A DNA stretch of 64,000 nucleotides from positions 32,001 to 96,000 of IMG/VR virus record IMGVR_UViG_3300045988_107889, one strand, 5' to 3'. A program made the translations under genes and the position numbers. The notes under the pieces are model-generated. The model ran no database searches, was not told the origin of the DNA, and was given only the letters and a program-made list of their open reading frames with translations. Positions within the stretch are counted from its first letter, which is position 1. Each line of letters opens with the position of its first letter. Of the stretch, positions 1 through 64,000 are shown piece by piece. Source of the stretch: a virus.

Positions 1-315
1 GATCAATGTTGAACTCTCGCTTTTGTTCGCCGTAGAGACCTTATCCCAAACGTCTTTTTCCCAATAGATATCAAACTTCGAGCATACCTTTTTAGCTGCG
101 TCCGCCTCAGATAGACCGCTATCCCTATACTTGATATATAGGGCGTCAACACACCTGTTACACCAGCACAGGTAGTTATTATTTCCTTTATACAGCGTGC
201 TCTGAACAGTCTTGAAATTGCGAGCTTGTGTAGGATAGACAGTGCCGCAACCAACACATTTGAACTGACCTTTGACTCTTGTGGGTTCCGTCGCCCCTAA
301 TTTCTGCCTAGCCAT
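1..315 (-). CDS. hypothetical zinc-ribbon protein, N-terminal part (continues past the left edge)
   Basis: Absent from the ORF track because it is open at the window edge. ATG at 315-313 overlaps the TAA of the upstream HU gene (TAATG). The frame stays open to base 1: MARQKLGATEPTRVKGQFKCVGCG...LCWCNRC, with two CxxC pairs. Confidence 0.5.
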   Translation of the reverse strand, partial: MARQKLGATEPTRVKGQFKCVGCGTVYPTQARNFKTVQSTLYKGNNNYLCWCNRCVDALYIKYRDSGLSEADAAKKVCSKFDIYWEKDVWDKVSTANKSESSTLI

Positions 316-638
316 TACAGGTCAATAGTCTGGAAACGACCGTGCGCAACTTCATCACGGAGCCGCTTGCCTGGGCTAAACTTTACACCCTTGCGGGGAG
401 GAATATTATAAGTCTGCTCGTTGATTGTTGCTTGTCGTTCAGGATATTCATGTACCTTAAAGGCACCAAAACCGTGCAGAGAGATGTCTTCGCCTTCGGC
501 CAGTGCCTTTTCGATAGCGAACTTTACAGCATCTACCATCAGTTCGCCATCCTTTACTCTATACTTAACGCCAGACAGATGCTCCGCCATTTCCAATACT
601 CGTCTTACAAATTGCTTATTGTTAATCATTTCATTCAA
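315..638 (-). CDS. HU/IHF-family DNA-binding protein
   Basis: 107 aa. 'LHGFGAFKVHEYPERQATIN...IPPRKGVKFSPGKRLRDEV' matches the HU/IHF beta-arm signature (GFG.F......R.grNP.T......i......v.F..g..lk). SD AAAGG lies upstream. Confidence 0.85.
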   Translation of the reverse strand: MNEMINNKQFVRRVLEMAEHLSGVKYRVKDGELMVDAVKFAIEKALAEGEDISLHGFGAFKVHEYPERQATINEQTYNIPPRKGVKFSPGKRLRDEVAHGRFQTIDL

Positions 639-655
639 CCTTTCATTCGTTCATG

Positions 656-1681
656 TTACAGGTCAGCTAGTCCAGTTGCCTTAACATCTGTTTTAATTCC
701 ATCTTCACCAAAATACTTTTCCAACTGTTCGTCATCAGGAGTGTCGTCATACAGCCGAACCATATCGGCGGAACTCCAGCCGATAACAGTCTGCACAACA
801 CTATCCGGCAGACCAAGCCGTGCTAACTTTGTGGTGAAGAAATGACGTAAGGCGTGCCAATAGAACGGCACGCCCAATATTTTGCTAAACCGAACAGCCC
901 AGCTGTTCAGCGTAGAAATATTCATTTGTTTCGTGGGGTCTGCTTTGTCATAAAACAGCCATTCGCTCTCCACGTTATTTTCTTTTCTCCAATTCATATA
1001 GAGGTCTAAGTAAGGGTCGAACTCTTTTGAGAGGGTGTAACAATAGAGATATTTACCGTTGCCAGCACCTTTTGTTTTTACCTTCTCCGGAGTCTTATAT
1101 AGCGACCCGTAAATAATGTTGTCGTTTGTGAACCAGTCTACCTTAAAACGCAACAGTTCCGACTTTCTTCTTCCGCTACACATAGCAAGTGACAGTGCGC
1201 ACGCTTGAGTAAACCTCTCTTCTTTAACCAGAATATCTAGCAGCGACTGCAACTGCTCATCAGAGAACACTGTTTTCTCTCTAACCGGCTGATTGATTGG
1301 GGACTCGATCTTCCTCACGATGGGACGATATCCTTCATACTCGTCGTCCAAAATATTCTCCACGTAATTGGATAGGGAAGAAAGGGCGGCCTTTAGACGT
1401 CTGACTCTTGCTGGGGAGTTTTCGTTCTCGTAGATAAGCCAGTTCTGATATGAGATCAGGTCACGCTTTGATAGGTCAACAAAGAATTTATTATTGTTGT
1501 TCTGCAGATTCCATACAAAGAAGATGTCGAGGTCGTGGGAGTACCCATCAATTGTTCCACTACTTCTTTGTACTGATTTTAGATAAGTAAGGAAATCGTT
1601 CTTCAATCTTTTATTTTCTGGATTAACCTGCTCTAAAAGCGTAGGGCTAGTGATGTTGTTATACTTTGTCTTACGTGGCAT
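656..1681 (-). CDS. tyrosine recombinase / phage integrase
   Basis: 341 aa. Catalytic-type boxes 'SGRRKSELLRFKV', 'HALRHFFTT' and 'GWSSADMVRLYDD' give the R...HxxR...Y pattern. SD GAGGTGG lies upstream. Confidence 0.85.
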   Translation of the reverse strand: MPRKTKYNNITSPTLLEQVNPENKRLKNDFLTYLKSVQRSSGTIDGYSHDLDIFFVWNLQNNNNKFFVDLSKRDLISYQNWLIYENENSPARVRRLKAALSSLSNYVENILDDEYEGYRPIVRKIESPINQPVREKTVFSDEQLQSLLDILVKEERFTQACALSLAMCSGRRKSELLRFKVDWFTNDNIIYGSLYKTPEKVKTKGAGNGKYLYCYTLSKEFDPYLDLYMNWRKENNVESEWLFYDKADPTKQMNISTLNSWAVRFSKILGVPFYWHALRHFFTTKLARLGLPDSVVQTVIGWSSADMVRLYDDTPDDEQLEKYFGEDGIKTDVKATGLADL

Positions 1682-1715
1682 ATACGCCCACCTCGCTTTC
1701 TAGCAGCATTCAATT

Positions 1716-2915
1716 TTAGTCTAGTCTTATATTGTATGACGCGTCTCGTCCGCACTCAGGATTGAAGAACAGCAGCGTCTGACCAGGAATGCTATACAGC
1801 CTTTTTGTATTAGCAAAGCTATCTGTGCCGCACAGCGCTCGAACAGAAATTGTTTCAATTGCAAGCTCTTCAAACTCTTCTAAGTGATGACGATGCGCTA
1901 AGATAATATAGTCAATCTTTTGGTCAAATCGTTGCGAGAAAAGTGCGTAAAGACTCTTCCCCGCTGTGTTGACTTTCTTCTCTAGGTCGCCGTGTGTCGC
2001 ACAAATGTAATAACCACAGACGTTCATTGTAGCGAACTCCGGATACTCAGAGTTAATAATATGAACGTGATTAAATCCAGCCAGCCTTAGCTCAAGCCAC
2101 CAGGGAATTAGCCGCTCTATATTATCTGTGTGGATACTATCTTTCTTATTCTGTACTGTACGTGAGTGATTACCGTAGGTGCAATACAAATTCAGTTCCG
2201 GCACATACTGTGATAATTCAGCAACCGTTTCAGCAATAAGCTCTGACACCTGCATAATCTGATCGCACACCAGTTGTTCCGACTCAATCCTAGAGGTTGT
2301 ATGAATGGCACCGCTAATCATGTCACCTAGCACAAGTATGTGCAGCTTGCTAGGCTTGTGTAACTTCATCCGCTCGACCGCGCCGTCAATCAGTTTTCTG
2401 ACGCGGTTAACACAGATATCGGTGCTATACTCGTTCCAAACATTATAGGTCTTCATCCCGTAATGCCAGTCCGCCAACACCAATACAGCCTCATTATTCC
2501 CACGAATCGTATGTAACTCTTCTTGGTAAAGATTATGCAGCTTAGGGGTTAAAGTGAGCGCAGCCTCGAACAACCTGTCACCTAACGCCTCCAGCCTGCC
2601 TGCATGAGACAGCTTCGCATCCAGGACTCTCTGCTGATCAAGTAGCGCTTTGCGCTCGTGTTCGATCCTTTTTGTCTGATTGTATAGCGGGTCTTTTGCA
2701 TTGACCTTATGGATGAGCAGCCCCTCATTGTCGATTACTTCAAATAACCGTTTCATGCCGTACATTCGTCGGCGAACCTCGGACGAACTGTAGGCGTTGC
2801 CCTCACCAAAAATCTCTTCGCTGATATCTTCAAAGCTGTCGGGGAGAGTACGGGTGACAAGTTTGCTATCGACAAGATATCGCAAGCGGTCGTAAGAGAT
2901 CACTGACGACGACAC
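1716..2915 (-). CDS. calcineurin-like metallophosphoesterase (SbcD/Mre11-like fold)
   Basis: 399 aa. Ordered motifs 'LADWHYG' (DxH), 'VLGDMISG' (GD), 'YGNHSR' (GNH), 'ATHGD' and 'ILAHRHH'. Confidence 0.8.
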   Translation of the reverse strand: MSSSVISYDRLRYLVDSKLVTRTLPDSFEDISEEIFGEGNAYSSSEVRRRMYGMKRLFEVIDNEGLLIHKVNAKDPLYNQTKRIEHERKALLDQQRVLDAKLSHAGRLEALGDRLFEAALTLTPKLHNLYQEELHTIRGNNEAVLVLADWHYGMKTYNVWNEYSTDICVNRVRKLIDGAVERMKLHKPSKLHILVLGDMISGAIHTTSRIESEQLVCDQIMQVSELIAETVAELSQYVPELNLYCTYGNHSRTVQNKKDSIHTDNIERLIPWWLELRLAGFNHVHIINSEYPEFATMNVCGYYICATHGDLEKKVNTAGKSLYALFSQRFDQKIDYIILAHRHHLEEFEELAIETISVRALCGTDSFANTKRLYSIPGQTLLFFNPECGRDASYNIRLD

Positions 2916-3136
2916 CCCGTTTCACCATAGGTAGCGACCACACCTTCTGTTCGCAGTCGATTTAGGAATCTCATAACTGTACGACTTTCTTCTAGATAGA
3001 ACTTATGTCGCGTCTTTCTGATGTTTGCGCGCCGTACTTTCTTACGGATTGCTGCAGCTTCTGCTCTTGAAATTTGAATCAATTTCTTTGCTCCTTTTAT
3101 TCTATTTGAGATTAAATAAAGAACCATATTGTTCAT
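2900..3136 (-). CDS. hypothetical small basic protein
   Basis: 78 aa and K/R-rich. It overlaps the downstream gene by 16 nt in the same operon orientation. Confidence 0.45.
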   Translation of the reverse strand: MNNMVLYLISNRIKGAKKLIQISRAEAAAIRKKVRRANIRKTRHKFYLEESRTVMRFLNRLRTEGVVATYGETGCRRQ

Positions 3137-3210
3137 TTAAAATGTTCCATGAACCTGTTCATTATTTTAATCTCATATAATAGTAGAATTTTTTGGAAGA
3201 TAAATTTTTG

Positions 3211-3238
3211 CAAAAAAATAGCGGCCTTCTGGCCGCTA
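3211..3238 (-). terminator. rho-independent terminator after the lipoprotein gene (bidirectional shape)
   Basis: GCGGCC-ttct-GGCCGC hairpin (3221-3236), flanked by an A-run on the + strand (a T-run on the - strand) and by TTTTT on the + strand. Confidence 0.7.
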
Positions 3239-3244
3239 AAATTT

Positions 3245-4003
3245 TTATTCCTGCTTCTCCAATACGGAGCCAGTGTTAAGCGTAATTGTGTTACCATCAA
3301 TTTTCCCGCTCAAGACGTTGCTTTCAGATTGAGAAATAATATTAAAATTGTTATCAGAAACTCCCCACCTTATACTGGTCGGGCCAGTGGAACTACCATT
3401 AACAGTAACATCAATATTGCCAACGCCAAAGCTCTTTACATCTAGCTCAATTTCAATATTACTATTATCTTCGACGCTACGATATTTACCAGTATAATCT
3501 GGTGTTTCCTTGCCACTATAGTTGATCACAAAAGAACTGTAGCCGTGATCGACTACTTTTCCATCACTCAACTCTGGCAAAAATCCAGCACCATTTGCAT
3601 AACACTTCATCACCTGATTCCTATCATCAGGGGTAGCGTTTGGTAGGGCGGCTTCGAGAAAGGAAAAAAGCTCCGAATTGAATGCGTTATCCGTACTTTG
3701 ACCAGTCGTTTTAAAATTGCAAATAAACGCGACTTCTTGTACAGAATCATTTTCGCCAACAGAATCTCTTCCTGTGGAGATTTTAATTTTAGACCCATCA
3801 ATCAGCGAAAATGAACCGCTACTATTAGTCTTGTTTAGACGCGTCATCGACCCATAATCGATAGAGAAAGTCTCGCTCCAGGCTTCGAGACTTTTATTAT
3901 ATGTGTCACAGAACTCTCCAACCGTAAAAGAACCTCCTCCGCCGCAACCAGCCAGCGATACGGCCATGCATATCGCAAGTAAAGCACCTAGTATTTTTCT
4001 CAT
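3245..4003 (-). CDS. secreted lipoprotein
   Basis: 'MRKILGALLAICMAVSLAGCGGGGS' is a signal peptide with the lipobox LAGC. Start taken at the ATG at 4003 (the ORF track starts at 4021). A GGGGGA SD lies upstream. Confidence 0.8.
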   Translation of the reverse strand: MRKILGALLAICMAVSLAGCGGGGSFTVGEFCDTYNKSLEAWSETFSIDYGSMTRLNKTNSSGSFSLIDGSKIKISTGRDSVGENDSVQEVAFICNFKTTGQSTDNAFNSELFSFLEAALPNATPDDRNQVMKCYANGAGFLPELSDGKVVDHGYSSFVINYSGKETPDYTGKYRSVEDNSNIEIELDVKSFGVGNIDVTVNGSSTGPTSIRWGVSDNNFNIISQSESNVLSGKIDGNTITLNTGSVLEKQE

Positions 4004-4079
4004 ACACTTTTCCCCCATCAATTTAACGTTAGAACTATTTTACCACATATTACATTGTTCGTCAATATATGCACCACCA

Positions 4080-4358
4080 CTACACCGATCTAGTCGCCGC
4101 CAGGCGTTCAGCTGCCGCAGCCTTTTGCGCATCAGACATTCTGCGCTTTGGGGATACTCTTACCCAGTCACGGGGAACCGTGTATGTCACGGCTCCCGTT
4201 TCTGATTCTCTGATCTTCTGTATTTCGTCTGGCCTGTCTTTGCAGAACTTAGATAGGCGATTGATTAACCGCTTGTTATGTGTATATACTTCGGCGCGGT
4301 CATCTACTTCCGTATAAAGGATGATTGTTTCTCTTTCTTCTTTTGATAAGTTAACCAT
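4080..4358 (-). CDS. hypothetical protein
   Basis: 92 aa. SD AGAGGGAG lies 8 nt upstream, and the gene overlaps its upstream neighbour by 8 nt. Confidence 0.6.
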   Translation of the reverse strand: MVNLSKEERETIILYTEVDDRAEVYTHNKRLINRLSKFCKDRPDEIQKIRESETGAVTYTVPRDWVRVSPKRRMSDAQKAAAAERLAATRSV

Positions 4359-5037
4359 AATTTTCTCCCTCTATATAAAACCGATTTCGCTGTGTCTTTT
4401 CAAATATTTCATTATGTAACTTTTTAAAGTCATTGCGTACAAGCTGAAACTTTCCAGCGTTATAAAGCGGAACCTCTATACGCAATCTAGTCTGAGCATA
4501 TTTACTAGTGGTTGTTTTCTTAGCTCGATGCCACACTGTAGTTGCGCTAGAGTCCAGCTTCGTGATGTACCCAAGCTTAATAAGCTCCGGTAAGTAGCTG
4601 TGGCTAATATGCTGTCTAGTGACACCGCACCACTCAGATAAAGCGGATAGGGAAATGTCAAATTCTCTATTCTTATTTGCGTACACCTTCGCATAGCATA
4701 GCAGAGCTAGAGCAAGTTTGCGTGTATTCTTTCCGTCAAACAAATTGACGATTCTGTTGATGTCTGTTTCGCTTATGTATAAAGTCACATTATCTTTCAA
4801 TCTATCATCACAATTACGCGCCGATTCAATAATGTCATTTACATTGTACTTCAAATAATTATCGGTACGCTTTGCCCACTCAAAAATCCTGTCTCTTGTT
4901 TCTCGGAAGGTACACCCTTCCTGGGTGTACCAACGAGCAATCATATAGGCGGCGCGGTAACGACCGCGTTCTGTTATCTTCTTTCCGTCAAGGTACTCTT
5001 TTACTTCATATACTTCATCTATCAAATGAGGGAACAT
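4351..5037 (-). CDS. hypothetical protein with a C-terminal HTH-like segment
   Basis: 228 aa. 'LSALSEWCGVTRQHISHSYLPELIKLGYI' looks like a winged-helix/HTH. Confidence 0.6.
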   Translation of the reverse strand: MFPHLIDEVYEVKEYLDGKKITERGRYRAAYMIARWYTQEGCTFRETRDRIFEWAKRTDNYLKYNVNDIIESARNCDDRLKDNVTLYISETDINRIVNLFDGKNTRKLALALLCYAKVYANKNREFDISLSALSEWCGVTRQHISHSYLPELIKLGYITKLDSSATTVWHRAKKTTTSKYAQTRLRIEVPLYNAGKFQLVRNDFKKLHNEIFEKTQRNRFYIEGENYG

Positions 5038-5657
5038 CCTCCTTCTTTATCTTAATCATCGTATATCTCTTTCCTAGGTATTCGAGTTCTCCTGTATCAT
5101 CCTGCTTTGGCAGTTTGATGTCTGCCTGCTCGATATTGCTAACAATGCCAGCGCCGCCAACAACCCACTTAAACCGCTGATTCCACGTCCTGTGGTCATG
5201 GCATAACATGACGGCGGCGTTAGCAACCAGCGAGGCGTTGCCGTTACAAATAGAGTAGCAGCGATTCCTATACCGCTCGTACAGTAGGGCGTATGCTTTC
5301 TTGCGTTCCGCTTCCGCGTCCTCTCCATCGAGCTGTTTCAACTTGTGCGACAGCTCTTTTACCTCTGTGCAGAACGAGCGATAGACTTGCTCCATTTCCT
5401 TGTAGAGTTCGTCCGAAACAGGGATTTCATCGTTAATCATGATGTTATAGTCGAACTCTTGGTCAGCTCTTTTGTACCTGACGCCCTTCTTCCAATGCTC
5501 GATCTCCCAACACAGCTTATTCATATTGGACAGTGAACGAGACAGCTTCAGTCTTTCATAATACGGAGAGGCGTACTTCATAAAATAAGGGAGGGGGCGT
5601 CCATATTTTGAAATAGTGCGGGGCATAGGGTACAGGATTCCGGTCTTTGCGTAATCT
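5015..5657 (-). CDS. YonO-like RdRP-fold RNA polymerase, exon 3
   Basis: The frame is open upstream of the annotated Met: '..DYAKTGILYPMPRTISKYGRPLPYFMKY'. This matches the RdRP 'D.pKTG ... P.FM' block. The exon begins just after the intron terminal G at 5658. Confidence 0.7.
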
Positions 5658-6768
5658 CTTTTACACCCTCCGTTTCCGGATATTTGTTAGGGAATAGACT
5701 ATATCATTACCCGTAAGACACGGGCAGTCAGCGCTTCCATTTAAGGGGATCTCACCCACTGAGAGTTTCACTCAGCCGTACTCCTATTGCGGAATCTCAC
5801 CGCCAACGGGATAGTCGTTGCACCTTCCTTATTAAAGGCTTGGCACAGAATTATCATATAGCACATTGTTTTTAACTTATATTATTTGATGTACACCATT
5901 CATCCCATCCGTCAACATGTACGTGCTTCCACGTTCTGTTATTCTTTATACTGAGCACGATGCCGTAACTGATGTTATTCTTTTTTGAAACCGCAGTAAT
6001 ATTTTCTCCATTCATAAGCGATTCCTTTATCCCTTTAGCGACGTCTTCAGATATTTTAGCGGATTTGTTTTTGCTTCCTTGAAGCGCCTTTGAGATCTTT
6101 TCTCTCGTATAATCACTGACGACTCTTCCCGTCATAAGCTCTCGCAATTTATTTTTGTGTTCATCTGAGCACGGTAAATGTTTGCTTGACTCTGACATTT
6201 TTCGCTTCGTCTCTTCAGAAGCTTTTCGCCCAAGCATATGCTCCCGATTTTTCTCTCCGACGATACGCTTTGCGTGGTCGTTCATAGGCACCCCACGTTT
6301 CCCGCCTCCGCCATCCGAAATATTGTAGCAGCTCCCTTTATCTTTTAGTTCTTTTATGTAGTATATTTCAGCGGCATCGACGTCATCACTATCGCTACAA
6401 ATTTGCACAACTGAAAACGTGAAGGAGTCTGATCCGTATTTATTCCAGGCGTTTTGTAAATGCCTGTTATCGTGTGAATGATCATTTAATTTCCAACAAT
6501 GATTCCAAAATCTTCTTTGAAAATTTTGCTTGGTCTGCCCAATATATTGCTTGCCGTTAACTGTATTGGTAATAGAATATATTCCAAAAAGATCTTTATA
6601 TTTTTCTTCTTCTATAAATTTCAATAATACTCCTCTTGGTAACTCATCAGAATTTATTTTATGTGCTACTTAGATTTTCTCTGTTAGCCGGTTCTTGACC
6701 GACACCCTACATGTGTAGGTTCACTGACTTTGCACTACGCTGTTACCAGCGCAGGCCACCGATTGTTG
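5658..6768 (-). mobile_element. group I intron carrying a GIY-YIG homing endonuclease gene
   Basis: Separates in-frame RNAP exons. Core elements on the - strand are GCAACGACTAT (R-like, + coordinates 5811-5821) and GATATAGTC (S-like, 5697-5705). The 5' exon ends in U and the intron ends in G. Boundaries are good to a few nt. Confidence 0.75.
5872..6624 (-). CDS. GIY-YIG homing endonuclease (I-TevI-like, with NUMOD3-type repeats)
   Basis: 'GIYSITNTVNGKQYIGQT...RRFWNH...LQNAWNKYG' plus repeated 'GR..S.ET+.K+S' linkers. TTG start with SD AGAGGAG. Confidence 0.9.
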   Translation of the reverse strand: MKFIEEEKYKDLFGIYSITNTVNGKQYIGQTKQNFQRRFWNHCWKLNDHSHDNRHLQNAWNKYGSDSFTFSVVQICSDSDDVDAAEIYYIKELKDKGSCYNISDGGGGKRGVPMNDHAKRIVGEKNREHMLGRKASEETKRKMSESSKHLPCSDEHKNKLRELMTGRVVSDYTREKISKALQGSKNKSAKISEDVAKGIKESLMNGENITAVSKKNNISYGIVLSIKNNRTWKHVHVDGWDEWCTSNNIS

Positions 6769-7052
6769 ATGGATTTACCTGTTAAGACACTTATAATGTC
6801 AATATACTTCTCATACTTATCTCTTTGTTCTTCTGTTTTACCACATCTGTTTCTGTATGCTGTTGCGTAATTACTGTACTCACCAATCAAATTCTTCATT
6901 GTCCGTAGGATTACTTTCAACCTGTTCTCTGGCGTAAATTCCTCCGGCTCTGTTGTAATCTTATCATCTACGTCTATAACAGGTATGGCGTTTTTTTCTA
7001 CGCCGTTTAGTAACCTGTCATCATCAAATACTAAAACTAAATCTCCGTCAAA
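6769..7052 (-). CDS. YonO-like RdRP-fold RNA polymerase, exon 2
   Basis: Begins 'FDGDLVLVFDDD'. Joined to the exon 1 end '...RLNGAD' it gives ADFDGD, the DxDGD catalytic loop. It extends the ORF-track ORF 6735-6920 upstream with no stop codon. Confidence 0.75.
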
Positions 7053-7332
7053 CTTCTACTCTCGTAGAAAGACTATATCATCTACCGCATAGCGGCAGCG
7101 GTGCGCTTGGAAGCCCGTATCAATAGGACTCCTACTGGGCTACACTCATCACCCATAGTCGTTGCACATTCCTTAAAGGCTTGCACAGGATTACCTTCCC
7201 GGCTTCCCCTGTTAGCTGAACAACTAGCAGTCATTTCCTACTGCTCCTGACGTTTGCTCAACACCCGCTGATAAACGGTTCACACCGAGCTTACACCTAC
7301 GTTACCGCAGGGAAGGACTTTGTTTAGGAGTA
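7053..7332 (-). mobile_element. ORF-less group I intron (about 280 nt)
   Basis: Paralogous to intron 5658-6768, with the same R-like (7155-7165) and S-like (7071-7079) cores. It splits the DxDGD motif. The 5' exon ends in U (7333) and the intron ends in G (7053). Confidence 0.75.
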
Positions 7333-8739
7333 ATCTGCTCCATTCAATCTTTGTGGGATTATTGATTTAGAATTGATGATGCACGTATTAACCAAATGAC
7401 TGAGGTACTTGCTTGTTAATTCATTATTGATAGCGTACAACACGACATTCTCACTATCACAAATGTGAGGGTTACGTGTAATCAACTTGCCGCCGTGCAT
7501 TGGCCCTTCTTTTGTTATACAGTAAAATTCATTGTCGCCGAGACAACCGTTAGGATCTAAACCAGCCGCCGCTTCCATGAATGCAATTAAGTCTGGTATC
7601 AGAAACTTGAAGCAGCTCTTGATCCATATCTTGCCGCAGCACATCTCGTCTATGTATTTAGTCAGCAGACTGATTAAGTAACTCCGCACTTCATATTGTT
7701 TAAGCATAGCGGGATTCTTTATTACGGACTTTGCATAGTCGTTTAAGGGACTGCACTTATCTGCCGTCAGCCCTAAGAAGCACATAGAGTAGAAGGGATC
7801 GCCGTCAATAATCTTTTGTGCCCACTCAATAGAGTCCGTAGCAAGCTCAACAAATTCTTGGTAGGGGAGGTTGAGCGTCTGAAGAACCTGGTAGTTGCAT
7901 CTCGTATAAACTGGCTCGATATCTTTATTGAAGTTCCATTTAGCAACGCCTAAGCAATAACCATACTTTTCGAATTGCTCCCAATAATATTCCCAGTCTG
8001 TTGCATCTTTGTTCGTCTGAAAATATTTGAAGCCCTTATACATACTCTTGCTCAAGATAATCATCGGCTCGGCGTCCGGGGTAACGTCATGCGACACGCC
8101 CCATATATCCTTGATAGATGTTACACCCCGCTCGGCGTAGAAGGTGGGGTAATCAACCTCGCAGGTAAGACCTTTGATATACGGCGCTCGCCAAAGTATC
8201 GTCGTCGGGCTATCAGCAGACGACAGCCGGAACTGAACCTCGTCCGTAATAGCCGGGTGGTGTATGCCACAACCGTCAAATGGAGTTACGTTGATATCTC
8301 TATATCCGTCCGCCACGCTCTTTTGCGTCCAGAGGATCTCTTTGCCATCAGCGTTGGTGAAAGATGTCTTTTCATCGTATATGTATTTGATATGCTGTTG
8401 CGGCAACACGCACTCGTAGTCCGGCACAACAATCACTTTAGGGCGGAAGCCATTCAAGCAATGGCAAGAAGAAAGGCATAGACCCCTATAAGCCATCAGC
8501 TTACTTATGACGGTCGGGCCGGGGCCAGCCCCCATAGTGATTGCCTCGTACACCGGATCTGATATAGCCGCGTCGATAAAGCTCAAGATAGAGTTGCGGG
8601 TCATGCTCGCCGATCGTTCGCACAGTACAAAGTGAGTGCCGTTTAACCAGAACCCATTCATAATTAGCTCCGTCATGACGTCTGTATCAGAGGAGCTACC
8701 CTTACAATCGACAAAACAAATACGCCGCGCACAGGTCAC
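7333..8739 (-). CDS. YonO-like RdRP-fold RNA polymerase, exon 1
   Basis: 'GGKLITRNPHICDSENVVLYA....IIPQRLNGAD' parallels the cellular RdRP block 'V.KNP.LHPGD.RVL.AV.......sGsDLDGD'. The GTG start at 8739 is uncertain, because the frame is open up to 8892. Confidence 0.8.
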
Positions 8740-8922
8740 ATCTTCGCCTGTGATACGCCGTATCTGATAGAATAGTAAATTGTCTGCCTGCTTTATTTCG
8801 TAGGGACGCAGATCTACCCGTAAAGAAAAATTGTTCTCTTTTAATAGCTTGAAAGCTATCTTGTATGTCGTGTATAGCTTAGGTGCGAACAGTTAAAAGC
8901 ACCTCTCTTATCATGAAAGTGA

Positions 8923-9108
8923 TCATCTCCTTATTAAATGAAGTTCATTGTCGTAAACACTCTCGACACCAAATCGCTCTTTCAGGTTGCACAGCTTTCT
9001 TTTATACACCGTGTCAAAGTCTTCGTCGGCGTCTTTTCTAAAGTCATATAGGATGGCTAGTAAATCCCTAACCGCCCTCTTAGCTACGTCCGGGTCCCGC
9101 ATCCGCAC
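8923..9108 (-). CDS. hypothetical protein
   Basis: 61 aa ORF co-oriented with its neighbours. Start is ambiguous (GTG 9108 or ATG 9102). Confidence 0.4.
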   Translation of the reverse strand: MRMRDPDVAKRAVRDLLAILYDFRKDADEDFDTVYKRKLCNLKERFGVESVYDNELHLIRR

Positions 9109-9253
9109 CAGCGGAGTTTGTAATCATAAAAGAATTCTTCGCAATCTTCTACATCGCGACACCTTTTGGAGTATGTCTTCAGGACGTAAGAAGCTACATC
9201 CTGAAAAAAACCACCTCGTCTTCCCTTAAAACATATTTTAGATTCATGAATCA

Positions 9254-9631
9254 CTACTCACTTTCTTTGTGCCATTTGAATGTTACTGCCCCGCCAGTAT
9301 AAAATTTACTGTGGAAGATTAAGTTCGCCACACCATAGTAATTGATAATGGTTAACACTTGTTCCTCACGGCGTGGTTGCAAACTACGAATCACAACTCC
9401 AGTCTGTCTGTTTTCCGGATTGACATATTTAGTAATTGCGTCTTTCGCATCCTCATACCTTAATATCGCGGCCACGTCCTCGCCAATTATCCGGTGGTCG
9501 CCTGCGTCACAACTTGCGACACAACTATAATCGTTATTTGCGATGACTCGCGCATTACCAGTAAGAACTTCGTGAGCAGAAAAGAAAATACTTAACTTAT
9601 TCTCCCATATCTCATCTTTCCATATCGTCAA
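9254..9631 (-). CDS. BRO-N/antirepressor-like domain protein
   Basis: 125 aa, TTG start with SD GGGAGG. 'IIGEDVAAILRYEDAKDAITKYV' and 'TIINYYGVANLIFHSK...FKWH' resemble the Bro-N pattern. Confidence 0.55.
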   Translation of the reverse strand: MTIWKDEIWENKLSIFFSAHEVLTGNARVIANNDYSCVASCDAGDHRIIGEDVAAILRYEDAKDAITKYVNPENRQTGVVIRSLQPRREEQVLTIINYYGVANLIFHSKFYTGGAVTFKWHKESE

Positions 9632-9670
9632 TATCTAACCTCCCGATAAACTATTAACTCTTGTCTTCTT

Positions 9671-9863
9671 TCAAAAAAAGAGTCGCGCCACTACCTTCAG
9701 GTCTGCAACGTCCAAGTCTTCAAACCCCGTAGACTGACAAATGCCATACCCTTCGCGGTCGTCTCTCACTGGACAGTCATCACAATCTCCATGTGCCCCG
9801 CACCAACAATTGACCAACCACTCCAGGCAATCCCGCTCAAGCCTTCTTTCTAACTCAGTCCAT
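9671..9863 (-). pseudogene. Cys-rich small ORF with an apparent 1-nt frameshift at codon 2
   Basis: SD AAGGAGG sits 8 nt before the ATG at 9863, but ATG-GAC-TGA stops at once. The +1 frame reads 63 codons: 'TELERRLERDCLEWLVNCWCGAHGDCDDCPVRDD...'. Confidence 0.35.
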
Positions 9864-9893
9864 TTTAGTATACCTCCTTTTTTATCCTATCGC

Positions 9894-10214
9894 TTACTTC
9901 TTCTTATTCCGTAGCTCCGCCATTTGCGGGGACTCGATCTTAAACCACTCGCCAGGGAAGGTGGCCTCGATCACCGTGTCATCCTCTCGCATGACGTGGA
10001 CACGGGGAGAGGTGGTGGCCAACTCACCAATCATCCGCTGACTCCAATACTCCGTAGCGATGATTCTGTAGCGGTTAGCGCCGGGTTCACAGATCACTAC
10101 GGTCGGGGTGACGCCCGGTTCGATCTTCATGTCGGACGGCCATTCGTCCGGGTAGTGTACGTGCGGTACATACTGTTTTTCGTTGCGCTTCTTCATCTTG
10201 TCAAATAAACCCAT
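9894..10214 (-). CDS. hypothetical protein
   Basis: The ATG at 10214 has SD GGAGGA 7 nt upstream. The ORF-track start at 10229 lies inside that SD. Confidence 0.6.
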   Translation of the reverse strand: MGLFDKMKKRNEKQYVPHVHYPDEWPSDMKIEPGVTPTVVICEPGANRYRIIATEYWSQRMIGELATTSPRVHVMREDDTVIEATFPGEWFKIESPQMAELRNKKK

Positions 10215-10230
10215 TTTACATTCCTCCATT

Positions 10231-10494
10231 TCAAATCTCTGTCATGACATTTATTATCAGAGCCTCAGCTGCTTCGACCCACCGCCCGTCCAGCTCGACT
10301 AACCCAAGGTCTTCCGGATCGACGGTTGGGTCAAAAAATTCGCACTGGCTGTCCAGCTCATAATACAAGTATACACTATTTTTTTCTGGGGTAGTGTCGG
10401 TTCTCTTATTTTCCTGAAACGAGTTACAGTTGTCGTACCACACGCAGCACTTGCATAGATTGACGCAGGTGTTGTGTGCGCTGATGTCTATCAC
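10231..10494 (-). CDS. hypothetical Cys-rich protein
   Basis: 87 aa, 'CVNLCKCCVWYDNC'. The GTG start overlaps the SD AGGAGG, so the start is uncertain. Confidence 0.5.
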   Translation of the reverse strand: MIDISAHNTCVNLCKCCVWYDNCNSFQENKRTDTTPEKNSVYLYYELDSQCEFFDPTVDPEDLGLVELDGRWVEAAEALIINVMTEI

Positions 10495-10587
10495 CTCCTA
10501 TCAAGTGGTCAGTTTAGTGTAAGAACTCCTATGTAGTTGCATGAAAACGAGGGAAATAATCTGTAGGGTATATAGACATATACCCGT

Positions 10588-11622
10588 TCAGTTTATTCTA
10601 TTTACGTAGTCTAGTGTCGGGCCTTTTATATGATGATAGGGATACCGTCGGAACGGAGAGCCGAACGGGTCCGGGTAACCCCAGTACAGCTCCAGGCAGA
10701 TCCGTTTGTACTCTGGCGGGCCGTCGGCGTAGATGACGTTGGGGTTTACCATCATTAGGTAGTCGCTCCCATCTTTGTCAATTCGGCAGAGCTGTTGCTC
10801 TACGCCATCGTGCTTAAAAGTGATCCCTAAAAATTTTTCCTTGAGTTTGTCTATATAGTAGGAAGCCCGGCGCGGCTCGTAACCTAACACCCTGCAGATA
10901 TCTTGGGCGGCTAAGGGGACAATCTCATCGCTACGTGTTTCATCTGGGTTGTAACAGAGGTAGTTGTGTTCACAATTAAGGTTTGGTGTTAGTCTCAGCA
11001 CAGCTCCTATGTATTTTAAATTGCCGGTTCCTTTTTTATAAAGCTGGAGGAAGGTGTCTTTTTTAACTTTTCGAACCTTAACATATTGCCACGACCCGCT
11101 TGTTGGCTTAGTTCCACGTAGAAAGAAATTATCGTTTATATACCAATGACCAAACCAGTCTGGTCGAAGTATATTTAAGGGAACACATTTTAAAAATAAA
11201 TTATCTAAACTACTCTTATCAAGCATAGCAATCTCTCCGATCTCGGTTCTAGTAGCCATCTGAGGAGAGTGCGTGCTACTAGAAAGAATCACATGCCAAT
11301 GATTATCTTCGGTCTCGGTCGTGTCAAAAGCGTCTAGATCAAAGCTGTCGTCGCTGTCGCTGCCGTCTATGTCGCTATCGCCATCAGGACTACTATCGCC
11401 GCTGTCACCCTTACTGAAATCTATTTCTATCACCGGGATAGTGTGGAGTGACAAAGCCACAAGCCTGGGCAGGGTATCCAGCCTAACGCCAGCGCAGAAG
11501 CCCTGGAGGTCATAAGCGGCGCTAGGAGGAAACACCAAGTTGCTGGACAGTACGTCCTCGCCATACTGAATATCAGACGTATCACAGCCGGACAGCATTG
11601 CTACTATTTTAGTTACTGACAT
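10588..11622 (-). CDS. hypothetical protein with an acidic linker; C-terminal domain paralogous to 11613-12323
   Basis: 344 aa with a D/S-rich stretch. The C-terminal 'GAVLRLTPNLNCEHNYLCYNPDE...IVPLAAQDICRVLGY' aligns with 'GTVLRLIPFIHKSEHVLCWNPYE...IAPLTFTDVCRVLGR' in the neighbouring gene. Confidence 0.65.
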   Translation of the reverse strand: MSVTKIVAMLSGCDTSDIQYGEDVLSSNLVFPPSAAYDLQGFCAGVRLDTLPRLVALSLHTIPVIEIDFSKGDSGDSSPDGDSDIDGSDSDDSFDLDAFDTTETEDNHWHVILSSSTHSPQMATRTEIGEIAMLDKSSLDNLFLKCVPLNILRPDWFGHWYINDNFFLRGTKPTSGSWQYVKVRKVKKDTFLQLYKKGTGNLKYIGAVLRLTPNLNCEHNYLCYNPDETRSDEIVPLAAQDICRVLGYEPRRASYYIDKLKEKFLGITFKHDGVEQQLCRIDKDGSDYLMMVNPNVIYADGPPEYKRICLELYWGYPDPFGSPFRRYPYHHIKGPTLDYVNRIN

Positions 11623-12323
11623 AGGGGCATCAACTCTTTGAAGTAGACAAGTCCCGCGTTTATAAAAATGGCATACCGCCCTTCATGATAGTTGTCTACC
11701 GTACACAGAGGGTGTGTCGATTGTCCGTCCCGAACCGCCATGCTAGACATATTTTTTTCAAATCGCTTCCTGTACTTATCAACATTATTGGTGCTTCTGC
11801 CCAGCACTCGGCAGACATCCGTAAATGTGAGCGGCGCAATCAAGTCTAGATTTTCTTCGTACGGATTCCAGCACAACACATGCTCGCTCTTATGTATAAA
11901 TGGGATCAGTCGAAGTACGGTGCCAATCTCTTTTGCGCTCTTCACGTTGTCCGTATACAGTCTTTGATATTTAGGCACGGACAGTCGTGCGGTTGGGGCG
12001 GCGTACCTTTTCTGCCGTGGCAGCCTACCCTTAGCGAACAACCAGTTACTCAAGATCAAGCATCCCTGGGCGCTTTCGTCCACCAGACGCGCCCGTTCCA
12101 TATCGTCTAAAAATTTGTAAAAGGCGTCTTTCCCAATCTGTAAGATATCTTGGGCCTCACTCTTTGACATTGGGTGCTGCGCTCTCGTGCGGCCAGCCAT
12201 CACCACACTCCCATCTTGCATCGGGTTCTCTGAATACTGCATGTGCGTCGCCAGCATAGCGACCCTAGCTAAGTTTGCCAAAGTGATGTCCGGGCAGAAA
12301 CATTCCCCGATTTGTTTGGGCAA
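11613..12323 (-). CDS. hypothetical HTH-type protein (paralogue of 10588-11622); probably extends to about 12515-12521
   Basis: The ORF-track start is TTG 12323 with no good SD. The frame is open up to 12521 and is preceded by a strong SD AGGAGG (12525-12530). Confidence 0.65.
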   Translation of the reverse strand: MPKQIGECFCPDITLANLARVAMLATHMQYSENPMQDGSVVMAGRTRAQHPMSKSEAQDILQIGKDAFYKFLDDMERARLVDESAQGCLILSNWLFAKGRLPRQKRYAAPTARLSVPKYQRLYTDNVKSAKEIGTVLRLIPFIHKSEHVLCWNPYEENLDLIAPLTFTDVCRVLGRSTNNVDKYRKRFEKNMSSMAVRDGQSTHPLCTVDNYHEGRYAIFINAGLVYFKELMPLCQ

Positions 12324-12569
12324 CCTTAGGAATATGAACTGTTCGTCAGATCGGACACGAGCGTTCGCTCTAAAGACATCAATGCCTCGCTCCTTCTGCC
12401 TCTGAACTATTTTGATTTCTTCATCTTGGTGTAGAGGGCGGAAGCCATGCCCGCGTCTAAAAATACCGAAGGTGTTGTCTGGACCTCGCTCAATTGATTC
12501 GTAGCGTTTATCTATAGTGTGCTACCTCCTTATAAAAATTTTGTTGTCGCGGCCTTGCCGCCTGATTAT

Positions 12570-12598
12570 AATATACAAGTTTTTCTTTCAAACGTCAA
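12570..12598 (-). promoter_or_regulatory. sigma70/sigmaA-type promoter for the left-arm operon
   Basis: On the - strand: TTGACG (12598-12593), a 17-nt spacer 'tttgaaagaaaaacttg', then TATATT (12575-12570). It belongs to the same 'TTGAC[GA]TTTGAAA' family as three other promoters in the window. Confidence 0.6.
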
Positions 12599-12965
12599 GG
12601 GGATAGAGTGGAACTCGTGCGAAATCCAACTCGAAATATTCTGATAAAAAATATACTGGGCGACTATGAACAATTGTGAATAAATTATGAACATACATGA
12701 ACGAATTGTTAACAAATAGATTTTCGGACACACTCTGCTATCTTGTCCGCGATACGCTACGCCCCTTCCATATCCTTGAAATTCTGCGCTTCTTTAGATG
12801 CCTGTGGCCTGAAGCTCAATATTTAATTGTGAACAAACTATTAACAAAATACGTTCACTTTAACAGGTAGGCGTACTTTGGCAGAAAAATAGGCGTACTT
12901 AGACAGAAAGAGCGGATTGTGATTTTGTGTTGATATACCAACATTTTTTAGCTGTTGAGACACTT

Positions 12966-13006
12966 GTATTATATCTTATATCTATATATACATATATATA
13001 GTAATT
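12966..13006. repeat. AT-rich (TA)n-like tract
   Basis: 'gtattatatcttatatctatatatacatatatatagtaa' lies next to the iteron-like array. It is a possible DNA-unwinding element. Confidence 0.6.
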
Positions 13007-13030
13007 CTCTCCGTCACACCTCTATCTCTT

Positions 13031-13978
13031 GTAAGGTAGTCCGTGGCGTGTCAGTAGATCAGCCGTCCTATCTCTTCGCCCCGGCCTGGAGAAGTAGGTA
13101 AGTCCGTAGAAGGGAAAAGGAAAGGTACGCCTGCGGCGTAGTCCGTAGAGAGAAAAGTGAGATGAGCTGTCTTGCTTGTGTGGGTAGTAGTTCTGTAACG
13201 CTGGTGGTGGGTAGGGCTGCGCCGGGATGAACGCGAGATGGTAGGGGGCGAAAGAATGTAGGTTAGCAGGTAGAAGGAAAAGTGATCCGTAGAGGGAAGA
13301 GTGGGTAAGGGCGTGGTGCATGGTGGATGTGGGGAGCGCTATGTTGTTCGCCAGAGGTGAGCTAGGTTTCGGAAGGTAGCAGACCGTCATATCTCCATCC
13401 TGTGTATGGCCGCTGCAGCGGCGGCTTGTTAGGTCGCTGCGCTCCCGAAGATTTTTTATTTTTAGCCCGTACAAGAAAAATGGAGTAGAAGAACTTTTCC
13501 TGTTGGTGGGGACGGCGTAACGGAATGATGGTCAGGCTTCCAGGCCATGACCTTCTCGCAGGAGAGGTTGGAGCTTTCTACAAAAGAAAGCGTGAGAGCG
13601 GCAGGAGTGGGAGATCAGCGAAGAGGGTTGGCAAGACGGAGCCGACGTGGATGGTTGAGGGGAAGAGCTGTTCTGCGATAGGAGGCGGGACTTGCAACGC
13701 TTCGCGTGAGGATTCATTTTTTTAGCCCGTAGAAAGAAATGGGATGAGAAGAGTGCTGGTTACGGAAGTAACTAGGGGTGGGAAGCCGCATAGCCACGGA
13801 CTACCTTACGGTATTTCAATTTTTTAAAAGAAACAGCGCAGGATAGTTATTGGGTGAGAGGTAGAGCGTTTAGGGCCAAGTAGTGCTGGTGGATGGAACA
13901 CCACCTTTTCTCTCTACGGAAAAAGAGCGGGAGCGATTCCGGGAGCGGAGCGACCTACAAGATGCCGCTGCAGCGGCC
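13031..13978. repeat. purine-skewed ORF-free repeat region with iteron-like [TC]CCGTAGA boxes and two interleaved inverted-repeat pairs
   Basis: TCCGTAGA-type boxes sit at 13103, 13142, 13286, 13476 and 13726 (direct) and at 13913-13920 (inverted). IR1 is 17/17 nt, GTAAGGTAGTCCGTGGC, at 13031-13047 versus 13793-13809. IR2 is about 39 nt, at 13418-13457 versus 13940-13978, each containing the palindrome GCCGCTGCAGCGGC. Confidence 0.8.
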
Positions 13979-14140
13979 TTCCGTAAGAGGGAAACTAGAC
14001 GGTTGAACTTACCTATCATGTTTTCTTCCACACTACGCAGAGAAAATAGAACGGAACGGTCAGGGGTATATACCTACATACCCAACATATTATCTCTCTA
14101 ATTTTTCGTGGGACTACAGGAAGAAAATAGACCTCAGAAG

Positions 14141-15031
14141 TCAAATGGCGGCGGGGGTTGAATCAGCAGGTGCTTCGTACAGAGCAGCGAGCTGGTAGTC
14201 GTATCCGTTGCCACCCAGGTTCAGGTTGGTGTAGGCTTCGGTCATCTCTTCCTTGGTGAGGCCGATGTAGCAGAGGGTCTCGTTCATGGAGGAGTGGCCG
14301 AACATCTTCTGGAGGAGTACCAGCTTGCGAGGGTCGTTGCCGGACATCATCATCTGATGATAGCCGAACGTCTTGCGGAGGGAGTGAGAGGAGAACCGGA
14401 AGTCGAAGTTGCAGTGGTCGGCGATATCTTCTAGGATACGATTGACAGATCTTCTGTTGAGAGGACCAGGCTCGTAAGCACCACGGTTGTTGCTCTCAGA
14501 CCGGAACACTAGGTCAGACAGACTGACAGAGTAGGGTGCGTGCTCCAGGTAGAGTTCCACAGCGTCCATGACCGCGTCGTTGATGACAACGTAGCGGTTC
14601 TTTTTTCTTTTACGGGTGGAGGCAGTTTTCTTTTCCAGGATCTCAAAGGATTCTTTAAAGGAGAAGTCCTCGTTTAGGATGTGGGTGAACCGGAGACGCT
14701 GCAGGTCACTAATTCGGAGGCCGAAGTTGATGCCCATGACAAGTAGCATATGATCTCTGTAGCGGTGGTTGTCCAGAAGGTAGGAGCACGCTCTACGGAT
14801 GTCTTCAACACTCTTGATAGGGTCAGCCGCTCGGTCAGGTGCGGTGATGGCCTCTACCGGCTGGTCGCTCTGAGCGGTGATCCGGCTGGCAGCAGATTGC
14901 TTGAGTACCCGTGAACGGCTACTGTCGGCAGTCCGTGAGCGGCGGACAGAGTTGACGTCGATGGACGCGGGGTTGACAGTTTTGCTGGCGGGGTTGACAG
15001 CACTGTTGGGGAAAGAAATTAGGTTGCTCAT
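14141..15031 (-). CDS. tyrosine recombinase / integrase
   Basis: 'GLRISDLQRLRF', 'HSLRKTFGYH' and 'FGHSSMNETLCYIG' give R...HxxR...H..Y. The ATG at 15031 has SD AAGGAGG 8 nt upstream (the ORF-track start is TTG 15037). Confidence 0.9.
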   Translation of the reverse strand: MSNLISFPNSAVNPASKTVNPASIDVNSVRRSRTADSSRSRVLKQSAASRITAQSDQPVEAITAPDRAADPIKSVEDIRRACSYLLDNHRYRDHMLLVMGINFGLRISDLQRLRFTHILNEDFSFKESFEILEKKTASTRKRKKNRYVVINDAVMDAVELYLEHAPYSVSLSDLVFRSESNNRGAYEPGPLNRRSVNRILEDIADHCNFDFRFSSHSLRKTFGYHQMMMSGNDPRKLVLLQKMFGHSSMNETLCYIGLTKEEMTEAYTNLNLGGNGYDYQLAALYEAPADSTPAAI

Positions 15032-15081
15032 TGGCAAAACCTCCTTTTAAATTTGAAATGTTTTCTATTGATTATGTTACT

Positions 15082-15110
15082 ATTATAGCGAAAATGTTTT
15101 CAAATGTCAA
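15082..15110 (-). promoter_or_regulatory. consensus sigma70/sigmaA promoter of the recombinase gene
   Basis: On the - strand: TTGACA (15110-15105), a 17-nt spacer 'tttgaaaacattttcgc', then TATAAT (15087-15082). Confidence 0.75.
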
Positions 15111-15526
15111 GATTTTTGGACGGCGAATTCCAAGAAATTTTCCAAAATTTATGAGCTACTGATTACGTCCCAAAATCAGAGACTGGAGAAACGAAGAGGA
15201 AACTTTAACCAAATAAAGTGAAATGAAAAGTTCTGATAATCAATATGTTGCGGATGGAAGTGGCGAGTTTTGGTGAGAAAAAGTTGTGAAATGGTGGAAC
15301 AACTAATTCCATATTACATTAAAAAACCGGCTTTAAAATATGGAAATTGCCCCCTCTACACCCCATAGGCGGGAAATGGGACGTTACTAATAAACGGTGT
15401 TAGGTACTATAATAGACTATAGTCTAGAACGGCTAATGGTCATTAGCTTGCCTGGCACAAATCAATAATAGGAATAAGTCTCAATAACACATTCTGACCG
15501 AAAAAATAAAAAATGCAAAAAAGGGG

Positions 15527-15556
15527 TTGACAAACCATGTCTATGTCTGGTATACT
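15527..15556 (+). promoter_or_regulatory. rightward sigma70/sigmaA-type promoter
   Basis: TTGACA (15527-15532), 18-nt spacer, TATACT (15551-15556). Confidence 0.6.
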
Positions 15557-15559
15557 CAA

Positions 15560-16545
15560 AGCACAGTCAAGGGACGGACGCCAAACCGGATGGACGGCGA
15601 AAAGTGACAGTCGCCGGTTATGTCCTAACCTGATTGTATGACGTAAACCAGGCCAGCCCGGCGGCCTTGCTCCATAGGAGCGGAAGCCAGGCAAAAAAAT
15701 CCCTGAAGAATCACAAAAACCGCTTGACAAAAACAAGCCGATGTGATAAGATAGGGACAGCTCGAACGGGGCAACCTGTTTTGAGTGGGGCAAAATGAGA
15801 CATTACAAAATCCAGGCAACCGGATAGCAATTTGACTTTTGCCAAAAAATCTACCACTTGACTAACCATTGAGTGGTACGTGCGGATAGCACGCTATACC
15901 GCACGGCGTACCTTGAAAACTCAATGCCAGACATTTCCTTTTCCGGCGTGGGGCGTTTTACCGTATTTATACGGTAAAACCAATGTAAGTTGGTAGCCCT
16001 CCTATGTGTAGTGTACTCCGTATTTATACGGATAATACTATCCATGGCACGATTAACCAGATTGGGAGATGGTAAAACGTGGCAAGTGCTAAAGGCGCAA
16101 GGGTGCAATAAGGCTGGAAACGGCTGGATATTATAGAGGTATCCTATCCTTTTACAGGATTTACCACTCTGTCGGACGTCCCCAGGGGATAACTATACCC
16201 TGGGGAAGAAAGAGGATAAACCGCTAAAACAATAGCGTGCTGGTTGGCACGCCGTGACCTGTTATGCGGGGGCGTTGTGGGATGTACCAGGGTGGCCAGA
16301 AGGGGAAAAAGACTAATAATCTGGAAACGTCAGAGAAAGATTATTAGCAAGTACCTGGAATAAAGTTAGCACAACACCGGATGGCGTGGCTTGTTATGAG
16401 TGCAGTGACGGTAACAAGCATAGGTCTATAGTTAAGACCTATCAGACGGTGATAAAACTCTTACTGGAAAAATCTAGGCCGGGTATGTTTTGTAGTTAGT
16501 AGCGAACGTGAACCCTAAAATTCATGCCCGGCCTATTTTTGAAAG
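15560..16545 (+). ncRNA. candidate large structured non-coding RNA or long structured leader
   Basis: About 1 kb with no credible ORF, downstream of two good promoters. It holds many local and nested helices (15880-15904, 15961-15974, 16018-16031, 16141-16160, 16180-16205, 16313-16347, 16390-16418, 16420-16442). A closing helix 16476-16483/16527-16534 is followed by a T-run. Confidence 0.45.
15724..15752 (+). promoter_or_regulatory. rightward promoter with an extended -10
   Basis: TTGACA (15724-15729), 17-nt spacer, TGaTAAGAT (-10 at 15747-15752). Confidence 0.55.
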
Positions 16546-16660
16546 AGGATTTGTTTTTTTTTATTATCAAATAAGAAGTCGTCAAAAGTGAATCAGACCG
16601 GCGGAACATCCACCTGTGTAATTTACCTTTGAAAATTACTACATAAAAAGGAGAATAACC

Positions 16661-17449
16661 ATGAATAACAATGAATTGTTGAAAAAGTACGAATCCACTA
16701 CCACCACCGACCTGAACAATCAGGTGAAGTCCGCTGTCGAGAAGGCAAACGCCTATGCTAAACAGCCCGAACTGAACCAGGTCGAGCTGTTGAAGCTCCG
16801 TGCCGATGCCGTTGCTCTGGCAGATGACTATAACCGTCTGGTAAAGCTCCGCCGTCTGGGCGAGCTGGCCGCCATGTCCTACGGGGACGCCATCAACGCC
16901 ATGACGGTAGAGGGCGGGGAAACTTGCCCCAAGATGGAAGTGATTCTCGATGGGGAGATCATGAACATCACCACGTCCAACGCCACCCGTATCCGCTGGA
17001 ACGAGTTGTTGAAGGCTGGCCAGTGTCCCGACGGTTACGAAAACCTGGAATCCCTGGTAAAGGTTTTCACCCACAACTGCCTCACCAACAAATTTGAAAA
17101 GGGTCAGTTGGTCGAGCTGCCCCCGCTGGACCCCGCTATCAAAGCGGTCGCTAATGGTCGTGACAACTGGGACTCTGGCTCTATGAATAAGTTGCAGTGC
17201 CAGATCCGGGATCTCATCGGCTGGATGTTCCCGGTGGACGAAGTAGGGGAATACTCTGCTCCTAGAAAGTCTGATGTACGGTGGTTTTCTGACATCGTTT
17301 GCCCTGCGAGTGACCGCGCTGGTGAACCTGCCCACTATGTCCAGCGCAAGGTATCTACTTTGTTGGACTCCCTGTTCAGAGTGTTCTATACCCTGAAAGA
17401 GGAGAAGGAAGTGGTCGTACGGCCTGCAAAAGCTAGCAAGAACCAGTAA
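16661..17449 (+). CDS. hypothetical protein
   Basis: 262 aa. SD AAAGGAG lies 8 nt upstream. First gene of the rightward arm. The overlapping - strand ORF looks like an antisense artefact. Confidence 0.75.
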   Translation: MNNNELLKKYESTTTTDLNNQVKSAVEKANAYAKQPELNQVELLKLRADAVALADDYNRLVKLRRLGELAAMSYGDAINAMTVEGGETCPKMEVILDGEIMNITTSNATRIRWNELLKAGQCPDGYENLESLVKVFTHNCLTNKFEKGQLVELPPLDPAIKAVANGRDNWDSGSMNKLQCQIRDLIGWMFPVDEVGEYSAPRKSDVRWFSDIVCPASDRAGEPAHYVQRKVSTLLDSLFRVFYTLKEEKEVVVRPAKASKNQ

Positions 17450-17559
17450 GTCGTTCCGGCGACTATAAACAGGCGTTAGGCCGGGAGCGTTCGCAGGTTA
17501 GGGCAAGCCCAACCTGCGAGGTCGCAGGAATAACATAGGTGGATTCTGTCTATGCCTGC

Positions 17560-17598
17560 AAAAAAAAAGCTACCCTAGCAGTAGCTTGCTAGGGTAGC
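17560..17598 (-). terminator. terminator-shaped hairpin (a T-run only on the - strand)
   Basis: A9 then GCTACCCTAGCA-gtagct-TGCTAGGGTAGC. Read on the - strand this is a 12-bp stem followed by T9. Confidence 0.4.
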
Positions 17599-17616
17599 GG
17601 AAGGGTAGGACGCTGT

Positions 17617-18609
17617 ATGAGTAACCATACATATGTAGTCGGTGAATATACCGACTATGGTTATAAAGGTGGTGATGGTTTGTATAACGAAGATATTAAG
17701 CGGAATTTTTTGGATACGGAATGCAGTAGCTTGAAAAAGCAAAGAGATATTGCGAAAGTTTTTTCTTCTATCGCGTCGTTTGAGCAAGAGAATGGTCTAG
17801 ACATCGCTGAAATGGGCAAGAATTTGAGCGCGCAGGCTCTTGAACGTACTGGAATAAATGAGTATAGTGGAATTAGGAGTTATATTACTAGGTTAAGAGA
17901 GTATGCAAGATGGTGCGAAAAAAACAATATCTTCCCATCAATCCCCGGCGGGATTTTTGAAGTTTCTCCGGACGATGTGGATATTACAGATTCTCTAAAA
18001 GGGGTTTTGTTTAAAGACGAATTTGACTTGCTGGAGTCTATTAGATTAGTCCGTGACTTTGATTCTGGCTATCCAGAGGTTGCAGCCTTTTGTCTTTACT
18101 GGGTCGGTCTTACAAAAGACGAAGCAGTTTTGCTAAAAGACACTGACGTTGACTTGGAAAACAAGATCGTTTATGTTCATGACGGTATTGTTGCAGAAGA
18201 CTTTTCGGATGCCATTTGTGATGTATTAAACCGTTACCGTAATTGCAAATGGTCAACCCGGGCGAACGGAACTACACTCATGAGCGTTCGCAAGGATTTG
18301 TCTGTTGACACATTTCTTAAAAGGATGTTAACAGATGGTTCTAAAAAATTCGGTATGCCTGTAACAAAAACACAAATCACAGCACTATGTCAAGATGTGG
18401 TGACGGATTGTTCAGCACTTGGTCTCCCTAGTCGTCATACTTTTCAAAACGTCTGGCGGTGCGGTGGGTTCAATCGTATGTACAAGCTGGAACAATCCGG
18501 CGTGGATGTAATGAACCGCCCCACCATAGAAACGGTTTTTCGTGGAAAAAAGAATTACTACGATACACTAAGAATGTATCAATATTATAAAAAGGTCTTT
18601 GGTTTATAA
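17617..18609 (+). CDS. tyrosine-recombinase-like protein, possibly catalytically degenerate
   Basis: 330 aa. 'FCLYWVGLTKDEAVLLKDTDVDLENKIVYV' resembles box I but has T-K where Arg is expected. 'SRHTFQNVW' is HxxR-like, with a C-terminal 'YYDTLRMYQYY'. Confidence 0.6.
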   Translation: MSNHTYVVGEYTDYGYKGGDGLYNEDIKRNFLDTECSSLKKQRDIAKVFSSIASFEQENGLDIAEMGKNLSAQALERTGINEYSGIRSYITRLREYARWCEKNNIFPSIPGGIFEVSPDDVDITDSLKGVLFKDEFDLLESIRLVRDFDSGYPEVAAFCLYWVGLTKDEAVLLKDTDVDLENKIVYVHDGIVAEDFSDAICDVLNRYRNCKWSTRANGTTLMSVRKDLSVDTFLKRMLTDGSKKFGMPVTKTQITALCQDVVTDCSALGLPSRHTFQNVWRCGGFNRMYKLEQSGVDVMNRPTIETVFRGKKNYYDTLRMYQYYKKVFGL

Positions 18610-18638
18610 GCCGTCGCATAGCGACGGCTTAATTTATT
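18608..18638 (+). terminator. rho-independent terminator
   Basis: AAGCCGTCGC-ata-GCGACGGCTT followed by aatttatt. Confidence 0.7.
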
Positions 18639-18652
18639 AGGGAGGGTTACTT

Positions 18653-19087
18653 ATGAAAATGTATGGCGAAAAGGATGTAGTGGAACCCAGAGAATATGTC
18701 AAGATGCACCGCGTAAGAACTCTGTGTGAACTTCAGAACAACACCATGGAACCGCTCGGATGGTTCAGCCTTCCCGGATGGTTCAAAGATCTGGTCCGGT
18801 CGGAACTATCTGGTATGGCGAAGGCTGGTAACACCGGTGCCATCTCTGGTCTGGACTACATCGCAAAGATGGAATCCAGAAAGGCGGATCGTACCGGCTG
18901 GAAGTGTGGTACTGTATCATTCTCTAGTCGCAGCCGGAAAGCCCCTATCTTCACAGACTACCTGCGGGAACGTAGAATCTCGTTCAGCGTTCATAGGTGT
19001 AGTGGTAAGGTAGTGTTCCGGCTGACTTTCCATCCATGTGAGCTGGCCGGAATCAAGTCTCAGCTGGATCGTATCGCAATGACGTAA
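18653..19087 (+). CDS. hypothetical protein
   Basis: 144 aa. SD GGGAGGG upstream. Confidence 0.7.
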   Translation: MKMYGEKDVVEPREYVKMHRVRTLCELQNNTMEPLGWFSLPGWFKDLVRSELSGMAKAGNTGAISGLDYIAKMESRKADRTGWKCGTVSFSSRSRKAPIFTDYLRERRISFSVHRCSGKVVFRLTFHPCELAGIKSQLDRIAMT

Positions 19088-19173
19088 CAGGAAACTTTTA
19101 CCTCTGGAAATTTTCCCTCTGATGGTATATTATACTTGTATTAGGTGTTTTATACAAATCAAAGAGGTATGAG

Positions 19174-19470
19174 GTGAGAGAATTGTATATTACGAACAAA
19201 AAGGGAACTATTCAGGTGGTTGTCAAACCCGTTGATATCTCGCGCGGAGATGTCAAGGTGGAAGTTGTCTCTGGCTTGGAGCACATCTACTCGGAGCTCC
19301 CGTTGTTTTTCGAGGTTAGATCCTATGTAGTAGTCCAGCACGACACTCCGCCTAATAGGTTCTCGCTTGTTATCGAGAGGGTAGAGGACGATTATAGCGA
19401 TACATGGTTTTGGGATTGTGTCTGTTTTGACGTAACCCTGGAACCGCACGAACTGGAATGGTTCAACTAA
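19174..19470 (+). CDS. hypothetical protein
   Basis: 98 aa. GTG start 7 nt after AAGAGG. Followed by a terminator. Confidence 0.55.
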   Translation: MRELYITNKKGTIQVVVKPVDISRGDVKVEVVSGLEHIYSELPLFFEVRSYVVVQHDTPPNRFSLVIERVEDDYSDTWFWDCVCFDVTLEPHELEWFN

Positions 19471-19487
19471 TACATACCTGTCTTACC

Positions 19488-19514
19488 GCCGTACCAAGTA
19501 CGGCTTTCTTTTTT
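19488..19514 (+). terminator. rho-independent terminator
   Basis: GCCGTAC-caa-GTACGGC followed by TTTCTTTTTT. Confidence 0.8.
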
Positions 19515-19541
19515 ACCATGACGGTGGTTTAATAAGTCTTC

Positions 19542-19572
19542 AACGCCCGCTATTACTTAGCGGGCGTTTTTG
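19542..19572 (+). terminator. second tandem terminator
   Basis: AACGCCCGCT-attactt-AGCGGGCGTT followed by TTTG. Confidence 0.7.
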
Positions 19573-19608
19573 TTAAGGGGCACTTCTAATAAAAAAGGAG
19601 GAACAAAC

Positions 19609-20067
19609 ATGGAAGTGAATATATGCAAAAATTGCGAGAGCTATCGCGTGGATGGTTGCTGCTACCGCACTTGTGAAAGCTGGCATAAGGCTATTGAAAG
19701 TGTGAGCGACTATTGCTTCTGTCGAGAGCGGTGCGACGGTTGCCCGCTGCATAAGTTGGGTTGCTCAGCAGGTTGGTGCGGCTATCGCAACCAGGCACTT
19801 GTCCAAGTGGCAACGGCATTGCAAAGCCAGGAAGGTCAGGAATGGTTGTCCGGTATGAAGTCCATAAGCGATCTCTATCGTGCCATGGGTATGATGACTG
19901 ATACCGAAGCGCACAACAAACACGTCGCTGAAGCAGAAGAAAAGGACGCACGGATTACGGAGGTAGCAAAGCTCCTCCAGGAATTAGGCGGTGACGCGTG
20001 TCGAGAGGCTGCCCAGTATCTTATGGAATACAAAGAGCAAAGAGAGCGGGATAGAGAGTGCTTCTAA
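19609..20067 (+). CDS. hypothetical Cys-rich protein
   Basis: The ATG at 19609 has SD AAGGAGG. 'CKNCESYRVDGCCYRTCESW...CFCRERCDGCPLHKLGC'. Confidence 0.7.
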   Translation: MEVNICKNCESYRVDGCCYRTCESWHKAIESVSDYCFCRERCDGCPLHKLGCSAGWCGYRNQALVQVATALQSQEGQEWLSGMKSISDLYRAMGMMTDTEAHNKHVAEAEEKDARITEVAKLLQELGGDACREAAQYLMEYKEQRERDRECF

Positions 20068-20130
20068 CGTTTGACCTCTGGTGGTATAGGTGCTATAATA
20101 TGGTAGCACTTACACGACAGGAGGCCAGAC

Positions 20131-20547
20131 ATGAAACTATACACGATCCGCACGAAGACCAACGAAGGCACAACCTACGATAAAGGTTATACCTCTCGTG
20201 AGTACGCTATGGAAGTCGCTGAGCTACAGGGCGAGAGTTGGGATATAATAGAAAAGGAAATCCCATACGTCTATGTCCTTGCTTACACTAAGATAGGCGA
20301 CAAAGTGGAGTGCGGAACCGTGGAAGTATATGACGGCCTTGATGGGTGTCACTCGCATATGCTGGATAGCTATAGATGTGCTGCGGAAGAAAGTAGCACA
20401 TCAGTTTTGGAAGCATGGGCGGAAGACACACAGGCATATTACAGAACAAATACCTATAGTATCAGGTGGAACATCGTTGTAAGCGATATGATCCCAGACG
20501 GGTGCAGGAAGGTAAAGCACTTGTATGGAACAGAGGCGCGGGTTTGA
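20131..20547 (+). CDS. hypothetical protein
   Basis: 138 aa. SD CAGGAGG. Confidence 0.7.
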   Translation: MKLYTIRTKTNEGTTYDKGYTSREYAMEVAELQGESWDIIEKEIPYVYVLAYTKIGDKVECGTVEVYDGLDGCHSHMLDSYRCAAEESSTSVLEAWAEDTQAYYRTNTYSIRWNIVVSDMIPDGCRKVKHLYGTEARV

Positions 20548-20580
20548 CACCCATGACTCTTAAGTTAATAAAGCCATTGC

Positions 20581-20613
20581 AAGACCGTGCTAATCAGCAC
20601 GGTCTTTTCTTAT
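20581..20613 (+). terminator. rho-independent terminator
   Basis: AAGACCGTGC-taatca-GCACGGTCTT followed by TTCTTAT. Confidence 0.7.
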
Positions 20614-20633
20614 GGGTGGAAAGGAGAATAGCC

Positions 20634-21011
20634 ATGGCAAGCATGATGGATTTGGTCGGTCGAAACGTCAAAATCGGCAAGTCTACCATCACGATTAAAG
20701 ACGGTGACAATAAGACTCGCGGAATTGTGAGAGGGGTCACCAAGCTAGGGGATGTCCAACTTAGCCAGAGTCTTGAGTTCTGGCACACGCTGAAAAAGAT
20801 TGGTGTGTATAACACACTCGGAGCAAAATGCTTCTTCGTTAAGGATGGTTTCCTGTATGCCATCCGTAGCACGAACTCGGATAAATACAGGGAGGCCATT
20901 ATGGAACGCGATGGTTTTGAAGACGACAAGAAGGTATGGGCAGAACAAGCCGAAGCATATAAGAAGCTCGAAGAGAATGGTATTCCTGTTATTGAATGCA
21001 GGGTTTTGTAA
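20634..21011 (+). CDS. hypothetical protein
   Basis: The ATG at 20634 has SD AAAGGAG. The upstream part of the ORF-track ORF spans the terminator and is unlikely to be translated. Confidence 0.7.
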   Translation: MASMMDLVGRNVKIGKSTITIKDGDNKTRGIVRGVTKLGDVQLSQSLEFWHTLKKIGVYNTLGAKCFFVKDGFLYAIRSTNSDKYREAIMERDGFEDDKKVWAEQAEAYKKLEENGIPVIECRVL

Positions 21012-21023
21012 GGAGGTATACCT

Positions 21024-21311
21024 ATGGAAGTAACAATTTACGCCAACTATGGAATGTTGGCACACGAAAAGGAAACGGTATACAGCATGAATCCAGCTGC
21101 TGTAATCTACGAAGAACTGACCGTAATTCTTCCGGATGAAATCTATGCCGGTGAGAATCACGCCGGAGAAATCCTGGTGGATTTTGATGGAAGTGGTTGT
21201 CTGTACCCGCTTAGTAGGCTGTTGTGTGACCACAACCATAATGGCCCGGCACTGGTCGTGCCTAGCACCGGAAAGCGTACTAAGTACGTTGATTTGGAAG
21301 TCGTAGTCTAA
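21024..21311 (+). CDS. hypothetical protein
   Basis: 95 aa. SD TAAGGAGG. Confidence 0.7.
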   Translation: MEVTIYANYGMLAHEKETVYSMNPAAVIYEELTVILPDEIYAGENHAGEILVDFDGSGCLYPLSRLLCDHNHNGPALVVPSTGKRTKYVDLEVVV

Positions 21312-21338
21312 GAAAGAAACAGGTAGGAGGAATTTAAA

Positions 21339-21749
21339 ATGAACGTCAAGAAAAAGTGTGTCGCTATCCTGGCAATCGTTATCGCAGCTATGGCAGTGTG
21401 GGGAATCGTCTTAACGGTGAAGTGTGCTGGTGATGATGCTACTATGGTAATTGAGCAGGAGCAGCCCGGATTTAATGATAACAAGGTTAAGCTGATTACC
21501 CACCAGCAGTACGTCAATGACGCTCTGGACCCCAACGCAATCTATATCGTAAAAGAGGATTGGATTTCCGGTGGAAATGGAGAAGGGTATGTGGAAGATT
21601 GTGACTGCGGTCATGATTACATTGCATATCGTGGGAACATTCCTGCTGGAATGGTTGTCACGTCCTACTTCGTGCTTGACAACAAGCACGAATATGAAGT
21701 CCTAGCCCGGTTTGATTACATTGGTGGTCGGTTGGTTGAAGTGCGGTAA
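21339..21749 (+). CDS. membrane-anchored hypothetical protein
   Basis: The N-terminal 'KKKCVAILAIVIAAMAVWGIVLTV' looks like a TM or signal anchor. SD TAGGAGG. Confidence 0.75.
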   Translation: MNVKKKCVAILAIVIAAMAVWGIVLTVKCAGDDATMVIEQEQPGFNDNKVKLITHQQYVNDALDPNAIYIVKEDWISGGNGEGYVEDCDCGHDYIAYRGNIPAGMVVTSYFVLDNKHEYEVLARFDYIGGRLVEVR

Positions 21750-21761
21750 GGAGGTCTCGCC

Positions 21762-22427
21762 ATGGCTAAGTATGAGTACGACAAAAGTTATCCCTTCGCT
21801 GTTTATATCACGAACCTCGGGAAGTACAACGAGGGCGAGCTTGTGGGCGAGTGGGTTCACCTCCCCACAACAGCCAAAGAAATGAAGGAGGTGTTCGAGC
21901 GTATTGGGATCGGCCAGAAGGATGACTTCGGATGCCCTTATGAGGAGTGGTTTATCACGGACTATGACTGTTATGTAACTGACCTTTGTCGGGGGTTCGG
22001 CGAATACGAAAATCTGGACGAGCTGAATTACCTGGCAGCAAGATTGGACGAGATGAGTGATCATGACTTTGAATTGTTCGAAGCGGTTATTGAGACAGGG
22101 GACTGCGGCGATTCTGTTAAAGATCTTATCAATCTCGTGGATAACCTGGATAGCTATATGGTCTTCTCTAATGTGACCAGCGACTACGACCTTGGATATT
22201 ACTACATCGAGGAAAGTGGTTGCTATGATACGGACAAGCTTGGCACGCTGGCCAGGTATATCGACTATGAAAGTTTTGGTCGAGACGTCCGGTTTGAAGA
22301 AGGAGGGTGTTTCACTTCCGCTGGATATGTTTTGCATGATGGTTCGAGCTTTACGGAATACTACGAGGGTGTCGAGGATATCCCCGATGAATATCGGGTA
22401 ATGACTTTCAAAGAGGAGGATGAATGA
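21762..22427 (+). CDS. ardA: antirestriction protein ArdA (DNA mimic)
   Basis: 'VYITNLGKYNEGELVGEWVHLP', 'EEWFITDYD' and 'YIDYESFGRD' match the ArdA (Tn916 Orf18-type) sequence pattern as recalled. The protein is strongly acidic. Confidence 0.9.
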   Translation: MAKYEYDKSYPFAVYITNLGKYNEGELVGEWVHLPTTAKEMKEVFERIGIGQKDDFGCPYEEWFITDYDCYVTDLCRGFGEYENLDELNYLAARLDEMSDHDFELFEAVIETGDCGDSVKDLINLVDNLDSYMVFSNVTSDYDLGYYYIEESGCYDTDKLGTLARYIDYESFGRDVRFEEGGCFTSAGYVLHDGSSFTEYYEGVEDIPDEYRVMTFKEEDE

Positions 22428-22687
22428 TGGAACTGCAGATTGCACTGTTGGACTTGCTGAAGCAAGAAAAAGAGCTGGTCGACGAGATCAACAAAACGGG
22501 GTACGACGCGACCTATTACGAAAAGCGGGCTAAAGAGCATAAAGCTGGCGAAACTATCTGTGATATGCAGGCCGCACTTGATGACTTCAGGAAGGCTAGA
22601 CAGCTCTTGGAGGAAGAGGTTCGTCTTCTCGGTCGGCTGAAAGATATTCGTGTCAGGATCAACAACTACTTCGAGGAAGAACTCTAA
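22424..22687 (+). CDS. hypothetical coiled-coil protein
   Basis: 87 aa. SD GAGGAGGA. Start 22424 or 22427. Confidence 0.65.
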   Translation: MMELQIALLDLLKQEKELVDEINKTGYDATYYEKRAKEHKAGETICDMQAALDDFRKARQLLEEEVRLLGRLKDIRVRINNYFEEEL

Positions 22688-22688
22688 G

Positions 22689-22853
22689 ATGAAACGTGAA
22701 TTTGTAGCGCTGATTGGAGTCGCCTTTCTGATTTCCGCAATTCCCTTCCAGCTGATGGGCTGGTCTGTTACGGCTTGGATCCTCGGCGCGATTGGTGTAG
22801 CTGCCGAATGGAAGAGCGGTTACAGAATCCACGTACATACTGAAGAAGACTAA
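22689..22853 (+). CDS. small membrane protein
   Basis: 54 aa, 'MKREFVALIGVAFLISAIPFQLMGWSVTAWILGAIGVAA', consistent with two TM segments. Confidence 0.55.
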   Translation: MKREFVALIGVAFLISAIPFQLMGWSVTAWILGAIGVAAEWKSGYRIHVHTEED

Positions 22854-22855
22854 CA

Positions 22856-22892
22856 CCGCAGCCTTGCCTTTTTCCGCTGCGGTTGTTTCTTT
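22856..22892 (+). terminator. rho-independent terminator
   Basis: CCGCAG...CTGCGG hairpin followed by TTGTTTCTTT. A second hairpin CCCTGGG..CCCAGGG sits at 22894-22920. Confidence 0.6.
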
Positions 22893-22933
22893 GCCCTGGG
22901 TAGTCGCAAGCTGCCCAGGGTAGAATTTAAACC

Positions 22934-22960
22934 CGCGAAACTCGTCTGACGAGTTTCGCG
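22934..22960. promoter_or_regulatory. 27-nt perfect palindrome (operator-like), copy 1
   Basis: CGCGAAACTCGTC-T-GACGAGTTTCGCG, immediately upstream of a promoter. A near-identical copy lies at 50512-50538. Confidence 0.6.
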
Positions 22961-22968
22961 GAAAAGGG

Positions 22969-22997
22969 TTGACGTTTGAAAAATAATCTTATATAAT
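22969..22997 (+). promoter_or_regulatory. promoter of the tRNA cluster
   Basis: TTGACG (22969-22974), 17-nt spacer 'tttgaaaaataatctta', TATAAT (22992-22997). Confidence 0.7.
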
Positions 22998-23040
22998 ATA
23001 ACCACGGTGAGCGGTTAAAAAACACAAGATTAAATTGCAT

Positions 23041-23132
23041 GGGGAGTTACCTGCGACGGCTCGCAGCGCTGTCTTGAAAACAGCTGGTACGGCTAGTAAC
23101 CGTATGGGGATCGACACCTCAGCTCCTCGCCA
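23041..23132 (+). tRNA. tRNA-Ser(UGA), class II, CCA encoded
   Basis: Hand fold. Acceptor GGGGAGT/GCTCCTC. Anticodon arm GCTGT-CTTGAAA-ACAGC. Long variable arm with TACGG/CCGTA. T arm TGGGG-ATCGACA-CCTCA. Ends GCCA. The 5-bp D stem is unusual. Confidence 0.7.
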
Positions 23133-23277
23133 CAAGACCATCAAACAGCACTTTGATAGGTCAAACTAGGCATGGTTTTGTTCACTTCCTTTCTTAAAAA
23201 ATTGTACTGTCTGTACTGTCATTGATCAAAAAATTTTTACTCCCCAAAAGCACCGGGTGCTGACGGCGCTTTTACTT

Positions 23278-23459
23278 GCCTCCGTAGCTCAGCAGGTAGA
23301 GCAGGGGCGGGCATCGAGTTTAGTTGACAACAGCGTGGGTTAAGTAGTTATGAATCAAAGGTGCGGTAAAGGCGCGGTTCAGGCTACTATATGGGCTTTA
23401 TCACTACGCTAACTCGTAATCCCGTCTCCGTGTCACCGGTTCGATTCCGGTCGGAGGCA
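23278..23459 (+). ncRNA. tRNA-like gene with a roughly 100-nt insertion in the anticodon arm (interrupted tRNA-Thr(CGU)?)
   Basis: Canonical acceptor GCCTCCG/CGGAGGC, D arm GCTC-AGCAGGTA-GAGC and T arm ACCGG-TTCGATT-CCGGT. Between them lies an 8-bp helix GGGGCGGG/CCCGTCTC enclosing about 110 nt, which ends in CTCGTAA (23413-23419). Confidence 0.55.
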
Positions 23460-23571
23460 TAGCCGCAAGCTATGATTAAGAACGTAAGTTCTGTAAGGGC
23501 GGCGTTGCTGACGTTGCTCTAGTCTTACACTCCTACTTGTGACTTGACAGCCCGGAAAGACGGGCAAACAC

Positions 23572-23648
23572 ACCAGCATAGTTTTAAATGGGAAAACAAC
23601 GGTCTCCAAAACCGTAGTTCTAGGTTCGAGTCTTAGTGCTGGTGCCAC
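23572..23648 (+). tRNA. tRNA-Trp(CCA)
   Basis: Acceptor ACCAGCA/TGCTGGT. Anticodon arm ACGGT-CTCCAAA-ACCGT. T arm CTAGG-TTCGAGT-CTTAG. Ends GCCA. Confidence 0.8.
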
Positions 23649-24053
23649 GTGCAAGTTTAATTGCACGGTGTGTAGTGTGAAAAAAGTCATATATTGCTCT
23701 ATGTATATAACCTCACGGCGTAAAAGAGGTTGACTGTCTGACCGCAGTTATTCCAGTGCAATTCTGGTTGCCGTACACGCTGCTCAAAGCGGGTGAAGAG
23801 GTGTGGCACACTCCTTCCGTGCCTCACTTATGACTTCAAGGCGGTGCAATTCCGCCTAGCAGCTCTCAATCGCTCTAGTTAACTGGTTCTGGGGCGAGGG
23901 TCAAAACCAGCAACCTAAACATTGATTGCAGACACCTGGTTAAGTACAGGCTAGGCAAGAAAGCTCTCAGGCACGGTTGGGCAACACAATCCAGCCCTAT
24001 CCTTTGGTTAGGCCGACTGATTGATAGGGCGGTTGTGGTTGCTGAACAAATAT

Positions 24054-24144
24054 CTCCCTGTAGCTAAATTGGTTATAGCTTCCAACTTATAATTGGAAGG
24101 CCCTCATAAGGTATATGGTGATTCGAATTCACCCAGGGAGACCA
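24054..24144 (+). tRNA. tRNA with anticodon UAU (nominally Ile) and a class II-like long variable arm
   Basis: Acceptor CTCCCTG/CAGGGAG. D arm GCTA-AATTGGTTA-TAGC. Anticodon arm TCCAA-CTTATAA-TTGGA. 19-nt variable region AGGCCCTCATAAGGTATAT. T arm GGTGA-TTCGAAT-TCACC. Ends ACCA. Confidence 0.65.
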
Positions 24145-24195
24145 CGATACCACGATAAAAATCTAATTCCATAAATAAGAAAGTGAGGAACTAAT

Positions 24196-24849
24196 ATGAA
24201 CAAAGAAACTATGACCGTCCATAAAGCTCTTGCGGAGCTGAAAATTTTGGACGCTAGAATTTTCAACGCCACTTCTGGCAAAACATTTGTCGCCGCGAAG
24301 AAGGTGAGCGACAAAAAGATCGGCGGTGTGTTGGTCGAAACCCTCAAGAAGGATATGAAGTCTGATTATCAGTCTGTTACGGACTTGATTGCTCGTCGGA
24401 CTGCCATTAAGAGAGCAGTTGTGCTCTCTAATGCCAAAGCTAAGGTAGTAATTGGTGGTGAGACCTATACTGTGGCAGAAGCTATTGAAATGAAGAACCA
24501 TGGCCTCATGGCAAAGAGAGACTTGCTGGATGTAATGGTTCGGCAGTATGAAAAGGCTCGTGCCGAGGTCGCCAAACACGAAGGCGAGTGGATTGAAGCG
24601 AAAGCCGAGCAATACATTATGAATTTCCTTCAGTCGCAGCCCAAAGAGGCCAAGACAACCAAGGATTCTGAGGTCGTTAAGCGGTTGAGAGAAGAGTATA
24701 TTGCCAACAATACGTATGAACTCATTGATCCGCTTGACATTGGTAATGAAATCAAGGTTTTGAGCGATTGGATTGACGCGTTTACTGCGGATGTAGATTC
24801 TCAGCTGTCTGTGTCCAATGCGACCACTACAATCACCGTAGAATACTAA
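24196..24849 (+). CDS. hypothetical coiled-coil protein embedded in the tRNA cluster
   Basis: 217 aa. SD GTGAGGA. No motif recognised with confidence. Confidence 0.7.
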   Translation: MNKETMTVHKALAELKILDARIFNATSGKTFVAAKKVSDKKIGGVLVETLKKDMKSDYQSVTDLIARRTAIKRAVVLSNAKAKVVIGGETYTVAEAIEMKNHGLMAKRDLLDVMVRQYEKARAEVAKHEGEWIEAKAEQYIMNFLQSQPKEAKTTKDSEVVKRLREEYIANNTYELIDPLDIGNEIKVLSDWIDAFTADVDSQLSVSNATTTITVEY

Positions 24850-25028
24850 AATAATCAACTTGCTGCAACCCGAAAACCTAAAACGGTAACCCATCGTGCT
24901 GACGGCACTTGGTTCGATGTAAAAATGAACAAATATGTGCCAACTACAAGGCAAACTTGAAATTTTGTGCTTGTAAAAAGATTGGGCGGTTAATCCAAAT
25001 CTCTTATAAAAAGAAGATATTTGCTGTA

Positions 25029-25190
25029 AAGCTCAAATTTCAAAGCTCGAATTTCAAAATTCAAGGCTCAAAGATCTTCAGAAGATTAAAGTTCAAGGGT
25101 CAACGTTCAATGGTTAAAGTTTTACAAAATCCTGGGTTAATGGTTTGGGTCAGTTATCAACGCCCACGGGTCAACCACCAGGCTGGGTTG
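25029..25190. repeat. degenerate short-period repeats
   Basis: GCTCAAATTTCAAA / GCTCGAATTTCAAA / ATTCAAGGCTCAAAG / GTTCAAGGGTCAACGTTCAA, followed by GGGTTAA..GGGTCA..GGGTCA..GGGTTG. Confidence 0.6.
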
Positions 25191-25205
25191 TAGCAAGTTC
25201 AATAT

Positions 25206-25290
25206 GCGGGATTGGCGGAATTGGTAGACGCATCGTGTTTAAGTCTCGATGTCGAAAGACGTAGGAGTTCGAGTCTCCTATCCCGTACCA
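25206..25290 (+). tRNA. tRNA-Leu(UAA)
   Basis: Acceptor GCGGGAT/ATCCCGT. Anticodon loop TTTAAGT. Variable arm TGTCGAAAGACGT. T arm AGGAG-TTCGAGT-CTCCT. Ends ACCA. Confidence 0.85.
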
Positions 25291-25439
25291 AAGAAAAGCC
25301 CATAGTTTGCGGACTATGACACCTGAAAAGTGGCGGTTTGCTTCTGGTAGACCGTAGTAGTGTGTTGACATCCTGGAAGAGACAGGAGTTCCCCTTTTTG
25401 ATCCCCCTTACATAGCTACCCCGCTTTGCGGGGTAGCGT

Positions 25440-25515
25440 GGCCGATTAGTTTAAATGGTAAAACGGCGGATTTGTACCCCGCAGATGTCGAGTTCGAGCC
25501 TCGCATTGGCCTCCA
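25440..25515 (+). tRNA. tRNA-Thr(UGU)
   Basis: Acceptor GGCCGAT/ATTGGCC. Anticodon loop TTTGTAC. T loop TTCGAGC. Ends TCCA. Confidence 0.8.
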
Positions 25516-25516
25516 T

Positions 25517-25590
25517 GCTACTATAGTTTAATGGTTGAACGGTTGTTTCGTAAGCAACAGGTTCCAGTTCGATTCTGGGTAGTAGCTCCA
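25517..25590 (+). tRNA. tRNA-Thr(CGU)
   Basis: Acceptor GCTACTA/TAGTAGC. Anticodon arm GTTGT-TTCGTAA-GCAAC. T arm TCCAG-TTCGATT-CTGGG. Ends TCCA. Confidence 0.85.
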
Positions 25591-25593
25591 TAT

Positions 25594-25668
25594 CTGGGTG
25601 TAGCGCAATGGAAGCGCTCCTGATTTGGGATCAGGAGGTTGTCAGTTCGAGCCTGACCACTCAGACCA
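25594..25668 (+). tRNA. tRNA-Pro(UGG)
   Basis: Acceptor CTGGGTG/CACTCAG. Anticodon arm CCTGA-TTTGGGA-TCAGG. T arm GTCAG-TTCGAGC-CTGAC. Ends ACCA. Confidence 0.85.
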
Positions 25669-25670
25669 AT

Positions 25671-25745
25671 GCAGGCGTAGTTCAACGGCTAGAACACCGG
25701 TCTTCCAAACCGGAAACGCGAGATCGGCACTCGTCGCCTGCTCCA
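25671..25745 (+). tRNA. tRNA-Gly(UCC)
   Basis: Acceptor GCAGGCG/CGCCTGC. Anticodon arm CCGGT-CTTCCAA-ACCGG. T arm GCGAG-ATCGGCA-CTCGT. Ends TCCA. Confidence 0.8.
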
Positions 25746-25851
25746 TATCAAGCAACAGAAAACGATTCTCCTACCTGTTATTGTTGATAAATCACCTCCT
25801 TTCTTTACATAGCCTGGAATGGCGTTAAACTCTGCTCTGCTTGATTTATAT

Positions 25852-25925
25852 AGCGCCGTAGCATAACGGTAATGCAACGGACTTTGACTCCGTAAACGGT
25901 AGTTCGACACTATCCGGCGCTGCCA
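25852..25925 (+). tRNA. tRNA-Gln(UUG)
   Basis: Acceptor AGCGCCG/CGGCGCT. Anticodon arm ACGGA-CTTTGAC-TCCGT. T arm GGTAG-TTCGACA-CTATC. Ends GCCA. Confidence 0.85.
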
Positions 25926-25983
25926 CGTTCGTTTTATACGGACACTTGCTTTCATTAACCGGCGGTACCACCGCCGGTAACAT

Positions 25984-26068
25984 GTGGGCGTGATGTAATT
26001 GGCAAACATGCGAGATTTAGGTTCTCGTGTCGAAAGATGTGCGGGTTCGAACCCCGTCGCCCACTCCA
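25984..26068 (+). tRNA. tRNA-Leu(UAG)
   Basis: Acceptor GTGGGCG/CGCCCAC. Anticodon arm CGAGA-TTTAGGT-TCTCG. Variable arm TGTCGAAAGATGT. T arm GCGGG-TTCGAAC-CCCGT. Ends TCCA. Confidence 0.85.
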
Positions 26069-26072
26069 TGAT

Positions 26073-26100
26073 AAAGCCGCTGCTTGAGCAGCGGCTTTAA
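26073..26100 (+). terminator. rho-independent terminator closing the tRNA cluster
   Basis: AAAGCCGCTGC-ttga-GCAGCGGCTTT followed by aaatat. Confidence 0.75.
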
Positions 26101-26132
26101 ATATATCAGCAAGTTTTAGGAGGTACATACAA

Positions 26133-27005
26133 ATGACAGTGACAGCTTATGAAGAATTGTTGAGCAAGTTGTTGTTCGAAGAACGGAACGGTGGACAGTT
26201 GGCGTATGCTTACGTGTCTCCGGAAATGGCGACGGGTTTGTTGGCTATGTCCGGCGGCAATCGTCCGATCAGTAAGAGCACTGTGAATAAGTACAAGTCC
26301 CATATGATGAATGGCACATGGGATGAAGATACTCCGACTGGCTTTATTATGTTTGATAAGGCTGGTGTTCTTATCGACGGGCATCACCGGCTCGAAGCAG
26401 TGAAGCGCTGCGGTAAGACAGTAAAGATGTTCTTCCTGTTCAATATGGAACGCAGTCCGTACATTGACCGGGGTAGGGCGAGAAGTGAAGCCGACGCTTT
26501 GTGTATGGCCGAGGGCGGAAACAGAGGAAAGATTTCTTCTTACAAGCGCTCGGTTGCAATCTGCATGGTGCTGAATGAGTTTAGTGCGAGGCACTTGGAG
26601 AATGAAGCTAAGAGAGCGGACATGATTTCGAAGCACATCGCTGAATTCTCCTGGGTTAATAGTTTCTTGAAGGTGAGACAGAGAAAACTTGGCACGGCTC
26701 CGGTCACAGCTGCCATGTATCTGGCGAAAGAAGCCGGAGCGAGCGATGTTAAGCTCGAATACTTCTGGAATGTTCTCCAGACTGGTTATGCTGAGTCTAG
26801 TTTGGATAGGCAGATTGTCCGCTTGAGAGATTGGATTAAGGATTCTACTATTGATGGCCGGTGCAAGCATTATCGTCACCGTGTGTTCTTGACGACCTCT
26901 TATGTGTTGTCCAGATGGTTGGACGGCAAGGAAACCAAAGGCGTTCCCGATCCTGAGTGCTTGGTTGTTTGGAACAACGGTCAGCAAAGAATTGATAACG
27001 CATAA
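26133..27005 (+). CDS. ParB/sulfiredoxin-like nuclease-domain protein
   Basis: 290 aa. 'NRPISKSTVNKYKSHMMNGTW......VLIDGHHRLEAV' is a ParB N-terminal-domain DGxHR box. SD TAGGAGG. Confidence 0.8.
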   Translation: MTVTAYEELLSKLLFEERNGGQLAYAYVSPEMATGLLAMSGGNRPISKSTVNKYKSHMMNGTWDEDTPTGFIMFDKAGVLIDGHHRLEAVKRCGKTVKMFFLFNMERSPYIDRGRARSEADALCMAEGGNRGKISSYKRSVAICMVLNEFSARHLENEAKRADMISKHIAEFSWVNSFLKVRQRKLGTAPVTAAMYLAKEAGASDVKLEYFWNVLQTGYAESSLDRQIVRLRDWIKDSTIDGRCKHYRHRVFLTTSYVLSRWLDGKETKGVPDPECLVVWNNGQQRIDNA

Positions 27006-27039
27006 ATAGAATCGCAATTTGAACAAACGTCAGTAACTA

Positions 27040-27430
27040 CAGTTAATAACCAACAAAAACATTCGCATTTTTTCTCAAAAAAAATGAGAAGCTATTTCCG
27101 GAACGGGATAGTAATATATTGCCAGAGGAGAGCATCTCGCTGCCAAGCCTGATGGCAGTACCGCCGAGCGACTCGTGCATCCGCCAACCCAGCCGCAGGT
27201 CATCACAAGAGCAGACGCGAAAAAAAAAATGCCCACCACGCAGTCGCCCCGCATCAGAAAGGCACAAGGCTCGAAGCGACATGGAAGGTCGCAACGGTAC
27301 AACTATAGGCAAACGCACCCTGCAAGCAACGCAAGTACATTATGGCGCAAGCCACCTAACGACATCGCTCGATTTCCTGATTTCCTGAGGCCCATATCTA
27401 GGAGTGTAATGTTGGTTTACGACTGAGTTA
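27040..27430 (+). ncRNA. ORF-free, T-poor A/C-rich segment A (candidate structured RNA; paralogue of 32880-33320)
   Basis: No SD-preceded ORF. It contains an A-loop hairpin TTCTCA-A7-TGAGAA (27072-27090), CCGGAACGG (27098-27106) and the box CATCCGCCAACCCAGC (27178-27193). All three recur in the same order upstream of the RT gene. Confidence 0.4.
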
Positions 27431-27458
27431 ATAATACATGAAAAAAGGAGTACATAAC

Positions 27459-27848
27459 ATGGAAATTATCGTATGTGGTAACGCAGTAACGCTCAAGAGT
27501 GCTTTCACTCTTGAAGAAATCAATCGCGCAGCTCTGTATCGGCCTAAGTCTGTACAGCTGCTGGACGAAGATGGCAACGCACTGTTTTACACTCTCGCTG
27601 GCGAGAGAGGAGTAGTAGCACCGACCGGTATTATCTATGAGGCTGAGTCTTGTGATGGCTCTGGTCGTGCGGTCGTAACAGTGAGTCTTATTACCGAAGC
27701 TGACCGTTCCGTACGTGAGGTTGTTGCCGAGAGATATGCTTCTGTTATCGAGAAGGTAGAAAAGATTGAAGCCCAGGTGCGCGAAGCGCTGGAAGAGATC
27801 GACGTTATGATGGCACGGGTCAGTTCCAAGATCGTAGTAGCTGGCTAA
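27459..27848 (+). CDS. hypothetical protein ending ...KIVVAG
   Basis: The ATG at 27459 has SD AAAGGAG (the ORF track starts at 27438). 129 aa with a C-terminal Gly. Confidence 0.7.
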   Translation: MEIIVCGNAVTLKSAFTLEEINRAALYRPKSVQLLDEDGNALFYTLAGERGVVAPTGIIYEAESCDGSGRAVVTVSLITEADRSVREVVAERYASVIEKVEKIEAQVREALEEIDVMMARVSSKIVVAG

Positions 27849-27889
27849 AACAAATAAGCATAGATGTAATAACAGAAAGGAAGTATAAC

Positions 27890-28129
27890 ATGATTATTGT
27901 TAATGTTCGTAGCACCACCCGGCGTTTTGATGGTCAGGCTGTAGATGAGAGCGTGGAAACCCCTCGTTCTCTGTTCGAGAAGATCGGAATTGAGTGCAGC
28001 CGTAGCGTAAATTCTCTTTCCGGCACGATTCTGACGCCTGATGATATGAGTTGCACTTTTGCCGAACTTGGTGCCGCTGGTGTTTGTACTCTGAGTGCTA
28101 TTGTTAAGGCGCAAGGTAACGCGATCTGA
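27890..28129 (+). CDS. small beta-grasp-sized protein (ubiquitin-like candidate)
   Basis: 79 aa. 'MIIVNVRS...' then 'LSGTILTPDDMSCTFAELGAAGVCTLSAIVKAQGNAI' resembles a ThiS/MoaD/Ub-like layout, with a Gly three residues from the end. SD GAAAGGAAG. Confidence 0.7.
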   Translation: MIIVNVRSTTRRFDGQAVDESVETPRSLFEKIGIECSRSVNSLSGTILTPDDMSCTFAELGAAGVCTLSAIVKAQGNAI

Positions 28130-28255
28130 TTCGAGTTAGCACAATCTACGAGGCCGGACAATGTCCGGCCTCGTACATAACACAGTGAGTTGCTGGGAGG
28201 GCATTCGGTTACGTCGGATGACCTGCCAAGAGTTCATAAAGAAAGGAGAAGATAT

Positions 28256-29671
28256 ATGTTTTCAAATTGTTTGAAGCGCAGTGAAGTTTTAGTGCTGGCC
28301 CCAGAGCTGGAGTCTGAGTTTTCTAATATTGCTGGCGACGGGACGTTCAAAGGCGATGACTTTGCGTTGGCAATGGCTCGGTTGTTTTTGAAGCCAAGAG
28401 TTCCGGCGGACGTGTGCATCACGGTTAGAGTGGTGGATTCTAATTGTGCTGATTGGATTACGTGGATAAAAGACAAAGAGCGTTTTTCGGAGGTGACTTC
28501 TCAAGACAACACAATTACATTTTGCGTGTGTGATAAGGTTAAGGCCGTAGAAACTTTAGTCAGTAATATGAAATGTGCGAGCAGTTGGAAAGAGAAGACG
28601 GCAAGAGAGCTGAATCTAATGAAAGAACGACTCGGTATCATACTGAGAATTTTCAGTAATGAAGAGAGGAAGAGTACGGTTGTCCTTACCGACGTGGATA
28701 ACTATGGCTCGTGGCATTACCTAGTGTGTCTTTTCAATGTATTCTGCCCATGGTACATTAAAGACAGGACTGAAGCGGAGTCAAAGTTTATTAAGATTCT
28801 GTCCAAAGAAGACTCCGGCATGAGTGTAATCTGTAAAGCGATGAACGATATGGTTGCCGCTGCTGTGGACGTGGCCTCAGCTAAAAAGAGATATTACCTT
28901 TATGGCTATGAGGGAAAGCTAAGGAACGTACAGAGGGAAAGATACACAAAGAAGATGGAGAGTGCAAGAAGTCAGATCAATAAATTGACGTCCGATTTGA
29001 GAGATTGGTATAGAGAATACGAAGGTTGGTCTTTGTTGGTGGCAGCAATTGACAACAGTAATGTTGAGAGCAAGAACGAGTTAATGGATTATTTTCTGTC
29101 GAACAAAAATGTGTCTGTTGAGAGCGGTGACAAAGATGGGAATATCGTATATGTTGTAACTGGTTATATGACACTGTTTGATCCAGAGATTGCGAGAGAG
29201 TACATCAACAATTGGTCGTCGATTTTTTATACGCAGTCTTCGTATGCGGGCCTGACAGAAAGTGATACTAAAAAGTTAATGACAGGGATTTTCATTGACT
29301 CTGATATCAAAGTAAGAATGTGTTCCGCATGGAGACTTTCTTTCGGAGGAGGGGTACTACCCATCGTGGCATATGGGTATGGCTGTGAATACAACAGCTA
29401 TCTCCCCAACACACACCTTGATAAATATGGTTGCATGGGGAGCTGGCAACAGGCGTTAGAGAAATCTTGCGACAAATGTGACTACGTTTATACGGTAGAC
29501 ACGACGTGTGCCGAAAGCGGGAATCTGAATCTTAGTGATACTGTCGTATTGAGATCATTCCTTGAAGAGTTGTTGAGAGAAGGCGCTGTAGTATTGGAGT
29601 TGCCGGATGGGCGAGTAGTTAATTACATCGACGCAATTAAATGGATAAAGGAGAATAAGAGCAATGAATAA
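28256..29671 (+). CDS. large hypothetical protein; C-terminal region has an E2/UBC-like 'PN-x7-C' motif
   Basis: The ATG at 28256 has SD AAAGGAGAAG. 471 aa. 'YLPNTHLDKYGCMGSW' has the same Asn-to-Cys spacing as HPN-x7-C of UBC folds. This is motif-level evidence only. Confidence 0.7.
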   Translation: MFSNCLKRSEVLVLAPELESEFSNIAGDGTFKGDDFALAMARLFLKPRVPADVCITVRVVDSNCADWITWIKDKERFSEVTSQDNTITFCVCDKVKAVETLVSNMKCASSWKEKTARELNLMKERLGIILRIFSNEERKSTVVLTDVDNYGSWHYLVCLFNVFCPWYIKDRTEAESKFIKILSKEDSGMSVICKAMNDMVAAAVDVASAKKRYYLYGYEGKLRNVQRERYTKKMESARSQINKLTSDLRDWYREYEGWSLLVAAIDNSNVESKNELMDYFLSNKNVSVESGDKDGNIVYVVTGYMTLFDPEIAREYINNWSSIFYTQSSYAGLTESDTKKLMTGIFIDSDIKVRMCSAWRLSFGGGVLPIVAYGYGCEYNSYLPNTHLDKYGCMGSWQQALEKSCDKCDYVYTVDTTCAESGNLNLSDTVVLRSFLEELLREGAVVLELPDGRVVNYIDAIKWIKENKSNE

Positions 29672-30350
29672 GGCAACTAATGCAACGGATTTGTTGGCTG
29701 CGACAAATCCGTGCAAAATCGTATACAGTAAGAAGGCATGGATGAAGACGTGTTTGCTTGTTATGAATAGGAATCTTGAGGTTGGATGGCACGGAGTTGC
29801 AAGAAGGTTGGAAAATCCAGCTGAGTTTATCGTGGAGGACGTCTTGGTATTCCCCCAGAAGGTCACGTCGGCAAGCACCGAACCTGAAGATGCGGACTAT
29901 GTGAACTGGCAGGATTCTCTTAACACGGAAATATTCAATAAGGTTCGGTTGTACGGGCATTCTCATGTGAACATGGGTGTCAGTCCATCTTCTACGGATA
30001 TAAAGTATAGAGCAGATTTGCTGACAGACGTTGATGATTTCTACGTCTTTCAGATTTTCAATAAGAAAGGCTACATATCCTCACAGGTTTATGATGTTAG
30101 AGAAGGCATCCTGTACGAAAGCGACAATGTGGAACTCGCAGTGGAACGATGGAACCCCGCTGTATATGATTTGTGCAGAGGGTTTTTCGATAACATTGAC
30201 CGGTTTGAGAAGGTGGACGTGCGTGATGTACAGGATGGAATCGAGTGGATCATGAACGCAGCATCCGAGTTTGAAAAATTCATGGAGGACGCAGATAAAA
30301 TTATTGATGAGCGGCCCGATTGGCGTGACGGTAAGATGTTAATTAAGTAA
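29664..30350 (+). CDS. JAB/MPN (JAMM) metalloprotease
   Basis: 'GHSHVNMGVSPSSTD' fits H-x-H-x7-S-x2-D exactly, with an upstream Glu in 'EFIVEDVLVFPQ'. The gene overlaps its upstream neighbour by 8 nt. Confidence 0.85.
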   Translation: MNKATNATDLLAATNPCKIVYSKKAWMKTCLLVMNRNLEVGWHGVARRLENPAEFIVEDVLVFPQKVTSASTEPEDADYVNWQDSLNTEIFNKVRLYGHSHVNMGVSPSSTDIKYRADLLTDVDDFYVFQIFNKKGYISSQVYDVREGILYESDNVELAVERWNPAVYDLCRGFFDNIDRFEKVDVRDVQDGIEWIMNAASEFEKFMEDADKIIDERPDWRDGKMLIK

Positions 30351-30523
30351 AAAACATATGTGCCTGTACAGATATGTTAAATTACATATCACTCTTGTCG
30401 GAACGAGGGAGTAACAAATGGCTGTGTCGCTTCAAAAGTTTTCCGCTCTGGGAGTAGGAAAACTTTTTGAACTTAAACAGCTGGTTAGCTGTTCAGAGGT
30501 ACATAAGAAAGGAGAAGACCGGT

Positions 30524-30865
30524 ATGGAGGTATATTGTGTGATAACAGAAACAGACCAGGGTATTGATTTATCCGGTGTTTATTGGAATTTGGAGAGTGC
30601 GGTAGAACACGTGAAACGTAGGTTTTATTCAGTGTTTCAAGAATACGTCGATGATGGATGCGAAATGATTGAAGGTGACAATTTTAATGCTCCAGATAAA
30701 TACGGCGCGACAATTTATCTGGAACCGGACGACTATTGGATTTGGCGTGTTTACTTTGGCGAAGTAAGAGATGAGTGCCTGGTGAGTGGGCCGAACGAAG
30801 TGGTGCCGCCGCTAGAAGGGAAGCGTGTTGACGAAGAGACGCTTATGAATTGTTTGCTGCTATAG
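30524..30865 (+). CDS. CLLL-tail family protein 1
   Basis: 113 aa from the ATG with SD AAAGGAG. Ends '...VDEETLMNCLLL'. Confidence 0.7.
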   Translation: MEVYCVITETDQGIDLSGVYWNLESAVEHVKRRFYSVFQEYVDDGCEMIEGDNFNAPDKYGATIYLEPDDYWIWRVYFGEVRDECLVSGPNEVVPPLEGKRVDEETLMNCLLL

Positions 30866-30875
30866 AGGTGATATG

Positions 30876-31214
30876 ATGTTTGAACTTGGGCAGAAAGTTA
30901 CGCTTGCCCCAAAGTCATGGGATGAATTTCGGGGTGCTTTAATGGAGTTGTTTGCGAGAGAGATGATAGTAGATGAATTCTCAACTACTCATAAAGAAAT
31001 GATATTGGTTACAGGGGTGCTTTATGGGGAAGGCGATTCTTGGTTTAACGACCTTCTAATAAATGGAGGTGAGATTATCAAGTGCTATGCTACTGGTTGG
31101 TATATGGTGAATATAAATGGAGTAAAACTGAAATTTCACGAAAGCGTGTTGTGTCTGAAAGAAGACATGAGGTCAGTTGATGAAAAATTGTTCATAAGTT
31201 GCTTATTATTGTGA
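30876..31214 (+). CDS. CLLL-tail family protein 2
   Basis: 'MFELGQKVTLAPKSWDEF...' ends 'VDEKLFISCLLL'. SD GAGGTG lies 5 nt upstream. Paralogue of protein 3. Confidence 0.75.
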   Translation: MFELGQKVTLAPKSWDEFRGALMELFAREMIVDEFSTTHKEMILVTGVLYGEGDSWFNDLLINGGEIIKCYATGWYMVNINGVKLKFHESVLCLKEDMRSVDEKLFISCLLL

Positions 31215-31223
31215 GGTGATATA

Positions 31224-31556
31224 ATGTTTAGACCTGGGCAGCGGGTTGAGCTTATTCCCAAAACGTGGGATGAATTTAATGATAACTTACGGGCGGTATT
31301 TCCGAATGGAGCTGTGTCGCAGAGCGTAGACATCATCACAAACGAAAGATTTATATACGCCGACGATGTGATGTACGCGGAGGGCGATCCTTACCTCAGA
31401 GAGTTTATAAGAGACGGCGGCGAGATCGTTGAGTATGAACTTGGCGGTTGGTACAGGATAAGGGTTAGCAAAAAAGAGATGTCTTTCTATAAAAGTGTGT
31501 TGCGGTTAAAGCAATCTATTGATGAGCAGGTTTTTATGAACTGTTTGTTGTTGTGA
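31224..31556 (+). CDS. CLLL-tail family protein 3
   Basis: 'MFRPGQRVELIPKTWDEF...' ends 'IDEQVFMNCLLL'. SD GAGGTG lies 5 nt upstream. Confidence 0.75.
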   Translation: MFRPGQRVELIPKTWDEFNDNLRAVFPNGAVSQSVDIITNERFIYADDVMYAEGDPYLREFIRDGGEIVEYELGGWYRIRVSKKEMSFYKSVLRLKQSIDEQVFMNCLLL

Positions 31557-31570
31557 TAAGAGGTGGCGCT

Positions 31571-31840
31571 TTGAATATCGTAGCTGGTCAGAAATTTAGA
31601 GTTAAAAAGTGGTCAGAAAGCAATTCTGACCGCTTTTTTACCAGTAGCCATGAAAAGTATTGCGGGAAAACATTAACGGTGAGAGAAAAAGGTATACATA
31701 GAGGTGTGAGCGGTTACGTTCGCCCGATAATTTGGGCGTACGAATGTAGAGAGGTCGTGTGGTTTTCATGGATGATAGAACCTATTGAGGACCGCCGTCG
31801 TGTTAATGAAAATCTGTTTCTAAGCTGCTTGTTGTTGTAG
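31571..31840 (+). CDS. CLLL-tail family protein 4
   Basis: TTG at 31571 lies 5 nt after GAGGTG (the ORF track starts at 31553). '..GQKFRVKKW...WMIEPIEDRRRVNENLFLSCLLL'. Confidence 0.7.
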   Translation: MNIVAGQKFRVKKWSESNSDRFFTSSHEKYCGKTLTVREKGIHRGVSGYVRPIIWAYECREVVWFSWMIEPIEDRRRVNENLFLSCLLL

Positions 31841-31847
31841 GTGATGT

Positions 31848-32189
31848 ATGAAATTTGAAGATATGTATGTTGGGCAAAAGATTAGGGTACGGACTTTAGA
31901 CGACATGGTATCTGACCCTGATTTAACGTATAGACTTGATAAGTCTTTTAAAGTAGCGACGATCAGGTCTAAGGATAATACAACTCATTTGAGCTTAATT
32001 CGTAAGACAATGCGTTATTGTGGTACAGCTGTGACGGTGTTCTCATTAACAGAAAATCTTGCACCAACAGAGTGGAGGCATGTTTATATAGAAGAAGATA
32101 ATCAATATTACCCATGGGAGTCTTGGATGTTTGAACCGATTGAAAGTAAGGTTGATAGTGATGTATTCTTGAGTTGTTTAATGTTATGA
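31848..32189 (+). CDS. CLLL-tail family protein 5
   Basis: '..VGQKIRVRTLDDM...WMFEPIESKVDSDVFLSCLML'. Paralogue of protein 4. Confidence 0.75.
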   Translation: MKFEDMYVGQKIRVRTLDDMVSDPDLTYRLDKSFKVATIRSKDNTTHLSLIRKTMRYCGTAVTVFSLTENLAPTEWRHVYIEEDNQYYPWESWMFEPIESKVDSDVFLSCLML

Positions 32190-32202
32190 GGAGGCATGAA
32201 AA

Positions 32203-32871
32203 ATGAATTTGTCGAAGAGTATTGAGTTCTTTAACCCCACAAAGGTCAAAGAAAGAGTACATATCATCGGCTGTGGCGCGTCCGGTTCCACTGTAGCCGA
32301 ATTGTTGGCAAGAGCTGGGCTTGAGAAGGTTACTCTGTACGATTTTGACAAGGTTGAGTCGCACAATATCGCGAATCAGATGTTCAATGATAGCGACATC
32401 GGTAGAAATAAAGCTGAAGCCGTGAAAGATATGATGTTAAGTATCAATCCTGATGCAAATGGTATTGAAGTAGTTCAGGAGGGGTATACCAACCAGCGTC
32501 TGTCCGGCTATGTCTTCCTTATGGTGGACAACATTGATCTCCGCAGAAAAATTTGCGAAGAAAATGCTAGAAACCCGTATATCAAAGCTGTGTTTGATAC
32601 CAGACTTCGGCTGACGGACGCGCAACACTTTGCGGCTGACTGGAGTTCTAGTGCGATGGTTGAAAATCTGATTAACTCCATGCAGTTTACTCAAGAGGAA
32701 GCTCTGGCTGAAACTCCTCGATCTGCATGTAACCTGGAGCTTAGTATCGCTCCTTCCGTGCGGATGATTTGCTCTTGTGCAGTAGCAAACTTCATGAATT
32801 TTGTGAATGGGCGTTCGATCAAGAAGATAGTTTTGATCGACGCCTTTGATTTTACTATGGAAGCATATTAA
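32203..32871 (+). CDS. ThiF/MoeB/HesA-family E1-like adenylyltransferase
   Basis: 'RVHIIGCGASGSTVAELLARAGLEKVTLYDFDKVESHNIANQMF...DIGRNKAEA' is a Rossmann GxGxxG plus the D.D.V..sN..RQ box. 222 aa. SD GAGGAGG. Confidence 0.85.
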   Translation: MNLSKSIEFFNPTKVKERVHIIGCGASGSTVAELLARAGLEKVTLYDFDKVESHNIANQMFNDSDIGRNKAEAVKDMMLSINPDANGIEVVQEGYTNQRLSGYVFLMVDNIDLRRKICEENARNPYIKAVFDTRLRLTDAQHFAADWSSSAMVENLINSMQFTQEEALAETPRSACNLELSIAPSVRMICSCAVANFMNFVNGRSIKKIVLIDAFDFTMEAY

Positions 32872-32879
32872 ATATTAGT

Positions 32880-33320
32880 TGTTTGAGGTGGAAATTTCGT
32901 GTCGCCACGCGCCTTAATGGCTAAAGAGATGCAGGGGAATGGCACGCCTGCTAACAACCAATTCAATCTAAATATCTGAAAGCACTTTCTATTTAAAAAA
33001 AATAGAAACTCTTACCGGAACGGAAGAGTGGCACATCGTCCGAAAGAGGAACCCCGCTGCGTGCGATAGCAAACCAATACTTGGTGCCCTCCAAGAAGGC
33101 TTAACACCCCGGTGGCATCTTCTCTGATGAGAAGCATCGCCCGAACAACAGGAAAAACCAGAAGGATATTCGTTCGACAGGTTCAACATCCGCCACCAGC
33201 AGGGGTATCCGGCAAACAATAAACGCCAAGTCAGGGATTTCACCGTCTCAGACGACGACAAGCTCCGCGATGAGCATCTCGTACTGACATCCAAATCCAT
33301 ATATAGTTTCAGATAAAAGC
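32880..33320 (+). ncRNA. ORF-free, T-poor A/C-rich segment B directly upstream of the RT (candidate RT-associated ncRNA)
   Basis: It contains an A-loop hairpin TTTCTATT-..A8..-AATAGAAA (32986-33008), CCGGAACGG (33015-23) and the box CATCCGCCACCAGC (33187-33200). It is on the same strand as the RT and ends at the RT's SD. The only ORF here is an SD-less antisense one. Confidence 0.45.
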
Positions 33321-33332
33321 AAGGAGAATAAT

Positions 33333-34499
33333 ATGATTTATGTAACAGCAAGAATTACAGAGCCGTATAAGCAGATTTCTTTAGAGGATATTATGTCTGC
33401 GCTGCTTCAAGATAAACATGTGAGGGAATCGAGATCTCTATATACTAGAACAGTTACATATGAGAGACTGCCCGAGAGAATCCTGGCAGGGTTTGACACG
33501 GGGAAAAAGATTGAGCTGCTGAGAGCATTTAACAAAAAGCATCAGGAACTGCTTGAAAGCGATCTTCATACGCATTACCACAAGTTTTTTATCCCGAAAA
33601 AGAGCGGCGGCATGAGAGAGATTAACGCGCCGGACGACGAGCTGATGAATTGTCTGCGAGAGCTAAAACTGCTGTTAGAATCTGAGTTTTATGCGAGCAG
33701 CCACGCCGCTGCGTACGCTTATGTCAAAAACAGAAGCAGTGTAGATGCAGCAAAAGTCCATCAGTGGAACAAGAGTAAGTGGTATTTAAAGACTGACATC
33801 AGCGGTTTCTTTCCCAACACTACTCCAAAGTTTGTATGGAACGCGCTGTCTACAATTTATCCGTTCTGTCTCATTATGGAGCACAAGAACGGGAGAGAGG
33901 AGCTTAAAAAAGCTCTGTCGCTCTGTTTCTTAGACGGCGGCCTGCCTATGGGGACACCGATCAGCCCGATGCTGACCAACCTGATTATGATTCCATTTGA
34001 TTTTGAGTTCAGTAAGTTTCTGCGCAGCCTACAGGACCCAGCGAACAGCCCTGATAGAAAGGGTAGAAGGTTCGCGTATACCAGATATGCTGACGACATG
34101 AATATTAGCTGTGGTATTGAATTTGATAAGGGGTTTATTATTAGAAAGATTGAAGAGCTATTTAGGCTGTTTGGAGCTAGTTATATCATTAAAGACGAGA
34201 AGACTCATTACGGCCCGTCGTATCATAAGAATTGGGTACTCGGTGTGATGATCAACAAGGACAACCAGATCACGATTGGGTATAAGAAGAAGCGCAACTT
34301 CGAGGCGATGCTTTTCAATTACGCGAAGGACAGAAAGAGCGGAACTTATTGGCCTCTTGAGCAACTGCAATATGTGCTCGGTCTTATGAGCTACTATCGA
34401 ATGGTTAACAGAGGAAGTATTGATGGAGTTATCACTCGCTATAGTCAGAAGTTTGGCTTTGATATTGAAGCCACGATGAAGAAGGATCTCAAAAACTAA
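33333..34499 (+). CDS. retron-type (or Abi/DRT-like) reverse transcriptase
   Basis: 'FFIPKKSGGMREINAPDDEL', 'KTDISGFFPNT', 'GLPMGTPISPMLTNL', 'YTRYADDMNIS' and 'NWVLGVMINKDNQITIG' correspond to RT motifs 1-7, including YADD and a VTG-like box. SD AAGGAGAA. Confidence 0.85.
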   Translation: MIYVTARITEPYKQISLEDIMSALLQDKHVRESRSLYTRTVTYERLPERILAGFDTGKKIELLRAFNKKHQELLESDLHTHYHKFFIPKKSGGMREINAPDDELMNCLRELKLLLESEFYASSHAAAYAYVKNRSSVDAAKVHQWNKSKWYLKTDISGFFPNTTPKFVWNALSTIYPFCLIMEHKNGREELKKALSLCFLDGGLPMGTPISPMLTNLIMIPFDFEFSKFLRSLQDPANSPDRKGRRFAYTRYADDMNISCGIEFDKGFIIRKIEELFRLFGASYIIKDEKTHYGPSYHKNWVLGVMINKDNQITIGYKKKRNFEAMLFNYAKDRKSGTYWPLEQLQYVLGLMSYYRMVNRGSIDGVITRYSQKFGFDIEATMKKDLKN

Positions 34500-34516
34500 A
34501 GGACGAGGTGTCATAT

Positions 34517-34747
34517 ATGAAAACTAAAACAGTATTGTGTAATGAGTGTAGATTCTCTAAGTACAGAGCTGGTATCTCTAGCTCTCTCGCTGCCATGTAC
34601 GGACTCCCTGGGACTCATCCATACCCGACACACACCTGTGAGAAGTATAACGTGGTAAGAGAAAGAAAGGACTACCATGTTCGGCGGCTTCCGATTTGTG
34701 TGAAGGAAAATGGCGGTGAGCAGAAAGACAAGAAGGGTAATGAGTAA
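34517..34747 (+). CDS. small Zn-ribbon-like protein
   Basis: The ATG lies 6 nt after GAGGTG. 'CNECRFSKY...HTCEKYN'. Confidence 0.55.
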   Translation: MKTKTVLCNECRFSKYRAGISSSLAAMYGLPGTHPYPTHTCEKYNVVRERKDYHVRRLPICVKENGGEQKDKKGNE

Positions 34748-34776
34748 TCTTAAAGCAGCTATGCTGGAGGTACTAT

Positions 34777-35187
34777 ATGGTAGATTGGAAGAAAAGTTTT
34801 CAATATGAAGGTATTCACTGGTGGCGGAACGTGTTTGGGATACCTTATTACTTTAAAGAGCGGAGGTACCTTCTGAAACACGGATTCACCAGAGAAGCAG
34901 AATATGATATGCCACTTTGGTTCATCAAAACGATGACGAGAGTAATGACCAGATACTCAGATACACGATGGGGAATCCCAGGCGGATATACTGATGAGGA
35001 ATGGCAGGCGGTTGTTGATAAGATGATTGAATGCCTGAAGAATATGCGGGCGTCAGAATGGTTTGAGAAGGCTCCCGAAGAGATGAGCCTGCTAGAGAGA
35101 GATATGTGGGCACAAAATATGGCCGACAAATACAAGAACGACTTCTTTGATCTGTTCAAAGAAGTCTTTTATCTTCTATGGGATTAG
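34777..35187 (+). CDS. hypothetical protein
   Basis: 136 aa. SD TGGAGGT. Confidence 0.7.
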   Translation: MVDWKKSFQYEGIHWWRNVFGIPYYFKERRYLLKHGFTREAEYDMPLWFIKTMTRVMTRYSDTRWGIPGGYTDEEWQAVVDKMIECLKNMRASEWFEKAPEEMSLLERDMWAQNMADKYKNDFFDLFKEVFYLLWD

Positions 35188-35276
35188 TGGATGAGTGAGT
35201 TGTAGAGTTATGGTTACAAGAAGGATTATCAGGAAGATTTGTTCGTGTGACTTATGAGCTTATGAAGGAGGTTGCT

Positions 35277-35480
35277 ATGGTTAAAGATGCTAAGTTTGTA
35301 ACGGTGTGGAGCGGAGATGTAACTATTACTACTGATTGCAAAGTGGATACGGAAACAAACGAAGTCTTCGATATTGAGTGTGTTGATGTAGATGTTGATA
35401 TTTTGCTTAACGAGTATATCGTTCTTGACGGTAAAGAGCGACTTGTATTTGATAGAGATGGCGAGTATTACATACTCTAA
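35277..35480 (+). CDS. hypothetical protein
   Basis: The ATG at 35277 has SD GAAGGAGG. 67 aa. Confidence 0.6.
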   Translation: MVKDAKFVTVWSGDVTITTDCKVDTETNEVFDIECVDVDVDILLNEYIVLDGKERLVFDRDGEYYIL

Positions 35481-35503
35481 CGAGATGGATTAGGAGGAGC
35501 TTT

Positions 35504-35742
35504 ATGACTTTTATTGTTAATAGAGCAAGTTTGTGGGGTACTGGTTGCCCCTGCGAAGAATCAAAACAAATGACTCTCTTCGATGGTATTAGTAAAAAAG
35601 AAAAAAGTTCTGGACTGTTGAGATAAACTCTCTGGAGGAGCTTATGGATTTCAAGAATAAATACGGAGATATTATTTTACAGGACTCAATCAATGTTAAA
35701 GGATGGTCGGAAGTCCTGATTTATGATGGGTATATTGAGTGA
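35504..35742 (+). pseudogene. small gene split into two ORFs at an A-rich tract (frameshift or slippage)
   Basis: ORF A (35504-35626, SD TAGGAGGAG) stops after 'ISKKEKSSGLLR'. A shift within AGTAAAAAAGAAAAAAG joins it to ORF B (35644-35742), giving '..KKFWTVEINSLEELMDFKNKYGDIIL..'. Confidence 0.4.
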
Positions 35743-35780
35743 CTCTATAAAAATGTAATTTTTAAGTGAAGGATTTAACT

Positions 35781-35993
35781 ATGTTCAAGGCAGGAGATAG
35801 AGTTTGTATTTCTGGTGATACATCGGAACTTTGGATTCATGATTATAATTGTAGAGTTGTTACGGAAGGTACAGTAGGGGTAACACCAAAAAAGTATGAT
35901 AAGAAAATTTATGTTACGCTTGATTCGATTGACGGAGAAGGCGATGTCGGAATCTATGTAAGAAAAAGTAAGGTTAGATTGGTAAGCAATTAA
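35781..35993 (+). CDS. hypothetical SH3-like small protein
   Basis: 'MFKAGDRVCISGD...'. 70 aa. Confidence 0.6.
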   Translation: MFKAGDRVCISGDTSELWIHDYNCRVVTEGTVGVTPKKYDKKIYVTLDSIDGEGDVGIYVRKSKVRLVSN

Positions 35994-36018
35994 AAAAGAT
36001 AATTTGAAAGGAGTAAAT

Positions 36019-36681
36019 ATGAAAAATACAGTTGTACTTGAAATGTTGAAAGAAGGGCGGATTGACGAGCTTAAAAGCTTGTTGACTGATGAAATCTATC
36101 AGGACAGTTTGAAGAAAAATGTTGGTGCGAAAGAACGTTATGCGGCTATGAAACGATACTTTAAGTATGTGGATAAGCCAAATCCGTGTTGTCACTATCC
36201 GTGTGACAACGTTAAAGTGAACGGGGAAATTTACAACGGCTTTGTGGACGGTTATTCCTTTGTAATTACTAAGGAACCGCTTGGTGAGATGGATACATAT
36301 AACGAGGAAGAACATGGCTCGTATTTTAAGCTGGACGGGTTTGTGAACTACACCAATTACACAGAGGTAGACCGAGTTGATCTTAACAAAGTGCTCGCAG
36401 AAGCGAAATCCAAAGGGTACAAATTCAAGAAGGCAGAGACGACACATGACTTCCGGTATATGCTCCGATACAAGGATGGAGGGTATAAGATGTCTCTGCT
36501 GGATAGAGCGTTTAGCATTGTTAATGATGGCAGTGTGGCAAAAGTATACTACAAAGATAGGCTTGGTATGCTGATGATTGAGACTAGTATTGGCATCGCA
36601 GGTATTCTGCCGGTAAATCTGGAGAAGATTGATGCTAGTCAGCGTGAAAAAATCTTTGCGGACGAAATGATTATTCAGTAA
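36019..36681 (+). CDS. hypothetical protein
   Basis: The ATG has SD AAAGGAG. 220 aa. Confidence 0.7.
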   Translation: MKNTVVLEMLKEGRIDELKSLLTDEIYQDSLKKNVGAKERYAAMKRYFKYVDKPNPCCHYPCDNVKVNGEIYNGFVDGYSFVITKEPLGEMDTYNEEEHGSYFKLDGFVNYTNYTEVDRVDLNKVLAEAKSKGYKFKKAETTHDFRYMLRYKDGGYKMSLLDRAFSIVNDGSVAKVYYKDRLGMLMIETSIGIAGILPVNLEKIDASQREKIFADEMIIQ

Positions 36682-36697
36682 GAAAGCAGGTGTAATA

Positions 36698-36955
36698 ATG
36701 AACTTCTATTTGTTAGATGTAAAAAGCGTAGTTAATGTAGACGGCGTTGACGTGCCGTTTGATTATATTAATACATATTTGGATCCTAACGAAGCATATA
36801 TGAGGGGGTTACAACAGAGTTTCAATGAAGACGTGCTGGAAGTGTCCGTACACAGATGGGTTTTGGAACAAGACGGCAATCAGAGACATGATGGTGGCGA
36901 TGACAGCATCCTGTATCGTTTTCTGAACGACAACCATAGAAAGCTGAGGGAATGA
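36698..36955 (+). CDS. hypothetical protein
   Basis: 85 aa. SD AGCAGGTG. Confidence 0.65.
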   Translation: MNFYLLDVKSVVNVDGVDVPFDYINTYLDPNEAYMRGLQQSFNEDVLEVSVHRWVLEQDGNQRHDGGDDSILYRFLNDNHRKLRE

Positions 36956-36957
36956 AA

Positions 36958-37383
36958 ATGGGGATGTATACAGAACTAAACATTGGAGTGAACCTTGCAC
37001 CCTCGACGCCTGACAGCGTCATTGAGGTTCTCAATTACATGCTTGGTAATAAAGAAGACGTGGTTGAAGTACCGGATCATCCGCTGTTTCAGACTGAAAG
37101 ATGGCGGTATATGTTAAAAAGTGGCAGCTATTATTTCGATGGCAGAACTGACAGTTCTATGGTCCGTAATAATATCACGAAGGAATACGAACTAAATGTG
37201 CGTTGTAATCTGAAAAATTATGACGGAGAAATTTCTAAGTTCTTGGACTTTATTTTCCCGTATGTAAGAACGTATGGATTTATTGGTTACACGCGATATG
37301 AGGAGTTCGAGCTTCCGTATCTTATTTGGCGTGGCGAGGATAGAATGCGGCTGCTGGATGTGTACACGAAAGATGGGTGGTAA
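36958..37383 (+). CDS. hypothetical protein
   Basis: The ATG lies 6 nt after GAGGGA (the ORF track starts at 36952). Confidence 0.7.
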   Translation: MGMYTELNIGVNLAPSTPDSVIEVLNYMLGNKEDVVEVPDHPLFQTERWRYMLKSGSYYFDGRTDSSMVRNNITKEYELNVRCNLKNYDGEISKFLDFIFPYVRTYGFIGYTRYEEFELPYLIWRGEDRMRLLDVYTKDGW

Positions 37384-37385
37384 AG

Positions 37386-37565
37386 ATGGTGTATCCGTGT
37401 AAAGACTGCGAAGACAGAGAGGTAGGATGTCATAGTTTTTGCGAGAAATATAAAGAGGCAAAGAAAATGGACAACCGGATTAAGTGGCGAGGACGTATCA
37501 GAAGTGAATACGCGCGGTACTCATTTTTCAGATATAAAGATCGGATTGCTAGAGGTGGCAAATGA
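37386..37565 (+). CDS. small Cys-rich protein
   Basis: 'YPCKDCEDREVGCHSFCEKY'. Start at ATG 37386 or GTG 37377. Confidence 0.55.
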   Translation: MVYPCKDCEDREVGCHSFCEKYKEAKKMDNRIKWRGRIRSEYARYSFFRYKDRIARGGK

Positions 37566-37720
37566 AGTTGTTGTCAAAGTTGTTTTGCAAACACGACTTT
37601 CATTACGTGGCAGGTATAAAGAAGTTTTGTGATAACACAACTATGCCAGACGGGATTGAACTCATTTATCTATGCAAGAAGTGTGGTCGTGTAAAGTACG
37701 TTGTGGTTGGGAGAAAGTGA
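37562..37720 (+). CDS. small Zn-ribbon protein (below the ORF-track cutoff)
   Basis: 52 aa, 'MKLLSKLFCKHDFHYV...LIYLCKKCGRVKYVVVGRK'. ATGA overlap with the upstream stop codon. Confidence 0.5.
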   Translation: MKLLSKLFCKHDFHYVAGIKKFCDNTTMPDGIELIYLCKKCGRVKYVVVGRK

Positions 37721-37727
37721 GGTTTGT

Positions 37728-37952
37728 ATGAAGTACGTTGTAGCTATTACGGAAGAACTCCAGAGAGAACTGGAGGTTGAAGCAGAGAGCAAGGAACAGG
37801 CTTACGAGATTGTGAAGCGCAAGTATAATAATGAGGAGATCGTACTGGACGACAGCGACTATTCTGGTACTGAAATTGATGTATGGGCTGAAGAGGGGTT
37901 AGTCACAAGTAAAGTATTTAACAGATGTAAGATTGGAGGAACTATGGGATGA
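37728..37952 (+). CDS. hypothetical acidic protein
   Basis: The ATG has SD GTGAGG. 74 aa. Confidence 0.65.
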   Translation: MKYVVAITEELQRELEVEAESKEQAYEIVKRKYNNEEIVLDDSDYSGTEIDVWAEEGLVTSKVFNRCKIGGTMG

Positions 37953-38118
37953 TCTAACAGATGTTTCAGTCACTGAAGATGCAGATATGAGAACGGTTCT
38001 TGATGAAGATTGGTATGGTTTTGCAAAAGGGACTGACGTGGAAGATATTTGGAAGCTGTTTGACGAATGCCACAGCAATGGCGTTTATTGGCTGATGTAT
38101 GAACGAAGCACGAAGTGA
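37933..38118 (+). CDS. hypothetical protein
   Basis: 61 aa, TTG start. The 'EELWDDL' N-terminus resembles 'LEELWNNL' in the next gene. Confidence 0.5.
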   Translation: MEELWDDLTDVSVTEDADMRTVLDEDWYGFAKGTDVEDIWKLFDECHSNGVYWLMYERSTK

Positions 38119-38127
38119 GGGTTGCAT

Positions 38128-38403
38128 ATGAATAACATGGCGGATAAAAGGTTAGAAGAACTATGGAATAACCTATATAAAGAAACTGGTTGTGGGGGGC
38201 TGAATTTAATGAATTTTAAGTGCATGAAAGATGTTGGTACTCTGAAAGAGTTCTTGAACAATATCCCCGATGATACGATGTGTGCCCATACTTACTATGG
38301 TTATGATAATCAGTGTAATTACGGTGTTCACGAAGCGGCATTTGTGTATGTTGGGTACGATGAAGAAGAAAATATAATTATGTTTCCCACTGATAGTAGA
38401 TGA
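38128..38403 (+). CDS. hypothetical protein
   Basis: The ATG has SD GTGAGGG. Confidence 0.65.
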   Translation: MNNMADKRLEELWNNLYKETGCGGLNLMNFKCMKDVGTLKEFLNNIPDDTMCAHTYYGYDNQCNYGVHEAAFVYVGYDEEENIIMFPTDSR

Positions 38404-38420
38404 TTGTGGAGGTATGATGA

Positions 38421-38798
38421 ATGCAGACTAAGTTATTTGTGTTATTGGTGATGCTGTTTGCTCACATCGTGGATGATTATTACCTGCAGGGTGTGCTTGC
38501 CAGTATGAAGCAGAAGGATTGGTGGAGAAAGAACTCTCCTGGAGAGAAGTACAGGCACGACTATCTTGCAGCACTGTTTATGCACGCTTCTAGCTGGACG
38601 TTCATGACGATGCTGCCGGTGGCGGTTTATCTGAAGCTCAACCTACCGGTCCTGTTTTTTGTTATGCTGGTAGTGAACTGCGTTATTCACTTTTGTGTTG
38701 ACGACTTGAAGGCGAACTTTAAGAAAATCAACCTGGTTCAGGATCAGCTGATTCATATTTGTCAGATTGTTTTAACATGGATTGTAATGGTGATGTAA
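38421..38798 (+). CDS. integral membrane protein (DUF3307-like)
   Basis: Multi-TM. 'AHIVDDYYLQG' and 'HFCVDDLKA' resemble the H..DD motifs of that family. SD GGAGGT. Confidence 0.7.
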   Translation: MQTKLFVLLVMLFAHIVDDYYLQGVLASMKQKDWWRKNSPGEKYRHDYLAALFMHASSWTFMTMLPVAVYLKLNLPVLFFVMLVVNCVIHFCVDDLKANFKKINLVQDQLIHICQIVLTWIVMVM

Positions 38799-38992
38799 TG
38801 AGATACAAAAAACGAGAAAAAGATATTGACTGGTGGTGCAATTTGACTGGAGTGAAACTGCGTCCGCTTCAGAAATATGCGCTTTCGCTGGCTGCTGGAG
38901 ATGCAATCAGAAGAGCTAGAAGAAAGTATGAGTTAGTGGAAGAGGAGGTAAAAAGAAAGAATGAAGCTAATCAAAAACTCAATTCAGTGTAA
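38798..38992 (+). CDS. hypothetical basic protein
   Basis: TAATG overlap. 64 aa. Confidence 0.55.
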   Translation: MRYKKREKDIDWWCNLTGVKLRPLQKYALSLAAGDAIRRARRKYELVEEEVKRKNEANQKLNSV

Positions 38993-39164
38993 ATGGTGTG
39001 GGGATATTCTTGTCTCTGAGTATACTCACGATTTTAAGATGTGTAGCTGCGGAGCTGTTGGTTGTGATGGCGGCCTGTCTTATCTAAGGAGAAGTTTTAA
39101 AAATTCGCCTGACGATTTTGTTGAGTTGAGCGAGTATAGCCGGGGCGAGGAGAATGGCGAATGA
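38961..39164 (+). CDS. Zn-ribbon protein
   Basis: 'CKWCGDILVSEYTHDFKMCSCGAVGCDGG'. Confidence 0.65.
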   Translation: MKLIKNSIQCKWCGDILVSEYTHDFKMCSCGAVGCDGGLSYLRRSFKNSPDDFVELSEYSRGEENGE

Positions 39165-39406
39165 CAAAAGATGATATCAACAAGATGGGTCTGCGCGAGC
39201 TGAGAGGAGCATTCGTTGAGTTCTGTGGCAATCAAAACTGGGCGACCAGTTCGTGCTGGCGTTCTTGCCCGGTTTACGAAAATGACTGTGGGCAAGTTCA
39301 GTGGCTAGCGTCTATTAGCGAACGAGAAATCAAAGAATTTCTGTCCGGCGTGATAACAAAAGAGGAGGCCGATAATGTTATACATAAAGAAACCGGTAGT
39401 AATTGA
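39161..39406 (+). CDS. hypothetical protein
   Basis: 81 aa. SD GAGGAGAA. Confidence 0.65.
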   Translation: MTKDDINKMGLRELRGAFVEFCGNQNWATSSCWRSCPVYENDCGQVQWLASISEREIKEFLSGVITKEEADNVIHKETGSN

Positions 39407-39644
39407 GGCGTTTCAATTCGGTGAAGAGAAGCCGCTTGACTGGTTTGACGAGGCATGTGAATCTGGTGTGGCGCGAGTATACATCAACGAAGACGGCGAT
39501 ATGTGTGCTGAGTTTGAGACGTTAGAGGGCACTCACCGGGCGAACATGGGAGATTACATTATCCGTGGTGTGAAGGATGAGCTGTATCCGTGCAAGACTG
39601 ATATTTTTGAAATGACTTATGAAAGGGTAGGAAACAACACATGA
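39375..39644 (+). CDS. conserved phage small protein
   Basis: 'GDYIIRGVKDELYPCKTDIFEMTYERV' is a pattern common in small phage proteins. SD GAGGAGG. Confidence 0.75.
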   Translation: MLYIKKPVVIEAFQFGEEKPLDWFDEACESGVARVYINEDGDMCAEFETLEGTHRANMGDYIIRGVKDELYPCKTDIFEMTYERVGNNT

Positions 39645-39955
39645 ATGTTATTGAAAAATTGTACGCCGGAAAGAAGTTGGACGAGTACGAACTGAAATGC
39701 CTTGCGTATGGTGATGGTGACTTGGGAGAGTACGAATGGATTGATGAGGTCGGGTGCGACTCTGGCAGATGGGCGCAGTCTATGGAAACTATCTTCCAGG
39801 TCGGTAATGATCTTTGGGCGATTCCGTGGCAGCGGGGGCTTACAGAGTATCAGGAAAATGAGTTTTATGACCAGCCGTACAGAGTGGTTAAGAAAACGAG
39901 AGTTATCACCGAGACGTATTACGAAACACTGGGAGGAACGGAAGTCACGATGTGA
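39641..39955 (+). CDS. hypothetical protein
   Basis: 104 aa. 4-nt overlap with the upstream gene. Confidence 0.7.
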   Translation: MNVIEKLYAGKKLDEYELKCLAYGDGDLGEYEWIDEVGCDSGRWAQSMETIFQVGNDLWAIPWQRGLTEYQENEFYDQPYRVVKKTRVITETYYETLGGTEVTM

Positions 39956-39967
39956 GAGGGTGTAGCC

Positions 39968-40219
39968 ATGGTACATATTATTTCAAATAAAGACGTTCGG
40001 TATCAGGACTTCTTTGCGGAATCCTTAGACGAGATCAGTAGCGTGATTAGCGACGTAACGAGCATTGCTATTGTTGCTATTGGTAAAGATACGGAGGAGA
40101 TTTATTCTAATTACTACGAGTGTACTCCGACAACTGCCCACATGCTGGCTGGCGTTATCCAGCAAGATGCAACCGAGGCTATTATTGATGAAAGGTTGGG
40201 GTTTGATGGAGCTTATTAA
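39968..40219 (+). CDS. hypothetical protein
   Basis: 83 aa. SD GAGAGGGTG. Confidence 0.65.
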   Translation: MVHIISNKDVRYQDFFAESLDEISSVISDVTSIAIVAIGKDTEEIYSNYYECTPTTAHMLAGVIQQDATEAIIDERLGFDGAY

Positions 40220-40529
40220 AGACTGGTCTATTGAATATATTTTCTTTGAGCACCGATATCCGGTGCTATTTTTAAGCTCATCTAAAGGTGAGCTTTTCTT
40301 ATGCTGCCGAAGTGAAGATGAGAGTTGCGTGTCTACGAAGGTGTCCGTTAACCACTGTAGAAAAATGCTAACAAACAAGCTAACAATTCGAGAGGCTTTT
40401 ACTAAGTCAGAAAGTCCGATATTCCTAGAAGAGCAGCGACGTGGTGGACTTGTCTATACTATGATTAGCCCGCAACATCCGGCTCTTCCGACACAGGGAT
40501 GTATTTTGATGCAGACCAAAAGGAGGTAG
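40206..40529 (+). CDS. hypothetical protein
   Basis: Internal ATG of the ORF-track ORF 40065-40529. Its upstream part overlaps the previous gene in another frame. Confidence 0.6.
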   Translation: MELIKDWSIEYIFFEHRYPVLFLSSSKGELFLCCRSEDESCVSTKVSVNHCRKMLTNKLTIREAFTKSESPIFLEEQRRGGLVYTMISPQHPALPTQGCILMQTKRR

Positions 40530-40535
40530 AAGAAT

Positions 40536-40769
40536 TTGAGCGATTTCGAGAGAGGCGGTTTGAAAGCTACGTGTAGGACGTTAAATGTAATAAGATTTGA
40601 CGACCCTCCCGATATATTTTGCCCCCTAAGTAGGAAGGAATATGGTGTATGTGATAGCCATTGTGCTTGGCTTCAAATGGTTTTAACTCCTTCTGGGCCG
40701 AGAAAAATGTGTGCAATTTCAGTAATAGCAAAATCTTTGAGCGACCTGAATTCCAAAATAATGAGGTAA
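40536..40769 (+). CDS. hypothetical protein
   Basis: TTG start 9 nt after AAGGAGG. Confidence 0.5.
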   Translation: MSDFERGGLKATCRTLNVIRFDDPPDIFCPLSRKEYGVCDSHCAWLQMVLTPSGPRKMCAISVIAKSLSDLNSKIMR

Positions 40770-40776
40770 GAAAGAA

Positions 40777-40962
40777 ATGGGGAAGGCTAAAAGAAAACCG
40801 CGCCCTTCTATGCCGCGTTGGGTATGGTTGGGCAGAGATGGGTGCTGGTTTTGCAGGGACACGAACAACTGCAACCAGTGCAAAGCGAACAGAATGACAG
40901 CCAAAAAGAGTAAGCAAAAGAAGTATAAAGGAAAGCATATGAAAATGGAAAAGGAGTGGTGA
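40777..40962 (+). CDS. small basic Cys-containing protein
   Basis: 'GCWFCRDTNNCNQCK' with a K-rich tail. Confidence 0.55.
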   Translation: MGKAKRKPRPSMPRWVWLGRDGCWFCRDTNNCNQCKANRMTAKKSKQKKYKGKHMKMEKEW

Positions 40963-40974
40963 GTCCGCTATTAC

Positions 40975-41430
40975 ATGAAAGTTCTGTTCTTAGATGTAGA
41001 TGGTGTTTTAAATAAAGCGAACACAAAAGAAAAGACTGCGACCGGGTATGACTTCGTTGAAGACGTGTTCGTCCGCCGACTAAAGGACATTGTAGATCAA
41101 ACTGGGTGCAAAATTGTTCTATCAAGCGACTGGAGGTATGATGCTCATACTGAGTTAAATCCAGAACTTGATGAGTTGGAAGACAAACTGGCTGAATACG
41201 GTCTGGTTCTATACAGTTTTACACCGATTATAAACAATCATAGAGGGCGGGAGATTCAGTCGTGGTTAGATGCTCATATGGGTGTAAGTAGCTTTGTTAT
41301 ATTAGATGACAGGGGTGATACGGAGCCGAACGAAGAGCGTCTGGTGCGGACTCTATTTAGTCACGGGTTGACTGAAGAAAATAAGCGGGAAGCGATAAAA
41401 GTATTGAATGGAGTGAATGCAAATGAGTGA
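40975..41430 (+). CDS. HAD-superfamily phosphatase-like protein
   Basis: 'VLFLDVDGVLN' (DxDG nucleophile motif), '..VLSSDWR' and '..VILDDR'. Confidence 0.75.
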   Translation: MKVLFLDVDGVLNKANTKEKTATGYDFVEDVFVRRLKDIVDQTGCKIVLSSDWRYDAHTELNPELDELEDKLAEYGLVLYSFTPIINNHRGREIQSWLDAHMGVSSFVILDDRGDTEPNEERLVRTLFSHGLTEENKREAIKVLNGVNANE

Positions 41431-41641
41431 CAGCTACGAGAAGCGTCTTCCCACTGCGGAGGAATACAGAGAAGCAGAAGGTATGACGCTACTAGGGTGG
41501 TCAAACTGGTCTAATCCTATGTATCTTTGTCCGTGCGGCGGAAATATGCGTAAGAATTTGACGATCAGATTGTGTACAGAACCAGAAGCCTATATGTATG
41601 TATGCGACAAATGCGGCCATATAGAGTATCAGTTTGTGTAA
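41417..41641 (+). CDS. Zn-ribbon protein
   Basis: 'CPCGG...VCDKCGH'. Confidence 0.6.
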   Translation: MQMSDSYEKRLPTAEEYREAEGMTLLGWSNWSNPMYLCPCGGNMRKNLTIRLCTEPEAYMYVCDKCGHIEYQFV

Positions 41642-41656
41642 CAAGGAGGGATTCTA

Positions 41657-41953
41657 GTGGAACATATCGTACAGTTTGGCATTACGATTGACGACGAATA
41701 CATCAAGAAAAGCATTGAACAAGGGGCTGAGAACGCTATCACTAAGGAAATGGCGGAGCAAGTGCGCAATGTCCTGATTATGAAGTGGTGCGGAAATGAT
41801 GAGCCAACGATATACTTTGACAAAAAACTCACAGAGGTAATCAATGAACATAAGGATGAGATTATCGAGCTTGCTGCTGATAGACTGGCTGAAAGACTCA
41901 GAAGAACCAGAGCGGTAAAGAATGCCGTAAAAAATTTGGAGGAGGATGCTTAA
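41657..41953 (+). CDS. hypothetical protein
   Basis: GTG start after AAGGAGGG. Confidence 0.6.
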   Translation: MEHIVQFGITIDDEYIKKSIEQGAENAITKEMAEQVRNVLIMKWCGNDEPTIYFDKKLTEVINEHKDEIIELAADRLAERLRRTRAVKNAVKNLEEDA

Positions 41954-41954
41954 T

Positions 41955-42101
41955 ATGAACTACTTTGTTACGTTCAATAATAGCTGTGAGGTCGTCGAAC
42001 TGAGTTCAGAACATGACTTTATCGCTTTCCTCAAAGAAGAGATGCGCAAATGCGAGAAGGCAAAGGAAAGCGGCTTTGAGATTATGATTATGGGTGGCTA
42101 A
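41955..42101 (+). CDS. small hypothetical protein (48 aa, ends ..IMIMGG)
   Basis: Below the ORF-track cutoff. The ATG lies 2 nt after the upstream stop codon. Confidence 0.4.
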   Translation: MNYFVTFNNSCEVVELSSEHDFIAFLKEEMRKCEKAKESGFEIMIMGG

Positions 42102-42102
42102 T

Positions 42103-42429
42103 ATGACAAAAGAAATTTTTGTTAGCATTATGAAAAGGCTAATGGATTTGGATAGCAGGATGAACGCAGTGGACTCTGCCATGAAAAAACTTAATCCTGA
42201 TTTCTGCGGCCTCTACATTACGGATATTTTCGACATAGCAATACAACTGATCGAAGACGCGATGCACGATGACGAACATTGGGTTAGTTATTGCATTTAT
42301 GAGAAAGACTGGCTAAAGGATTTTAAGATCGGAGATGTATTTGTCTCACACGGGGAGGAGAAAAAAGAGTACATCGACCTATCATCGTGGGATAAAGTTT
42401 ATGATTTCTTGATTGAGATTTCTATTTGA
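42103..42429 (+). CDS. hypothetical protein
   Basis: ATG 42103 (the ORF-track start is GTG 42094). Confidence 0.65.
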   Translation: MTKEIFVSIMKRLMDLDSRMNAVDSAMKKLNPDFCGLYITDIFDIAIQLIEDAMHDDEHWVSYCIYEKDWLKDFKIGDVFVSHGEEKKEYIDLSSWDKVYDFLIEISI

Positions 42430-42457
42430 AAATTAAAATAAGGTTTGAGGATAGTAC

Positions 42458-43042
42458 ATGGAAAATGTAAAGTATCAAGTATCATCGCATTGTAAAACTC
42501 GTTACGCGGAACGCGTTATGGGCAAAAGGGAGAAGCCAGACGCTGCTCGTTTTGTTTCTCTGAATGAAGATAAGATTAAGACAGATATTAACAAGATGAT
42601 AGAATACGGCAGTTGTATTTATTCAGGCAGACAATCTCAGAAGGATGGCAAGGGCAAAGTAATTGACGTTTATGTGCAAGATACTTGGGTGCTCCTTGTA
42701 GACGAACGAGAAAAGGTTGTCGTGACTCTTTACAAGATCGACCTTGGTTTAGGTGATGAATTTAACAATACATATGTAACTAAAATGCTGGATAAATTGA
42801 ACTCTACTAAGGCAACTCTGGAGGATATTCAGAAGCAAGTGCAGGAAGAGTCTGACATGTATAGGAAAATGATTGAGGAGGCAGACGCCCAGATCAAAGA
42901 TAGAAGATCTGAGATCAAAAGCTTAGAAGAGTTGAGGGAAGCGTACAAGATTATCATCAATAACAACTGTGTTAAGGTAGCGCAGGCGAATAAAGACGTC
43001 ACTGACGTACTGAATAAACTGATTGAGAAGAGAGTTTTTTAA
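42458..43042 (+). CDS. hypothetical protein with a C-terminal coiled coil
   Basis: 194 aa. Confidence 0.7.
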   Translation: MENVKYQVSSHCKTRYAERVMGKREKPDAARFVSLNEDKIKTDINKMIEYGSCIYSGRQSQKDGKGKVIDVYVQDTWVLLVDEREKVVVTLYKIDLGLGDEFNNTYVTKMLDKLNSTKATLEDIQKQVQEESDMYRKMIEEADAQIKDRRSEIKSLEELREAYKIIINNNCVKVAQANKDVTDVLNKLIEKRVF

Positions 43043-43187
43043 TAGGTGTTTTATGTACAATTTTTATGATGATTATAAAAACCCTATTTCGGAGATTGAA
43101 CAGGAACAAATACATACCCAAGCACAGAGTTTGAGCTGGTAATGCGTAGAAAGACTAGTGAAGATAGGTAAAGACGAGGTGAATATT

Positions 43188-44057
43188 ATGTCGGTAAAAG
43201 ATGCGCTCGGCGACAGAATGAAAGCGTACTACGAAAGCATTCCGAAGACAAAGCTAATGCGAAGAACGCCGGTTGCGATCAGACTGGATGGTAAAGCGTT
43301 TCACACTTTCACAAAAGGTTTTCAAAAGCCTTTTGATGATGTGCTGATCAAATCAATGCAAGATACAATGAAGTACCTCTGTGAGAACATCCAGGGTGTG
43401 GTGTTTGGCTACACTCAATCCGATGAAATCACGTTAATTCTTGTAGACTATAAGAATCTTAATTCTGCTGCTTGGTTTGATTATGAGGTGCAGAAAATGT
43501 GCAGCGTGGCAGCGAGCATGGCTACCCTTGCGTTTAACAAAGCGTTTGCAAAGCGGTACGACGAGTGGGGTAGAGAACAGTTCCCGTGCTGGGATGAAGG
43601 TGGCACAAATGATCCTATTGATAAAGATCTGCTGAAGCTGAGTTGGACTTATGGTTATGCCGAAGGTAGAGGGGCTATGTTCGATGCAAGAGTGTTCAAC
43701 GTCCCAAAAGAAGAAGTGGCGAACCTCATCTATTGGAGGCAGCTGGATGCTATCAGAAATAGCATTCAAATGGTTGGTAGAGCAAACTTTAGCCATCGAG
43801 AACTAGATCGTAAGTCTTGCAGCGATATCCAGGATATGCTGATGACAGAGAAGGAAATTAACTGGAATGACTTTCCTGCGTGTCAAAAGAGAGGTAGTTG
43901 CTGCGTTAAAATGTATCAAGTTGGTGAACAGGAATGGAAGAGTCACGCCGAAGATGAGTTGATGCCTAGTGGAAGAACTAAGTGGGAAGTGATTGATGAG
44001 GTTCCTATCTTCAAAGGGAGCGAAAGATGTTACATAGAGAAATTGATTTACTTGTAA
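43188..44057 (+). CDS. Thg1-like 3'-5' nucleotidyltransferase (tRNA-His guanylyltransferase family)
   Basis: 'LGDRMKAYYE....RTPVAIRLDGKAFHTFTKGF.KPFD...' and 'FGYTQSDEITLIL' match the Thg1/TLP N-terminal signature. The ATG lies 6 nt after GAGGTG. Confidence 0.8.
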   Translation: MSVKDALGDRMKAYYESIPKTKLMRRTPVAIRLDGKAFHTFTKGFQKPFDDVLIKSMQDTMKYLCENIQGVVFGYTQSDEITLILVDYKNLNSAAWFDYEVQKMCSVAASMATLAFNKAFAKRYDEWGREQFPCWDEGGTNDPIDKDLLKLSWTYGYAEGRGAMFDARVFNVPKEEVANLIYWRQLDAIRNSIQMVGRANFSHRELDRKSCSDIQDMLMTEKEINWNDFPACQKRGSCCVKMYQVGEQEWKSHAEDELMPSGRTKWEVIDEVPIFKGSERCYIEKLIYL

Positions 44058-44593
44058 GTAAACTCATGAGTGAAATACATACAAGGATTTTTCTTGAAGT
44101 GTGGATGAGGCTAATCGTAAATAAATGTCTGGCGGAAGAAAGTGGGGGAAGATCCTACTTCACAAGACTTGATGCTGAAGTGAAGAAGCAGCCCGAGCTA
44201 CTTGCGGAGTACATGAAATATGTTACTGATAGGTCAGGCGTTTATGACGTGGTTGTTAGTGGTGAGATAGGTGACAGGTACGCCGAGCTGCAGTGTGCTG
44301 GGGAAATTCCAGATAACATCAATCTATTTTTATTGCCGGGCGGCCTGAGAGAGAACCCCACAAAACTAGCTTCAAAAGGGCGTCGTTGCGAGAACTCACA
44401 GTGGAAAGAATTCATATTCCTTGACGATAGCTACTATAGCGGGAAGACGTTGAATGCCGTGACAGATTATATGTGTTATGTCGGCGGGAGTGTCAAACAT
44501 GCGTACGTGTTTTACGATGGGTCTCCGGCAAGAAATAAAGATGTGAGCAGTCTGTATCGGTACTATGATTTTTACGGAGGGAATCATGTTTGA
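44027..44593 (+). CDS. phosphoribosyltransferase-like protein
   Basis: 'EFIFLDDSYYSGKTLNAV' resembles the PRPP-binding loop (hhhhDD..tTG.T). Confidence 0.55.
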   Translation: MLHREIDLLVSKLMSEIHTRIFLEVWMRLIVNKCLAEESGGRSYFTRLDAEVKKQPELLAEYMKYVTDRSGVYDVVVSGEIGDRYAELQCAGEIPDNINLFLLPGGLRENPTKLASKGRRCENSQWKEFIFLDDSYYSGKTLNAVTDYMCYVGGSVKHAYVFYDGSPARNKDVSSLYRYYDFYGGNHV

Positions 44594-44873
44594 AAAATCC
44601 TGGGGTATTTGCGGCCTCGATTATGAATCAGCCTGCGTTTTGATGGATAGGATCGAACGAACCTGTGGTAAAGAAGTAGCACATAGATTTAGGAACAAGA
44701 GGTCGGTGTATACGGAGTTCGTGGATGGAACCAAACTATTGTGGATGCCGCGTGATGTCTGTTACGCAAAAAGAGTTGGGAGACTTTGGTGTGACAAAAA
44801 GATTAAAAACGAGGTCGAATATATTGTCCGTGGAATTTACATGGGAAGGTACGAAGATATTATTTGGGTTTAA
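44586..44873 (+). CDS. hypothetical protein
   Basis: The ATG has SD GGAGGGA. Confidence 0.65.
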   Translation: MFEKSWGICGLDYESACVLMDRIERTCGKEVAHRFRNKRSVYTEFVDGTKLLWMPRDVCYAKRVGRLWCDKKIKNEVEYIVRGIYMGRYEDIIWV

Positions 44874-44887
44874 AGGAGGCGAAGATA

Positions 44888-45121
44888 GTGTCTAGACAAA
44901 CCGTAAGTCTTTATGAAGACGTGATTACTGCAAGTGGTGCAATACGCGAAATAATTCAGGGCGATTATAGAGTGGTTACAATGGCGGCGACACCGAAGCA
45001 CGGAGTAATTGTTGTGTATGAACAGGTTGAGAAGAAGTCGTCGGGCGGCAGTCGCGATCTAATAGACGACATCAAGAACGGGAAAGGATTACCTCCTCTG
45101 CCGAAAAAAGAATGGGCGTGA
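44888..45121 (+). CDS. hypothetical protein
   Basis: GTG start 8 nt after AAAGGAGG. Confidence 0.55.
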   Translation: MSRQTVSLYEDVITASGAIREIIQGDYRVVTMAATPKHGVIVVYEQVEKKSSGGSRDLIDDIKNGKGLPPLPKKEWA

Positions 45122-45128
45122 GAGGTGA

Positions 45129-45368
45129 GTGAAGCGATATGATTTTATCAATATGTGGAGCGATGATGCGGCACTCCCGGAGCGAAAACTGATATATGTG
45201 GGCAACCCGTCAGACGAAATTTGGACTACTAAAGCCGGGAATAAACTCACAGTTGGAAGTATGACCGATGATTATATTGAGAATTGCTATCGTATGGTAA
45301 GACCGCTAGACGAGTATTGGTCGCTTGTGTTCGAGGCGGAGCTAGCCAAGCGAGGCATTAAAATTTAA
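45129..45368 (+). CDS. hypothetical protein
   Basis: 79 aa, GTG start. Confidence 0.55.
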   Translation: MKRYDFINMWSDDAALPERKLIYVGNPSDEIWTTKAGNKLTVGSMTDDYIENCYRMVRPLDEYWSLVFEAELAKRGIKI

Positions 45369-45392
45369 CTACTGTTTCATGGAGGGATACAT

Positions 45393-45602
45393 ATGGCGAC
45401 AGAACTTAATATTTGGGATAACGAAAGGAAGATTCGTGCTATTAAAGAGTGTGGGCAGTCTTTGATCAACAACGCGGAGAGTATTATTGGTAACTACAAA
45501 TACCTGAAAGGCGTTATCGTTACTTGCTATATTGACGATCCAGGTGCGGAGCCGTACATCAATGTTAGTGCTGACTTCTATCCAGAAGGAATTTCAGGCT
45601 AA
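45393..45602 (+). CDS. hypothetical protein
   Basis: 69 aa. SD TGGAGGGA. Confidence 0.65.
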   Translation: MATELNIWDNERKIRAIKECGQSLINNAESIIGNYKYLKGVIVTCYIDDPGAEPYINVSADFYPEGISG

Positions 45603-45615
45603 AGGAGTGGGTTGT

Positions 45616-45786
45616 ATGATTGCAACAAACATTAAGTGGGACACGGATGGCGACAAGGAGCTTCTAAGTCAACTGCCAGAAAGTGTTGAAGTCCCGAAGA
45701 GTATGACGGATATAGATGAGATTTCAGACTTTCTGTCTGATACTTATGGGTTTTGCCATACCGGATTTGATTTAGCTTGTGTGTAA
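45616..45786 (+). CDS. hypothetical acidic protein
   Basis: The ATG has SD AAAGGAG. 56 aa. Confidence 0.6.
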   Translation: MIATNIKWDTDGDKELLSQLPESVEVPKSMTDIDEISDFLSDTYGFCHTGFDLACV

Positions 45787-45819
45787 ATGCAGTGACACAG
45801 ATTTGTAAAGGAGTACATA

Positions 45820-46134
45820 ATGACTGTTGAAGAACTGAGAATTGAAGCTGACAAGTTGGGTTATAACCTCACGAAGAAACCAGAAAGTATTAAACTGCTG
45901 CCGTGCCCTGTGTGCGGCAGCAAAACTACTAGCGAGTGGTTTGGTGGTGGTAAATACATTAGACGCTGTAGAAATTGGCAGGCCGAGTCTGACGATCAGT
46001 TTTGCGTGAGAGGTACTCGAAAGACTTGCGCGTTTGAGGGAGCACCCGCAGAGACTGCAAAGCAGGCAAAGCGGAATTGGAACGATGCGGTCGTCGCATA
46101 CATGAATAGACATGGAGAAGACAATGCGGTTTAA
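45820..46134 (+). CDS. Lar-like restriction-alleviation Zn-ribbon protein (tentative)
   Basis: 'LLPCPVCGSKTTSEW......ETAKQAKRNWNDAV' resembles the Lar-family layout (CPFCG ... A...WN.R). Confidence 0.5.
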   Translation: MTVEELRIEADKLGYNLTKKPESIKLLPCPVCGSKTTSEWFGGGKYIRRCRNWQAESDDQFCVRGTRKTCAFEGAPAETAKQAKRNWNDAVVAYMNRHGEDNAV

Positions 46135-46393
46135 AGAATTTGAAATCAGACCAATCGTTCATTCTGCCAGCCAAGAGACCAGAGATTACGAGCTAGTGAA
46201 GTGGTTCGGCGACGACCACTGCTACGCGATCGCCAGGATCTATTGGGATTTAAAAGAGAATTTCTGGGGTTTCGAGTCGTATGGGATGAGGTTTTTTGAT
46301 GACTATGTAAACGGTTTGGCGATGTATGTAAAGAAATATATTGAACTACTGGAGGTTATAAGAGTAGCTGATGGAGGTGGGAAATTAGAGTGA
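46112..46393 (+). CDS. hypothetical protein
   Basis: 93 aa. Confidence 0.65.
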   Translation: MEKTMRFKEFEIRPIVHSASQETRDYELVKWFGDDHCYAIARIYWDLKENFWGFESYGMRFFDDYVNGLAMYVKKYIELLEVIRVADGGGKLE

Positions 46394-46554
46394 GCACTTT
46401 ACATTTTATTATAGACATATTGGACCTTATTACTATTGCTGCGTTTGCAAGCGGCTATAGCGAGGAGCTTGCTAGTCGCAGTAAGAGGTTCTTTGTAGGA
46501 AGCTTTCTCTTCATTGCCTCCACCGTGCTCTCGGCGATTGATCTGTTTGTTTAG
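46390..46554 (+). CDS. small two-TM membrane protein (below the ORF-track cutoff)
   Basis: GTGA overlap with the upstream stop. 'STLHFIIDILDLITIAAFASG....FFVGSFLFIASTVLSAIDLFV'. Preferred over the antisense ORF 46399-46659. Confidence 0.45.
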   Translation: MSTLHFIIDILDLITIAAFASGYSEELASRSKRFFVGSFLFIASTVLSAIDLFV

Positions 46555-46591
46555 ATTGTGCTTGAATTTAAAGATGTGGAAGGAGTTAACA

Positions 46592-46858
46592 ATGGACTTT
46601 GAAACAATGACGAGAATTACAGTTGAACATAATGTGTCACCAGACGAAAATAACTGCACTTACGGTGGAGACTTTTATGGGAAGTATGTGTGTAAATATC
46701 ATAGACGAAGAAATCGCACGCACGGTAAGAAAGCTCCGACAGAATATCATGTGCCAAAATGCACACTTTTTAATGTGTGGCTAAAAGAGGACTGTGTAAA
46801 GTGTGAAGAGTGTCGCGATGCTTGCTCCGATGGGCGGCAGGTGTCTGTAGCTCGCTAA
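46592..46858 (+). CDS. Cys-rich hypothetical protein
   Basis: The ATG has SD GGAAGGAG. 88 aa. Confidence 0.65.
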   Translation: MDFETMTRITVEHNVSPDENNCTYGGDFYGKYVCKYHRRRNRTHGKKAPTEYHVPKCTLFNVWLKEDCVKCEECRDACSDGRQVSVAR

Positions 46859-46870
46859 GGAACTGGGTAA

Positions 46871-47224
46871 GTGAATAAAGTACGTGCCGTAACGATAGAT
46901 CTGCTACAATCGTTAGGCTGCAGATTTTCGCAGTGTGGTGCTGGCTACCTGCAGGACGCAATATGCACGGTAGCAGAAGAGAAAGATTTCTATGGGTTTG
47001 AATTGAAAGAACTTATCAAGAGTCTTGAGCACAAGTATGGGGCGTCGTTCAAATCCGTAGAAAAAGCTATGCAAAGGAACGTAGTAAGTATGCTGGATGT
47101 AAAGCAACCAATCCAGTATTTGTATGACCTGTTTCCGGACGATGATTTCTATAGAACCGGAGATATAACACTAAAAAAGTTTATCCGTACAACGGCAATC
47201 GAGGTTAGTAAGATTGCTTGCTAA
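46871..47224 (+). CDS. Spo0A C-terminal-domain-like DNA-binding protein
   Basis: 'LLQSLGCRFSQCGAGYLQDAICTV....ELKELIKSLEHKYGASFKSVEKAMQRNVVSML....LYDLF' aligns position by position with the Spo0A-C pattern 'IGVPAHIKGYLYLREAI...[25 protein letters not shown]...LF'. Confidence 0.65.
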   Translation: MNKVRAVTIDLLQSLGCRFSQCGAGYLQDAICTVAEEKDFYGFELKELIKSLEHKYGASFKSVEKAMQRNVVSMLDVKQPIQYLYDLFPDDDFYRTGDITLKKFIRTTAIEVSKIAC

Positions 47225-47233
47225 GGAGGGTAT

Positions 47234-47434
47234 ATGAAAGAAAAAATTGTTGGAGTTTGGACGGCGATCACGTTGGCGTTGATCATTGCCGTCCTCTTTC
47301 TTTTGGGACGATATGTCTCGGAGTTGTTCGCGGCTGCTACTGTGGTGATTCTTATGCCAGCCGGAGCATTCTTCCTGTGGTATATCATTTCCAGAAAGCT
47401 GAAGGAGTTGTTGAAAGGCGGGACGAAGAAATGA
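47234..47434 (+). CDS. small two-TM membrane protein
   Basis: SD TAAGGAGGG. 66 aa and hydrophobic. Confidence 0.7.
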   Translation: MKEKIVGVWTAITLALIIAVLFLLGRYVSELFAAATVVILMPAGAFFLWYIISRKLKELLKGGTKK

Positions 47435-47521
47435 GAAGACTGTGTAAGGTTTTGGATATCGTGACAGAATCGCTCTGGGGACTGGTTTACTTGCTTATGT
47501 TTGCAATTGGGGTTTGTGCTT

Positions 47522-49543
47522 ATGTCAATGTATAAGCCGATATCACTTGATAAAGAGCAGCAGCGTCTTGACGACATCGAACTCATGCAAGAGCTAGTAT
47601 ATTTTATAAATTGTTTCAACGATAGCTATTTTAATGGTGGCGAAAATGTAGTAAGCGACAGGGAGTTTGACGAGTTTATAGCCGCGTTAGCTTGGCTTGA
47701 AAAAGAAACAGGCGTCGTGTACTCCAACTCTCCAACAAGAACTGTTGGCAGCAAAGTGGTCAGCAATCTGCAAAAGGTAGCACATACACACAAGTTGCTG
47801 TCCCTCGCTAAGACAACTGAGCTAAATGAGTTTGTTGAGTATTTTAATCAATATGAGTTCGTGTTGATGCCGAAACTAGATGGCATTACTTGCGCTCTTA
47901 CATACGAACACGGTGTTCTTAAACGCGCCGAGACACGGGGAGATGGCACCGTAGGCGAGGACATTACTCATAACGCAAGAGAGTTTGCCAATATCCCGTT
48001 GACCATCCCATATCAAGGTGAGCTGTATGTGGATGGAGAGGCAGTAATCACTTATGAAGAATTTGAAAAAATCAAAAAGGCCGAGAACACCGATTATAAG
48101 AACCCACGCAACCTTGTGAGCGGAACTGTTAGGCAACTAGATAATGCTGTTCTTCGTAAACGAAAAGTCACTTTCATAGCATGGCGAAATTCTACACCTG
48201 AATTTCAAGACGAAGACTTTCGAGACGCCATGCAAATGCTAGATAACCTGGGATTTACAACCGCTCAGATTGTGTCCGCCCCTTCTTTCGGTAAGGGTGG
48301 TGTTGACGTTAAGGAATTTGTGAGCCGCACCATGAAAGCTATGAAGTGTACACCATATCCAATCGACGGGGTGGTCGGAACGTTCTGTGATCAGAAATAT
48401 GGCCGGTCATTAGGTGAGACTTCTCACCATCCCAACCATAGTTTCGCCTTTAAGTTCTATCAGGAAAGAAACCTGACAACGCTTAGAGATATTGAGTGGA
48501 ATACTACGAGAACCGGCACAATCAATCCGGTTGCTATGTTTGATCCAGTAGAAATTGACGGCACGACTGTGAGTAGAGCGAGCCTTTCTAATGTAAGCCA
48601 GATTAAAAAGCTGAAGCTTGGAATTGGCGATGAGATTGAAGTCATCAAAGCCAACCAAATCATCCCGATGGTAGTCCGCAATCTCACCCAAAGTGACACG
48701 TACCTGATTCCAAAGCGTTGTCCGGTTTGTGGGGAAGCTGCAGAGATTGTGTCAAGTAGTGAAGCCCAGCGTCTTGAGTGTACTAACGATAACTGTCCAG
48801 CGGTTTTAGTGGATCGGATTTCAAACTTCGTGTCTAGGCAAGGGATGAATATTGATGGTTTATCTACGGAGCGCATCAAGCTTTTTGTCAATAACGGATG
48901 GTTGAAGAATCTTGCCGATATCTACCGGCTTGATAGATATAGTAATGATATGAAGCAGCTCGATGGGTTTGGTGACACCAGCGTGGACAAGCTGATGAGT
49001 GCGATAGAGAAGAGCGAGACCTGCGCAGCGGAAAACTTTATCGTTGCGATAGGAATTCCGGGTGTCGGCAAAGCCGCTGCACCGGTTGTGGCCGGGGCGA
49101 TCTTTGAAGCAATGGGCGAACGCTCGTTCATTGAGACACTATGTAGTCTGGCGAACGCCGAGATGGACTGGAGCGGTCTTAGTGGAATTGGTACGAAGAC
49201 CAGCGAAGGGATCAACGCCTACATCAAGAAGCATTCTGCAGAGGTTGCGGCACTGAACCGCTATTTAGTTATCACCGTTAGAGAAAATAAGGAAAGCACA
49301 GGGATGACAGTCTGTGTGACAGGTAAACTGGAGACGTTCAAATCAAGAAAAGAGTTTGAGAAAGCTGTAAAGGATGTTGGCTGGAATGTGTCGTCAAGCG
49401 TGACAAAAGACGCAACCTGTTTGGTCTGCAATGACCCACAGAGTGGGAGTTTAAAGGTTAAGAAAGCTGTTAGCATGAAGATCCCGATTCTTTCGGAAGA
49501 AGGATTTTTAAATAATTACATGACGAAAGAAGGAGGAGAGTAA
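47522..49543 (+). CDS. ligA: NAD-dependent DNA ligase (LigA family)
   Basis: Adenylation motif 'MPKLDGITCALTYEHG' (KxDG), a Zn finger 'CPVCGEAAEI....CTNDNCPA', HhH repeats 'IPGVGKAAA' and a BRCT-like C-terminus. The exact start is uncertain (47501 or 47522). Confidence 0.9.
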   Translation: MSMYKPISLDKEQQRLDDIELMQELVYFINCFNDSYFNGGENVVSDREFDEFIAALAWLEKETGVVYSNSPTRTVGSKVVSNLQKVAHTHKLLSLAKTTELNEFVEYFNQYEFVLMPKLDGITCALTYEHGVLKRAETRGDGTVGEDITHNAREFANIPLTIPYQGELYVDGEAVITYEEFEKIKKAENTDYKNPRNLVSGTVRQLDNAVLRKRKVTFIAWRNSTPEFQDEDFRDAMQMLDNLGFTTAQIVSAPSFGKGGVDVKEFVSRTMKAMKCTPYPIDGVVGTFCDQKYGRSLGETSHHPNHSFAFKFYQERNLTTLRDIEWNTTRTGTINPVAMFDPVEIDGTTVSRASLSNVSQIKKLKLGIGDEIEVIKANQIIPMVVRNLTQSDTYLIPKRCPVCGEAAEIVSSSEAQRLECTNDNCPAVLVDRISNFVSRQGMNIDGLSTERIKLFVNNGWLKNLADIYRLDRYSNDMKQLDGFGDTSVDKLMSAIEKSETCAAENFIVAIGIPGVGKAAAPVVAGAIFEAMGERSFIETLCSLANAEMDWSGLSGIGTKTSEGINAYIKKHSAEVAALNRYLVITVRENKESTGMTVCVTGKLETFKSRKEFEKAVKDVGWNVSSSVTKDATCLVCNDPQSGSLKVKKAVSMKIPILSEEGFLNNYMTKEGGE

Positions 49544-49563
49544 TTATTACGAACGGTAATCCA

Positions 49564-49836
49564 ATGACAATTGATGAAGTGGTGGCTGCGGCTAAGGAAG
49601 CTGGATTGAGTTACGGTCAGTGGGTAGCGCAGAATCGCCCGAACGAGCAGGTACATAGAAAGCGAAAGAACAAAGTGAGAGATGGCCGTATTAAGATTGA
49701 TATTGACGAAGTGGCGTCTTTGTATCTAGACGGGATGAGCGCCAGTGATATCGCAAGAAAGATCAAGGTGACGCCGTCTGCAGTATACGTTGTTATTAAA
49801 ACTCTTGGATTAAAAAGGCTGGAGGTAGTGGAATAA
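49564..49836 (+). CDS. HTH DNA-binding protein
   Basis: 'LYLDGMSASDIARKIKVTPSAVYVVIKTLG' looks like a sigma-r4/resolvase-type HTH. Confidence 0.65.
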   Translation: MTIDEVVAAAKEAGLSYGQWVAQNRPNEQVHRKRKNKVRDGRIKIDIDEVASLYLDGMSASDIARKIKVTPSAVYVVIKTLGLKRLEVVE

Positions 49837-50006
49837 TGCCGGAGAATATTTTGGATACTAGTCCTTGTAGATTGTGTGATAGGGACTGGAAGTGTACTCG
49901 CCAGTGTCCTGACTGGCAAGCATGGGTCGCCTGCACATGGCGACAAGTGACAGATAGATTTAAGGAAAAGCCCGAAGTTCCACCGAAGGATACAGGGGAA
50001 AAGTGA
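49836..50006 (+). CDS. small Cys-rich protein (below the ORF-track cutoff)
   Basis: 56 aa, 'CRLCDRDWKCTRQCPDW'. ATG overlaps the upstream stop (TAATG). Confidence 0.5.
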   Translation: MPENILDTSPCRLCDRDWKCTRQCPDWQAWVACTWRQVTDRFKEKPEVPPKDTGEK

Positions 50007-50078
50007 GTGAGGGCTAGATACAACCTCTTTCCACCCTGTAAGTTGTCGGTGCCTAACCGTCGGGTAGAAGGAGGTTTC

Positions 50079-50492
50079 ATGGAATACGATAAGCCGCGAC
50101 TAGGCGACATATATCTAATGAGTTTTAGTGGGGTTGGCAGTGAACAGAAAGGCGTCAGGCCGGGAATCATTTTCCAAAACGATATTGGAAATGACAGAAG
50201 CCCGAACGTCATAGCGCTGCCACTCACGACCAGAATTAAGAATCTGACTCAACCCACACATGTACTTCTGCCAGCGGAGAAATACAACCTGCTGGCGGAT
50301 AGCATTGTCTTATGTGAGAATCCGCAGAGGATGTCAAAGTCAAGACTGCTGAAATATCTAGGTGCTCTAGAAGAGGAGGATATTAAGAGCATAGCTATTG
50401 GAAACATCCTATCCTCCTCGGCCATCGCCCTTCTTTCAGAGGAGGAACTCCTGAACGTATGGAAGGAGTCAAAAAGGATTCAAGGATTGTGA
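50079..50492 (+). CDS. MazF/PemK-family toxin-like endoribonuclease
   Basis: 'GDIYLMSFSGVGSEQKGVRPGIIFQND....NVIALPLTTR...PTHVLL...DSIVLCENPQRMSKSRL' is the PemK signature. The ATG has SD GAAGGAGG. Confidence 0.85.
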   Translation: MEYDKPRLGDIYLMSFSGVGSEQKGVRPGIIFQNDIGNDRSPNVIALPLTTRIKNLTQPTHVLLPAEKYNLLADSIVLCENPQRMSKSRLLKYLGALEEEDIKSIAIGNILSSSAIALLSEEELLNVWKESKRIQGL

Positions 50493-50511
50493 TTTTAAGT
50501 GGCTGCTCTTT

Positions 50512-50538
50512 CGCGAAACTCGTCAGACGAGTTTCGCG
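50512..50538. promoter_or_regulatory. 27-nt palindrome (operator-like), copy 2
   Basis: CGCGAAACTCGTC-A-GACGAGTTTCGCG. Confidence 0.6.
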
Positions 50539-50546
50539 AAAAGGGG

Positions 50547-50575
50547 TAGACATTTGAAAAATAAAGCTATATAAT
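50547..50575 (+). promoter_or_regulatory. promoter of the recombination/replication operon
   Basis: TAGACA (50547-52), 17-nt spacer 'tttgaaaaataaagcta', TATAAT (50570-75). The flanks are near-identical to the promoter at 22969-22997. Confidence 0.65.
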
Positions 50576-50652
50576 ATAATCACGCTGAGCGGTTAAAAAA
50601 TATAAGGTTATTTTGCAACACAGCCAGCGCAAAAAATGAGATGAGGTGAAAT

Positions 50653-51363
50653 ATGGAAAAAGAAAATCACGCAACGTTGAACATCTATCAGAAGCTCGCG
50701 GCAGTGCAGAAAGCTGTAGATGTCGTCAAGAAAGACAAGAAGGGGTATGGTTACAGCTACACCTCTGATGTGGAATTGTTGCCGAAGATTAACAGCGCTG
50801 TCGCGGAGTACGGCTTGACACTGGTTCCTGGGATTGTTCAAGGGACAGCAGATGTACGGCCTTTTAGCTACGAGAAAACGAAAGGTGGTAAGACGGAAAC
50901 AGTAAATGAGTTCTTGGTCTCTGCTGATATGGTTTACACCTGGGTCAATAACGACAATCCCGAAGAGAAGATCGTTGTGCCTTGGACGATGACTGGCAAT
51001 CAAGCAGATAGCAGCCAGGCGTTTGGTTCGGCTCTTACCTACAGTAACAGATATTTCCTGCTGAAATACTTTCAGTGTGCTACTACTACCGACGATCCGG
51101 ACTTCATTCGCTCGAAGCAAAAAGAAGAGAAGTCTAAGAACGAACTCGCATCTATCATTGAGGAAATTGACGCAATCGCTAACGACATCGCGGCAAAAGA
51201 TCCTAGCAAGAGAGAAAAGATTAGAGAGTTGGTTACAAAGCACGTAGATAAGCGTGACGAAAATGGGAAGCTGATTCCCACTGGAGACTACAAACAAATT
51301 AAAAAGAAGGCAAGAGCGACTGCTCTGCTGAGAGATTTGAATAAACTACATACGGAGGAATAA
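50653..51363 (+). CDS. ERF-family single-strand annealing recombinase
   Basis: 'IYQKLAAVQKAV..V.KD....GYSYTS.....KI......GL' and 'DSSQAFGSALTYSNRYFLLKYF' match the Erf pattern. Confidence 0.8.
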   Translation: MEKENHATLNIYQKLAAVQKAVDVVKKDKKGYGYSYTSDVELLPKINSAVAEYGLTLVPGIVQGTADVRPFSYEKTKGGKTETVNEFLVSADMVYTWVNNDNPEEKIVVPWTMTGNQADSSQAFGSALTYSNRYFLLKYFQCATTTDDPDFIRSKQKEEKSKNELASIIEEIDAIANDIAAKDPSKREKIRELVTKHVDKRDENGKLIPTGDYKQIKKKARATALLRDLNKLHTEE

Positions 51364-51366
51364 TAC

Positions 51367-51726
51367 ATGGGTTTTCATACTGGCGCGTATGCAACAATTT
51401 GGTCTGTCGAAGACAAAGGTAATTATACAAAGGTAAATCTGTCTGTCAGCCAGAAGAATAAGAACACTGGCGAGTACGAGACTAAATTTAGTGACTTCGT
51501 AAATTTTGTTGGTGCGGCGCACGCTAACGCAAAGGAGCTGAAGCCGAGAGATAGAATTCGTATCGGCGATATGGATGCAACCAATAGCTATAGCAAGGAG
51601 ACGAATAAGCGGTACTACAATTTTGCTGTGTTCTCTTTCGAGTCCGCAGATAACTCCAGAGGCAACTCTGATAATGGCGCAATTTCGGCAAATCAGCCTA
51701 CCGTAACAGATGACGACCCCTTTTGA
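51367..51726 (+). CDS. ssb: single-stranded DNA-binding protein
   Basis: OB-fold-sized N-terminal domain, a disordered tail and the acidic C-terminal tip 'TDDDPF'. Confidence 0.8.
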   Translation: MGFHTGAYATIWSVEDKGNYTKVNLSVSQKNKNTGEYETKFSDFVNFVGAAHANAKELKPRDRIRIGDMDATNSYSKETNKRYYNFAVFSFESADNSRGNSDNGAISANQPTVTDDDPF

Positions 51727-52633
51727 GGTCGTCTCTGACCCTGAATATGAAAGAGCAATTTCAGCTATGCTGTGGAGTTATTCTAGACTGTCTTCGTTTG
51801 ATGACTGCAAGTATGGCTGGTTTGTTCGGTACATAGCGTACAACAAAAAATTAGACCAGGTTTACAGGAAGGTTATGGAGTGGATGAAGGAAAGACTCGA
51901 CGACGAGACTTACCAAAAGGTTCTTGAGCACACGGCGGTAAGAATCAAACCGGAGCCACACTTCTTTTCCACGTATGGCAGATTTATGCACCATGTGCTG
52001 GAGCAGTATTTGTCACAGGCATTGAAGAAAGAAGAGCTTGTACCATATTTCCTGGATCACTATGACGAGAAGGTTGTTGGTAAACCACCGAGCAAAAAGG
52101 TCGAGGATAATTTCTTCAATAATTCACTTTCGTATTTGGAAAACATTGACTTCCCATACGATATCAAAGATATTGTCGCTGTTGAAAAAGAAGTCCACTT
52201 CATGATTGGCCCGTACAACTTTGTTGGTTTTATAGATGTATTGGCCGAAGAGAACGGATTACATATAGCCGACCACAAATCACACGGATTGAGATTCAGA
52301 AGCAACAGAAAGTTCCAGACAGAATATGACAAGGAACTAGACAGGTACTACAGACAGCCTTATATTTACTCAATCCCCATCAAAGAAGAATATGGGAAAT
52401 GGCCTGCGACTTTGGATTTTAATTGTTACCGACATGGGCGGTTTATCGCAGAAGCATTCGACGAAGAACGGCTTGAGCAGGTGAAACAGTGGGTACTGGA
52501 TCGAATCGAAGAGATTAAAAATGAGAGAGAGTTTGAACCAGACCCTGAGTTTTTCAGATGTACATATATTTGTGACACTGCTGAGAGCTGTCCGTTTAGA
52601 GCTAAGAATAATAGGAGATATAAGAGTGCCTGA
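51710..52633 (+). CDS. PD-(D/E)XK nuclease (Cas4/RecB-like) with a Cys cluster
   Basis: 'GFIDVLAEENGLHIADHKSH' (D...D/E.K) and a C-terminal 'CTYICDTAESCPF'. Confidence 0.7.
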   Translation: MTTPFEVVSDPEYERAISAMLWSYSRLSSFDDCKYGWFVRYIAYNKKLDQVYRKVMEWMKERLDDETYQKVLEHTAVRIKPEPHFFSTYGRFMHHVLEQYLSQALKKEELVPYFLDHYDEKVVGKPPSKKVEDNFFNNSLSYLENIDFPYDIKDIVAVEKEVHFMIGPYNFVGFIDVLAEENGLHIADHKSHGLRFRSNRKFQTEYDKELDRYYRQPYIYSIPIKEEYGKWPATLDFNCYRHGRFIAEAFDEERLEQVKQWVLDRIEEIKNEREFEPDPEFFRCTYICDTAESCPFRAKNNRRYKSA

Positions 52634-53117
52634 ATATATCGAGAGAGAATCTCTTTTAGCATACATAAAGGATCTGCCGACATGGTGGGAAGATGGCGGC
52701 GGTGTGTACGGGCCACCAATGAAATACCCGGAAGGAAACTTTGATCCTGAAGATGTGATTAGTGCTATAGAAAATGCCCCAGCGGCGAATGTTTCCTCTG
52801 CGCACTTTCAAGAGTGGCGACTAAGACCAGCCGCCTTTTATATGGATACAATGTCTGAGGAAAGAGAGCTTTCTGTGTCCATCACGGCGGTGTGTTCTGG
52901 GTGTGGGGAAAGGCATCCAAATAATGCAGTAGTATGGTCGCGCAGATTATATGCGCCGGATGGAGAAGAGTATACGTATGAATGGGATTTAGAAGCAGAA
53001 AAGCAAAAAGCTTTAGAGAAGTTTTTAGAAAACCTCAAGCCGTATACATTCGCAAGATATTGCCCAAATTGCGGAGCGAGGATGAATGTAGAGAGTACGG
53101 ATGCAACAATGGAGTAA
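52626..53117 (+). CDS. hypothetical protein with a C-terminal Zn-ribbon
   Basis: GTG start 7 nt after AGGAGA. 'CSGCGERH...YCPNCGARM'. Confidence 0.6.
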   Translation: MPEYIERESLLAYIKDLPTWWEDGGGVYGPPMKYPEGNFDPEDVISAIENAPAANVSSAHFQEWRLRPAAFYMDTMSEERELSVSITAVCSGCGERHPNNAVVWSRRLYAPDGEEYTYEWDLEAEKQKALEKFLENLKPYTFARYCPNCGARMNVESTDATME

Positions 53118-53123
53118 AGGAGC

Positions 53124-55970
53124 GTGGTAGATGGTGAGAACGAAATGCTAATTGAAAAGGAAAAATTACAAAAGGCAAAAGAGAAGATCGGAGATAGAAC
53201 TCCATTCTTGATTGCTGAAACACTTGACCTTAAATTGTTTGATCCGTCTAACTTGAAATCATTATGCCCGGTGCATCAAGAAGACACTCCGAGCTTTATT
53301 TATAATCCGAAAGCCTATAGTTTTCATTGCTTTGGATGCGGCTGCAATATTGATATTATTGATGCTTATGTGATGTCTGGCAATACATATCTTGAAGCGG
53401 CAGAGAAAACTTTTGAAGAAGCTGGGATGGCATATAGCTTTGGAGAGAAAGGCATCAAGACTCATAGGGGGTATCGCTATCCTCAGCAGACTCCGTTAAG
53501 AGATCGGTCAATCGTAAACCAGTACATGGCTACGAGAAAGATTAGTGAAAAGACGTTAGACCATTGTGATGTGCGAGAAGATGAGCATGGTAATGCTGTG
53601 TTCAACTACTACGACACAAACGACGTGCTGACGATGGTGAAATACCGACCGGCCAGAAAAATCGACAAGTCAAAAGGTGAGGCTAAGAACTGGTGTCAGA
53701 AAGGAGCGGACACTCGTCCGCTCCTTTTCAATATGAACAGGGTAAACATAAGTCAACCGTTATTGATAACTGAAGGCGAATGCTTCCCTGGTGACGCAGA
53801 AATTCTAACGCCTGATGGATGGGTTCGGTTTGATGAATATCACGGGCAGGACGTGTATTCGGTGTGTGCGGATGACCTATTTGCTGGTACTTGGTCGAAA
53901 CTGCGTGGCGGATTTGTAAGACCGGTTGCAATTATCAACGAGCACTACGAAGGGTTCCTCTCCTTCATTGCTACGGATAACTATGTGTCGTGTGTAACTG
54001 GAGGCCACAATATTGTAACTTATAATGCTCTTGGTTTTCTAGAGAAGACGAAGGCGAGGAAATTGCCAGATGGTCGGTATAAATCGGCTCCAATTACAAC
54101 GAGTTATTCAGGCGATGGTTTTTTTCTCACTACGGATGAAGTCGAACTATCAATTGCTATATCGGAGAACTGTAGTTATGACAAGAGCAATGGTGAGTAC
54201 AGACTCTTGACGACAGAAAAGAGAAAACGGCGTAGGTTGCGGCGGCTCCTCAAGAAGCTATCCGTTAGTTACGTTGAGACGCCAGTTTCTGATTATGGTT
54301 TTAAATTGCTGTTCAAGATCCCGTCACACGTTCACATAGAACCCGTCTCTTATTCGTGGGTCAGCACCACATCTGAAATACAAAAGCTCGTGATTCTTCG
54401 GCGATTTCAGAAATGGACTGCAGGCTATGCCTGCAAACTGGATAACGCTAATGTGATGCAGACGATTGCTCACACAAGCGGACAGCAATGCTCTGTTAAA
54501 TACCAGTTGTCTACATTGGACGGGAGCTATCGTGTGTCAATCACAGGTAAGAAAAAAGCGGATTTAAACAATATTACATATGACGCGCAGTATTACAGCG
54601 GTCCAGTTTATTGCGTGACGGTTCCAAGTGGAATGATCTTGGTGAGGCAATACGGGACAATCTTTGTTACAGGCAACTGCGACGCAATGGCTGCTATCGA
54701 GTCCGGATATACAAACGCGGTGAGTGTTCCTTTAGGTTCTCAAAATCACCACTGGATTGAGGAGAATATGGATTGGCTAGACCAGTTTTCCGAAATTATT
54801 ATCTGCTCTGACAATGATAAAGCTGGTTATCAAATGGCAAAAGATGTGTGCCCTAGACTTGGTTCCTGGAGGACAAAGGTGGTAGACATCCCGCCAATAG
54901 ATGAAGCAACTGGTAGGCACATTAAGGATTTGAATGAGTTGCTTTATTACAGGGGAAAAGAAGCGGTGATGAACGCAATCCTTAGCGCGAAGGAATCTCC
55001 GATTGACAGTGTGATGGATCTTAGTGACGTCGAGGACGTTAATATTAGCGACTTGGACGGGATTTATTTTGGCATTGAAAGTCTTGACAGGGAACTGTTT
55101 AAACTGTTCTTCGGGACGTTAACGCTCGTGACCGGCACGCCAGGTTCCGGCAAGACCAGCTTCTTGTATCAGCTTATCTGTAATGCGCTTGAGCAAAACA
55201 GAGGTGCATGGATCTTTTCAAGAGAGCTGCCGGACTTCATGAGTAAGGCGTGGATGAATTACTTGCTTGCAGGGCCGAGGAATGTTGAAGAACACACCGG
55301 TAAGAACGGCGCGGTCTACTGGGTTGCTTCGAGAGAAGCGAAAGAAAAAATCAACGATTGTTATAGAGGTCAGTGGTTTGTGTATAAGAATGAATGGCCG
55401 AATGATATTGAGTCAATCCAGGAATCTATGGAAGCCTCAGCTAGAAAGTATGGCAGTAAGTTGTTCTTGTTGGACAACCTAATGACCATAGACCTGCACT
55501 CTTCTGACGAGAATAAGTACGACAAGCAGACCGAGCTGGTCAACTGGCTAATTCAGTTTGCATCAAAGTTCAACGTGTGTGTAATTTTGGTCGCACATCC
55601 GAGAAAAATTCCAAGCGGGACAACGCCGGGGGCGGTCGCGCTGTATGACATCGGCGGCACGTCGAACCTTCCCAATCTTGCACACCGAACATTGTCTCTG
55701 CGAAGAGTGCGGCAGGATGAAAGAGAGCAGGGAACGTCAAAGTTCTCGCAGTATTCCTGTGTCGTGTCCGTAACAAAGGATCGTATGCGAGGAAGAGCTG
55801 GCTTTGAACTTGGGCTGTACTATGACGAAGCGTGCCGGAGGTTCTTTACGAACTACGAAGAGTACGACCGTAGATATAAATGGGATGACAAGATTTACAC
55901 TACCCGCGTTCCATGTGCTCCATTGGATATGGAGTCGGAAGTGTATGGAGTGATACAGGGAGGAGGCTGA
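53124..55970 (+). CDS. bifunctional primase-helicase (CHC2 Zn finger + Toprim + DnaB/gp4-like ATPase), intein-containing
   Basis: 'CPVHQEDTPSFIYNPKAYSFHCFGCGCNIDIID' (CHC2). Toprim 'LLITEGE|...|CDAMAAIESGY....DNDKAG'. Walker A 'GTPGSGKTS'. Start at 53124 (GTG) or 53145 (ATG). Confidence 0.9.
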   Translation: MVDGENEMLIEKEKLQKAKEKIGDRTPFLIAETLDLKLFDPSNLKSLCPVHQEDTPSFIYNPKAYSFHCFGCGCNIDIIDAYVMSGNTYLEAAEKTFEEAGMAYSFGEKGIKTHRGYRYPQQTPLRDRSIVNQYMATRKISEKTLDHCDVREDEHGNAVFNYYDTNDVLTMVKYRPARKIDKSKGEAKNWCQKGADTRPLLFNMNRVNISQPLLITEGECFPGDAEILTPDGWVRFDEYHGQDVYSVCADDLFAGTWSKLRGGFVRPVAIINEHYEGFLSFIATDNYVSCVTGGHNIVTYNALGFLEKTKARKLPDGRYKSAPITTSYSGDGFFLTTDEVELSIAISENCSYDKSNGEYRLLTTEKRKRRRLRRLLKKLSVSYVETPVSDYGFKLLFKIPSHVHIEPVSYSWVSTTSEIQKLVILRRFQKWTAGYACKLDNANVMQTIAHTSGQQCSVKYQLSTLDGSYRVSITGKKKADLNNITYDAQYYSGPVYCVTVPSGMILVRQYGTIFVTGNCDAMAAIESGYTNAVSVPLGSQNHHWIEENMDWLDQFSEIIICSDNDKAGYQMAKDVCPRLGSWRTKVVDIPPIDEATGRHIKDLNELLYYRGKEAVMNAILSAKESPIDSVMDLSDVEDVNISDLDGIYFGIESLDRELFKLFFGTLTLVTGTPGSGKTSFLYQLICNALEQNRGAWIFSRELPDFMSKAWMNYLLAGPRNVEEHTGKNGAVYWVASREAKEKINDCYRGQWFVYKNEWPNDIESIQESMEASARKYGSKLFLLDNLMTIDLHSSDENKYDKQTELVNWLIQFASKFNVCVILVAHPRKIPSGTTPGAVALYDIGGTSNLPNLAHRTLSLRRVRQDEREQGTSKFSQYSCVVSVTKDRMRGRAGFELGLYYDEACRRFFTNYEEYDRRYKWDDKIYTTRVPCAPLDMESEVYGVIQGGG
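53781..54677 (+). mobile_element. intein (299 aa) inside the Toprim domain
   Basis: Starts 'CFPGDAEILTPDGW' and ends '...GTIFVTGN' followed by Cys (+1). Removing it restores 'ITEGE-CDAMA'. The length is an exact multiple of 3. The central part may be a degenerate endonuclease or DNA-binding insert. Confidence 0.8.
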
Positions 55971-55973
55971 TGG

Positions 55974-57920
55974 TTGGATAATTATGTTGCATATCATGTT
56001 CACAGCGACTATTCGCTGCTGGACTCGACGACAGATTTTAACCTTTACATAGAGAAGGCAAAGCAGCTTGGGCAGAAGGCTATTTGCTTCACCGAGCATG
56101 GCAACATCCGTGGATGGGTTGCCAAGAAGATGGCTTGTGATGCAGCAGGTATCAAGTATCTGCATGGCGTGGAGATTTATTTAACGGAGTCTCTGCAGGA
56201 GAAAGTGAGAGACAACTACCACACAATTCTGATAGCGAAGAACCGGCAAGGTTTTTTGGAACTCAATAAGTTGCTCAGTATGTCAACAGATGAGGACCAT
56301 AAATACTATGTTGGACGGCTTTCATTTGATGAGTTTTTGAATATCTCTCCGAATATTATCAAGACGTCCGCTTGTTTGGCTTCACCGCTGAACAAGCTGG
56401 ACGTAAGTCACCCGTACTACGAGAAGCTCGTAAAGAAGTATGACTACCTTGAGATCCAACCGTACGATTGTGAAGATCAGATTGTCTATAACAGACACTT
56501 AGCAGCGCTGTCTCAAAGGTATAACATCCCTTTGATTGCGGCAACAGACACGCACAGTATCGACCAATACTACGCTGAGTGCCGGTCATTACTTGCTTAT
56601 GCAAAGAGTAGGCATTATGACACGGAAGATGATTTTGATCTAACGTATAAGTCGCGCGAGGAATTGGAAGAAGCATTTAGAAAGCAGGACGCTATCCCAG
56701 AAGAAGCATGGCAGGCCGCGATAGACAATACAGTCTTGATGGCAAATCAGGTTGAGGAGTTTGAATTAGATACTTCTTTGAAATACCCAATCCTTTATGG
56801 GTCTGCAGAAGAAGATAGAGAAAAATTTATCCAGAATATTAACGAAAAGCTAGAAGCAAAGTTAGAGGCCGGAATCATCCCAAGAGAGCAAGAGCAAGCG
56901 TTCCGAGACGCAATTAAAGAAGAGCTTAGAGTATTCACAAAACTTGGGATGTGCGGGTTCATGCAATCTATGAGCGAGATCCTTACATGGTGTCATGAGA
57001 ATGGAATTGTAACAGGTCCTGGGCGTGGCAGTGTAGCTGGGTCAAGAGTTGCTTATGTGACAGATATTACAGATGTTAACCCGGAAACATGGCATACGGT
57101 ATTTAGCCGCTTTTGCAATGAGGACCGAATTGAAGCAGGCGATATCGACACAGACGTTATTGAAGATGACCGCCCTAAGATCTTTAATTACATTATTGAA
57201 CGATTCGGGCAACAGAAGACTGCGTTCGTTCCATCATGCGGCACATTAAAAGGCTTGGCGACTATCGAAGAGATTGTGCGTGGGTTCAGACATAAATGGG
57301 CAGAGCAACATCCGGAAGCGGACAAAAACGAAAATCCATATCCAGTAAGTCTAGCGGCAAAGATTAAAGCAGATTACGGAAAGGACGCAGAAACGTGCAG
57401 AGAGAGATACAAAGAAACGTTCTATTATTTTGATGGGTTCCTGAATACAAGAGTATCACAATCTGTACATCCGGCTGGCATTGTGATCAGCCCTGTTACA
57501 TTAGATGATAACTATGGCGTTTTTCACCACAAGGATAGCGGTATCGTACTTCAGATTGACATGGAAGAAATCCATGAGGTGTCTCTCGTTAAGTACGACA
57601 TGCTTGTTCTAAGTACGTTACAAATTATTCGTGACGCTTGCAAACTAGCAAACATCCCATACCCGAAGTCACATGAAATAGATTGGGGTGACCAAAAGGT
57701 TTGGGAAGACATGATGGTTTCCAATATCGGCATCTTTCAGATGGAATCTCCCTTTGCAGGAAAGATGCTAAAGGACTTCAACACGAAGTCAATCTTTGAT
57801 ATGTCGTTGGTGACTGCGTGTATTCGCCCGTCTGGCGCGTCGTATAGAAATGATTTGATAAGTAGAGTTCCACATCATAACCCGTCGCCAATGATTGACG
57901 AGTTGCTTTCGGACAACAAT
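55974..57920 (+). CDS. dnaE: DNA polymerase III alpha (DnaE-type), exon 1
   Basis: PHP 'YHVHSDYSLLDS....FTEHGN'. Catalytic 'GPGRGSVAGSRVAYVTDITDVNP...FSRFCNEDRIEAGDIDTD'. 'HPAGIVIS'. TTG start 8 nt after GGAGGAGG. The exon end is good to a few nt. Confidence 0.85.
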
Positions 57921-58905
57921 GGATTAGAGATAGTCCCGGTGCATAGTAATATGCGCTTGCAAACCCATTGAATTGCTGGAAACCCCTTAGAGCTATATTC
58001 GCCACAACGTAATTTTGAAACAAAGATAAGCGTGATGGTTTGAAAAGAATGTAGATTGGGCAATCAGCAGCCAAGTCTCGAACAGAGAAAGGTTCAACGA
58101 CTATTGCGTATGCAAGTAGGACCGCAAGCGATCGGCGGTTCGAAGCGGTGGGCATCCGGATAAAAACGGATGAAGATATAGTCTACGCTCTATCGAAATG
58201 GTAGAGAATAGTTTAGCGAACTAAGTGCTATGTAAATAAATTATGAAGGAGGTGAATGTATGTATCAATTAAAAGGGAAACAGTTTGGAAGACTGTTGGT
58301 AGTCGATAGAGCTGGTAGCGATAAGGCAAAAAACGCAACGTGGCGTTGCCGATGCGACTGTGGCAAAGAAAAAGTAGTGTCAAGCCGTAACCTAATTGCC
58401 GGAGACACTCGTTCATGCGGGTGTCTTCAAAGAGAGCTAGTTAAAGAAAGAATGACGACACATAAAGCGTCGAAAACAAGACTGTATCGTGTGTGGGCTG
58501 GTATTAAAAACCGTTGTTACAATAAGAATTCTGAAAACTATAAGTATTATGGCGGGAAAGGCATTGCGGTATGCGAAGAATGGCGAAATGATTTTACGGC
58601 GTTTTCAGAGTGGGCAATCGAGAATGGATATAACGAGTACGCGGCCACACAAGAATGTACAATTAACAGGATAGATAACTCAAAAGATTACTGCCCGTCG
58701 AATTGTAGGTGGTCTAACCATACATCACAATGCAATAACCAATCAAGCAATAAACTGTTTACTTACAATGGCGAAACATTAACCATGGCAGAATGGGACA
58801 GAAGAACGGGAATAAAATACACGACGTTAAGAGCTAGAATCCGTCGAGGCGTCCCGTTCGAAGAGGCGATTAAGATGAAAGAGATACATAGCACATAATA
58901 AAACG
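57921..58905 (+). mobile_element. group I intron carrying an HNH endonuclease gene
   Basis: The Pol III frame is broken after '..SDNN(G)' and resumes at '(D)LIYQEDTIKF..'. R-like GTTCAACGACTAT (58093-58104) and S-like GAAGATATAGTC (58172-58183) cores are present. The 5' exon ends in U and the intron ends in G. Confidence 0.8.
58260..58898 (+). CDS. HNH-type homing endonuclease
   Basis: 'W.C.CDCG....CGC', 'YRVWAGIKNRCYN....Y..YGGKGI.VCEEW' and 'INRIDNSKDYCPSNCRW...Q.NN' match a common phage HNH/AP2-like homing-endonuclease pattern. SD GAAGGAGG. Confidence 0.85.
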   Translation: MYQLKGKQFGRLLVVDRAGSDKAKNATWRCRCDCGKEKVVSSRNLIAGDTRSCGCLQRELVKERMTTHKASKTRLYRVWAGIKNRCYNKNSENYKYYGGKGIAVCEEWRNDFTAFSEWAIENGYNEYAATQECTINRIDNSKDYCPSNCRWSNHTSQCNNQSSNKLFTYNGETLTMAEWDRRTGIKYTTLRARIRRGVPFEEAIKMKEIHST

Positions 58906-60090
58906 GATCTAATTTATCAGGAAGATACGATTAAATTCCTGCAACAAATCTGCGGGTTGTCTGGCTCTGAAAGTGACAATATCCGCCGAGCCATTGGTAG
59001 AAAGGACAAAGATAGATTAGACGCTGCGCTTCCAAAAATTCTTGACGGGTATTGTAGTAAGTCAGATAAGCCACGAGAAGTGGCCGAAGAAGAAGCAAAA
59101 GAGTTCCTTCAGATACTGGAGGACAGTGCATCATATCAGTTTGGTTACAATCACTCTATTAGCTATTGTCTGGTTGGGTTTTTGTGCGCGTGGTTGCGTT
59201 GCTATCACCCGTATGAGTTTGTGACGAGTTATCTAAATAATCCAGCAAAGGATGAGGACATCAGAAACGGCACTAAGCTTGCACAGATATACGGGCTGAA
59301 GATTACGCCCCCGATGTTTGGTGCGTCGTCTGACCAGTACATGTTTGACCCGGACAGAAAGATCGTATCCAAAGGTATCAGCTCTGTAAAGTATCTTAAC
59401 AAAGTTGTGCCGCAGCAGCTCTATGCCATGTATCACCAGAAGAAACCGGAGTCATTTATGGAAACACTTCTTAGAATTCGGTCAGAGACGTCGTGCAATG
59501 AGCGGCAGCTACTAAATCTAATTCGGATAGGCTTCTTTTCTGAGTACGGCAACATCCGTGAGTTGCAAAGAATATACGACATCTTCAAATTCTTTAATGA
59601 TGGCACAGCTAAATCTATTAAAAAGACAAAGCTTAAAGATGGGCCGATGTGTGAGATAGTAAAACGACACGCAACAGATATTGGTGTCAAAGGAAACGAG
59701 CTGAAATCCTACACAATCACAGATATGCCAGGCTTATTGGAGGAATGTGAGCGCAATGTTCTAAGTCTTGGTATTGAAGAGGCTGATGTGAAAAGCAGAA
59801 TCAAAGATCAGCTTGAGCTGATGGGGTATATAGATATTACGACTAACGATCCTCAGGACAGAAGGAAACTTCTTGTTCTTGAGACGTTTGAACTAAGTGG
59901 AGCTAATGGAGTGTGGGGTATCGCCACTACGGTGCGGTCTATCGGCACTGGTAACGAGGCAAGACTCACGGTTCGTAAGTCTATTTTTGATAAGAAGCCT
60001 TTCGCTCAATACAATATCCTGTTCGGCGCAGGTTTGTATAAGAACAAGAAAGGGTATTGGTATTTGAACGACTACAAAGTATTGGAGTGA
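58906..60090 (+). CDS. dnaE: DNA polymerase III alpha (DnaE-type), exon 2
   Basis: 'LIYQEDTIKFLQQICGLSGSESDNIRRAIGRKD' parallels 'YQEQVMQ....G....AD.LRRAMGKK'. 'YQFGYNHSISYCLVGFLCAWLRCYHPYEF' parallels 'YgFNKSHaaaY....y..ayLK.hyP.eF'. Confidence 0.85.
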   Translation, partial: DLIYQEDTIKFLQQICGLSGSESDNIRRAIGRKDKDRLDAALPKILDGYCSKSDKPREVAEEEAKEFLQILEDSASYQFGYNHSISYCLVGFLCAWLRCYHPYEFVTSYLNNPAKDEDIRNGTKLAQIYGLKITPPMFGASSDQYMFDPDRKIVSKGISSVKYLNKVVPQQLYAMYHQKKPESFMETLLRIRSETSCNERQLLNLIRIGFFSEYGNIRELQRIYDIFKFFNDGTAKSIKKTKLKDGPMCEIVKRHATDIGVKGNELKSYTITDMPGLLEECERNVLSLGIEEADVKSRIKDQLELMGYIDITTNDPQDRRKLLVLETFELSGANGVWGIATTVRSIGTGNEARLTVRKSIFDKKPFAQYNILFGAGLYKNKKGYWYLNDYKVLE

Positions 60091-60170
60091 TGCAACTGCA
60101 GAAAAGTTTTTGAACAACAGAAGCCCGCCTTGTTGGCGAAAGCAATCATTACAACAGGAGTTTTTACAAG

Positions 60171-60380
60171 ATGAATGATGTACATAAGAAATGTAATGTG
60201 TGTGGTCGTGAACTAAAAGAGTTTAGCCTAGAAAACTACTTTGATATCGACCTTGGAGAGGTTGGATATGGAAGTGTCTATGATGGGCTGCGGTTTTCTT
60301 GCACTTTGTGTTACGACTGCTTTGATAGAATTGTAAACCGTATTGATTTTGCGGTTAACCCATTCACGGAGGAAGAATGA
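60171..60380 (+). CDS. small Zn-ribbon protein
   Basis: 'CNVCGRE....CTLCYDC'. Confidence 0.65.
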   Translation: MNDVHKKCNVCGRELKEFSLENYFDIDLGEVGYGSVYDGLRFSCTLCYDCFDRIVNRIDFAVNPFTEEE

Positions 60381-60703
60381 TCAAGAAATACAAGTACGAC
60401 ATTGAAGAATTCAAACTGATTACGTGTATGGCGGATTTTTTCAAAGGTGTGGATGGTTTGTCTTACGACATGAACCGACTTCACGCCTCGCCGCTGGACG
60501 TTTATATGAGTGAAGGTAATTGCTATAAACTCCTGCTGTATATGCAGAACAGAGTTGACCGGTACAGCCCGCAAAAGAAGAGCTGGGACGCCAAATGTCA
60601 ATACGATTGGATTGAAAGATCTCCAATGGTCAATAACAAGGGCGTTCCGGACGACGAAGTGTGGCTGGTTTTGAGTGATTTGACTGAGGAGGGGATGGCA
60701 TGA
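60377..60703 (+). CDS. hypothetical protein
   Basis: 108 aa. 4-nt overlaps on both sides. Confidence 0.65.
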   Translation: MIKKYKYDIEEFKLITCMADFFKGVDGLSYDMNRLHASPLDVYMSEGNCYKLLLYMQNRVDRYSPQKKSWDAKCQYDWIERSPMVNNKGVPDDEVWLVLSDLTEEGMA

Positions 60704-61245
60704 AGAGTCAAAGCCCCTTGGTTGTCCTGATTTCAGGGAAGGCTGGTTCTGGTAAGGATACATTTGCTGGAATGCTGACGGATGAGCTTGAACAGGCGTA
60801 CGGGAAGAAGGTTTGCACAACTCATTACGCTGATTCTTTGAAATATATTCTCCGCAGTTACTTCAGTTGGGATAGCAAGAAGGATTCTTGCGGCAGAGAG
60901 CTTCTTCAAGTGACAGGGGATACATTTAGAGCAAACAATGAGGATTTTTTTGTGAACTTTGTGGTAGATACCCTACATTCCATCGGGTATCTGTGGGATA
61001 TCGTGCTGATTTCCGACGCGCGGTTCAAAAATGAGGTAGAAAAAGTGAAAGCGGCGTTCAAAACCGTGACCGTGCGTGTTGAGAGAATGGATTGCGGTGA
61101 TGAAACGGCGTTTTGGCGTAGGCATAAATCAGAAAATGAGCTTGACGACTATGATTTTGACTATGTGGTTGAAAATTTGACACTTGAAAGCCTGAGATCT
61201 GAAGCGGATTGGGTCGCAAGTGAGATTATGGAAGGTTGTGGTTAA
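60700..61245 (+). CDS. P-loop (deoxy)nucleoside monophosphate kinase-like protein
   Basis: 'VVLISGKAGSGKDTFA' Walker A, '..GRELLQVTGDTFR', and a size of about 180 aa. It sits next to nrdDG. Confidence 0.65.
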   Translation: MKSQSPLVVLISGKAGSGKDTFAGMLTDELEQAYGKKVCTTHYADSLKYILRSYFSWDSKKDSCGRELLQVTGDTFRANNEDFFVNFVVDTLHSIGYLWDIVLISDARFKNEVEKVKAAFKTVTVRVERMDCGDETAFWRRHKSENELDDYDFDYVVENLTLESLRSEADWVASEIMEGCG

Positions 61246-63497
61246 TTATCGAGCTATTTGTAATCAAAAGAGACGGTCGGTTAGAGAAATTTTCCCCTAA
61301 AAAGATAGAAGAGGCGGTGAAGAAGGCGTTCGTGAGCGTCGATGGGGAAGAAAATGGGCAGTGTGCAGTCGTTGCAAGGGAAATTGCGGTTGCCGTGACT
61401 GCTGAAATGAAGAAAAGCAAGTCTGTTGAGGAAATTCAAGATATTGTTGAAGCCAAACTTATGGAATCTGACAGAAAAGATGTGGCAAAAGCGTACATCC
61501 TGTATAGAAATGAGAGAACAAAGGTAAGAGAGCGGAACGGACGGCTTGTTCAGAAGGTTTTGGATCGCGCAACGTCCAGTGTAGACAATAGATCTAACGC
61601 AAATGTGGATGAGAAGAGCTTTTCAGGCAGAGAAAAAGAAGCATCTGCTGATATCGGTAAGATGATTGCCTTAGAGTATGGCGGTCTATCTGACGAAGTA
61701 GCAAAAGCTCATAAGGAAATGTTGATTTATCAGCACGACCTGGAGAAGGCGATTTACGGTATGCACAATTGCCTTAACGTTAATTTCCAAGAGCTGTTTA
61801 CATACGGGTTTCACACTAGAAACGGAGATGTACGACCACCCGCAAGCTTCAGCACGGCGTGTCAGCTTGTCGCCGTCGCTTTTCAGTGCCAAAGCCAGAT
61901 CCAGTACGGTGGCTGCGGCACGGTACACTTTGATCTGGATCTCGCTCCGTTTGTAAAGAAAAGCTTTCGCAAACATTATGAAGACGGAAAGAAATATATC
62001 GACGAACCAACTGTGATGGGAATTGGAGATATAGTTATTTTTGAAACAGATGATTGGCATATTGACAATCCAGTTTTCAAATCATATTACCCGAAAGCAT
62101 ATCAGTACGCTATGGATATGTTAGAGAGAGAGGGACAGCAATCGACTCAGGCGTTGTATCATAACCTGAATACGCTAGAATCACGGCAAGGTTCGCAGGT
62201 GCCATTCACGTCAATCAACCTTGGCAGAGATACATCCGTCGAAGGCCGACTCATAACCAAGTGGGTTTTTGAAGCCAGCCTAGATGGAATCGGTAAACAC
62301 CATCTGACAAGCATCTTCCCAATTAGCATCTTCCAGTACAAGCAAGGTGTTAATGCAAATCCTGAAGATAAAAATTACGATCTCAAACAGCTTGCTTTGA
62401 AGTCAATGAGCAAACGAATTTATCCGAACTGGTGTAACGGTGATTGGTCTCAAGCGCATGAGGACGACGACAACCCGGACACCTGGTTTAGTACCATGGG
62501 TTGTAGAACTATGCTGGGGTATGATCGCCATGGCCTTGGGTATATCCGCCAGGGCAGAGGGAATAATGTACCCAACACAATTATTCTCCCGAAGCTCGGA
62601 ATCGAGTTTGGTATTTGCCTAGGAGAGCGCACAAAGCCAGATCTCGACGGGTTCTGGAACGCTTTTGAGGAAACATTAAAACTGTGTGAGAGAGGGCTGC
62701 TAGAGCGGTTCGAAATCATGGTTCGGCAATCACCGAAAGCTGCTCCGTTTATGTATGAAAACAATACAATCCAAAAAGCACGTGAGTGTGAAGATGACGT
62801 GTTTAATGCTTTAAAAGGCAACACGCTTGCCATAGGCTTCATTGGAGTTGCAGAGATGTGTCAAGCGCTATTCGGGAAAAATCATGTTCACGACAAGGAT
62901 ATCCACGCCTTTGCGCTATCTGTTGTAAAAAGAATCAATGAGTTTGCGGCAGAGGCATCTAAGCGAAATGACCTGAATTTCTCATGTTACGCGACTCCGG
63001 CTGAAACATTAGCGCGTACAGCACTGGTTGCGCTTAGAGAGCAATATGGTGTTATTAAAGATGTTACATCTCATGAGTATCTGACAAACTCCCACCATGT
63101 GCCTGTATGGGAAAAGGTGTCTATCTATGACAAGCTTCGTATTGAAGCTCCGTTCTGTAAGTATCCGACAGGTGGCACTATTACTTACGTAGAATTGTCG
63201 AGCACCTTCGTAAAGAATACCAAAGCTGTGGAAGATATCATTGATTATGCTTTTAAAGAGCTTGATATTCCGTATCTTGCCTTCAATTTCCCAATTGATA
63301 GTTGCTTAGATTGCGGATATCAGGGCGAGTTTAATAATAGCTGTCCTGAATGCGGAAGCAAGAACATCCAGCAACTCCGTCGCGTAACAGGATATCTTTC
63401 TACTGATTACCACAATTTTAACGACGGCAAACAAGCAGAGGTAGAAGAAAGAGTGAAACATAGTACATATCAAGATGCAGGTGAGCTATTTGGTTAA
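61236..63497 (+). CDS. nrdD: anaerobic ribonucleoside-triphosphate reductase (class III)
   Basis: ATP-cone 'VIKRDGRLEKFSPKKIEEAV'. C-terminal Zn site 'CLDCGYQ....CPECGS'. Glycyl-radical motif 'RRVTGYLS'. TTG start is uncertain. Confidence 0.9.
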   Translation: MWLIIELFVIKRDGRLEKFSPKKIEEAVKKAFVSVDGEENGQCAVVAREIAVAVTAEMKKSKSVEEIQDIVEAKLMESDRKDVAKAYILYRNERTKVRERNGRLVQKVLDRATSSVDNRSNANVDEKSFSGREKEASADIGKMIALEYGGLSDEVAKAHKEMLIYQHDLEKAIYGMHNCLNVNFQELFTYGFHTRNGDVRPPASFSTACQLVAVAFQCQSQIQYGGCGTVHFDLDLAPFVKKSFRKHYEDGKKYIDEPTVMGIGDIVIFETDDWHIDNPVFKSYYPKAYQYAMDMLEREGQQSTQALYHNLNTLESRQGSQVPFTSINLGRDTSVEGRLITKWVFEASLDGIGKHHLTSIFPISIFQYKQGVNANPEDKNYDLKQLALKSMSKRIYPNWCNGDWSQAHEDDDNPDTWFSTMGCRTMLGYDRHGLGYIRQGRGNNVPNTIILPKLGIEFGICLGERTKPDLDGFWNAFEETLKLCERGLLERFEIMVRQSPKAAPFMYENNTIQKARECEDDVFNALKGNTLAIGFIGVAEMCQALFGKNHVHDKDIHAFALSVVKRINEFAAEASKRNDLNFSCYATPAETLARTALVALREQYGVIKDVTSHEYLTNSHHVPVWEKVSIYDKLRIEAPFCKYPTGGTITYVELSSTFVKNTKAVEDIIDYAFKELDIPYLAFNFPIDSCLDCGYQGEFNNSCPECGSKNIQQLRRVTGYLSTDYHNFNDGKQAEVEERVKHSTYQDAGELFG

Positions 63498-63978
63498 GCT
63501 CGCAGGCTATGACTGGGAGTCCTTCTGCGACGCAGAGGGCGTAGCGTGTGTGCTGTTTATTTCGGGGTGCCGAAATAACTGCCCTGGTTGCCAGTCACCA
63601 CAGACCCATGATTTTAATTATGGGCTTGAAATTACACAAGATGTAATTGATAGAATCAATTTTGAGATTGATAAAAGACCGTTTTTAAACGCACTGGTTC
63701 TGTCCGGCGGAGACCCTATGTTCTCCGCCGGGGAACTGGTCTCCATTATTGATAAGATCCATATCCCTAATGATAACCTCTGGTGCTACACAGGGCTGCT
63801 AATGGGACAGGTGAAGCAAGACAAAGATATGTCTCAGCTATTAGATAGATGCACGTATCTAGTAGACGGGAGGTTTGAGATTGATAAGCGAGATGTCACC
63901 CTTCAGTTCCGAGGCAGCAGTAACCAGATTGTTTGGAAAAAACAAGATGGCGTATGGGTCAAATGGATTACAGATTAG
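63475..63978 (+). CDS. nrdG: anaerobic RNR activating protein (radical SAM)
   Basis: 'VLFISGCRNNCPGCQSPQTH' is the CxxxCxxC cluster, followed by '..VLSGGDP'. The gene overlaps the nrdD end. Confidence 0.9.
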   Translation: MQVSYLVKLAGYDWESFCDAEGVACVLFISGCRNNCPGCQSPQTHDFNYGLEITQDVIDRINFEIDKRPFLNALVLSGGDPMFSAGELVSIIDKIHIPNDNLWCYTGLLMGQVKQDKDMSQLLDRCTYLVDGRFEIDKRDVTLQFRGSSNQIVWKKQDGVWVKWITD

Positions 63979-64000
63979 AAAGAGAGGTACGAATTGATCG

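Follow-up and report, generated by a model that had tools for sequence, protein, structure and literature searches.

The question raised by this locus is how a single RNA polymerase can be encoded where the reading frame is interrupted twice at catalytic motifs in the window, that is, the whole stretch of 64,000 nucleotides analysed here (positions 32,001 to 96,000 of IMG/VR record IMGVR_UViG_3300045988_107889). Judged from the sequence, we consider it very probable that the locus is a single gene for an 828-residue single-chain two-barrel RNA polymerase, into which mobile group I introns from one IA-like subfamily have inserted on two occasions (Table 1). Mobile self-splicing group I introns are themselves a well-known type of parasite, while the YonO-type single-chain RNA polymerase gene of gut phages is apparently a host without earlier description for them.

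The positions of the two interruptions agree with the original prediction. At site 1, an ORF (7324-8739) ends in RLNGADYS and a stop, and the minus strand picks up FDGDLVLVFDD at 7052, which restores ADFDGD; at site 2, exon 2 ends in LTGKSI at 6769 and exon 3 picks up at 5657 (DYAKTGILYP...PLPYFMKY). The expected boundary rule also holds, with a T ending both 5' exons (7333 and 6769) and a G ending both introns (7053 and 5658). L083, a relative that lacks both introns and is 95% identical, has the exact sequence of the joined exons at both sites. The exact join at site 1 (GCAGAT^TTTGAC, the caret marking the junction) is read in L083 as well as in the 97%-identical L003 and L084, and the continuous sequences NGADFDGDLV and GKSIDYAKTG are present in more than 300 homologues without an interruption. 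Further relatives have only intron 1, only intron 2 or both, such that all four combinations of presence and absence occur among phages that are 95-98% identical. Relative to L083, pN/pS is 0.056 for exon 1, 0.037 for exon 2 and 0.067 for exon 3 (0.057 overall and 0.04-0.07 per exon, with a pS of ~0.41), and all three exons are thus under strong purifying selection, with frameshifts and stops absent. The joined exons encode 828 aa, which corrects the 777 aa given previously, as the start is placed at CTG 8892.

Table 1. Coordinates of the polymerase gene, its predicted introns and their elements within the window.
Feature	Coordinates	Strand	Description
Shine-Dalgarno AAGAGAGGTG	8900..8909	-	read from sequence; identical in all close relatives
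Exon 1	7333..8892	-	520 codons; CTG at 8892-8890 to ...NGAD, T at 7333
Intron 1	7053..7332	-	280 nt, predicted group I (IA-like), ORF-less, splits D520 and F521
Intron 1 internal guide CAAAGUCCUUC	7312..7322	-	pairs hold in 8/8 sequences
Intron 1 P3 5' strand CGGUGUG	7281..7287	-	partner CGCACCG at 7099-7105
Intron 1 extra hairpins P3.1 and P3.2	7217..7278	-	P3.1 7265-7278, P3.2 7217-7260; between P3 5' strand and J3/4
Intron 1 P7 5' strand GACUAU	7155..7160	-	partner AUAGUC at 7071-7076; guanosine-binding helix
Exon 2	6769..7052	-	284 nt; FDGDLVLV...LTGKS plus first two bases of Ile615 codon
Intron 2	5658..6768	-	1111 nt, predicted group I (IA-like), same subfamily as intron 1; inside Ile615 codon (AT^A), before D616
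Predicted homing endonuclease ORF	5872..6624	-	250 aa, TTG start after AAGAGGAG
Exon 3	5015..5657	-	643 nt including stop; third base of Ile615, DYAKTGILYP... to C-terminus

Translation had been proposed to start at either CTG 8892 or GTG 8739; the former stands, with the CTG conserved in 13 relatives, and the latter does not. In more than 300 intron-less homologues, covering residues 1-51, MFAPKLYT begins at exactly codon 8892. The upstream frame is indeed open from 8892 with ATG, GTG and TTG absent before 8739, and the GAGG of the predicted Shine-Dalgarno sequence GAGAGG ends 9 nt before the CTG. The predicted start is a very weak initiator codon behind what reads as a good Shine-Dalgarno sequence, and it is overlapped by an 11-codon ATG mini-ORF.

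The identity of the product as a YonO-like RNA polymerase is supported by its protein family, its similarity to YonO and its fold. Pfam RdRP (PF05183) matches the window protein at 58 bits against a cut-off of 23.8 bits, phrog_8308 matches with an E of 1.3e-79, and the proposed alignment to SPbeta YonO (BLASTP E 1e-28 over 659 aa, 24% identical) places ADFDGD opposite DNDGD. Foldseek comparison of the AlphaFold model (pLDDT 91.6) gives plant RDR2 and fungal QDE-1 as the best PDB matches (E ~1e-21, TM ~0.55), followed by Thermus phage RNA polymerases, and this overall fold match of the predicted model points to two double-psi beta-barrels. The window protein is an orthologue-level relative of SPbeta YonO, and like YonO and the eukaryotic QDE-1 and RDR2 it combines the predicted two-barrel fold with the DxDGD triad and an (I/V)DxxK trigger-loop-like motif; unlike the window gene, SPbeta yonO itself is uninterrupted. 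Both introns sit at catalytic motifs, as had been claimed. Intron 1 lies inside the Asp triad, between D520 and F521 (AD^FDGD), where D520, D522, G523 and D524 are invariant in 59/59 sequences, and intron 2 immediately precedes the IDxxK motif, whose counterpart, by a weak sequence alignment, is GKLVDQSKQG of QDE-1, in which V1115, D1116 and K1119 contact the incoming NTP. For SPbeta YonO, DNA-dependent RNA synthesis from late genes has been proven and the Asp triad is essential; it is the only member of the YonO-type family for which this late-gene synthesis is known (PMC5467207). The window polymerase would likewise be expected to carry out DNA-dependent transcription of late phage genes.

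The assignment of both inserts as related group I introns is supported by exact excision relative to the intron-less alleles, a shared core and a covarying RNA structure. The shared core elements of the original prediction, GCAACGACTAT ... GATATAGTC, are present in both inserts, and a regex search of both strands of the 64 kb finds the pair only 3 times, in the two inserts and in a third intron at 58.1 kb. In each intron a U.G pair marks the 5' splice site, the last nucleotide is G, and a single guide sequence forms both P1 and P10; each also carries a P3/P7 pseudoknot, P4-P6, P7.1/P7.2, P8 and P9, and the core that defines group I (P3/P7 pseudoknot, P4-P5-P6, P8, J8/7 and J6/7) is present. 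Compensatory changes are found in P3, P4, P6a, P7 (family-wide) and P8, and across the intron family the covarying helices are P3, P3.1, P4, P7 and P8. The mark of subgroup IA is found as well, with P7.1 and P7.2 between P7 and the P3 3' strand, a conserved AGUA between them, and compensatory changes; 118 phage introns retrieved with the core pattern have this layout as well. Around 99% of the predicted pairs hold, in a structure derived from the same sequences used for the pair counts, which inflates the slid-partner control but not the compensatory-change counts. The scan with Rfam RF00028 that had been suggested as a check fell short of the gathering score of 50, at 24.3 bits (E 0.0016) for intron 2 and 22.4 bits (E 0.006) for intron 1 in a 2.1-kb search; homologous introns in Goe11 and four relatives (L085, L002, L064 and L078) are also missed by this model. 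Taken together, the sequence features suggest that both introns would be catalytically self-splicing.

For intron 1, 98.5% of cells are paired, with 19 compensatory pairs compared to 4.4 in shuffles (0/500 shuffles as high), and nhmmer recovers it with an E of 1.6e-12 using a profile from unrelated Bacillus-type phage introns only. Its P1 is short (3 bp, a 2-nt bulge, 4 bp), formed by guide GUC with exon GAU, including the G.U at the splice site, and by guide CUUC with exon GGAG, while guide CAAA pairs with UUUG of the 3' exon as P10 (8/8 sequences). P7 covaries across the intron family from GACUAU/AUAGUC to GACCAU/AUGGUC, and P3 has two compensatory pairs (CGACGUG/CGCGUCG in L001 and L002). 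The extra hairpins, which we name P3.1 and P3.2, contain one and five compensatory pairs, respectively; they are also found in intron 2 and in Bacillus phage introns, and the P3.2 loop AGGAAAUG is conserved. Intron 1 no longer has its endonuclease in the window, and a relative retains an HNH gene in P6a.

The structure of intron 2 is similarly well maintained, with 98.8% paired and 20 compensatory pairs compared to 6.1 in shuffles (0/500 as high), and the same profile detects its 3' part with an E of 1.2e-25 and its 5' part with an E of 7.7e-6. The intron-less L083 reads AAATCCAT^AGATTAC at this site. P1 (CCAU/GUGG) holds in every sequence and P10 (AAUC/GAUU) in all but one cell (96.4%). The GIY-YIG gene announced for this insert was found as an ORF lying wholly within the P5a terminal loop (stems 6663-6669 and 5858-5864), and five relatives (L001, L004, L005, L030 and L087) have ORF-less versions of 309-316 nt. 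Its matches to Pfam GIY-YIG (E 1.6e-13) and NUMOD3 (E 8e-9) and to the PHROG homing endonuclease family (E 4.6e-42), along with 45% identity (E 5e-71) to the ORF in the yonO intron of Bacillus phage Goe11, point to a GIY-YIG homing endonuclease with a catalytic domain and a DNA-binding module inside the intron loop, which would presumably be active.

By the standard group I mechanism, the pre-mRNA would fold such that each intron's guide pairs with the 3' end of the exon preceding it, with U.G at the cleavage site, and each intron would bind free guanosine at P7 and excise in two transesterification steps, with its terminal G as the end point. The predicted splicing would rejoin AD^FDGD and SI^DYAKTG, and since both junctions fall within motifs that bind nucleotide or metal, active enzyme would come only from mRNA spliced at both sites. 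In co-infection, the intron 2 endonuclease would be expected to cleave alleles lacking the intron, close to the conserved target, so that the intron is copied in. Since both interruptions leave the unspliced product catalytically dead, with in-frame stops 2 and 10 intron-encoded codons after the 5' splice sites, and since the weak CTG is conserved and a mini-ORF overlaps it, one may ask if introns and start codon instead gate the late RNA polymerase, with GTP level, folding or a protein cofactor setting when or whether late transcription starts. This seems improbable, as closely related phages (L083, L003 and L085) are without either or both introns, which means that the predicted introns are dispensable, and as presence/absence polymorphism combined with endonuclease genes is what selfish homing classically leaves behind. 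We likewise give little credence to a layered throttle on the late polymerase, built from the double active-site interruption and the CTG start with its mini-ORF, in which splicing dependent on GTP and RNA folding would help to time the onset of late transcription in these ~107-kb gut phages; on this reading the intron subfamily could also be an undescribed structural subclass widespread in Bacillota phages.

It is very unlikely that the inserts no longer splice, leaving a decaying pseudogene or separate polypeptides that form a split polymerase. Split RNA polymerase subunits do exist in jumbo phages (PMC2919709), and GenBank lists the Bacillus phage equivalents as two ORFs (yonO_1/yonO_2). 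Against this, the purifying selection described above extends over three exons free of frameshifts and stops, a start codon and ribosome-binding site are absent at the 5' end of exon 2, compensatory changes keep the intron helices paired, and the catalytic DxDGD would be divided over two chains. Another intervening element (intein, group II intron or insertion sequence) has next to no chance of being correct, with nothing but the gene interruption itself to recommend it and the sequence already contradicting it, as stop codons after the exon ends exclude in-frame inteins, reverse transcriptase and group II domains are absent, RF00028 is the only intron family matching the inserts, and the group I core (P3/P7 pseudoknot, terminal G and U.G pair) is present.

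The two predicted mobile group I introns also have close counterparts elsewhere. A homologous intron with its endonuclease splits yonO in the Spbetavirus phages phi3T, vB_BsuS-Goe11 and Goe14 and in SPbeta-like prophages, in the same host gene family and at the same motif (TID^FAKT compared to SI^DYAKT). That phi3T is a viable laboratory phage speaks for the reading given at the outset. The Bacillus intron belongs to the same subfamily, with P3.1/P3.2 hairpins, the AGGAAAUG loop and matching P9 elements, and its GIY-YIG endonuclease is homologous to that of the window. It differs in its insertion point, 4 nt further downstream than site 2, in its P7 (GACCAU/AUGGUC), and in being the only one in its gene, site 1 being empty. 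We found no paper describing the yonO introns of phi3T, Goe11 and Goe14, and GenBank gives two ORFs rather than an intron for each. The T4 introns in td (with I-TevI), nrdB and nrdD are group IA2 introns with homing endonucleases. Phage group IA2 introns in the SPO1 DNA polymerase gene, SPbeta bnrdE/bnrdF and Bacillus cereus-group prophages share the IA-type core with P7.1/P7.2, and introns of this group have an endonuclease ORF in a peripheral loop, occupy the best-conserved region of an essential gene and are patchy among close relatives (PMC2504315, PMC11878797). The window introns differ from them in their YonO-type RNA polymerase host gene, in the two extra hairpins between P3 and J3/4, and in an RF00028 score far under threshold. 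In jumbo phages (for example 201phi2-1 gp273/274), a mobile intron also interrupts a two-barrel RNA polymerase gene (PMC2919709); those genes encode beta/beta'-like subunits of multisubunit enzymes, whereas the window has a single-chain YonO/RdRP-like enzyme with two introns, one per active-site motif.

These results bear on annotation, as gene callers report two or three ORFs in place of this one polymerase and overlook where it really starts, which accounts for truncated database entries of 483-632 aa (P0004, P0005, P0007, P0031 and others), for yonO_1/yonO_2 in Goe11 and Goe14, and for phi3T_60/59. A whole phage group I intron subfamily lies well below the curated Rfam threshold, and intron surveys based on RF00028 will under-count it. 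In QDE-1, the counterpart of the second motif is the trigger-loop-like motif that contacts the NTP, whereas no homologue of the multisubunit RNA polymerase trigger loop was detected in the YonO study (PMC5467207). Identity is 45% between the endonucleases but only 24% between the host polymerases, which indicates that related introns move between very distant polymerase genes, targeting the same motif, and the two intron sites mark the two YonO-type motifs whose conservation extends from Bacillus phages to phages of gut Clostridia.

The ORF at 7324–8739 on the minus strand ends in ...RLNGADYS and a stop, and the resumptions of frame on which the split polymerase gene was proposed were reproduced: joining 7333 to 7052 restores ...NGAD/FDGDLVLVFDD (slashes mark insertion points), and joining 6769 to 5657 gives ...LTGKSI/DYAKTGILYP. 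The spliced ORF, reported at 777 aa, is longer, with 2487 nt of exon corresponding to 828 codons and a stop when the open frame is counted upstream from 8892. Protein searching yielded over 300 uninterrupted homologues 800–880 aa long (top identity 71%), in all of which NGADFDGDLV and GKSIDYAKTG are each unbroken. The boundaries are fixed by alleles lacking the inserts: at site 1 (AD/FDGD) the sequence of L003, a related phage locus without intron 1, is GCAGAT/TTTGAC, and at site 2 (SI/DYAKTG) that of the intron-less L083 is AAATCCAT/AGATTAC, each exactly the joined window exons. A single cut position gives the L083 sequence at site 2; site 1 has a run of T that would permit one other cut, which is excluded because introns end in G. 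With these boundaries U closes the 5' exon and G closes the intron at both sites, as anticipated. The spliced product would give the junction peptides ...LNGADFDGDLVLVFDDDR and SIDYAK, and an N-terminus of Met-FAPKLYTTYK from a CTG codon.

The encoded protein is a predicted YonO-like polymerase of the RdRP fold, matching Pfam RdRP PF05183 at 58 bits. BLASTP aligns the spliced product with SPbeta YonO (E 1e-28, 24% identity across 659 residues), placing ADFDGD on DNDGD and KSIDYAKTG on FTIDFAKTL. An AlphaFold model from 59 sequences (pLDDT 91.6, pTM 0.88) has plant RDR2 and fungal QDE-1 as its top PDB matches (E about 1e-21, TM about 0.55), followed by the two-barrel RNA polymerases of Thermus phages and then by beta' subunits. 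PDB sequence searches were uninformative, both with the single protein and with a 16-sequence profile. YonO has been demonstrated by experiment to be a DNA-dependent RNA polymerase that transcribes the SPbeta late operon and for which the Asp triad is essential (PMC5467207).

The introns were predicted to lie at catalytic motifs, and site 1 falls between the first and second Asp of the triad; windows of 10 to 16 residues centred there rank 4th–5th of about 815 in conservation. Site 2 falls within the codon of Ile615, adjoining the invariant D616, K619 and G621, where a predicted helix of 27 residues ends, and its windows rank 41st–59th (top 5–7%). A 59-sequence profile gave a single weak PDB match, to QDE-1, aligning GKSIDYAKTG with GKLVDQSKQG at an E-value of 2.4, which serves as a motif alignment and not as proof. 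The corresponding QDE-1 residues V1115, D1116 and K1119 lie in a trigger-loop-like subdomain and contact the base, 3'-OH and gamma-phosphate of the incoming NTP (PMC9508822). The predicted placement at catalytic motifs is thus correct, with the putative function of site 2 as an NTP-contacting motif assigned by homology. The presence of two related introns, one per nucleotide-binding motif, is less ordinary.

The core words GCAACGACTAT ... GATATAGTC are found together at just three places in the 64-kb window, in intron 1, in intron 2 and in a third intron at 58.1 kb. At gathering threshold, Rfam finds no intron in the polymerase region; RF00028, suggested originally as a check, scores intron 2 at 24.3 bits and intron 1 at 22.4 bits, where the cut-off is 50 bits, and is also blind to homologous inserts at five other loci. 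A complete group I fold was nevertheless obtained for both introns by comparative analysis. In each, P1 places a U.G pair at the splice site, its guide sequence also forms P10, P2 is capped by a GNRA loop, and P3, the extra hairpins P3.1 and P3.2, J3/4, P4, P5 and P6 are present; P7, P7.1, a conserved AGUA and P7.2 come in that order, and the 3' end comprises the P3 3' strand, P8, the P7 3' strand, P9 and a terminal G.

Standard pairs fill 98.5% of cells in the alignment of intron 1 (8 sequences) and 98.8% in that of intron 2 (7 sequences). Pairs changed on both sides number 19 for intron 1 and 20 for intron 2, versus 4.4 and 6.1 in shuffles, with 0 of 500 shuffles reaching the observed value for either. 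When the partners are slid, about 40% (intron 1) and 35–48% (intron 2) of cells are paired, a control that is generous since the structure was derived from the same sequences, while the compensatory counts are unaffected. Across the wider family, P3 and P4 each exist in four distinct complementary versions, and P7 varies from GACUAU/AUAGUC to GACCAU/AUGGUC. The first P3 considered for intron 1 (GCGGGUG/CACCGC) clashes with P8; the accepted P3, CGGUGUG/CGCACCG, covaries and agrees with intron 2. An independent nhmmer profile, built from five Bacillus-type phage introns only with no window relative and searched against the whole window, finds the third intron (E 5e-10), intron 1 (E 1.6e-12) and intron 2, the last as two matches separated by its ORF (E 1.2e-25 and 7.7e-6). 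Introns 1 and 2 are confirmed as related by their common architecture and by a global alignment (280 vs. 319 nt) in which about 184 positions are identical. A literature search for hairpins between P3 and P4 found nothing, and a structural intron subfamily missed by Rfam is a further less ordinary detail.

Pairing is also possible between the exon GGAG and intron bases 3–6 (CUCC), in a small hairpin whose loop would contain the 5' splice site, and in the related locus L002 both sides change together to GGGG/CCCC. This hairpin may be an alternative structure in competition with P1.

Intron 2 carries the expected GIY-YIG gene, a 250-aa predicted endonuclease ORF with GIY-YIG and NUMOD3 domains that lies wholly inside the P5a terminal loop. 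Every allele type was found among phage contigs 95–98% identical to the window: no introns (L083); intron 2 alone, endonuclease included (L003, L084); site 1 alone (L085, 97.5% identical to the window, with site 2 empty); both introns, neither with an ORF (L001, L004, L005, L030, L087); and both introns, of which intron 2 has the endonuclease (the window, L086). The L085 version of intron 1 has an HNH-type ORF in its P6a loop, and therefore the two introns use different endonuclease families. In more distant relatives (50–75% protein identity) other, dissimilar inserts lie at or near site 2, that of L064 at the identical position (AT/A GAT), which suggests that the site-2 motif was invaded repeatedly and independently.

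Comparison of the spliced window gene with the intron-less L083 gives a pN/pS of 0.057 overall (exon 1, 0.056; exon 2, 0.037; exon 3, 0.067) at a synonymous divergence of ~0.41. Long coexistence under purifying selection means that the interrupted allele must still give a functional protein, and we therefore infer that the inserts are removed from the RNA. The finding is real and the original prediction essentially correct in its interpretation; judged from sequence, the mechanism would be an ordinary one, in which mobile group I introns home into an essential phage gene at the sites where it is most conserved.

A tblastn search of GenBank phages showed that Bacillus phage Goe11 is annotated with yonO_1, a 300-aa hypothetical ORF and yonO_2, that yonO of Goe14 is likewise in numbered ORFs, and that phi3T has two yonO-like ORFs; unlike the window gene, SPbeta yonO is uninterrupted. 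Both phi3T and Goe11 are cultivable in Bacillus subtilis and have RNA-seq data. The Bacillus phage insert belongs to the same subfamily as the window introns, lies at TID/FAKT, 4 nt downstream of site 2, and contains an ORF that shares 45% identity with the window endonuclease (E 5e-71), although the host polymerases are just 24% identical. This is evidence of a probable intron transfer between YonO genes that are only very distantly related. The subfamily also occurs in tape-measure-like, terminase-like and DnaE-like genes of other phages. No paper connecting yonO with an intron was found in a literature search, and introns in a YonO-type polymerase gene have apparently gone unremarked so far.

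The third intron, also group I, interrupts the finger domain of a DnaE-like DNA polymerase III alpha gene and is followed by an HNH endonuclease ORF, with the polymerase frame resuming at about 58957. The DnaE gene of another related locus, L159, has a P3.1/P3.2-subfamily intron at a similar place.

Of the two starts offered for the polymerase, CTG 8892 is supported, as homologues start MFAPKLYT exactly at the window's CTG-TTC-GCA-CCT-AAG, and GTG 8739 is rejected, as it would drop 51 conserved residues present in all homologues. The CTG is found in 13 of 13 close relatives, with an in-frame stop (TAA, TGA or TAG) directly upstream and the same AAGAGAGGTG 9 nt before it, so it is a conserved weak start and not a sequencing error; such conservation is again less ordinary. 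TTG or ATG takes its place in more distant relatives. The codon before FAPK/FSPP (regular expression, L001–L092) is ATG in 19 cases, CTG in 14 (window counted twice), TTG in 7 and ATT in 7; if the ATT cases are real, weak start codons are recurrent in this gene family. An 11-codon ATG mini-ORF contains the polymerase Shine-Dalgarno sequence, overlaps the CTG in another frame, stops 13 nt past it and is kept in those close relatives for which the upstream sequence was read; the mini-ORF could be relevant to start-site control. A +1 frameshift from the mini-ORF was discarded, the CTG start being simpler and fitting the homologue N-termini.

Features of the polymerase region, its relatives and the surrounding phage DNA (window positions unless a locus is named)
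Feature	Position	Strand	Detail
Intron 1	7332–7053	−	280 nt
Intron 2	6768–5658	−	1111 nt
Intron 2 endonuclease ORF	6624–5872	−	
Exon GGAG hairpin	7324–7341	−	
GGGG/CCCC hairpin	L002 5461–5490		
Mini-ORF	8879–8914	−	MIREVLLTVRT, stop
Site 1 intron of L085	L085 3061–3892		832 nt
Dissimilar insert, site 2	L064 2186–3412		
Dissimilar insert, at or near site 2	L078 about 5911–6857		
Dissimilar insert, at or near site 2	L002 6045–6306		
DnaE-like gene	55974–60090	+	
Third intron	57895–58206		RF00028, 82.9 bits
HNH endonuclease ORF	58260–58898		phrog_374, E 3e-70
Tyrosine integrase	656–1681	−	flanks polymerase region
Tyrosine integrase	14141–15037	−	flanks polymerase region
Pistol ribozyme	17449–17526	+	66.9 bits (gathering score 34.5)
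Nine-tRNA gene array	23572–26065	+	
Skipping-rope RNA	32878–32958	+	50.3 bits
Reverse-transcriptase-like ORF	33333–34499	+	phrog_2825, E 9e-38; phrog_1423
tRNA-His guanylyltransferase-like ORF	43158–44057	+	phrog_4717, E 2e-88
Skipping-rope match, Goe11	L092 6973–7082		31.3 bits, sub-threshold

The source phage, of roughly 107 kb, is represented in metagenomes only; there is no near-identical DNA among GenBank phages, and a scan of a genome collection for a host found no relative. Its replication module comprises a primase-helicase, the DnaE-like polymerase, an NAD-dependent ligase and NrdD, and the pair of integrases points to a temperate lifestyle or to a mobile sub-module. No template or variable repeat of a diversity-generating retroelement was found within 6 kb of the reverse-transcriptase-like ORF, which has the skipping-rope RNA directly upstream. 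The Goe11 skipping-rope match lies just after yonN, downstream of yonO, and a non-coding RNA that lacks annotation has been mentioned close to the YonO promoter in that region (PMC5467207).

Follow-up and report, generated by a model that had tools for sequence, protein, structure and literature searches.

A conserved phage gene block joining a retron-type reverse transcriptase to E1-like, JAMM and probable ubiquitin-like proteins

Introduction

Mestre et al. 2020 are said to have distinguished 13 types of retron. Retron systems consist of a reverse transcriptase (RT), an msr-msd non-coding RNA (ncRNA) and an effector (review PMC8632793). The type II CBASS Cap2/Cap3, Bil and Bub operons are bacterial antiphage systems made up of an E1, an E2, a JAB or peptidase and a ubiquitin-like protein (Ubl; PMC11601596).

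The DNA analysed here (the window) is a 64,000-nucleotide stretch of a virus (IMGVR_UViG_3300045988_107889:32001-96000). A first-pass annotation had described positions 26133-32871 as a cassette of ParB, Ubl, E2-like, JAMM and E1 genes resembling PRTRC-type systems, with an RT as a neighbour, and was aware of no characterised phage example; none was found in the literature searched here either. The flagged genes are half of a widespread, undescribed module linked to a retron, in which the RT is a fixed member with its own ncRNA.

Results

ORF calling in the window recovered every ORF that had been listed for 26133-32871, all in one direction on the + strand (Table 1). A synteny survey of the kind that the first-pass annotation had proposed, run on phage and MAG loci (~190, all independent), showed a single conserved block, p136–p79–p471–JAMM–ThiF–RT. 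Among the 118 JAMM-anchored loci, the six families are encoded on the + strand throughout and at fixed offsets (JAMM in 118, ThiF in 114, p471 in 110, p136 in 106, RT in 105 and p79 in 103), and the next genuine family is found in 46 only. The E1-like ThiF, the JAMM protein and the probable beta-grasp protein are co-located in all related genomes that were inspected. Independent anchoring on the RT gave the full block in 67 of the 72 loci with sufficient upstream sequence. The pairwise identities of the five block proteins other than p136 co-vary (r = 0.69-0.90; 0.83 for ThiF and RT). Five distant loci carry JAMM and ThiF without an RT, so the RT is not required in every relative; three of them have a large protein upstream (a p471 homologue in L114, and ~500-aa proteins that escape detection in L112 and L115), and one has a weak ThiS-like neighbour. 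The phages with this module measure about 50-170 kb; the present one encodes 9 tRNA genes and a Thg1-like enzyme, and has ArdA near the module.

Table 1. Features of the module and its surroundings in the window
Feature	Coordinates	Strand	Basis
ParB-like protein, 290 aa	26133..27005	+	phrog_5931 at 3e-32 (unknown function); phrog_1033 ParB-like, E=6e-4
Retron-type ncRNA unit A	27048..27417	+	Upstream of p136; a1/a2 repeat, msr-like hairpins
p136 family protein, 129 aa from ATG at 27459, first block gene	27459..27848	+	Fixed position in related loci
p79, probable ThiS/SAMP2-like beta-grasp protein, 79 aa	27890..28129	+	Profile and hhalign
p471, three-part protein, 471 aa	28256..29671	+	Family alignments; AF2 pLDDT 83
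JAMM/MPN metallopeptidase, 228 aa	29664..30350	+	Invariant motif, AF2 model, Foldseek
Five small proteins, shared tail ..VDExLFxSCLLL	30467/30524-30865, 30873-31214, 31224-31556, 31553-31840, 31848-32189	+	
Minimal ThiF/E1-like adenylating enzyme, 222 aa	32203..32871	+	PF00899, E=5e-24
Skipping-rope RNA (Rfam RF02924)	32878..32958	+	50.3 bits vs gathering 36.7; model positions 1-80 of 80
Retron-type ncRNA unit B	32973..33315	+	a1, G 32982, SL1, SL2, variable region, a2
Retron-type RT, 388 aa, last block gene	33333..34499	+	PF00078; PADLOC

The ThiF protein is a true E1-family protein, and the Pfam check agreed with its annotation as a ThiF-type E1 (85 bits, cutoff 28). Its best family matches are ThiF/MoeB, and PADLOC E1-E2 models of the Cap2 type match its ThiF domain at up to 3e-17. 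The Rossmann adenylation domain has the GxGxxG motif and the Mg-binding Asp (G23, G25, G28, D47, D49, K70 and D109 are invariant), and a candidate thioester cysteine, C176 (..SAC..), is unchanged across 24 diverse members. In MoeB/ThiF, the Arg of the N-x-x-N-R-Q motif contacts the ATP phosphates. This Arg is replaced in the present family by an invariant N58 (HNIANQ), a loss that might alter or abolish canonical adenylation.

The gene for the 228-aa protein starts 8 nt before the end of p471. The residues E39, H99-S-H101, S109 and D112, which form the motif E-x(n)-H-x-H-x7-S-x2-D, are invariant in 33 diverse homologues, and the AF2 model (pLDDT 84) has Rpn11, CSN5, BRCC36 and PfJAMM1 as its top PDB matches in Foldseek, each with probability 1.0. 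By motif and predicted fold, this is a true JAMM/MPN peptidase, as annotated.

The 79-aa protein had been flagged as being of beta-grasp size. The best PDB matches of its profile are all Ubls, namely SAMP2 (E=0.014), PF1061 and ThiS, although at E = 0.014-0.4 only; hhalign P values were 0.0015 for ThiS and 0.009 for ubiquitin, compared with 0.33-0.43 for reversed sequences. These weak but consistent statistics suggest that p79 is probably a ThiS/SAMP2-like beta-grasp protein. Its tail is not that of a typical Ubl: in place of a C-terminal Gly-Gly or Gly, the family has ..VKAD[NS]A, followed by 0-3 further residues (..VKAQGNAI in the window), with K73 invariant. The ..VVAG end of the 129-aa protein, also singled out, was not confirmed as a family feature: the C-terminus of the p136 family is variable and has no conserved Gly; p136 is unrelated to p79 and has no match in PDB or Pfam.

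A UBC-like Asn-x7-Cys motif had been reported in the 471-aa protein. Its residues are indeed present (N385 and C393), and across 55 diverse sequences H387 and C393 of the C-terminal domain never vary and N385 is mostly conserved, but this spacing alone is not diagnostic and an E2 fold was not recovered. Foldseek of the AF2 model against PDB returned nothing at E<=0.001, a Pfam scan of the 55 members found no E2 family, hhalign against UBE2D2 gave a probability of 0.3%, and the profile matched only coiled-coil noise in PDB; the UBC/E2 assignment is not supported. By structure and profile, p471 matched neither an E2 nor anything else in these searches, and its family comprises 2373 clusters at 50% identity.

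The RT scored best in PADLOC with RT_II-A (6e-41) and RT_I-A (6e-39), the top 25 matches all being retron RT models. Its best NCBIfam match, retron_St85_RT (9e-48, 163 bits), is under the cutoff of 235. With retron RTs as best matches and scores below the curated cutoffs, the RT is placed in the retron clade and in no curated family. It is preceded by an ncRNA unit of ~340 nt that opens with the inverted repeat a1 and a G, continues with a pair of hairpins, of which one shows covariation, and closes with a variable region and a2. In unit B, a1 is TATCTGAAA (32973-32981) and a2 is TTTCAGATA (33307-33315), with G 32982 as the candidate branching G; a gap of 17 nt separates the unit from the RT start, and its MFE z-score is -3.5. 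Covariation in SL2 (84.5% of cells paired) reached a value attained in 0/500 shuffles, and scored 0.62 against at most 0.22 with partners slid. Unit A, in which AACCAACA (27048-27055) pairs with TGTTGGTT (27410-27417), matches the covariance model R1 at 27059-27150 (25.1 bits, E=0.0034) and is 83% identical to unit B over 36 nt; it has no G after a1 and an MFE z-score of only -0.6, and is a weaker copy, possibly a decayed one.

Across the related loci, nhmmer found 291 matches to the units, without exception on the + (gene/RT) strand. A perfect inverted repeat of at least 8 nt is present in 162 of 202 unique units (median distance 276 nt; 12% at random positions), and in 149 of these 162 (92%; control 33%) a G comes directly after a1. 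An a1/a2-type repeat was found in 75 of 90 RT-upstream regions and in 41% of shuffles. Copies within one genome carry differing a1/a2 sequences, while their internal hairpins show conservation together with covariation. The usual retron architecture of one ncRNA per RT is not followed: most related loci have 2–8 units (1 unit in 22 loci, 2 in 28, 3 in 55, 4 in 4 and 8 in 4) and the window has two. One unit always lies just upstream of the RT, further units begin 10-25 nt past the RT stop, and in some loci units are found inside the protein operon (between p79 and p471 in L055 and L064).

The skipping-rope RNA does not belong to the conserved block; among related loci only the closest relative and L097 have its conserved core, and 7 distant loci lack the RNA. 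This RNA, the two structured RNA units and the place of the RT in the block do not appear in the first-pass annotation.

The ParB-like protein is likewise a lineage-specific neighbour outside the conserved block, with homologues in 7 of 88 related loci, closest relatives only. The ParB fold ascribed to it is weakly backed, by the phrog_1033 match only; Pfam, NCBIfam and PDB searches with this protein gave no match. In the proposed scan of TIGR03734-03742, ThiF reached 35.4 bits on TIGR03736 (PRTRC-type ThiF), against a cutoff of 144.75, and the models for PRTRC ParB and proteins A-F (TIGR03734, 03735, 03737-03742) had no match at E<=1 among the ten proteins scanned. Given these scores and the few loci with ParB, membership in PRTRC is not supported.

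The five adjacent small ORFs at 30467-32189 do share an end, [VI][DN][ES]xx[LVF][FM]x[NS]CL[LM]L. A screen of 14,974 ORFs (117 loci and the window) for this tail yielded no plausible genes beyond these five and their orthologues in 3 close relatives. The gap between JAMM and ThiF is at most 100 nt in 148 of 188 loci and holds inserts in 35, and several proteins inserted at this junction have acidic-hydrophobic tails. Homologues of the tail-tagged proteins are mostly encoded at other places in the locus; they do not keep the CLLL end, and their acidic-hydrophobic tails vary in sequence and in distance from the C-terminus. The CLLL tails are a lineage-specific form of the acidic-hydrophobic tail and the proteins are lineage-specific JAMM-ThiF inserts. 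The ORFs and their common end thus stand, but the reading of the tails as ThiF/E1 substrates is not supported, since neither the CLLL end, the tails nor their placement is constant.

Discussion

We read this region as one instance of a phage module that is widespread and comprises six genes and RNA, in which a retron of a new type is joined to p79, ThiF, JAMM, p471 and p136 as a ubiquitin-like activation/deconjugation set (rough probability 0.55). The composition of the module is solid, and from it we infer the following mechanism. In each ncRNA unit, the RT would reverse-transcribe the variable part to give msDNA, priming at the G after a1, as the sequence hallmarks suggest. JAMM would trim the 0-3 residues beyond the ..VKAD[NS]A tail of p79, and/or strip p79 from targets; ThiF would adenylate the p79 C-terminus, perhaps holding p79 on the invariant Cys176; and p471, with a fold that is not E2, would fill an E2 or effector position through the invariant Cys393/His387. 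The RT-msDNA complex would control the conjugation machinery in the way that effectors of known retron systems are controlled by msDNA, or alternatively would be a partner or a target of that machinery. The tail-tagged small proteins would be variable accessories, probably docking via their shared tail. The module may serve in defence, protecting the lysogen against other phages, or in counter-defence against host immunity.

To our knowledge, no biochemical link is known between RT or msDNA and Ubl chemistry, and descent alone within one phage lineage can conserve gene order. Points that weigh against the retron-linked module as set out above are the missing Gly-Gly of p79 and its weak statistics as a Ubl, the dissimilarity of p471 to E2, the lost NRQ Arg, the RT-less loci, and unit A, which matches weakly and has no G. 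A bolder version, in which an array of msDNAs that differ in their variable regions is a programmable scaffold or sensor set directing when or where E1/p471 attaches p79, or in which p79 or the tail-tagged proteins are covalently joined to msDNA, is a long shot; either arrangement would make this a viral ubiquitin-like system guided by nucleic acid.

The model of the first-pass annotation, a self-contained PRTRC-like or CBASS/Bil-like E1-E2-JAB-Ubl system acting against host Cap2/Bil-type conjugation and unrelated to the RT, draws on the presence of an E1, a JAMM and a probable Ubl, on the Cap2-type matches of the ThiF domain and on the nearby ArdA. We consider it unlikely: the PRTRC models fail, ParB is not conserved, no E2 is detectable, and the RT with its ncRNA is conserved as much as E1 and co-evolves with it. 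A sulfur-carrier or small-molecule pathway is less probable still. Here ThiF would adenylate p79 as a ThiS/MoaD/CysO-type carrier and JAMM would resemble Mec+ or QbsD, the product modifying a metabolite or a nucleic acid such as tRNA or msDNA; however, p79 has no C-terminal Gly-Gly, p471 resembles no such enzyme, and searches with the block proteins detected neither a rhodanese, a cysteine desulfurase or a PP-loop ATPase nor any other partner for sulfur transfer, even though the ThiF/MoeB matches of E1, the ThiS and SAMP2 matches of p79, the tRNA genes and the Thg1-like enzyme would all suit it. SAMP2 is also active in sulfur transfer.

Least probable of all is that the RNA units are MITE-like repeats or leader/processing elements instead of retron templates, with another substrate for the RT and with shared ancestry alone accounting for the adjacency of RT and cassette. 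Several copies per genome, terminal inverted repeats and intergenic sites speak for such elements, but all 291 copies are on the RT strand, a1/a2 differ between copies in the same genome while the hairpins are kept and covary, 92% of units have a G after a1, and one unit always abuts the RT start.

Compared with known systems, the retron-linked module agrees with retrons in having an RT of the retron clade, accessory genes in the operon and an ncRNA directly upstream that is flanked by a1/a2 with G after a1. It differs from them in an RT under every curated retron family cutoff, in usually having 2-8 ncRNA units per single RT, in its occurrence on phages of about 50-170 kb, whereas known retrons are in bacterial defence islands, and in its partners E1, JAMM, Ubl, p471 and p136. 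We know of no described retron type with such partners, and a literature search on retron and ThiF returned no relevant paper.

The window recalls the ParB-related, ThiF-related PRTRC cassettes in having a ThiF-family protein near a ParB-like protein, but its ThiF is far under the PRTRC cutoff, proteins A-F and PRTRC ParB are unmatched in it, and most related loci are without ParB. Unlike CBASS Cap2/Cap3, Bil and Bub, the module has no recognisable E2 or CD-NTase, its E1 is a stand-alone 222-aa protein, the tail of its probable Ubl is not Gly-terminated, and it is phage-encoded and tied to an RT; like them, it brings an E1-like domain, matched by Cap2-type models, together with a deconjugating peptidase in a conflict-associated operon. 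In archaeal SAMP/UbaA/JAMM1 sampylation, the SAMPs end in Gly-Gly and there is no p471, p136, RT or ncRNA, but the two share a minimal E1, a small ThiS-like Ubl (probable in the module), a JAMM and the lack of a canonical E2, and SAMP2 and PfJAMM1 rank among the top matches of p79 and JAMM, respectively.

Gene layout and phage setting

Every gene from the tRNA array to position 34499 was called on the + strand of the window, and this run contains six genes that recur together in related phages (hereafter, the block). In order, they encode a 129-aa protein (family p136), a 79-aa probable ThiS/SAMP2-like ubiquitin-like protein, or Ubl (p79), a 471-aa Cys/His protein (p471), a 228-aa JAMM peptidase, a 222-aa E1-like enzyme (ThiF) and a 388-aa reverse transcriptase (RT). 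The surrounding DNA is that of a phage, encoding a primase-helicase, NrdD, exonucleases, two integrases, ArdA, a Thg1-like enzyme and an NAD-dependent ligase. At the protein level, it is 97-98% identical to its closest relative, an IMG/VR contig of 107.6 kb. Megablast of the window against GenBank phages gave no DNA-level match, and tblastn with the JAMM protein matched one record, which is unannotated.

The 64 kb of the window hold two integrase-family genes together with a gene for an MrpR-like recombinase, which suggests that the phage is temperate or has a plasmid-like way of life. The DNA polymerase gene is interrupted by a group I intron, and the same phage that carries the nine-gene tRNA array encodes the Thg1-like 3'-5' nucleotidyltransferase. 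The Pistol self-cleaving ribozyme of the window and a RAGATH-16 RNA in a related phage locus (L017, 1876-1948 (+), 89.8 bits) show that orphan structured RNAs are abundant in these phages. The ParB-like protein was assigned solely from a PHROG match at E = 6e-4 and a DGHHR motif read from the sequence.

Features of the window, with positions in nucleotides
Feature	Position	Strand	Remarks
Integrase-family gene	656-1681	-	
Integrase-family gene	14141-15037	-	
Pistol ribozyme, RF02679	17449-17526	+	66.9 bits (gathering score 34.5); just 5' of MrpR-like gene
MrpR-like recombinase	17617-18609	+	
tRNA array	23572-26068		nine tRNAs, including a 91-nt tRNA-Ile(UAU)
ParB-like protein	26133-27005	+	
Non-coding gap, 430 nt			between ParB-like gene and 129-aa gene
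RNA unit A	27048-27417		between ParB-like gene and p136
p136 member, 129 aa	27459-27848	+	AAGGAG 8 nt 5' of start
p79, 79 aa	27890-28129	+	
p471, 471 aa	28256-29671	+	
JAMM, 228 aa	29664-30350	+	start overlaps p471 gene
Five small ORFs	30467-32189	+	
ThiF, 222 aa	32203-32871	+	
Non-coding gap, 461 nt			between ThiF gene and RT gene
Skipping-rope RNA, RF02924	32878-32958	+	full-length, 50.3 bits; 6 nt past ThiF stop, 15 nt before a1
RNA unit B	32973-33315		
5' repeat arm, a1 (TATCTGAAA)	32973-32981		
3' repeat arm, a2 (TTTCAGATA)	33307-33315		ends 17 nt before RT start
RT, 388 aa	33333-34499	+	
136-aa protein	34777-35187	+	two genes past RT
Thg1-like enzyme	43158-44057	+	PF04446, 5.5e-29
DNA polymerase, first half	55974-57971		phrog_405 match
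Group I intron, RF00028	57895-58206	+	82.9 bits
ORF between polymerase halves	58260-58898		
DNA polymerase, second half	58957-60090		phrog_405 match

Conservation of the block

Scanning with the JAMM alignment revealed a relative in 301 viral contigs, 80 of which were taken into the comparison, and in 30 MAG contigs, mostly of Clostridia, Oscillospiraceae and Lachnospiraceae from gut samples. Searches with iterated HMMs of the window proteins recovered the order p136, p79, p471, JAMM, ThiF, RT at essentially every locus. When all ORFs of 60 aa or longer from 118 loci were clustered all against all without supervision, the six block families were the only widespread + strand families (JAMM in 118 loci, ThiF in 114, p471 in 110, p136 in 106, the RT in 105 and p79 in 103). 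No other genuine family exceeded 46 loci, the other frequent clusters being antisense shadows of the six. A scan anchored on the RT gave 276 viral stretches with an RT relative, of which 80 were taken; among the 72 with at least 5.5 kb upstream, the block was complete in 67 and ThiF adjoined the RT in all. Since the pairwise identities of JAMM, ThiF, RT, p471 and p79 correlate (r = 0.69-0.90, p136 left out), the block evolves as a unit.

The first-pass annotation had described a cassette resembling PRTRC-type ubiquitin-like conjugation systems, with the RT as a neighbour. Co-location of its p136, p79, p471, JAMM and ThiF genes in related genomes is confirmed by the synteny around both anchors. 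The RT is no mere neighbour, being present in 105 of the 118 clustered loci and next to ThiF in all 72 of the RT-anchored loci with that much upstream sequence. The PRTRC resemblance was rejected on a scan with PRTRC profiles, and a ParB-like homologue is found in only 7 loci.

Five distant loci carry JAMM and ThiF without an RT. In three of these, the large upstream protein is a p471 homologue (L114) or a ~500-aa protein not detected as such (L112 and L115); L114 also encodes a weakly ThiS-like protein downstream. Pfam searches on neighbours in the distant loci gave weak hints only.

ThiF and JAMM

ThiF matches Pfam PF00899 at 5e-24, and its nearest solved relatives are MccB, UBA5, MoeB, E1s and Cap2. 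The GxGxxG glycines, D47, D49, K70 and D109 are invariant in 24 diverse family members, and the profile match and these adenylation residues bear out the earlier call of a ThiF-type E1. Cys176, also invariant in the 24 members, is a candidate thioester cysteine. Throughout the ThiF family of the block, an invariant Asn (HNIANQ) replaces the Arg of the N-x-x-N-R-Q motif of E1, MoeB and ThiF enzymes.

The 228-aa protein has no match in Pfam, and the motif E...HSHVNMGVsPSstD is invariant in its family of at least 75 proteins. Rpn11 provided the only PDB matches to the family profile, and a structural model (pLDDT 84) matched Rpn11, CSN5, BRCC36, PfJAMM1 and a Caldiarchaeum Rpn11 homologue at probability 1.0. 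Given the invariant motif and the structural match, the protein does not lack the metal site, and its identification as a JAMM protease, made from the motif alone in the first-pass annotation, is supported by motif, profile and model alike. Most homologues beyond the window lineage (e.g. P0023, P0028, P0049) end in long tails of low complexity, with abundant Tyr, Gly and Asp (such as ..YGGYGGYYGQK or ..DDYY..), in place of which the window JAMM has a helical C-terminal extension.

p79, p136 and p471

The p79 alignment has a ThiS-like pattern (MIkVtV...T.r..Le..gi......v.LnG..L...dld.tf..lG......L..VVKADnA). The best PDB matches to its profile were SAMP2, PF1061, ThiS, the ubiquilin UBL and SAMP2 again (E = 0.014-0.4), and hhalign aligned it in register with ThiS (P = 0.0015) and ubiquitin (P = 0.009), compared to 0.33-0.43 for reversed sequences. 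This weak evidence is consistent with a ThiS-like Ubl. The proposed beta-grasp nature of the 79-aa protein is retained to that extent, although the family ends not in Gly-Gly but in VKAD[NS]A plus 0-3 residues, with the Lys invariant.

The p136 family is conserved, with a variable C-terminus (..ITVA, ..VVAG, ..ITVE), and has no match to anything known in Pfam and PDB searches. The ..VVAG end to which attention had been drawn is thus one variant among several. Iterative HMMs cross-matched p136 and p79, which was treated as profile drift; a second Ubl was ruled out by an hhalign probability of 0.4% between the two families, and the proteins are unrelated.

The window copy of p471 contains the motif P-N-P-H-x5-C-x-G, in which H387 and C393 are invariant across 55 sequences, each only 11-27% identical to it. 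The PN-x7-C motif that had suggested a UBC-like protein is therefore present and largely conserved, but the E2 fold was negative in five tests. Foldseek with the pLDDT-83 model found no PDB structure at E<=0.001, and its only match in BFVD was an uncharacterised homologue. The Pfam scan placed UQ_con or Prok-E2 families in 0 of 55 members, hhalign against UBE2D2 gave a probability of 0.3%, and the profile matched only coiled-coil noise in the PDB, from long central helices. The model is based on 16 sequences, as a word-indexed search with the 55-sequence alignment gained a single sequence. Because the structure, Pfam, hhalign and PDB-profile comparisons were all negative, p471 is not called an E2; it is a protein of no recognised fold with a likely Cys/His active site. 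The family is very large, comprising 2373 clusters at 50% identity, 1912 of them below 1e-10.

Small tail-tagged proteins

The five small proteins between JAMM and ThiF are paralogue pairs plus one odd member, and the tail is the only feature common to all. The CLLL end is confined to the window and three close relatives, and the L003 and L010 orthologues of the fifth protein run on beyond the motif with different ends (..VDSDVFFELFNAIGRYENEFVEEY); CLLL was therefore rejected both as a CaaX prenylation box and as a C-terminus for recognition by the E1. Since the terminal residues are not conserved, the tails are not substrates for C-terminal carboxylate adenylation; a shared docking peptide would be the simpler reading. 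In 22 other loci, homologues of the fourth and fifth proteins are encoded 3' of the RT, among RNA units; their acidic stretches are followed, at variable distance from the C-terminal end, by xDxFLxxh motifs. JAMM and ThiF are separated by at most 100 nt in 148 of 188 loci; inserts lie between them in 35, and several of the inserted proteins bear similar tails. The 136-aa protein encoded past the RT also has an acidic-hydrophobic C-terminus (..NDFFDLFKEVFYLLWD) like those of the small tail-tagged proteins.

The RT and its RNA units

The best 25 PADLOC matches of the RT were all retron RT models (RT_II-A, 6e-41; RT_I-A, 6e-39), and the best NCBIfam match, retron_St85_RT (9e-48), scored 163 bits, below the cutoff of 235. 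Because of these matches, the RT is placed by sequence within the retron clade, though in none of the curated families.

A perfect 9-nt inverted repeat (arms a1 and a2) lies 5' of the RT gene; with an estimated chance expectation of ~0.5 such pairs per 540 nt, a single pair could be chance. Relatives share this geometry with differing repeat sequences: a perfect repeat of at least 7 nt, its 3' arm ending within 45 nt of the RT start, was found in 75 of 90 non-redundant RT-upstream regions (41% of shuffles), and a G directly follows the 5' arm in 55 of the 75 (versus 26%). Alignment of the first ~95 nt past a1 from 21 diverse loci revealed a1-G, hairpin 1, hairpin 2 and GUAACAAnUUG..AGGA. Of the 8 pairs of hairpin 2, 7 show compensatory changes; 84.5% of cells are paired (65% in shuffles, with 0 of 500 reaching the observed value), and the covariation score is 0.62 (at most 0.22 with partners slid). 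By the covariance model, unit B scored 39.2 bits (E = 2.5e-6; MFE z-score -3.5). Unit A scored 25.1 bits (E = 0.0034; z-score -0.6), has an 8-nt a1/a2 pair without the following G, and may be decayed.

The skipping-rope RNA in the same gap belongs to an orphan class reportedly tied to a nearby protein by Weinberg in 2017. It is absent from the distant block relatives checked and, being without conservation in related loci, was ruled out as part of the retron RNA.

The 5'-domain covariance model gave 134 hits across 85 sources and another 81 across 63 additional loci, all on the + strand, and nhmmer over all loci gave 291 matches. One unit always precedes the RT; additional units start 10-25 nt past the RT stop at a spacing of ~300-400 nt, each with its own G and its own a1/a2 pair of differing sequence. 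In L055 and L064, a unit is sited between p79 and p471. A perfect repeat of at least 8 nt is present in 162 of 202 unique units (80%, median distance 276 nt; 12% at random positions), with a G after a1 in 149 of the 162 (33% in the control). That the hits share one strand, that the repeats are specific to each copy and that the G is conserved argues against the units being MITE-like repeats. One unit was counted in 22 loci, two in 28, three in 55, four in 4 and eight in 4. The largest arrays (L004, 13071-16719; L122, 7144-10792) have seven or eight retron-type units after one RT, some directly abutting the start or end of small genes.

Possible function and comparison with known systems

The composition and conservation of the block, the identities of its E1 and JAMM enzymes and its retron hallmarks are observed directly, and we hypothesize how the parts may work together. 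ThiF would activate the C-terminus of p79, JAMM would trim or remove p79, and p471 would take a transfer or effector position via Cys393/His387. The RT would make msDNA from each RNA unit, and the RT-msDNA complex may be a regulator or partner of the protein machinery, on the model of retron systems whose effector is restrained by RT-msDNA (review PMC8632793).

The block may serve in defence, or in counter-defence or the phage life cycle. The integrases of the phage favour defence; retrons are defence systems, as are, to our knowledge, all characterised bacterial E1/JAB systems. Fixation of the block in a large, diverged phage group and its early-region position near ArdA (near ArdC/polyvalent-protein genes in L004) favour counter-defence or a life-cycle role.

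Work on phage-host conflict has treated retrons apart from bacterial ubiquitin-like operons; here the two form one co-evolving block, carried by phages and not by the host, in at least 300 viral contigs; p471 alone spans ~2,400 protein clusters at 50% identity. The block offers a clonable system for questions on the role of msDNA and on target choice by minimal Ubl systems, and natural multi-template retrons may be of interest for retron-based genome editing. Full-text literature searches, which left many subscription papers outside and so give absence of evidence only, returned nothing relevant on retrons with ThiF, JAB or ubiquitin-like proteins, on RTs with ThiF, JAB and phage, or on phage-encoded or multi-ncRNA retrons.

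We classify the block as a retron for which neither the partner module nor the number of template RNAs has a precedent. It can equally be described as an E1/JAMM/Ubl system in which no E2 is recognisable, and would add a family of that kind. We know of no earlier retron with template-RNA arrays for a single RT, of which the block would be the first. A retron type whose partner module is non-toxin-like would also be added.

Follow-up and report, generated by a model that had tools for sequence, protein, structure and literature searches.

A shared C-terminal tail on five small proteins encoded between JAB and E1 genes in a putative gut phage is a candidate modular docking peptide

Introduction

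Short C-terminal peptides that dock or target proteins are well known. Docking motifs of this kind include the beta-clamp peptides QL[SD]LF and QLxLxL, the SSB tip DDDIPF and the T4 gp45-binding tails of gp43, gp33 and gp55. In the poxvirus ankyrin-PRANC/F-box proteins, as in cellular F-box and SOCS-box proteins, variable bodies carry a constant C-terminal adaptor to a ubiquitin ligase. Encapsulin cargo-loading peptides and the T4 capsid-targeting sequence are terminal peptides with a flexible linker that lead proteins to an HK97-type shell, and the E. coli ssrA tag reads AANDENYALAA. In type II CBASS, Cap2 (E1-E2) and Cap3 (JAB) act on the C-terminus of the CD-NTase, and the Bil and Bub systems of bacteria are ubiquitin-like (Ubl) (PMC10097602, PMC10557695, PMC11601596).

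Here we analyzed 64,000 nucleotides (the window) of the IMG/VR record IMGVR_UViG_3300045988_107889, which derives from an uncultured phage of ~100 kb whose host is probably among the gut Clostridia. Five small proteins encoded between a JAB gene and an E1 gene share a C-terminal tail. Like the clamp, SSB and gp45-type motifs, the tails are short, C-terminal, predicted to be exposed, acidic and then hydrophobic, and carried by unrelated bodies, and by analogy one common pocket may be proposed for both. Two versions from related phages, D-I-K-L-L-F-G and E-D-I-S-M-L-F, approach the hexapeptide clamp pattern, but the conserved Gln is missing and the version in the window, F-x-[NS]-C-L-L-L, lies outside the consensus. 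With the PRANC and F-box families the array has in common tandem paralogues, divergent binding-type bodies, a constant C-terminal docking element and an association with a ubiquitin-type conjugation system, which here is one of gene neighbourhood only. Unlike the F-box, which is folded and ~40 residues long, the phage motif spans ~12 residues, and the ligase would be prokaryotic and phage-encoded, with no recognizable E3.

The tails also resemble ssrA-type degrons, since both are exposed two-part C-terminal peptides that could give several proteins one fate, but no phage version ends in LAA and the tags diverge strongly between clades. Encapsulin and T4 targeting peptides are likewise short terminal peptides behind a flexible linker on unrelated proteins; however, the tail genes lie in a replication/accessory region and their sequence is unlike known cargo-loading peptides. 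The CBASS, Bil and Bub systems and the cassette around the array alike combine a prokaryotic-type E1 with a JAB protein, and the cassette E1 scores on Cap2-type models. The cassette differs in being phage-borne and linked to a reverse transcriptase (RT), in having a separate ubiquitin-fold protein, in having neither a CD-NTase nor a recognizable E2 domain, and in tails that end in Leu rather than Gly or Ala. Literature searches returned nothing relevant on the cassette or on phage families with a shared tail, and found no description of a phage lineage in which as many as 14 small accessory proteins, unrelated in other respects, bear a single clade-specific tag at the C-terminus.

Results

The array at positions 30524-32189 comprises five co-oriented ORFs, P1 to P5, with a JAB/JAMM peptidase gene on one side and a ThiF-type E1 gene on the other (Table 1). 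A preliminary description of the window had listed five ORFs of 89-113 aa, each behind an AGGTG-type Shine-Dalgarno (SD) sequence. The ORFs and their lengths stand, and all five are real genes; the AGGTG-type signal is present before P2-P5, whereas P1 has AAGGAG ~9 nt upstream. P4 likely begins at a TTG, judging from its position 5 nt past GAGGTG, rather than at the GTG at 31553 of the mechanically called ORF, which would give 95 aa; its homologues P0056 and P0058 begin MNIV.GQKF. Stop-to-start gaps range from 7 nt (P1-P2 and P4-P5) to 14 nt (P3 to the TTG of P4). Because of this tight spacing, and because no excess of promoter-like or terminator-like signals was found inside the array, it is probably one transcription unit.

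Table 1. Features of the array and the surrounding cassette (positions in the window).
Feature	Positions	Strand	Description	Evidence
p136	27459..27848	+	First cassette gene	phmmer, 32/34 loci
Ubl79	27890..28129	+	Ubiquitin-fold (beta-grasp) protein	AF2, Foldseek
p493	28190..29671	+	Conserved cassette protein	Found in 34/34 loci
JAB/JAMM metallopeptidase	29664..30350	+	Motif HSHVNMGVSPSSTD (HxHx7Sx2D)	Translation; 34/34 loci
P1	30524..30865	+	113 aa; own body class, Pro-rich linker, tail VDEETLMNCLLL	ORF translation
P2	30873..31214	+	113 aa; P2/P3 body class, tail VDEKLFISCLLL	ORF translation
P3	31224..31556	+	110 aa; P2/P3 body class, tail IDEQVFMNCLLL	ORF translation
P4	31571..31840	+	89 aa from TTG; short SH3-like body, tail VNENLFLSCLLL	ORF translation
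P5	31848..32189	+	113 aa; predicted SH3/Tudor-like double beta-barrel body, tail VDSDVFLSCLML	AF2, Foldseek
E1-like adenylating enzyme, ThiF family	32203..32871	+	222 aa, adenylation domain only	PF00899 E=5e-24
Rfam 'skipping-rope' RNA motif	32878..32958	+	E1-RT spacer	50.3 bits, gathering score 36.7
Retron-type reverse transcriptase	33333..34499	+	Last cassette gene	RVT_1 E=2.4e-13; 32/34 loci

The array lies within a six-gene cassette (p136, a ubiquitin-fold protein, p493, JAB, E1 and a retron-type RT) that was found at more than 50 loci. In several clades p136 is fused behind the Ubl. The AF2 model of Ubl79 (pLDDT 84.9) has the topology bb-a-bb-(a)-b, and Foldseek matched it to NEDD8, ubiquitin and ISG15 at a probability of 1.00 with TM scores of 0.62-0.69. 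Nearly every locus has Ubl79 in synteny with E1 and JAB, and the Ubl79 family numbers 1927 clusters compared with 49 for the tail proteins. The C-terminus of Ubl79 reads ..VKA[DQ][NG]A(I), not GG. In p493, an alignment shows His409 and Cys415 to be invariant within 'PN.H.....C.G', and profile searches gave no match in Pfam or PDB sequences; hhalign against three E2 sequences placed this motif on HPN..ICLD at a probability of 0.06%, which is not significant. The JAB protein carries, beside its metal-binding motif, an upstream Glu in EFIVED, and its match to family models is weak (PADLOC JAB E=0.021, no Pfam match). The E1 scored 85 bits on PF00899 (cut-off 28.1), its GxGxxG motif reads IIGCGASGS, and the models closest to it in NCBIfam and PADLOC are those of ThiF and the Cap2-type E1. 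The RT matched NF038233 (E=9e-48) and PADLOC retron RT models including RT_II-A, and scored 163 bits on retron_St85_RT, below the cut-off of 235. The skipping-rope RNA did not recur at gathering score in seven other clades.

A common C-terminal tail had been proposed for all five proteins, and it is indeed present and longer than first described. The ends are TLMNCLLL (P1), LFISCLLL (P2), VFMNCLLL (P3), LFLSCLLL (P4) and VFLSCLML (P5), and the conserved stretch covers 12 residues, [VI][DN][ES]x[h][FL][h][NS]CL[LM]L. Among 13 tails from the window and loci L001-L003, Cys is encoded by TGT in seven and TGC in six, Leu by TTG, TTA, CTG and CTA, and all three stop codons follow the tails. This synonymous variation bears out the earlier statement that the tail is conserved as protein and therefore is not a DNA repeat, and at the level of codons it shows selection acting on the protein. 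Forty-one of 49 homologue clusters have C[LM][LMS]L as their end, and in these 41 the residues C-4, L-3 and L-1 never vary; across the P4/P5 family the tail hardly changes, although bodies are 33-49% identical to P5. Chance origin of the shared tail is excluded. In the window, no further ORF of 50 aa or more has a C-h-h-h ending, and the phage's own polymerase, ligase and SSB are without the tail. A 33-aa ORF at 36825 ends in CIVF, without the remainder of the motif. When 2.9 million viral contigs were scanned with a degenerate DNA pattern, an in-ORF tail turned up solely in the three contigs of the window clade; this is an undercount because the pattern misses codon choices of the P2 and P4 types. 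As modelled by AF2, the tail of P5 (residues 101-113) forms a short detached helix with a pLDDT of ~52, compared with 80-90 for the body, and it is thus predicted to be exposed behind a flexible linker.

The bodies that carry this tail fall into three classes. When the last 12 residues were cut off, BLAST linked P2 to P3 (E=3e-22) and P4 to P5 (E=7e-5), supporting the pairwise paralogy seen earlier, and left P1, P2/3 and P4/5 unlinked to one another (E>0.3), so that P1, previously called divergent, has its own body class. By these comparisons the tail is a module on three body classes without detectable mutual similarity. P1 homologues P0023-P0047 retain the tail, and P0253-255 and L047:8506-8748 have a P1-like body without linker or tail. 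Chimeras of P2 and P3 occur among the homologues, P0002 being an example. The body of P5 is modelled as all-beta and SH3/Tudor-like (pLDDT 81.5); its best Foldseek matches, 53BP1 Tudor and PetP/SH3, are weak (E>=0.01), and the search against PDB and BFVD gave only such SH3/Tudor-type matches and no functional lead. This body family comprises 87 clusters at 50% identity. No family was found for the paralogues in Pfam and PHROGs (all five), PADLOC (P1, P2 and P5) or NCBIfam (P2 and P5), with P5 alone giving weak matches to phrog_17705 and PetP. Among INPHARED phages, the array region had no megablast match, and tblastn with a tail-bearing family member likewise returned nothing. Other members of the SH3-like body family bear other tails, namely VANDEDIKLLFG, ATDDEISVLLS, LFGFLLS, VDSDQFLSFMSND and FAAMLGI, and some end straight after ..WMFE.

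Every CLLL-tailed homologue with a readable context sits between JAB and E1, and the linkage to these genes on which the preliminary description had staked its reading therefore holds wherever it can be seen. At most cassette loci JAB abuts E1 and no tail family lies within 10 kb. In L070, whose E1 is 91% identical, a P1-like gene that lacks the tail is all that occupies the JAB-E1 slot; in L047, a sister clade (E1 66% identical), a P5-like tail gene lies there, and a P1-like gene directly follows E1. Independently of these, an unrelated 165-aa tail-bearing gene lies in the JAB-E1 gap of L027. Tail genes abut the cassette in L015, L030, L008 and L026, and the cassette was within 10 kb of tail genes in five of six unbiased look-ups. 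L049 carries six tail genes, with neither a ThiF nor an RVT gene within 10 kb of them. The recurring link between tail genes and cassette is not what one would expect of neutral 'accessory genes', and it counts against reading the array in that way.

Tails in other clades have other sequences. The P4/P5-type body occurs there with the tag versions LEEIL, DDLI, DEDIKLLFG and FAAMLGI; a locus often carries 5-14 such genes, which usually lie close to the cassette. Thirteen to 14 genes end in ..LE[ED][IV]L in L015, 11 in [VL][DS]DLI in L030, 7-11 in D[DE][DE]IxxLL[FS] in L046, L071 and L074, four in FxxMLG[IV] in L047 and six in LF.FLL in L049; L026 has four tail genes and L027 three to four. In L008 the tmRNA tag and the tail family are unlike each other. 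Tail versions are thus clade-specific and uniform within one genome, and the uniformity could come partly from gene conversion. Judged by eye and from the shared body family (P5 against L027:19532, E=1.7e-4; P5 against L047:7468, E=3.9e-6), the CLLL tail would be the equivalent of these other versions.

Discussion

On our reading the tail is a short linear motif for docking or recognition, used as a module, borne by an accessory array and not by substrates of the E1; we give this explanation as a whole a probability of roughly 60%. A fast-turning tandem array of small accessory genes would have been inserted at the JAB-E1 junction of the cassette and would be co-transcribed with its Ubl, E1, JAB and RT genes. 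Each protein is modular and consists of a small folded body, a flexible, mostly acidic or Pro-rich linker and the ~12-residue C-terminal motif, which would be the form taken here by an 'acidic linker plus hydrophobic PhixxPhiPhi(x)-COOH' tag that related uncultured Clostridia gut phages place on many small proteins. The exposed tail most likely docks into one common partner, where it would probably take the shape of a short amphipathic helix or strand, and different bodies would thereby share one destination or fate, either a single machine or one route of recognition or turnover. Since the versions differ between clades and are uniform per genome, the partner would be co-evolving, and is then probably phage-encoded, or else the tails self-associate; this points away from a universally conserved host site, which is less favoured. 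We infer the docking role and the nature of the partner purely from anatomy. The generic alternative of the preliminary description, a shared recognition, degradation or localization signal, fits a modular tail that sits on a flexible linker and unrelated bodies and that homologous bodies of other clades carry in other versions or lack.

Through the tag, a large part of the 'dark matter' of gut phages becomes directly accessible to experiment, and one tail-peptide pull-down could reveal the destination of a whole set of proteins. Tag genes recur in or beside the widespread Ubl-E1-JAB-RT cassette, so that the role of the tag may show that of the cassette. If tag and cassette are coupled, the pair would make up the first ubiquitin-like system of a phage to work with modular client or adaptor proteins.

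The partner could also be the cassette itself, with the tail as a non-covalent docking motif that is SIM/AIM-like toward Ubl79 or binds p493, E1 or JAB; this is possible, though we consider it unlikely. Tails that plug a changeable set of small binding proteins, SH3/Tudor-like and others, into a phage Ubl machine (Ubl79, p493, JAB and E1, with a link to the RT) are an equally tentative proposal, as is the view that the bodies are targets to be Ubl-tagged or de-tagged, or interchangeable receptors bringing host or phage targets to the machinery. The position of all CLLL genes within the operon, between JAB and E1, argues for such a role, as do the P5-like tail gene and the P1-like gene of L047, the unrelated gene in the same slot of L027 and the arrays that abut or lie near the cassette in several clades. 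In addition, the known Ubl-binding motifs SIM and LIR/AIM likewise combine an acidic run with Phi-x-x-Phi, and the predicted SH3/Tudor-like bodies would be typical binding modules. However, most cassette loci have no tail family within 10 kb and L070 has none, the six tail genes of L049 stand apart from ThiF and RVT genes, and neighbourhood is weak evidence in phages, where gene order is kept by descent. If the tails did serve the cassette, they would form a prokaryotic counterpart of F-box-style interchangeable receptors, or mark a defined set of Ubl-tagged clients, and clade-specific tail versions would co-evolve with the conjugation machine.

Rather doubtful is a C-terminal degron, in which the acidic stretch and non-polar end would lead to a host AAA+ protease of the ClpXP, ClpCP, FtsH or Lon type and the accessory protein set would have a common short, timed lifetime. 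The C-termini are predicted to be exposed and flexible and are non-polar, and some versions, such as VANDEDIKLLFG, are bipartite in an ssrA-like format, acidic and then hydrophobic. Non-polar C-terminal residues reportedly determine proteolysis. Against this reading, the tails end in LLL or LML and other versions in LLFG, LLS, DLI or EIL, none of them in L-A-A-COOH or similar. Furthermore, the sites that host proteases recognize are conserved, in contrast to tags that vary strongly from one phage clade to its close relatives, and 12 conserved residues with an invariant Cys exceed the needs of a generic non-polar degron.

As one of two readings, the preliminary description took P1-P5 for alternative substrates or modifiers of the E1; the E1 would adenylate their C-terminal carboxylate and JAB would process it, much as with the CD-NTase C-terminus in type II CBASS or MccA with MccB. 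Such a role now looks highly improbable, even with the tail genes embedded between JAB and E1 and with an E1 whose N-terminal part scores best against Cap2-type models, for which the substrate is a non-Ubl protein tail. The cassette has its own canonical ubiquitin-fold protein, present in nearly all loci with the E1, and Ubl79 is expected to be the cognate substrate; since the adenylation role falls to Ubl79, the tail is probably not the C-terminus that the E1 adenylates. The only body modelled among P1-P5, that of P5, is SH3/Tudor-like instead of beta-grasp, and the tails, which are hydrophobic and predicted to be helical, end in C-L-[LM]-L with no Gly in the last 12 residues. Co-occurrence runs in one direction, in that CLLL proteins adjoin an E1, but L070 and most cassette-bearing phages have the E1 and no tail protein, and the cassette can do without them. 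A widespread frameshift allele also strips the tail from the gene adjoining E1.

That the tail has no function of its own, and is a footprint of duplication or gene conversion or else a DNA or RNA element such as a recombination site or a device for translational coupling, is barely credible. Shuffled junctions do point to recombination in or near the tails, but the amino acids stay invariant under synonymous codon variation, the tail sits on bodies without detectable homology and is far more conserved than they are across the 41 clusters, and gaps of 7-14 nt are too short for an attC-like site. Least credible of all is a CaaX-type lipidation signal (C-L-L-L) or other Cys-based modification site, a resemblance raised in the preliminary description from the Cys at -4 and the three aliphatic residues, invariant in 41 clusters, which fails because the aligned position is Met in L047 (FAAMLGI) and Phe, Leu or Ile elsewhere in the same body family; among the window ORFs scanned (13 in Pfam, the five paralogues and eight others, and seven in NCBIfam and PADLOC) no CaaX protease was matched and, as already noted in that description, no prenyltransferase, and protein prenylation is not known from bacteria.

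Two further origins of the array were rejected. An origin by fission from JAB, whose C-terminus is longer in other clades, was not supported, as phmmer detected no similarity; integron-like cassettes do not accord with spacers of 7-14 nt that hold only an SD sequence and with recombinase genes far from the array. The array is turned over through recombination at its tails. One tail-plus-SD junction joins differing neighbours in the window, L001, L002 and L003, and copy number varies from 0 to 6, with truncated and frameshifted copies among them.

Five tandem genes share a terminal peptide tag

The five small genes between JAB and E1 (P1 to P5) are real and share a terminal peptide tag, here called the tail. 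All five ORFs of the preliminary description are present on the plus strand. Stop-to-start gaps among them are 7 to 14 nt, each with an AGGTG-type Shine-Dalgarno sequence, and P1 is preceded by AAGGAG rather than by a sequence of this type. With the last 12 residues removed, the bodies of P2 and P3 are 35% identical (E=3e-22) and those of P4 and P5 match at E=7e-5; no body similarity was detected among the P1, P2/3 and P4/5 classes.

The conserved end reads [VI][DN][ES]-x-h-[FL]-h-[NS]-C-L-[LM]-L, which is longer than the version first described. In a set of 13 tails (window plus three close relatives), TGT encodes Cys seven times and TGC six times, Leu is encoded by TTG, TTA, CTG and CTA, and all three stop codons are used. 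Conservation therefore lies in the protein and not in the DNA, and the tail is selected at the protein level, in line with the earlier view that it is not a DNA repeat. Among window ORFs of 50 aa or longer, none besides P1-P5 has a C-terminal Cys followed by three hydrophobic residues; the sole extra match, a 33-aa ORF ending CIVF, shows nothing else of the motif. When the viral collection was scanned with a degenerate DNA pattern, the tail turned up within an ORF nowhere but in three contigs, all of the window clade. In an AF2 model of P5, a confident all-beta body with weak fold matches of the SH3/Tudor type is followed by 13 low-confidence residues in a short detached helix; the tail is exposed and modular.

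Positions of features in the window and in related loci (phage contigs or MAGs, L-numbers)
Feature	Position	Strand	Remarks
P1	30524-30865	+	ORF
P2	30873-31214	+	ORF
P3	31224-31556	+	ORF
P4	31571-31840	+	TTG start 5 nt past GAGGTG; mechanical ORF from GTG at 31553
P5	31848-32189	+	ORF
Cassette, six genes	27459-34499		p136, Ubl, p493, JAB, E1, spacer, retron-type RT
Skipping-rope RNA	32878-32958		Rfam; directly past E1 stop, ~375 nt ahead of RT start
Tyrosine recombinase (Phage_integrase)	656-1681	-
Tyrosine recombinase (Phage_integrase)	14141-15037	-
Third recombinase-like gene	17617-18609	+	MrpR core-binding domain only
GIY-YIG/NUMOD3 homing endonuclease	5872-6624	-
Pistol self-cleaving ribozyme	17449-17526		Rfam RF02679, 66.9 bits
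tRNA cluster and Thg1-like tRNA-His guanylyltransferase	23572-26068 and 43158-44057		nine tRNAs incl. 91-nt tRNA-Ile(UAU)
DNA polymerase gene, split	55974-60090		group I intron RF00028 at 57895-58206
Ubl-p136 fusion, example	L006:6462-7082
Frameshift allele	L002:9652-10023; L003:9652-10023		clusters P0038-P0043, P0046
Tail genes, L015	L015:526-17930		13-14 genes ending ..LE[ED][IV]L
Tail genes, L030	L030:4796-15835		11 genes ending [VL][DS]DLI
Tail genes, L046, L071, L074	L046:7426-12824; L071:9257-12488; L074:7889-12027		7-11 genes ending D[DE][DE]IxxLL[FS]
Tail genes, L047			four genes ending FxxMLG[IV]
Tail genes, L049	L049:1734-10685		six genes ending LF.FLL (e.g. LFGFLLS)

Tail versions differ between phage clades

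The P4/P5 body, used as a profile in an exhaustive search, returned 87 clusters at 50% identity, mostly ~100-aa phage proteins of no known function (phrog_7488, phrog_17705). Many of these homologues continue into an acidic linker and then a hydrophobic end (VANDEDIKLLFG, VASDEDIRLLFS, ATDDEISVLLS, PDGLFGFLLS, VDSDQFLSFMSND or FDGVAFAAMLGI), and others terminate directly behind the body. The tail sequence varies by clade; inside each genome it is uniform and is carried by several body types. L015, L030, L046, L071, L074 and L049 hold 6-14 small tail genes per 20 kb, with bodies of several unrelated kinds and acidic-plus-hydrophobic ends such as LEEIL, DDLI, DEDIKLLFG and LFGFLLS. In the sister clade L047 (E1 66% identical), the JAB-E1 interval holds a P5-like gene whose tail is FAAMLGI, and a P1-like gene without a tail comes after E1. 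When F-A-A-M-L-G-I is aligned with F-L-S-C-L-M-L, the Met of L047 stands opposite the Cys of the window. Invariance of this Cys thus reflects the hydrophobic residue chosen by one clade, and the likeness to a CaaX box remarked on earlier loses its basis.

The observation is thus wider than first reported, with versions of the tag in further phage clades, and the CLLL form is confined to the window clade, where ORFs carrying it always lie in the JAB-E1 interval. The window, L001 and L035 each hold five of them; L037 and L038 hold three to four, L002 two and L003 one. Some further copies are truncated or frameshifted. A frequent allele of the last paralogue has a 1-nt insertion, one additional T in a T-run, by which the tail is swapped for ..FELFNAIGRYENEFVEEY and the ORF reads into the E1 start with an overlap of 22 nt. 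The same tail-plus-Shine-Dalgarno junction adjoins different neighbour genes in different genomes and P2/P3 chimeras occur among the homologues; genes are thus gained and lost through recombination in the tails. In L070 (E1 91% identical), the lone gene in the JAB-E1 slot is P1-like, encodes 94 aa and has no linker or tail (L070:6001-6285), and no CLLL-tailed ORF was found across 12 kb of this locus. JAB directly adjoins E1 in most other clades, so the cassette works without any need of the tail proteins.

The neighbouring cassette encodes its own ubiquitin-like protein

Around relatives of E1 the genes keep one order (p136, a ~78-aa protein, p493 of ~450-500 aa, JAB, E1, a spacer and a retron-type RT), which is constant in >50 phage or MAG loci. 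By phmmer, all 34 viral loci examined contain p493, JAB and E1, while p136 and the RT were detected in 32 of them, with the sequence of the RT-negative loci (L002 and L003) stopping within ~1.2 kb downstream of E1. E1 is a ThiF-family adenylation domain (PF00899, E=5e-24) and JAB has a complete JAMM motif, HSHVNMGVSPSSTD. The 79-aa cassette protein has a beta-grasp fold (AF2 pLDDT 84.9) and among known structures matches NEDD8, ubiquitin and ISG15 best (probability 1.00); its family comprises 1927 clusters at 90% identity. The same operon thus provides E1 and JAB with a conventional partner. This ubiquitin-like protein (Ubl) is fused ahead of p136 via a conserved ..VKADNAA/xIKIAG.. junction in L005, L006, L007, L011, L013, L014, L024 and L025, and the free form ends in ..VKADNA(A), not GG. 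The fusion looks like a polyprotein with a candidate peptidase site, perhaps for JAB.

The p493 protein (28190-29671, 493 aa in the window) matched no known family. It contains an invariant His409 and Cys415 in 'PN.H.....C.G' (alignment A4), a pattern similar to the HPN...C active site of E2 enzymes; a profile comparison aligns exactly there, although not significantly. The skipping-rope RNA, reportedly an orphan motif of Weinberg et al. 2017, could be part of the non-coding RNA of the RT, and at gathering score it was absent from seven other cassette-bearing clades.

Possible function of the tail

The tail is best read as a short linear docking or recognition peptide (probability about 0.6), which retains the common signal proposed in the preliminary description. 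It would serve a single common partner that co-evolves with it, either a phage-encoded protein or the tails themselves binding each other. Such a partner fits better than a conserved host pocket because the tails differ sharply between clades and are uniform inside a genome. Among known systems, the nearest are client-shared C-terminal docking peptides (clamp-binding and SSB-tip motifs, T4 gp45-binding tails), degrons at the C-terminus, peptides for cargo loading, and multigene families of viruses whose constant end docks on a ligase (poxvirus ANK/PRANC); the tail has the defining sequence of none of them. Our literature searches yielded no report of a Ubl/E1/JAB system tied to an RT, nor any account of the cassette or of comparable tag families. 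The tag offers clean, testable access to many uncharacterised gut-phage proteins, and may lead to the function of the unstudied ubiquitin-like/RT cassette.

Non-covalent coupling of the tail to this cassette is conceivable but rather unlikely. Three clades have tail genes in the JAB-E1 slot, including that of L027 with an unrelated 165-aa protein ending ..EDISMLF, tail arrays adjoin the cassette in L008, L015, L026 and L030, and the cassette was at most 10 kb away in 5/6 unbiased look-ups. However, gene order is common to these phages by descent, which makes neighbourhood weak evidence, and L049 and the many tail-free cassettes speak against obligate coupling. A role as degron is doubtful to a slightly greater degree, as the format is plausible but no tail version has an end like a known ClpX tag. 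The other earlier proposal, that P1-P5 are direct E1 substrates, is very probably wrong, since the cassette supplies its own ubiquitin-like protein and occurs without tail proteins in most other clades and in L070. CaaX lipidation, given the Met of L047, and a purely DNA-level origin are both nearly excluded. P1-P5 were also considered as ubiquitin-like modifiers and rejected, as the P5 model shows another fold and the five have neither a Gly end nor obligate co-occurrence with E1.

Phage genome and host

The source is an uncultured ~100-kb phage, probably of Clostridia. Relatives are IMG/VR phage contigs of ~85-120 kb, and others are contigs binned with gut/rumen Clostridia MAGs (Ruminococcus, Lachnospiraceae, Oscillospiraceae); no close cultured phage relative was found. 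The window carries a pistol ribozyme, nine tRNA genes and a DNA polymerase gene interrupted by a group I intron, and besides this polymerase it supplies its own ligase, primase-helicase, anaerobic ribonucleotide reductase, SSB and ERF recombinase. A 212-aa ORF without a Pfam match (58260-58898), between the intron core and the second polymerase exon, may be a homing endonuclease. The ribozyme is flanked by a minus-strand gene block on one side and the plus-strand recombinase-like gene on the other. Two tyrosine recombinases, this third recombinase-like gene and a homing endonuclease occur in one 64-kb stretch of a genome that looks lytic.

A ParB-like protein (26133-27005; phrog_5931; DGHHRLEA motif) is encoded shortly ahead of the cassette, in the window clade only. 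Its pairing with ThiF is reminiscent of the ParB/ThiF 'PRTRC' cassettes of conjugative elements; NCBIfam PRTRC models gave no match save a weak E1 score of 35 bits against a cut-off of 145. L008 encodes a phage tmRNA (L008:15327-15745) with the predicted tag AVEDTPEKQFSL, whose end is unlike the usual ..ALAA tags and also unlike the tail family of L008 itself. Additional orphan structured RNAs among these phages are DUF3800-XI, just upstream of the cassette in L024 (L024:6346-6393), and RAGATH-16 in L031 (L031:1132-1203).
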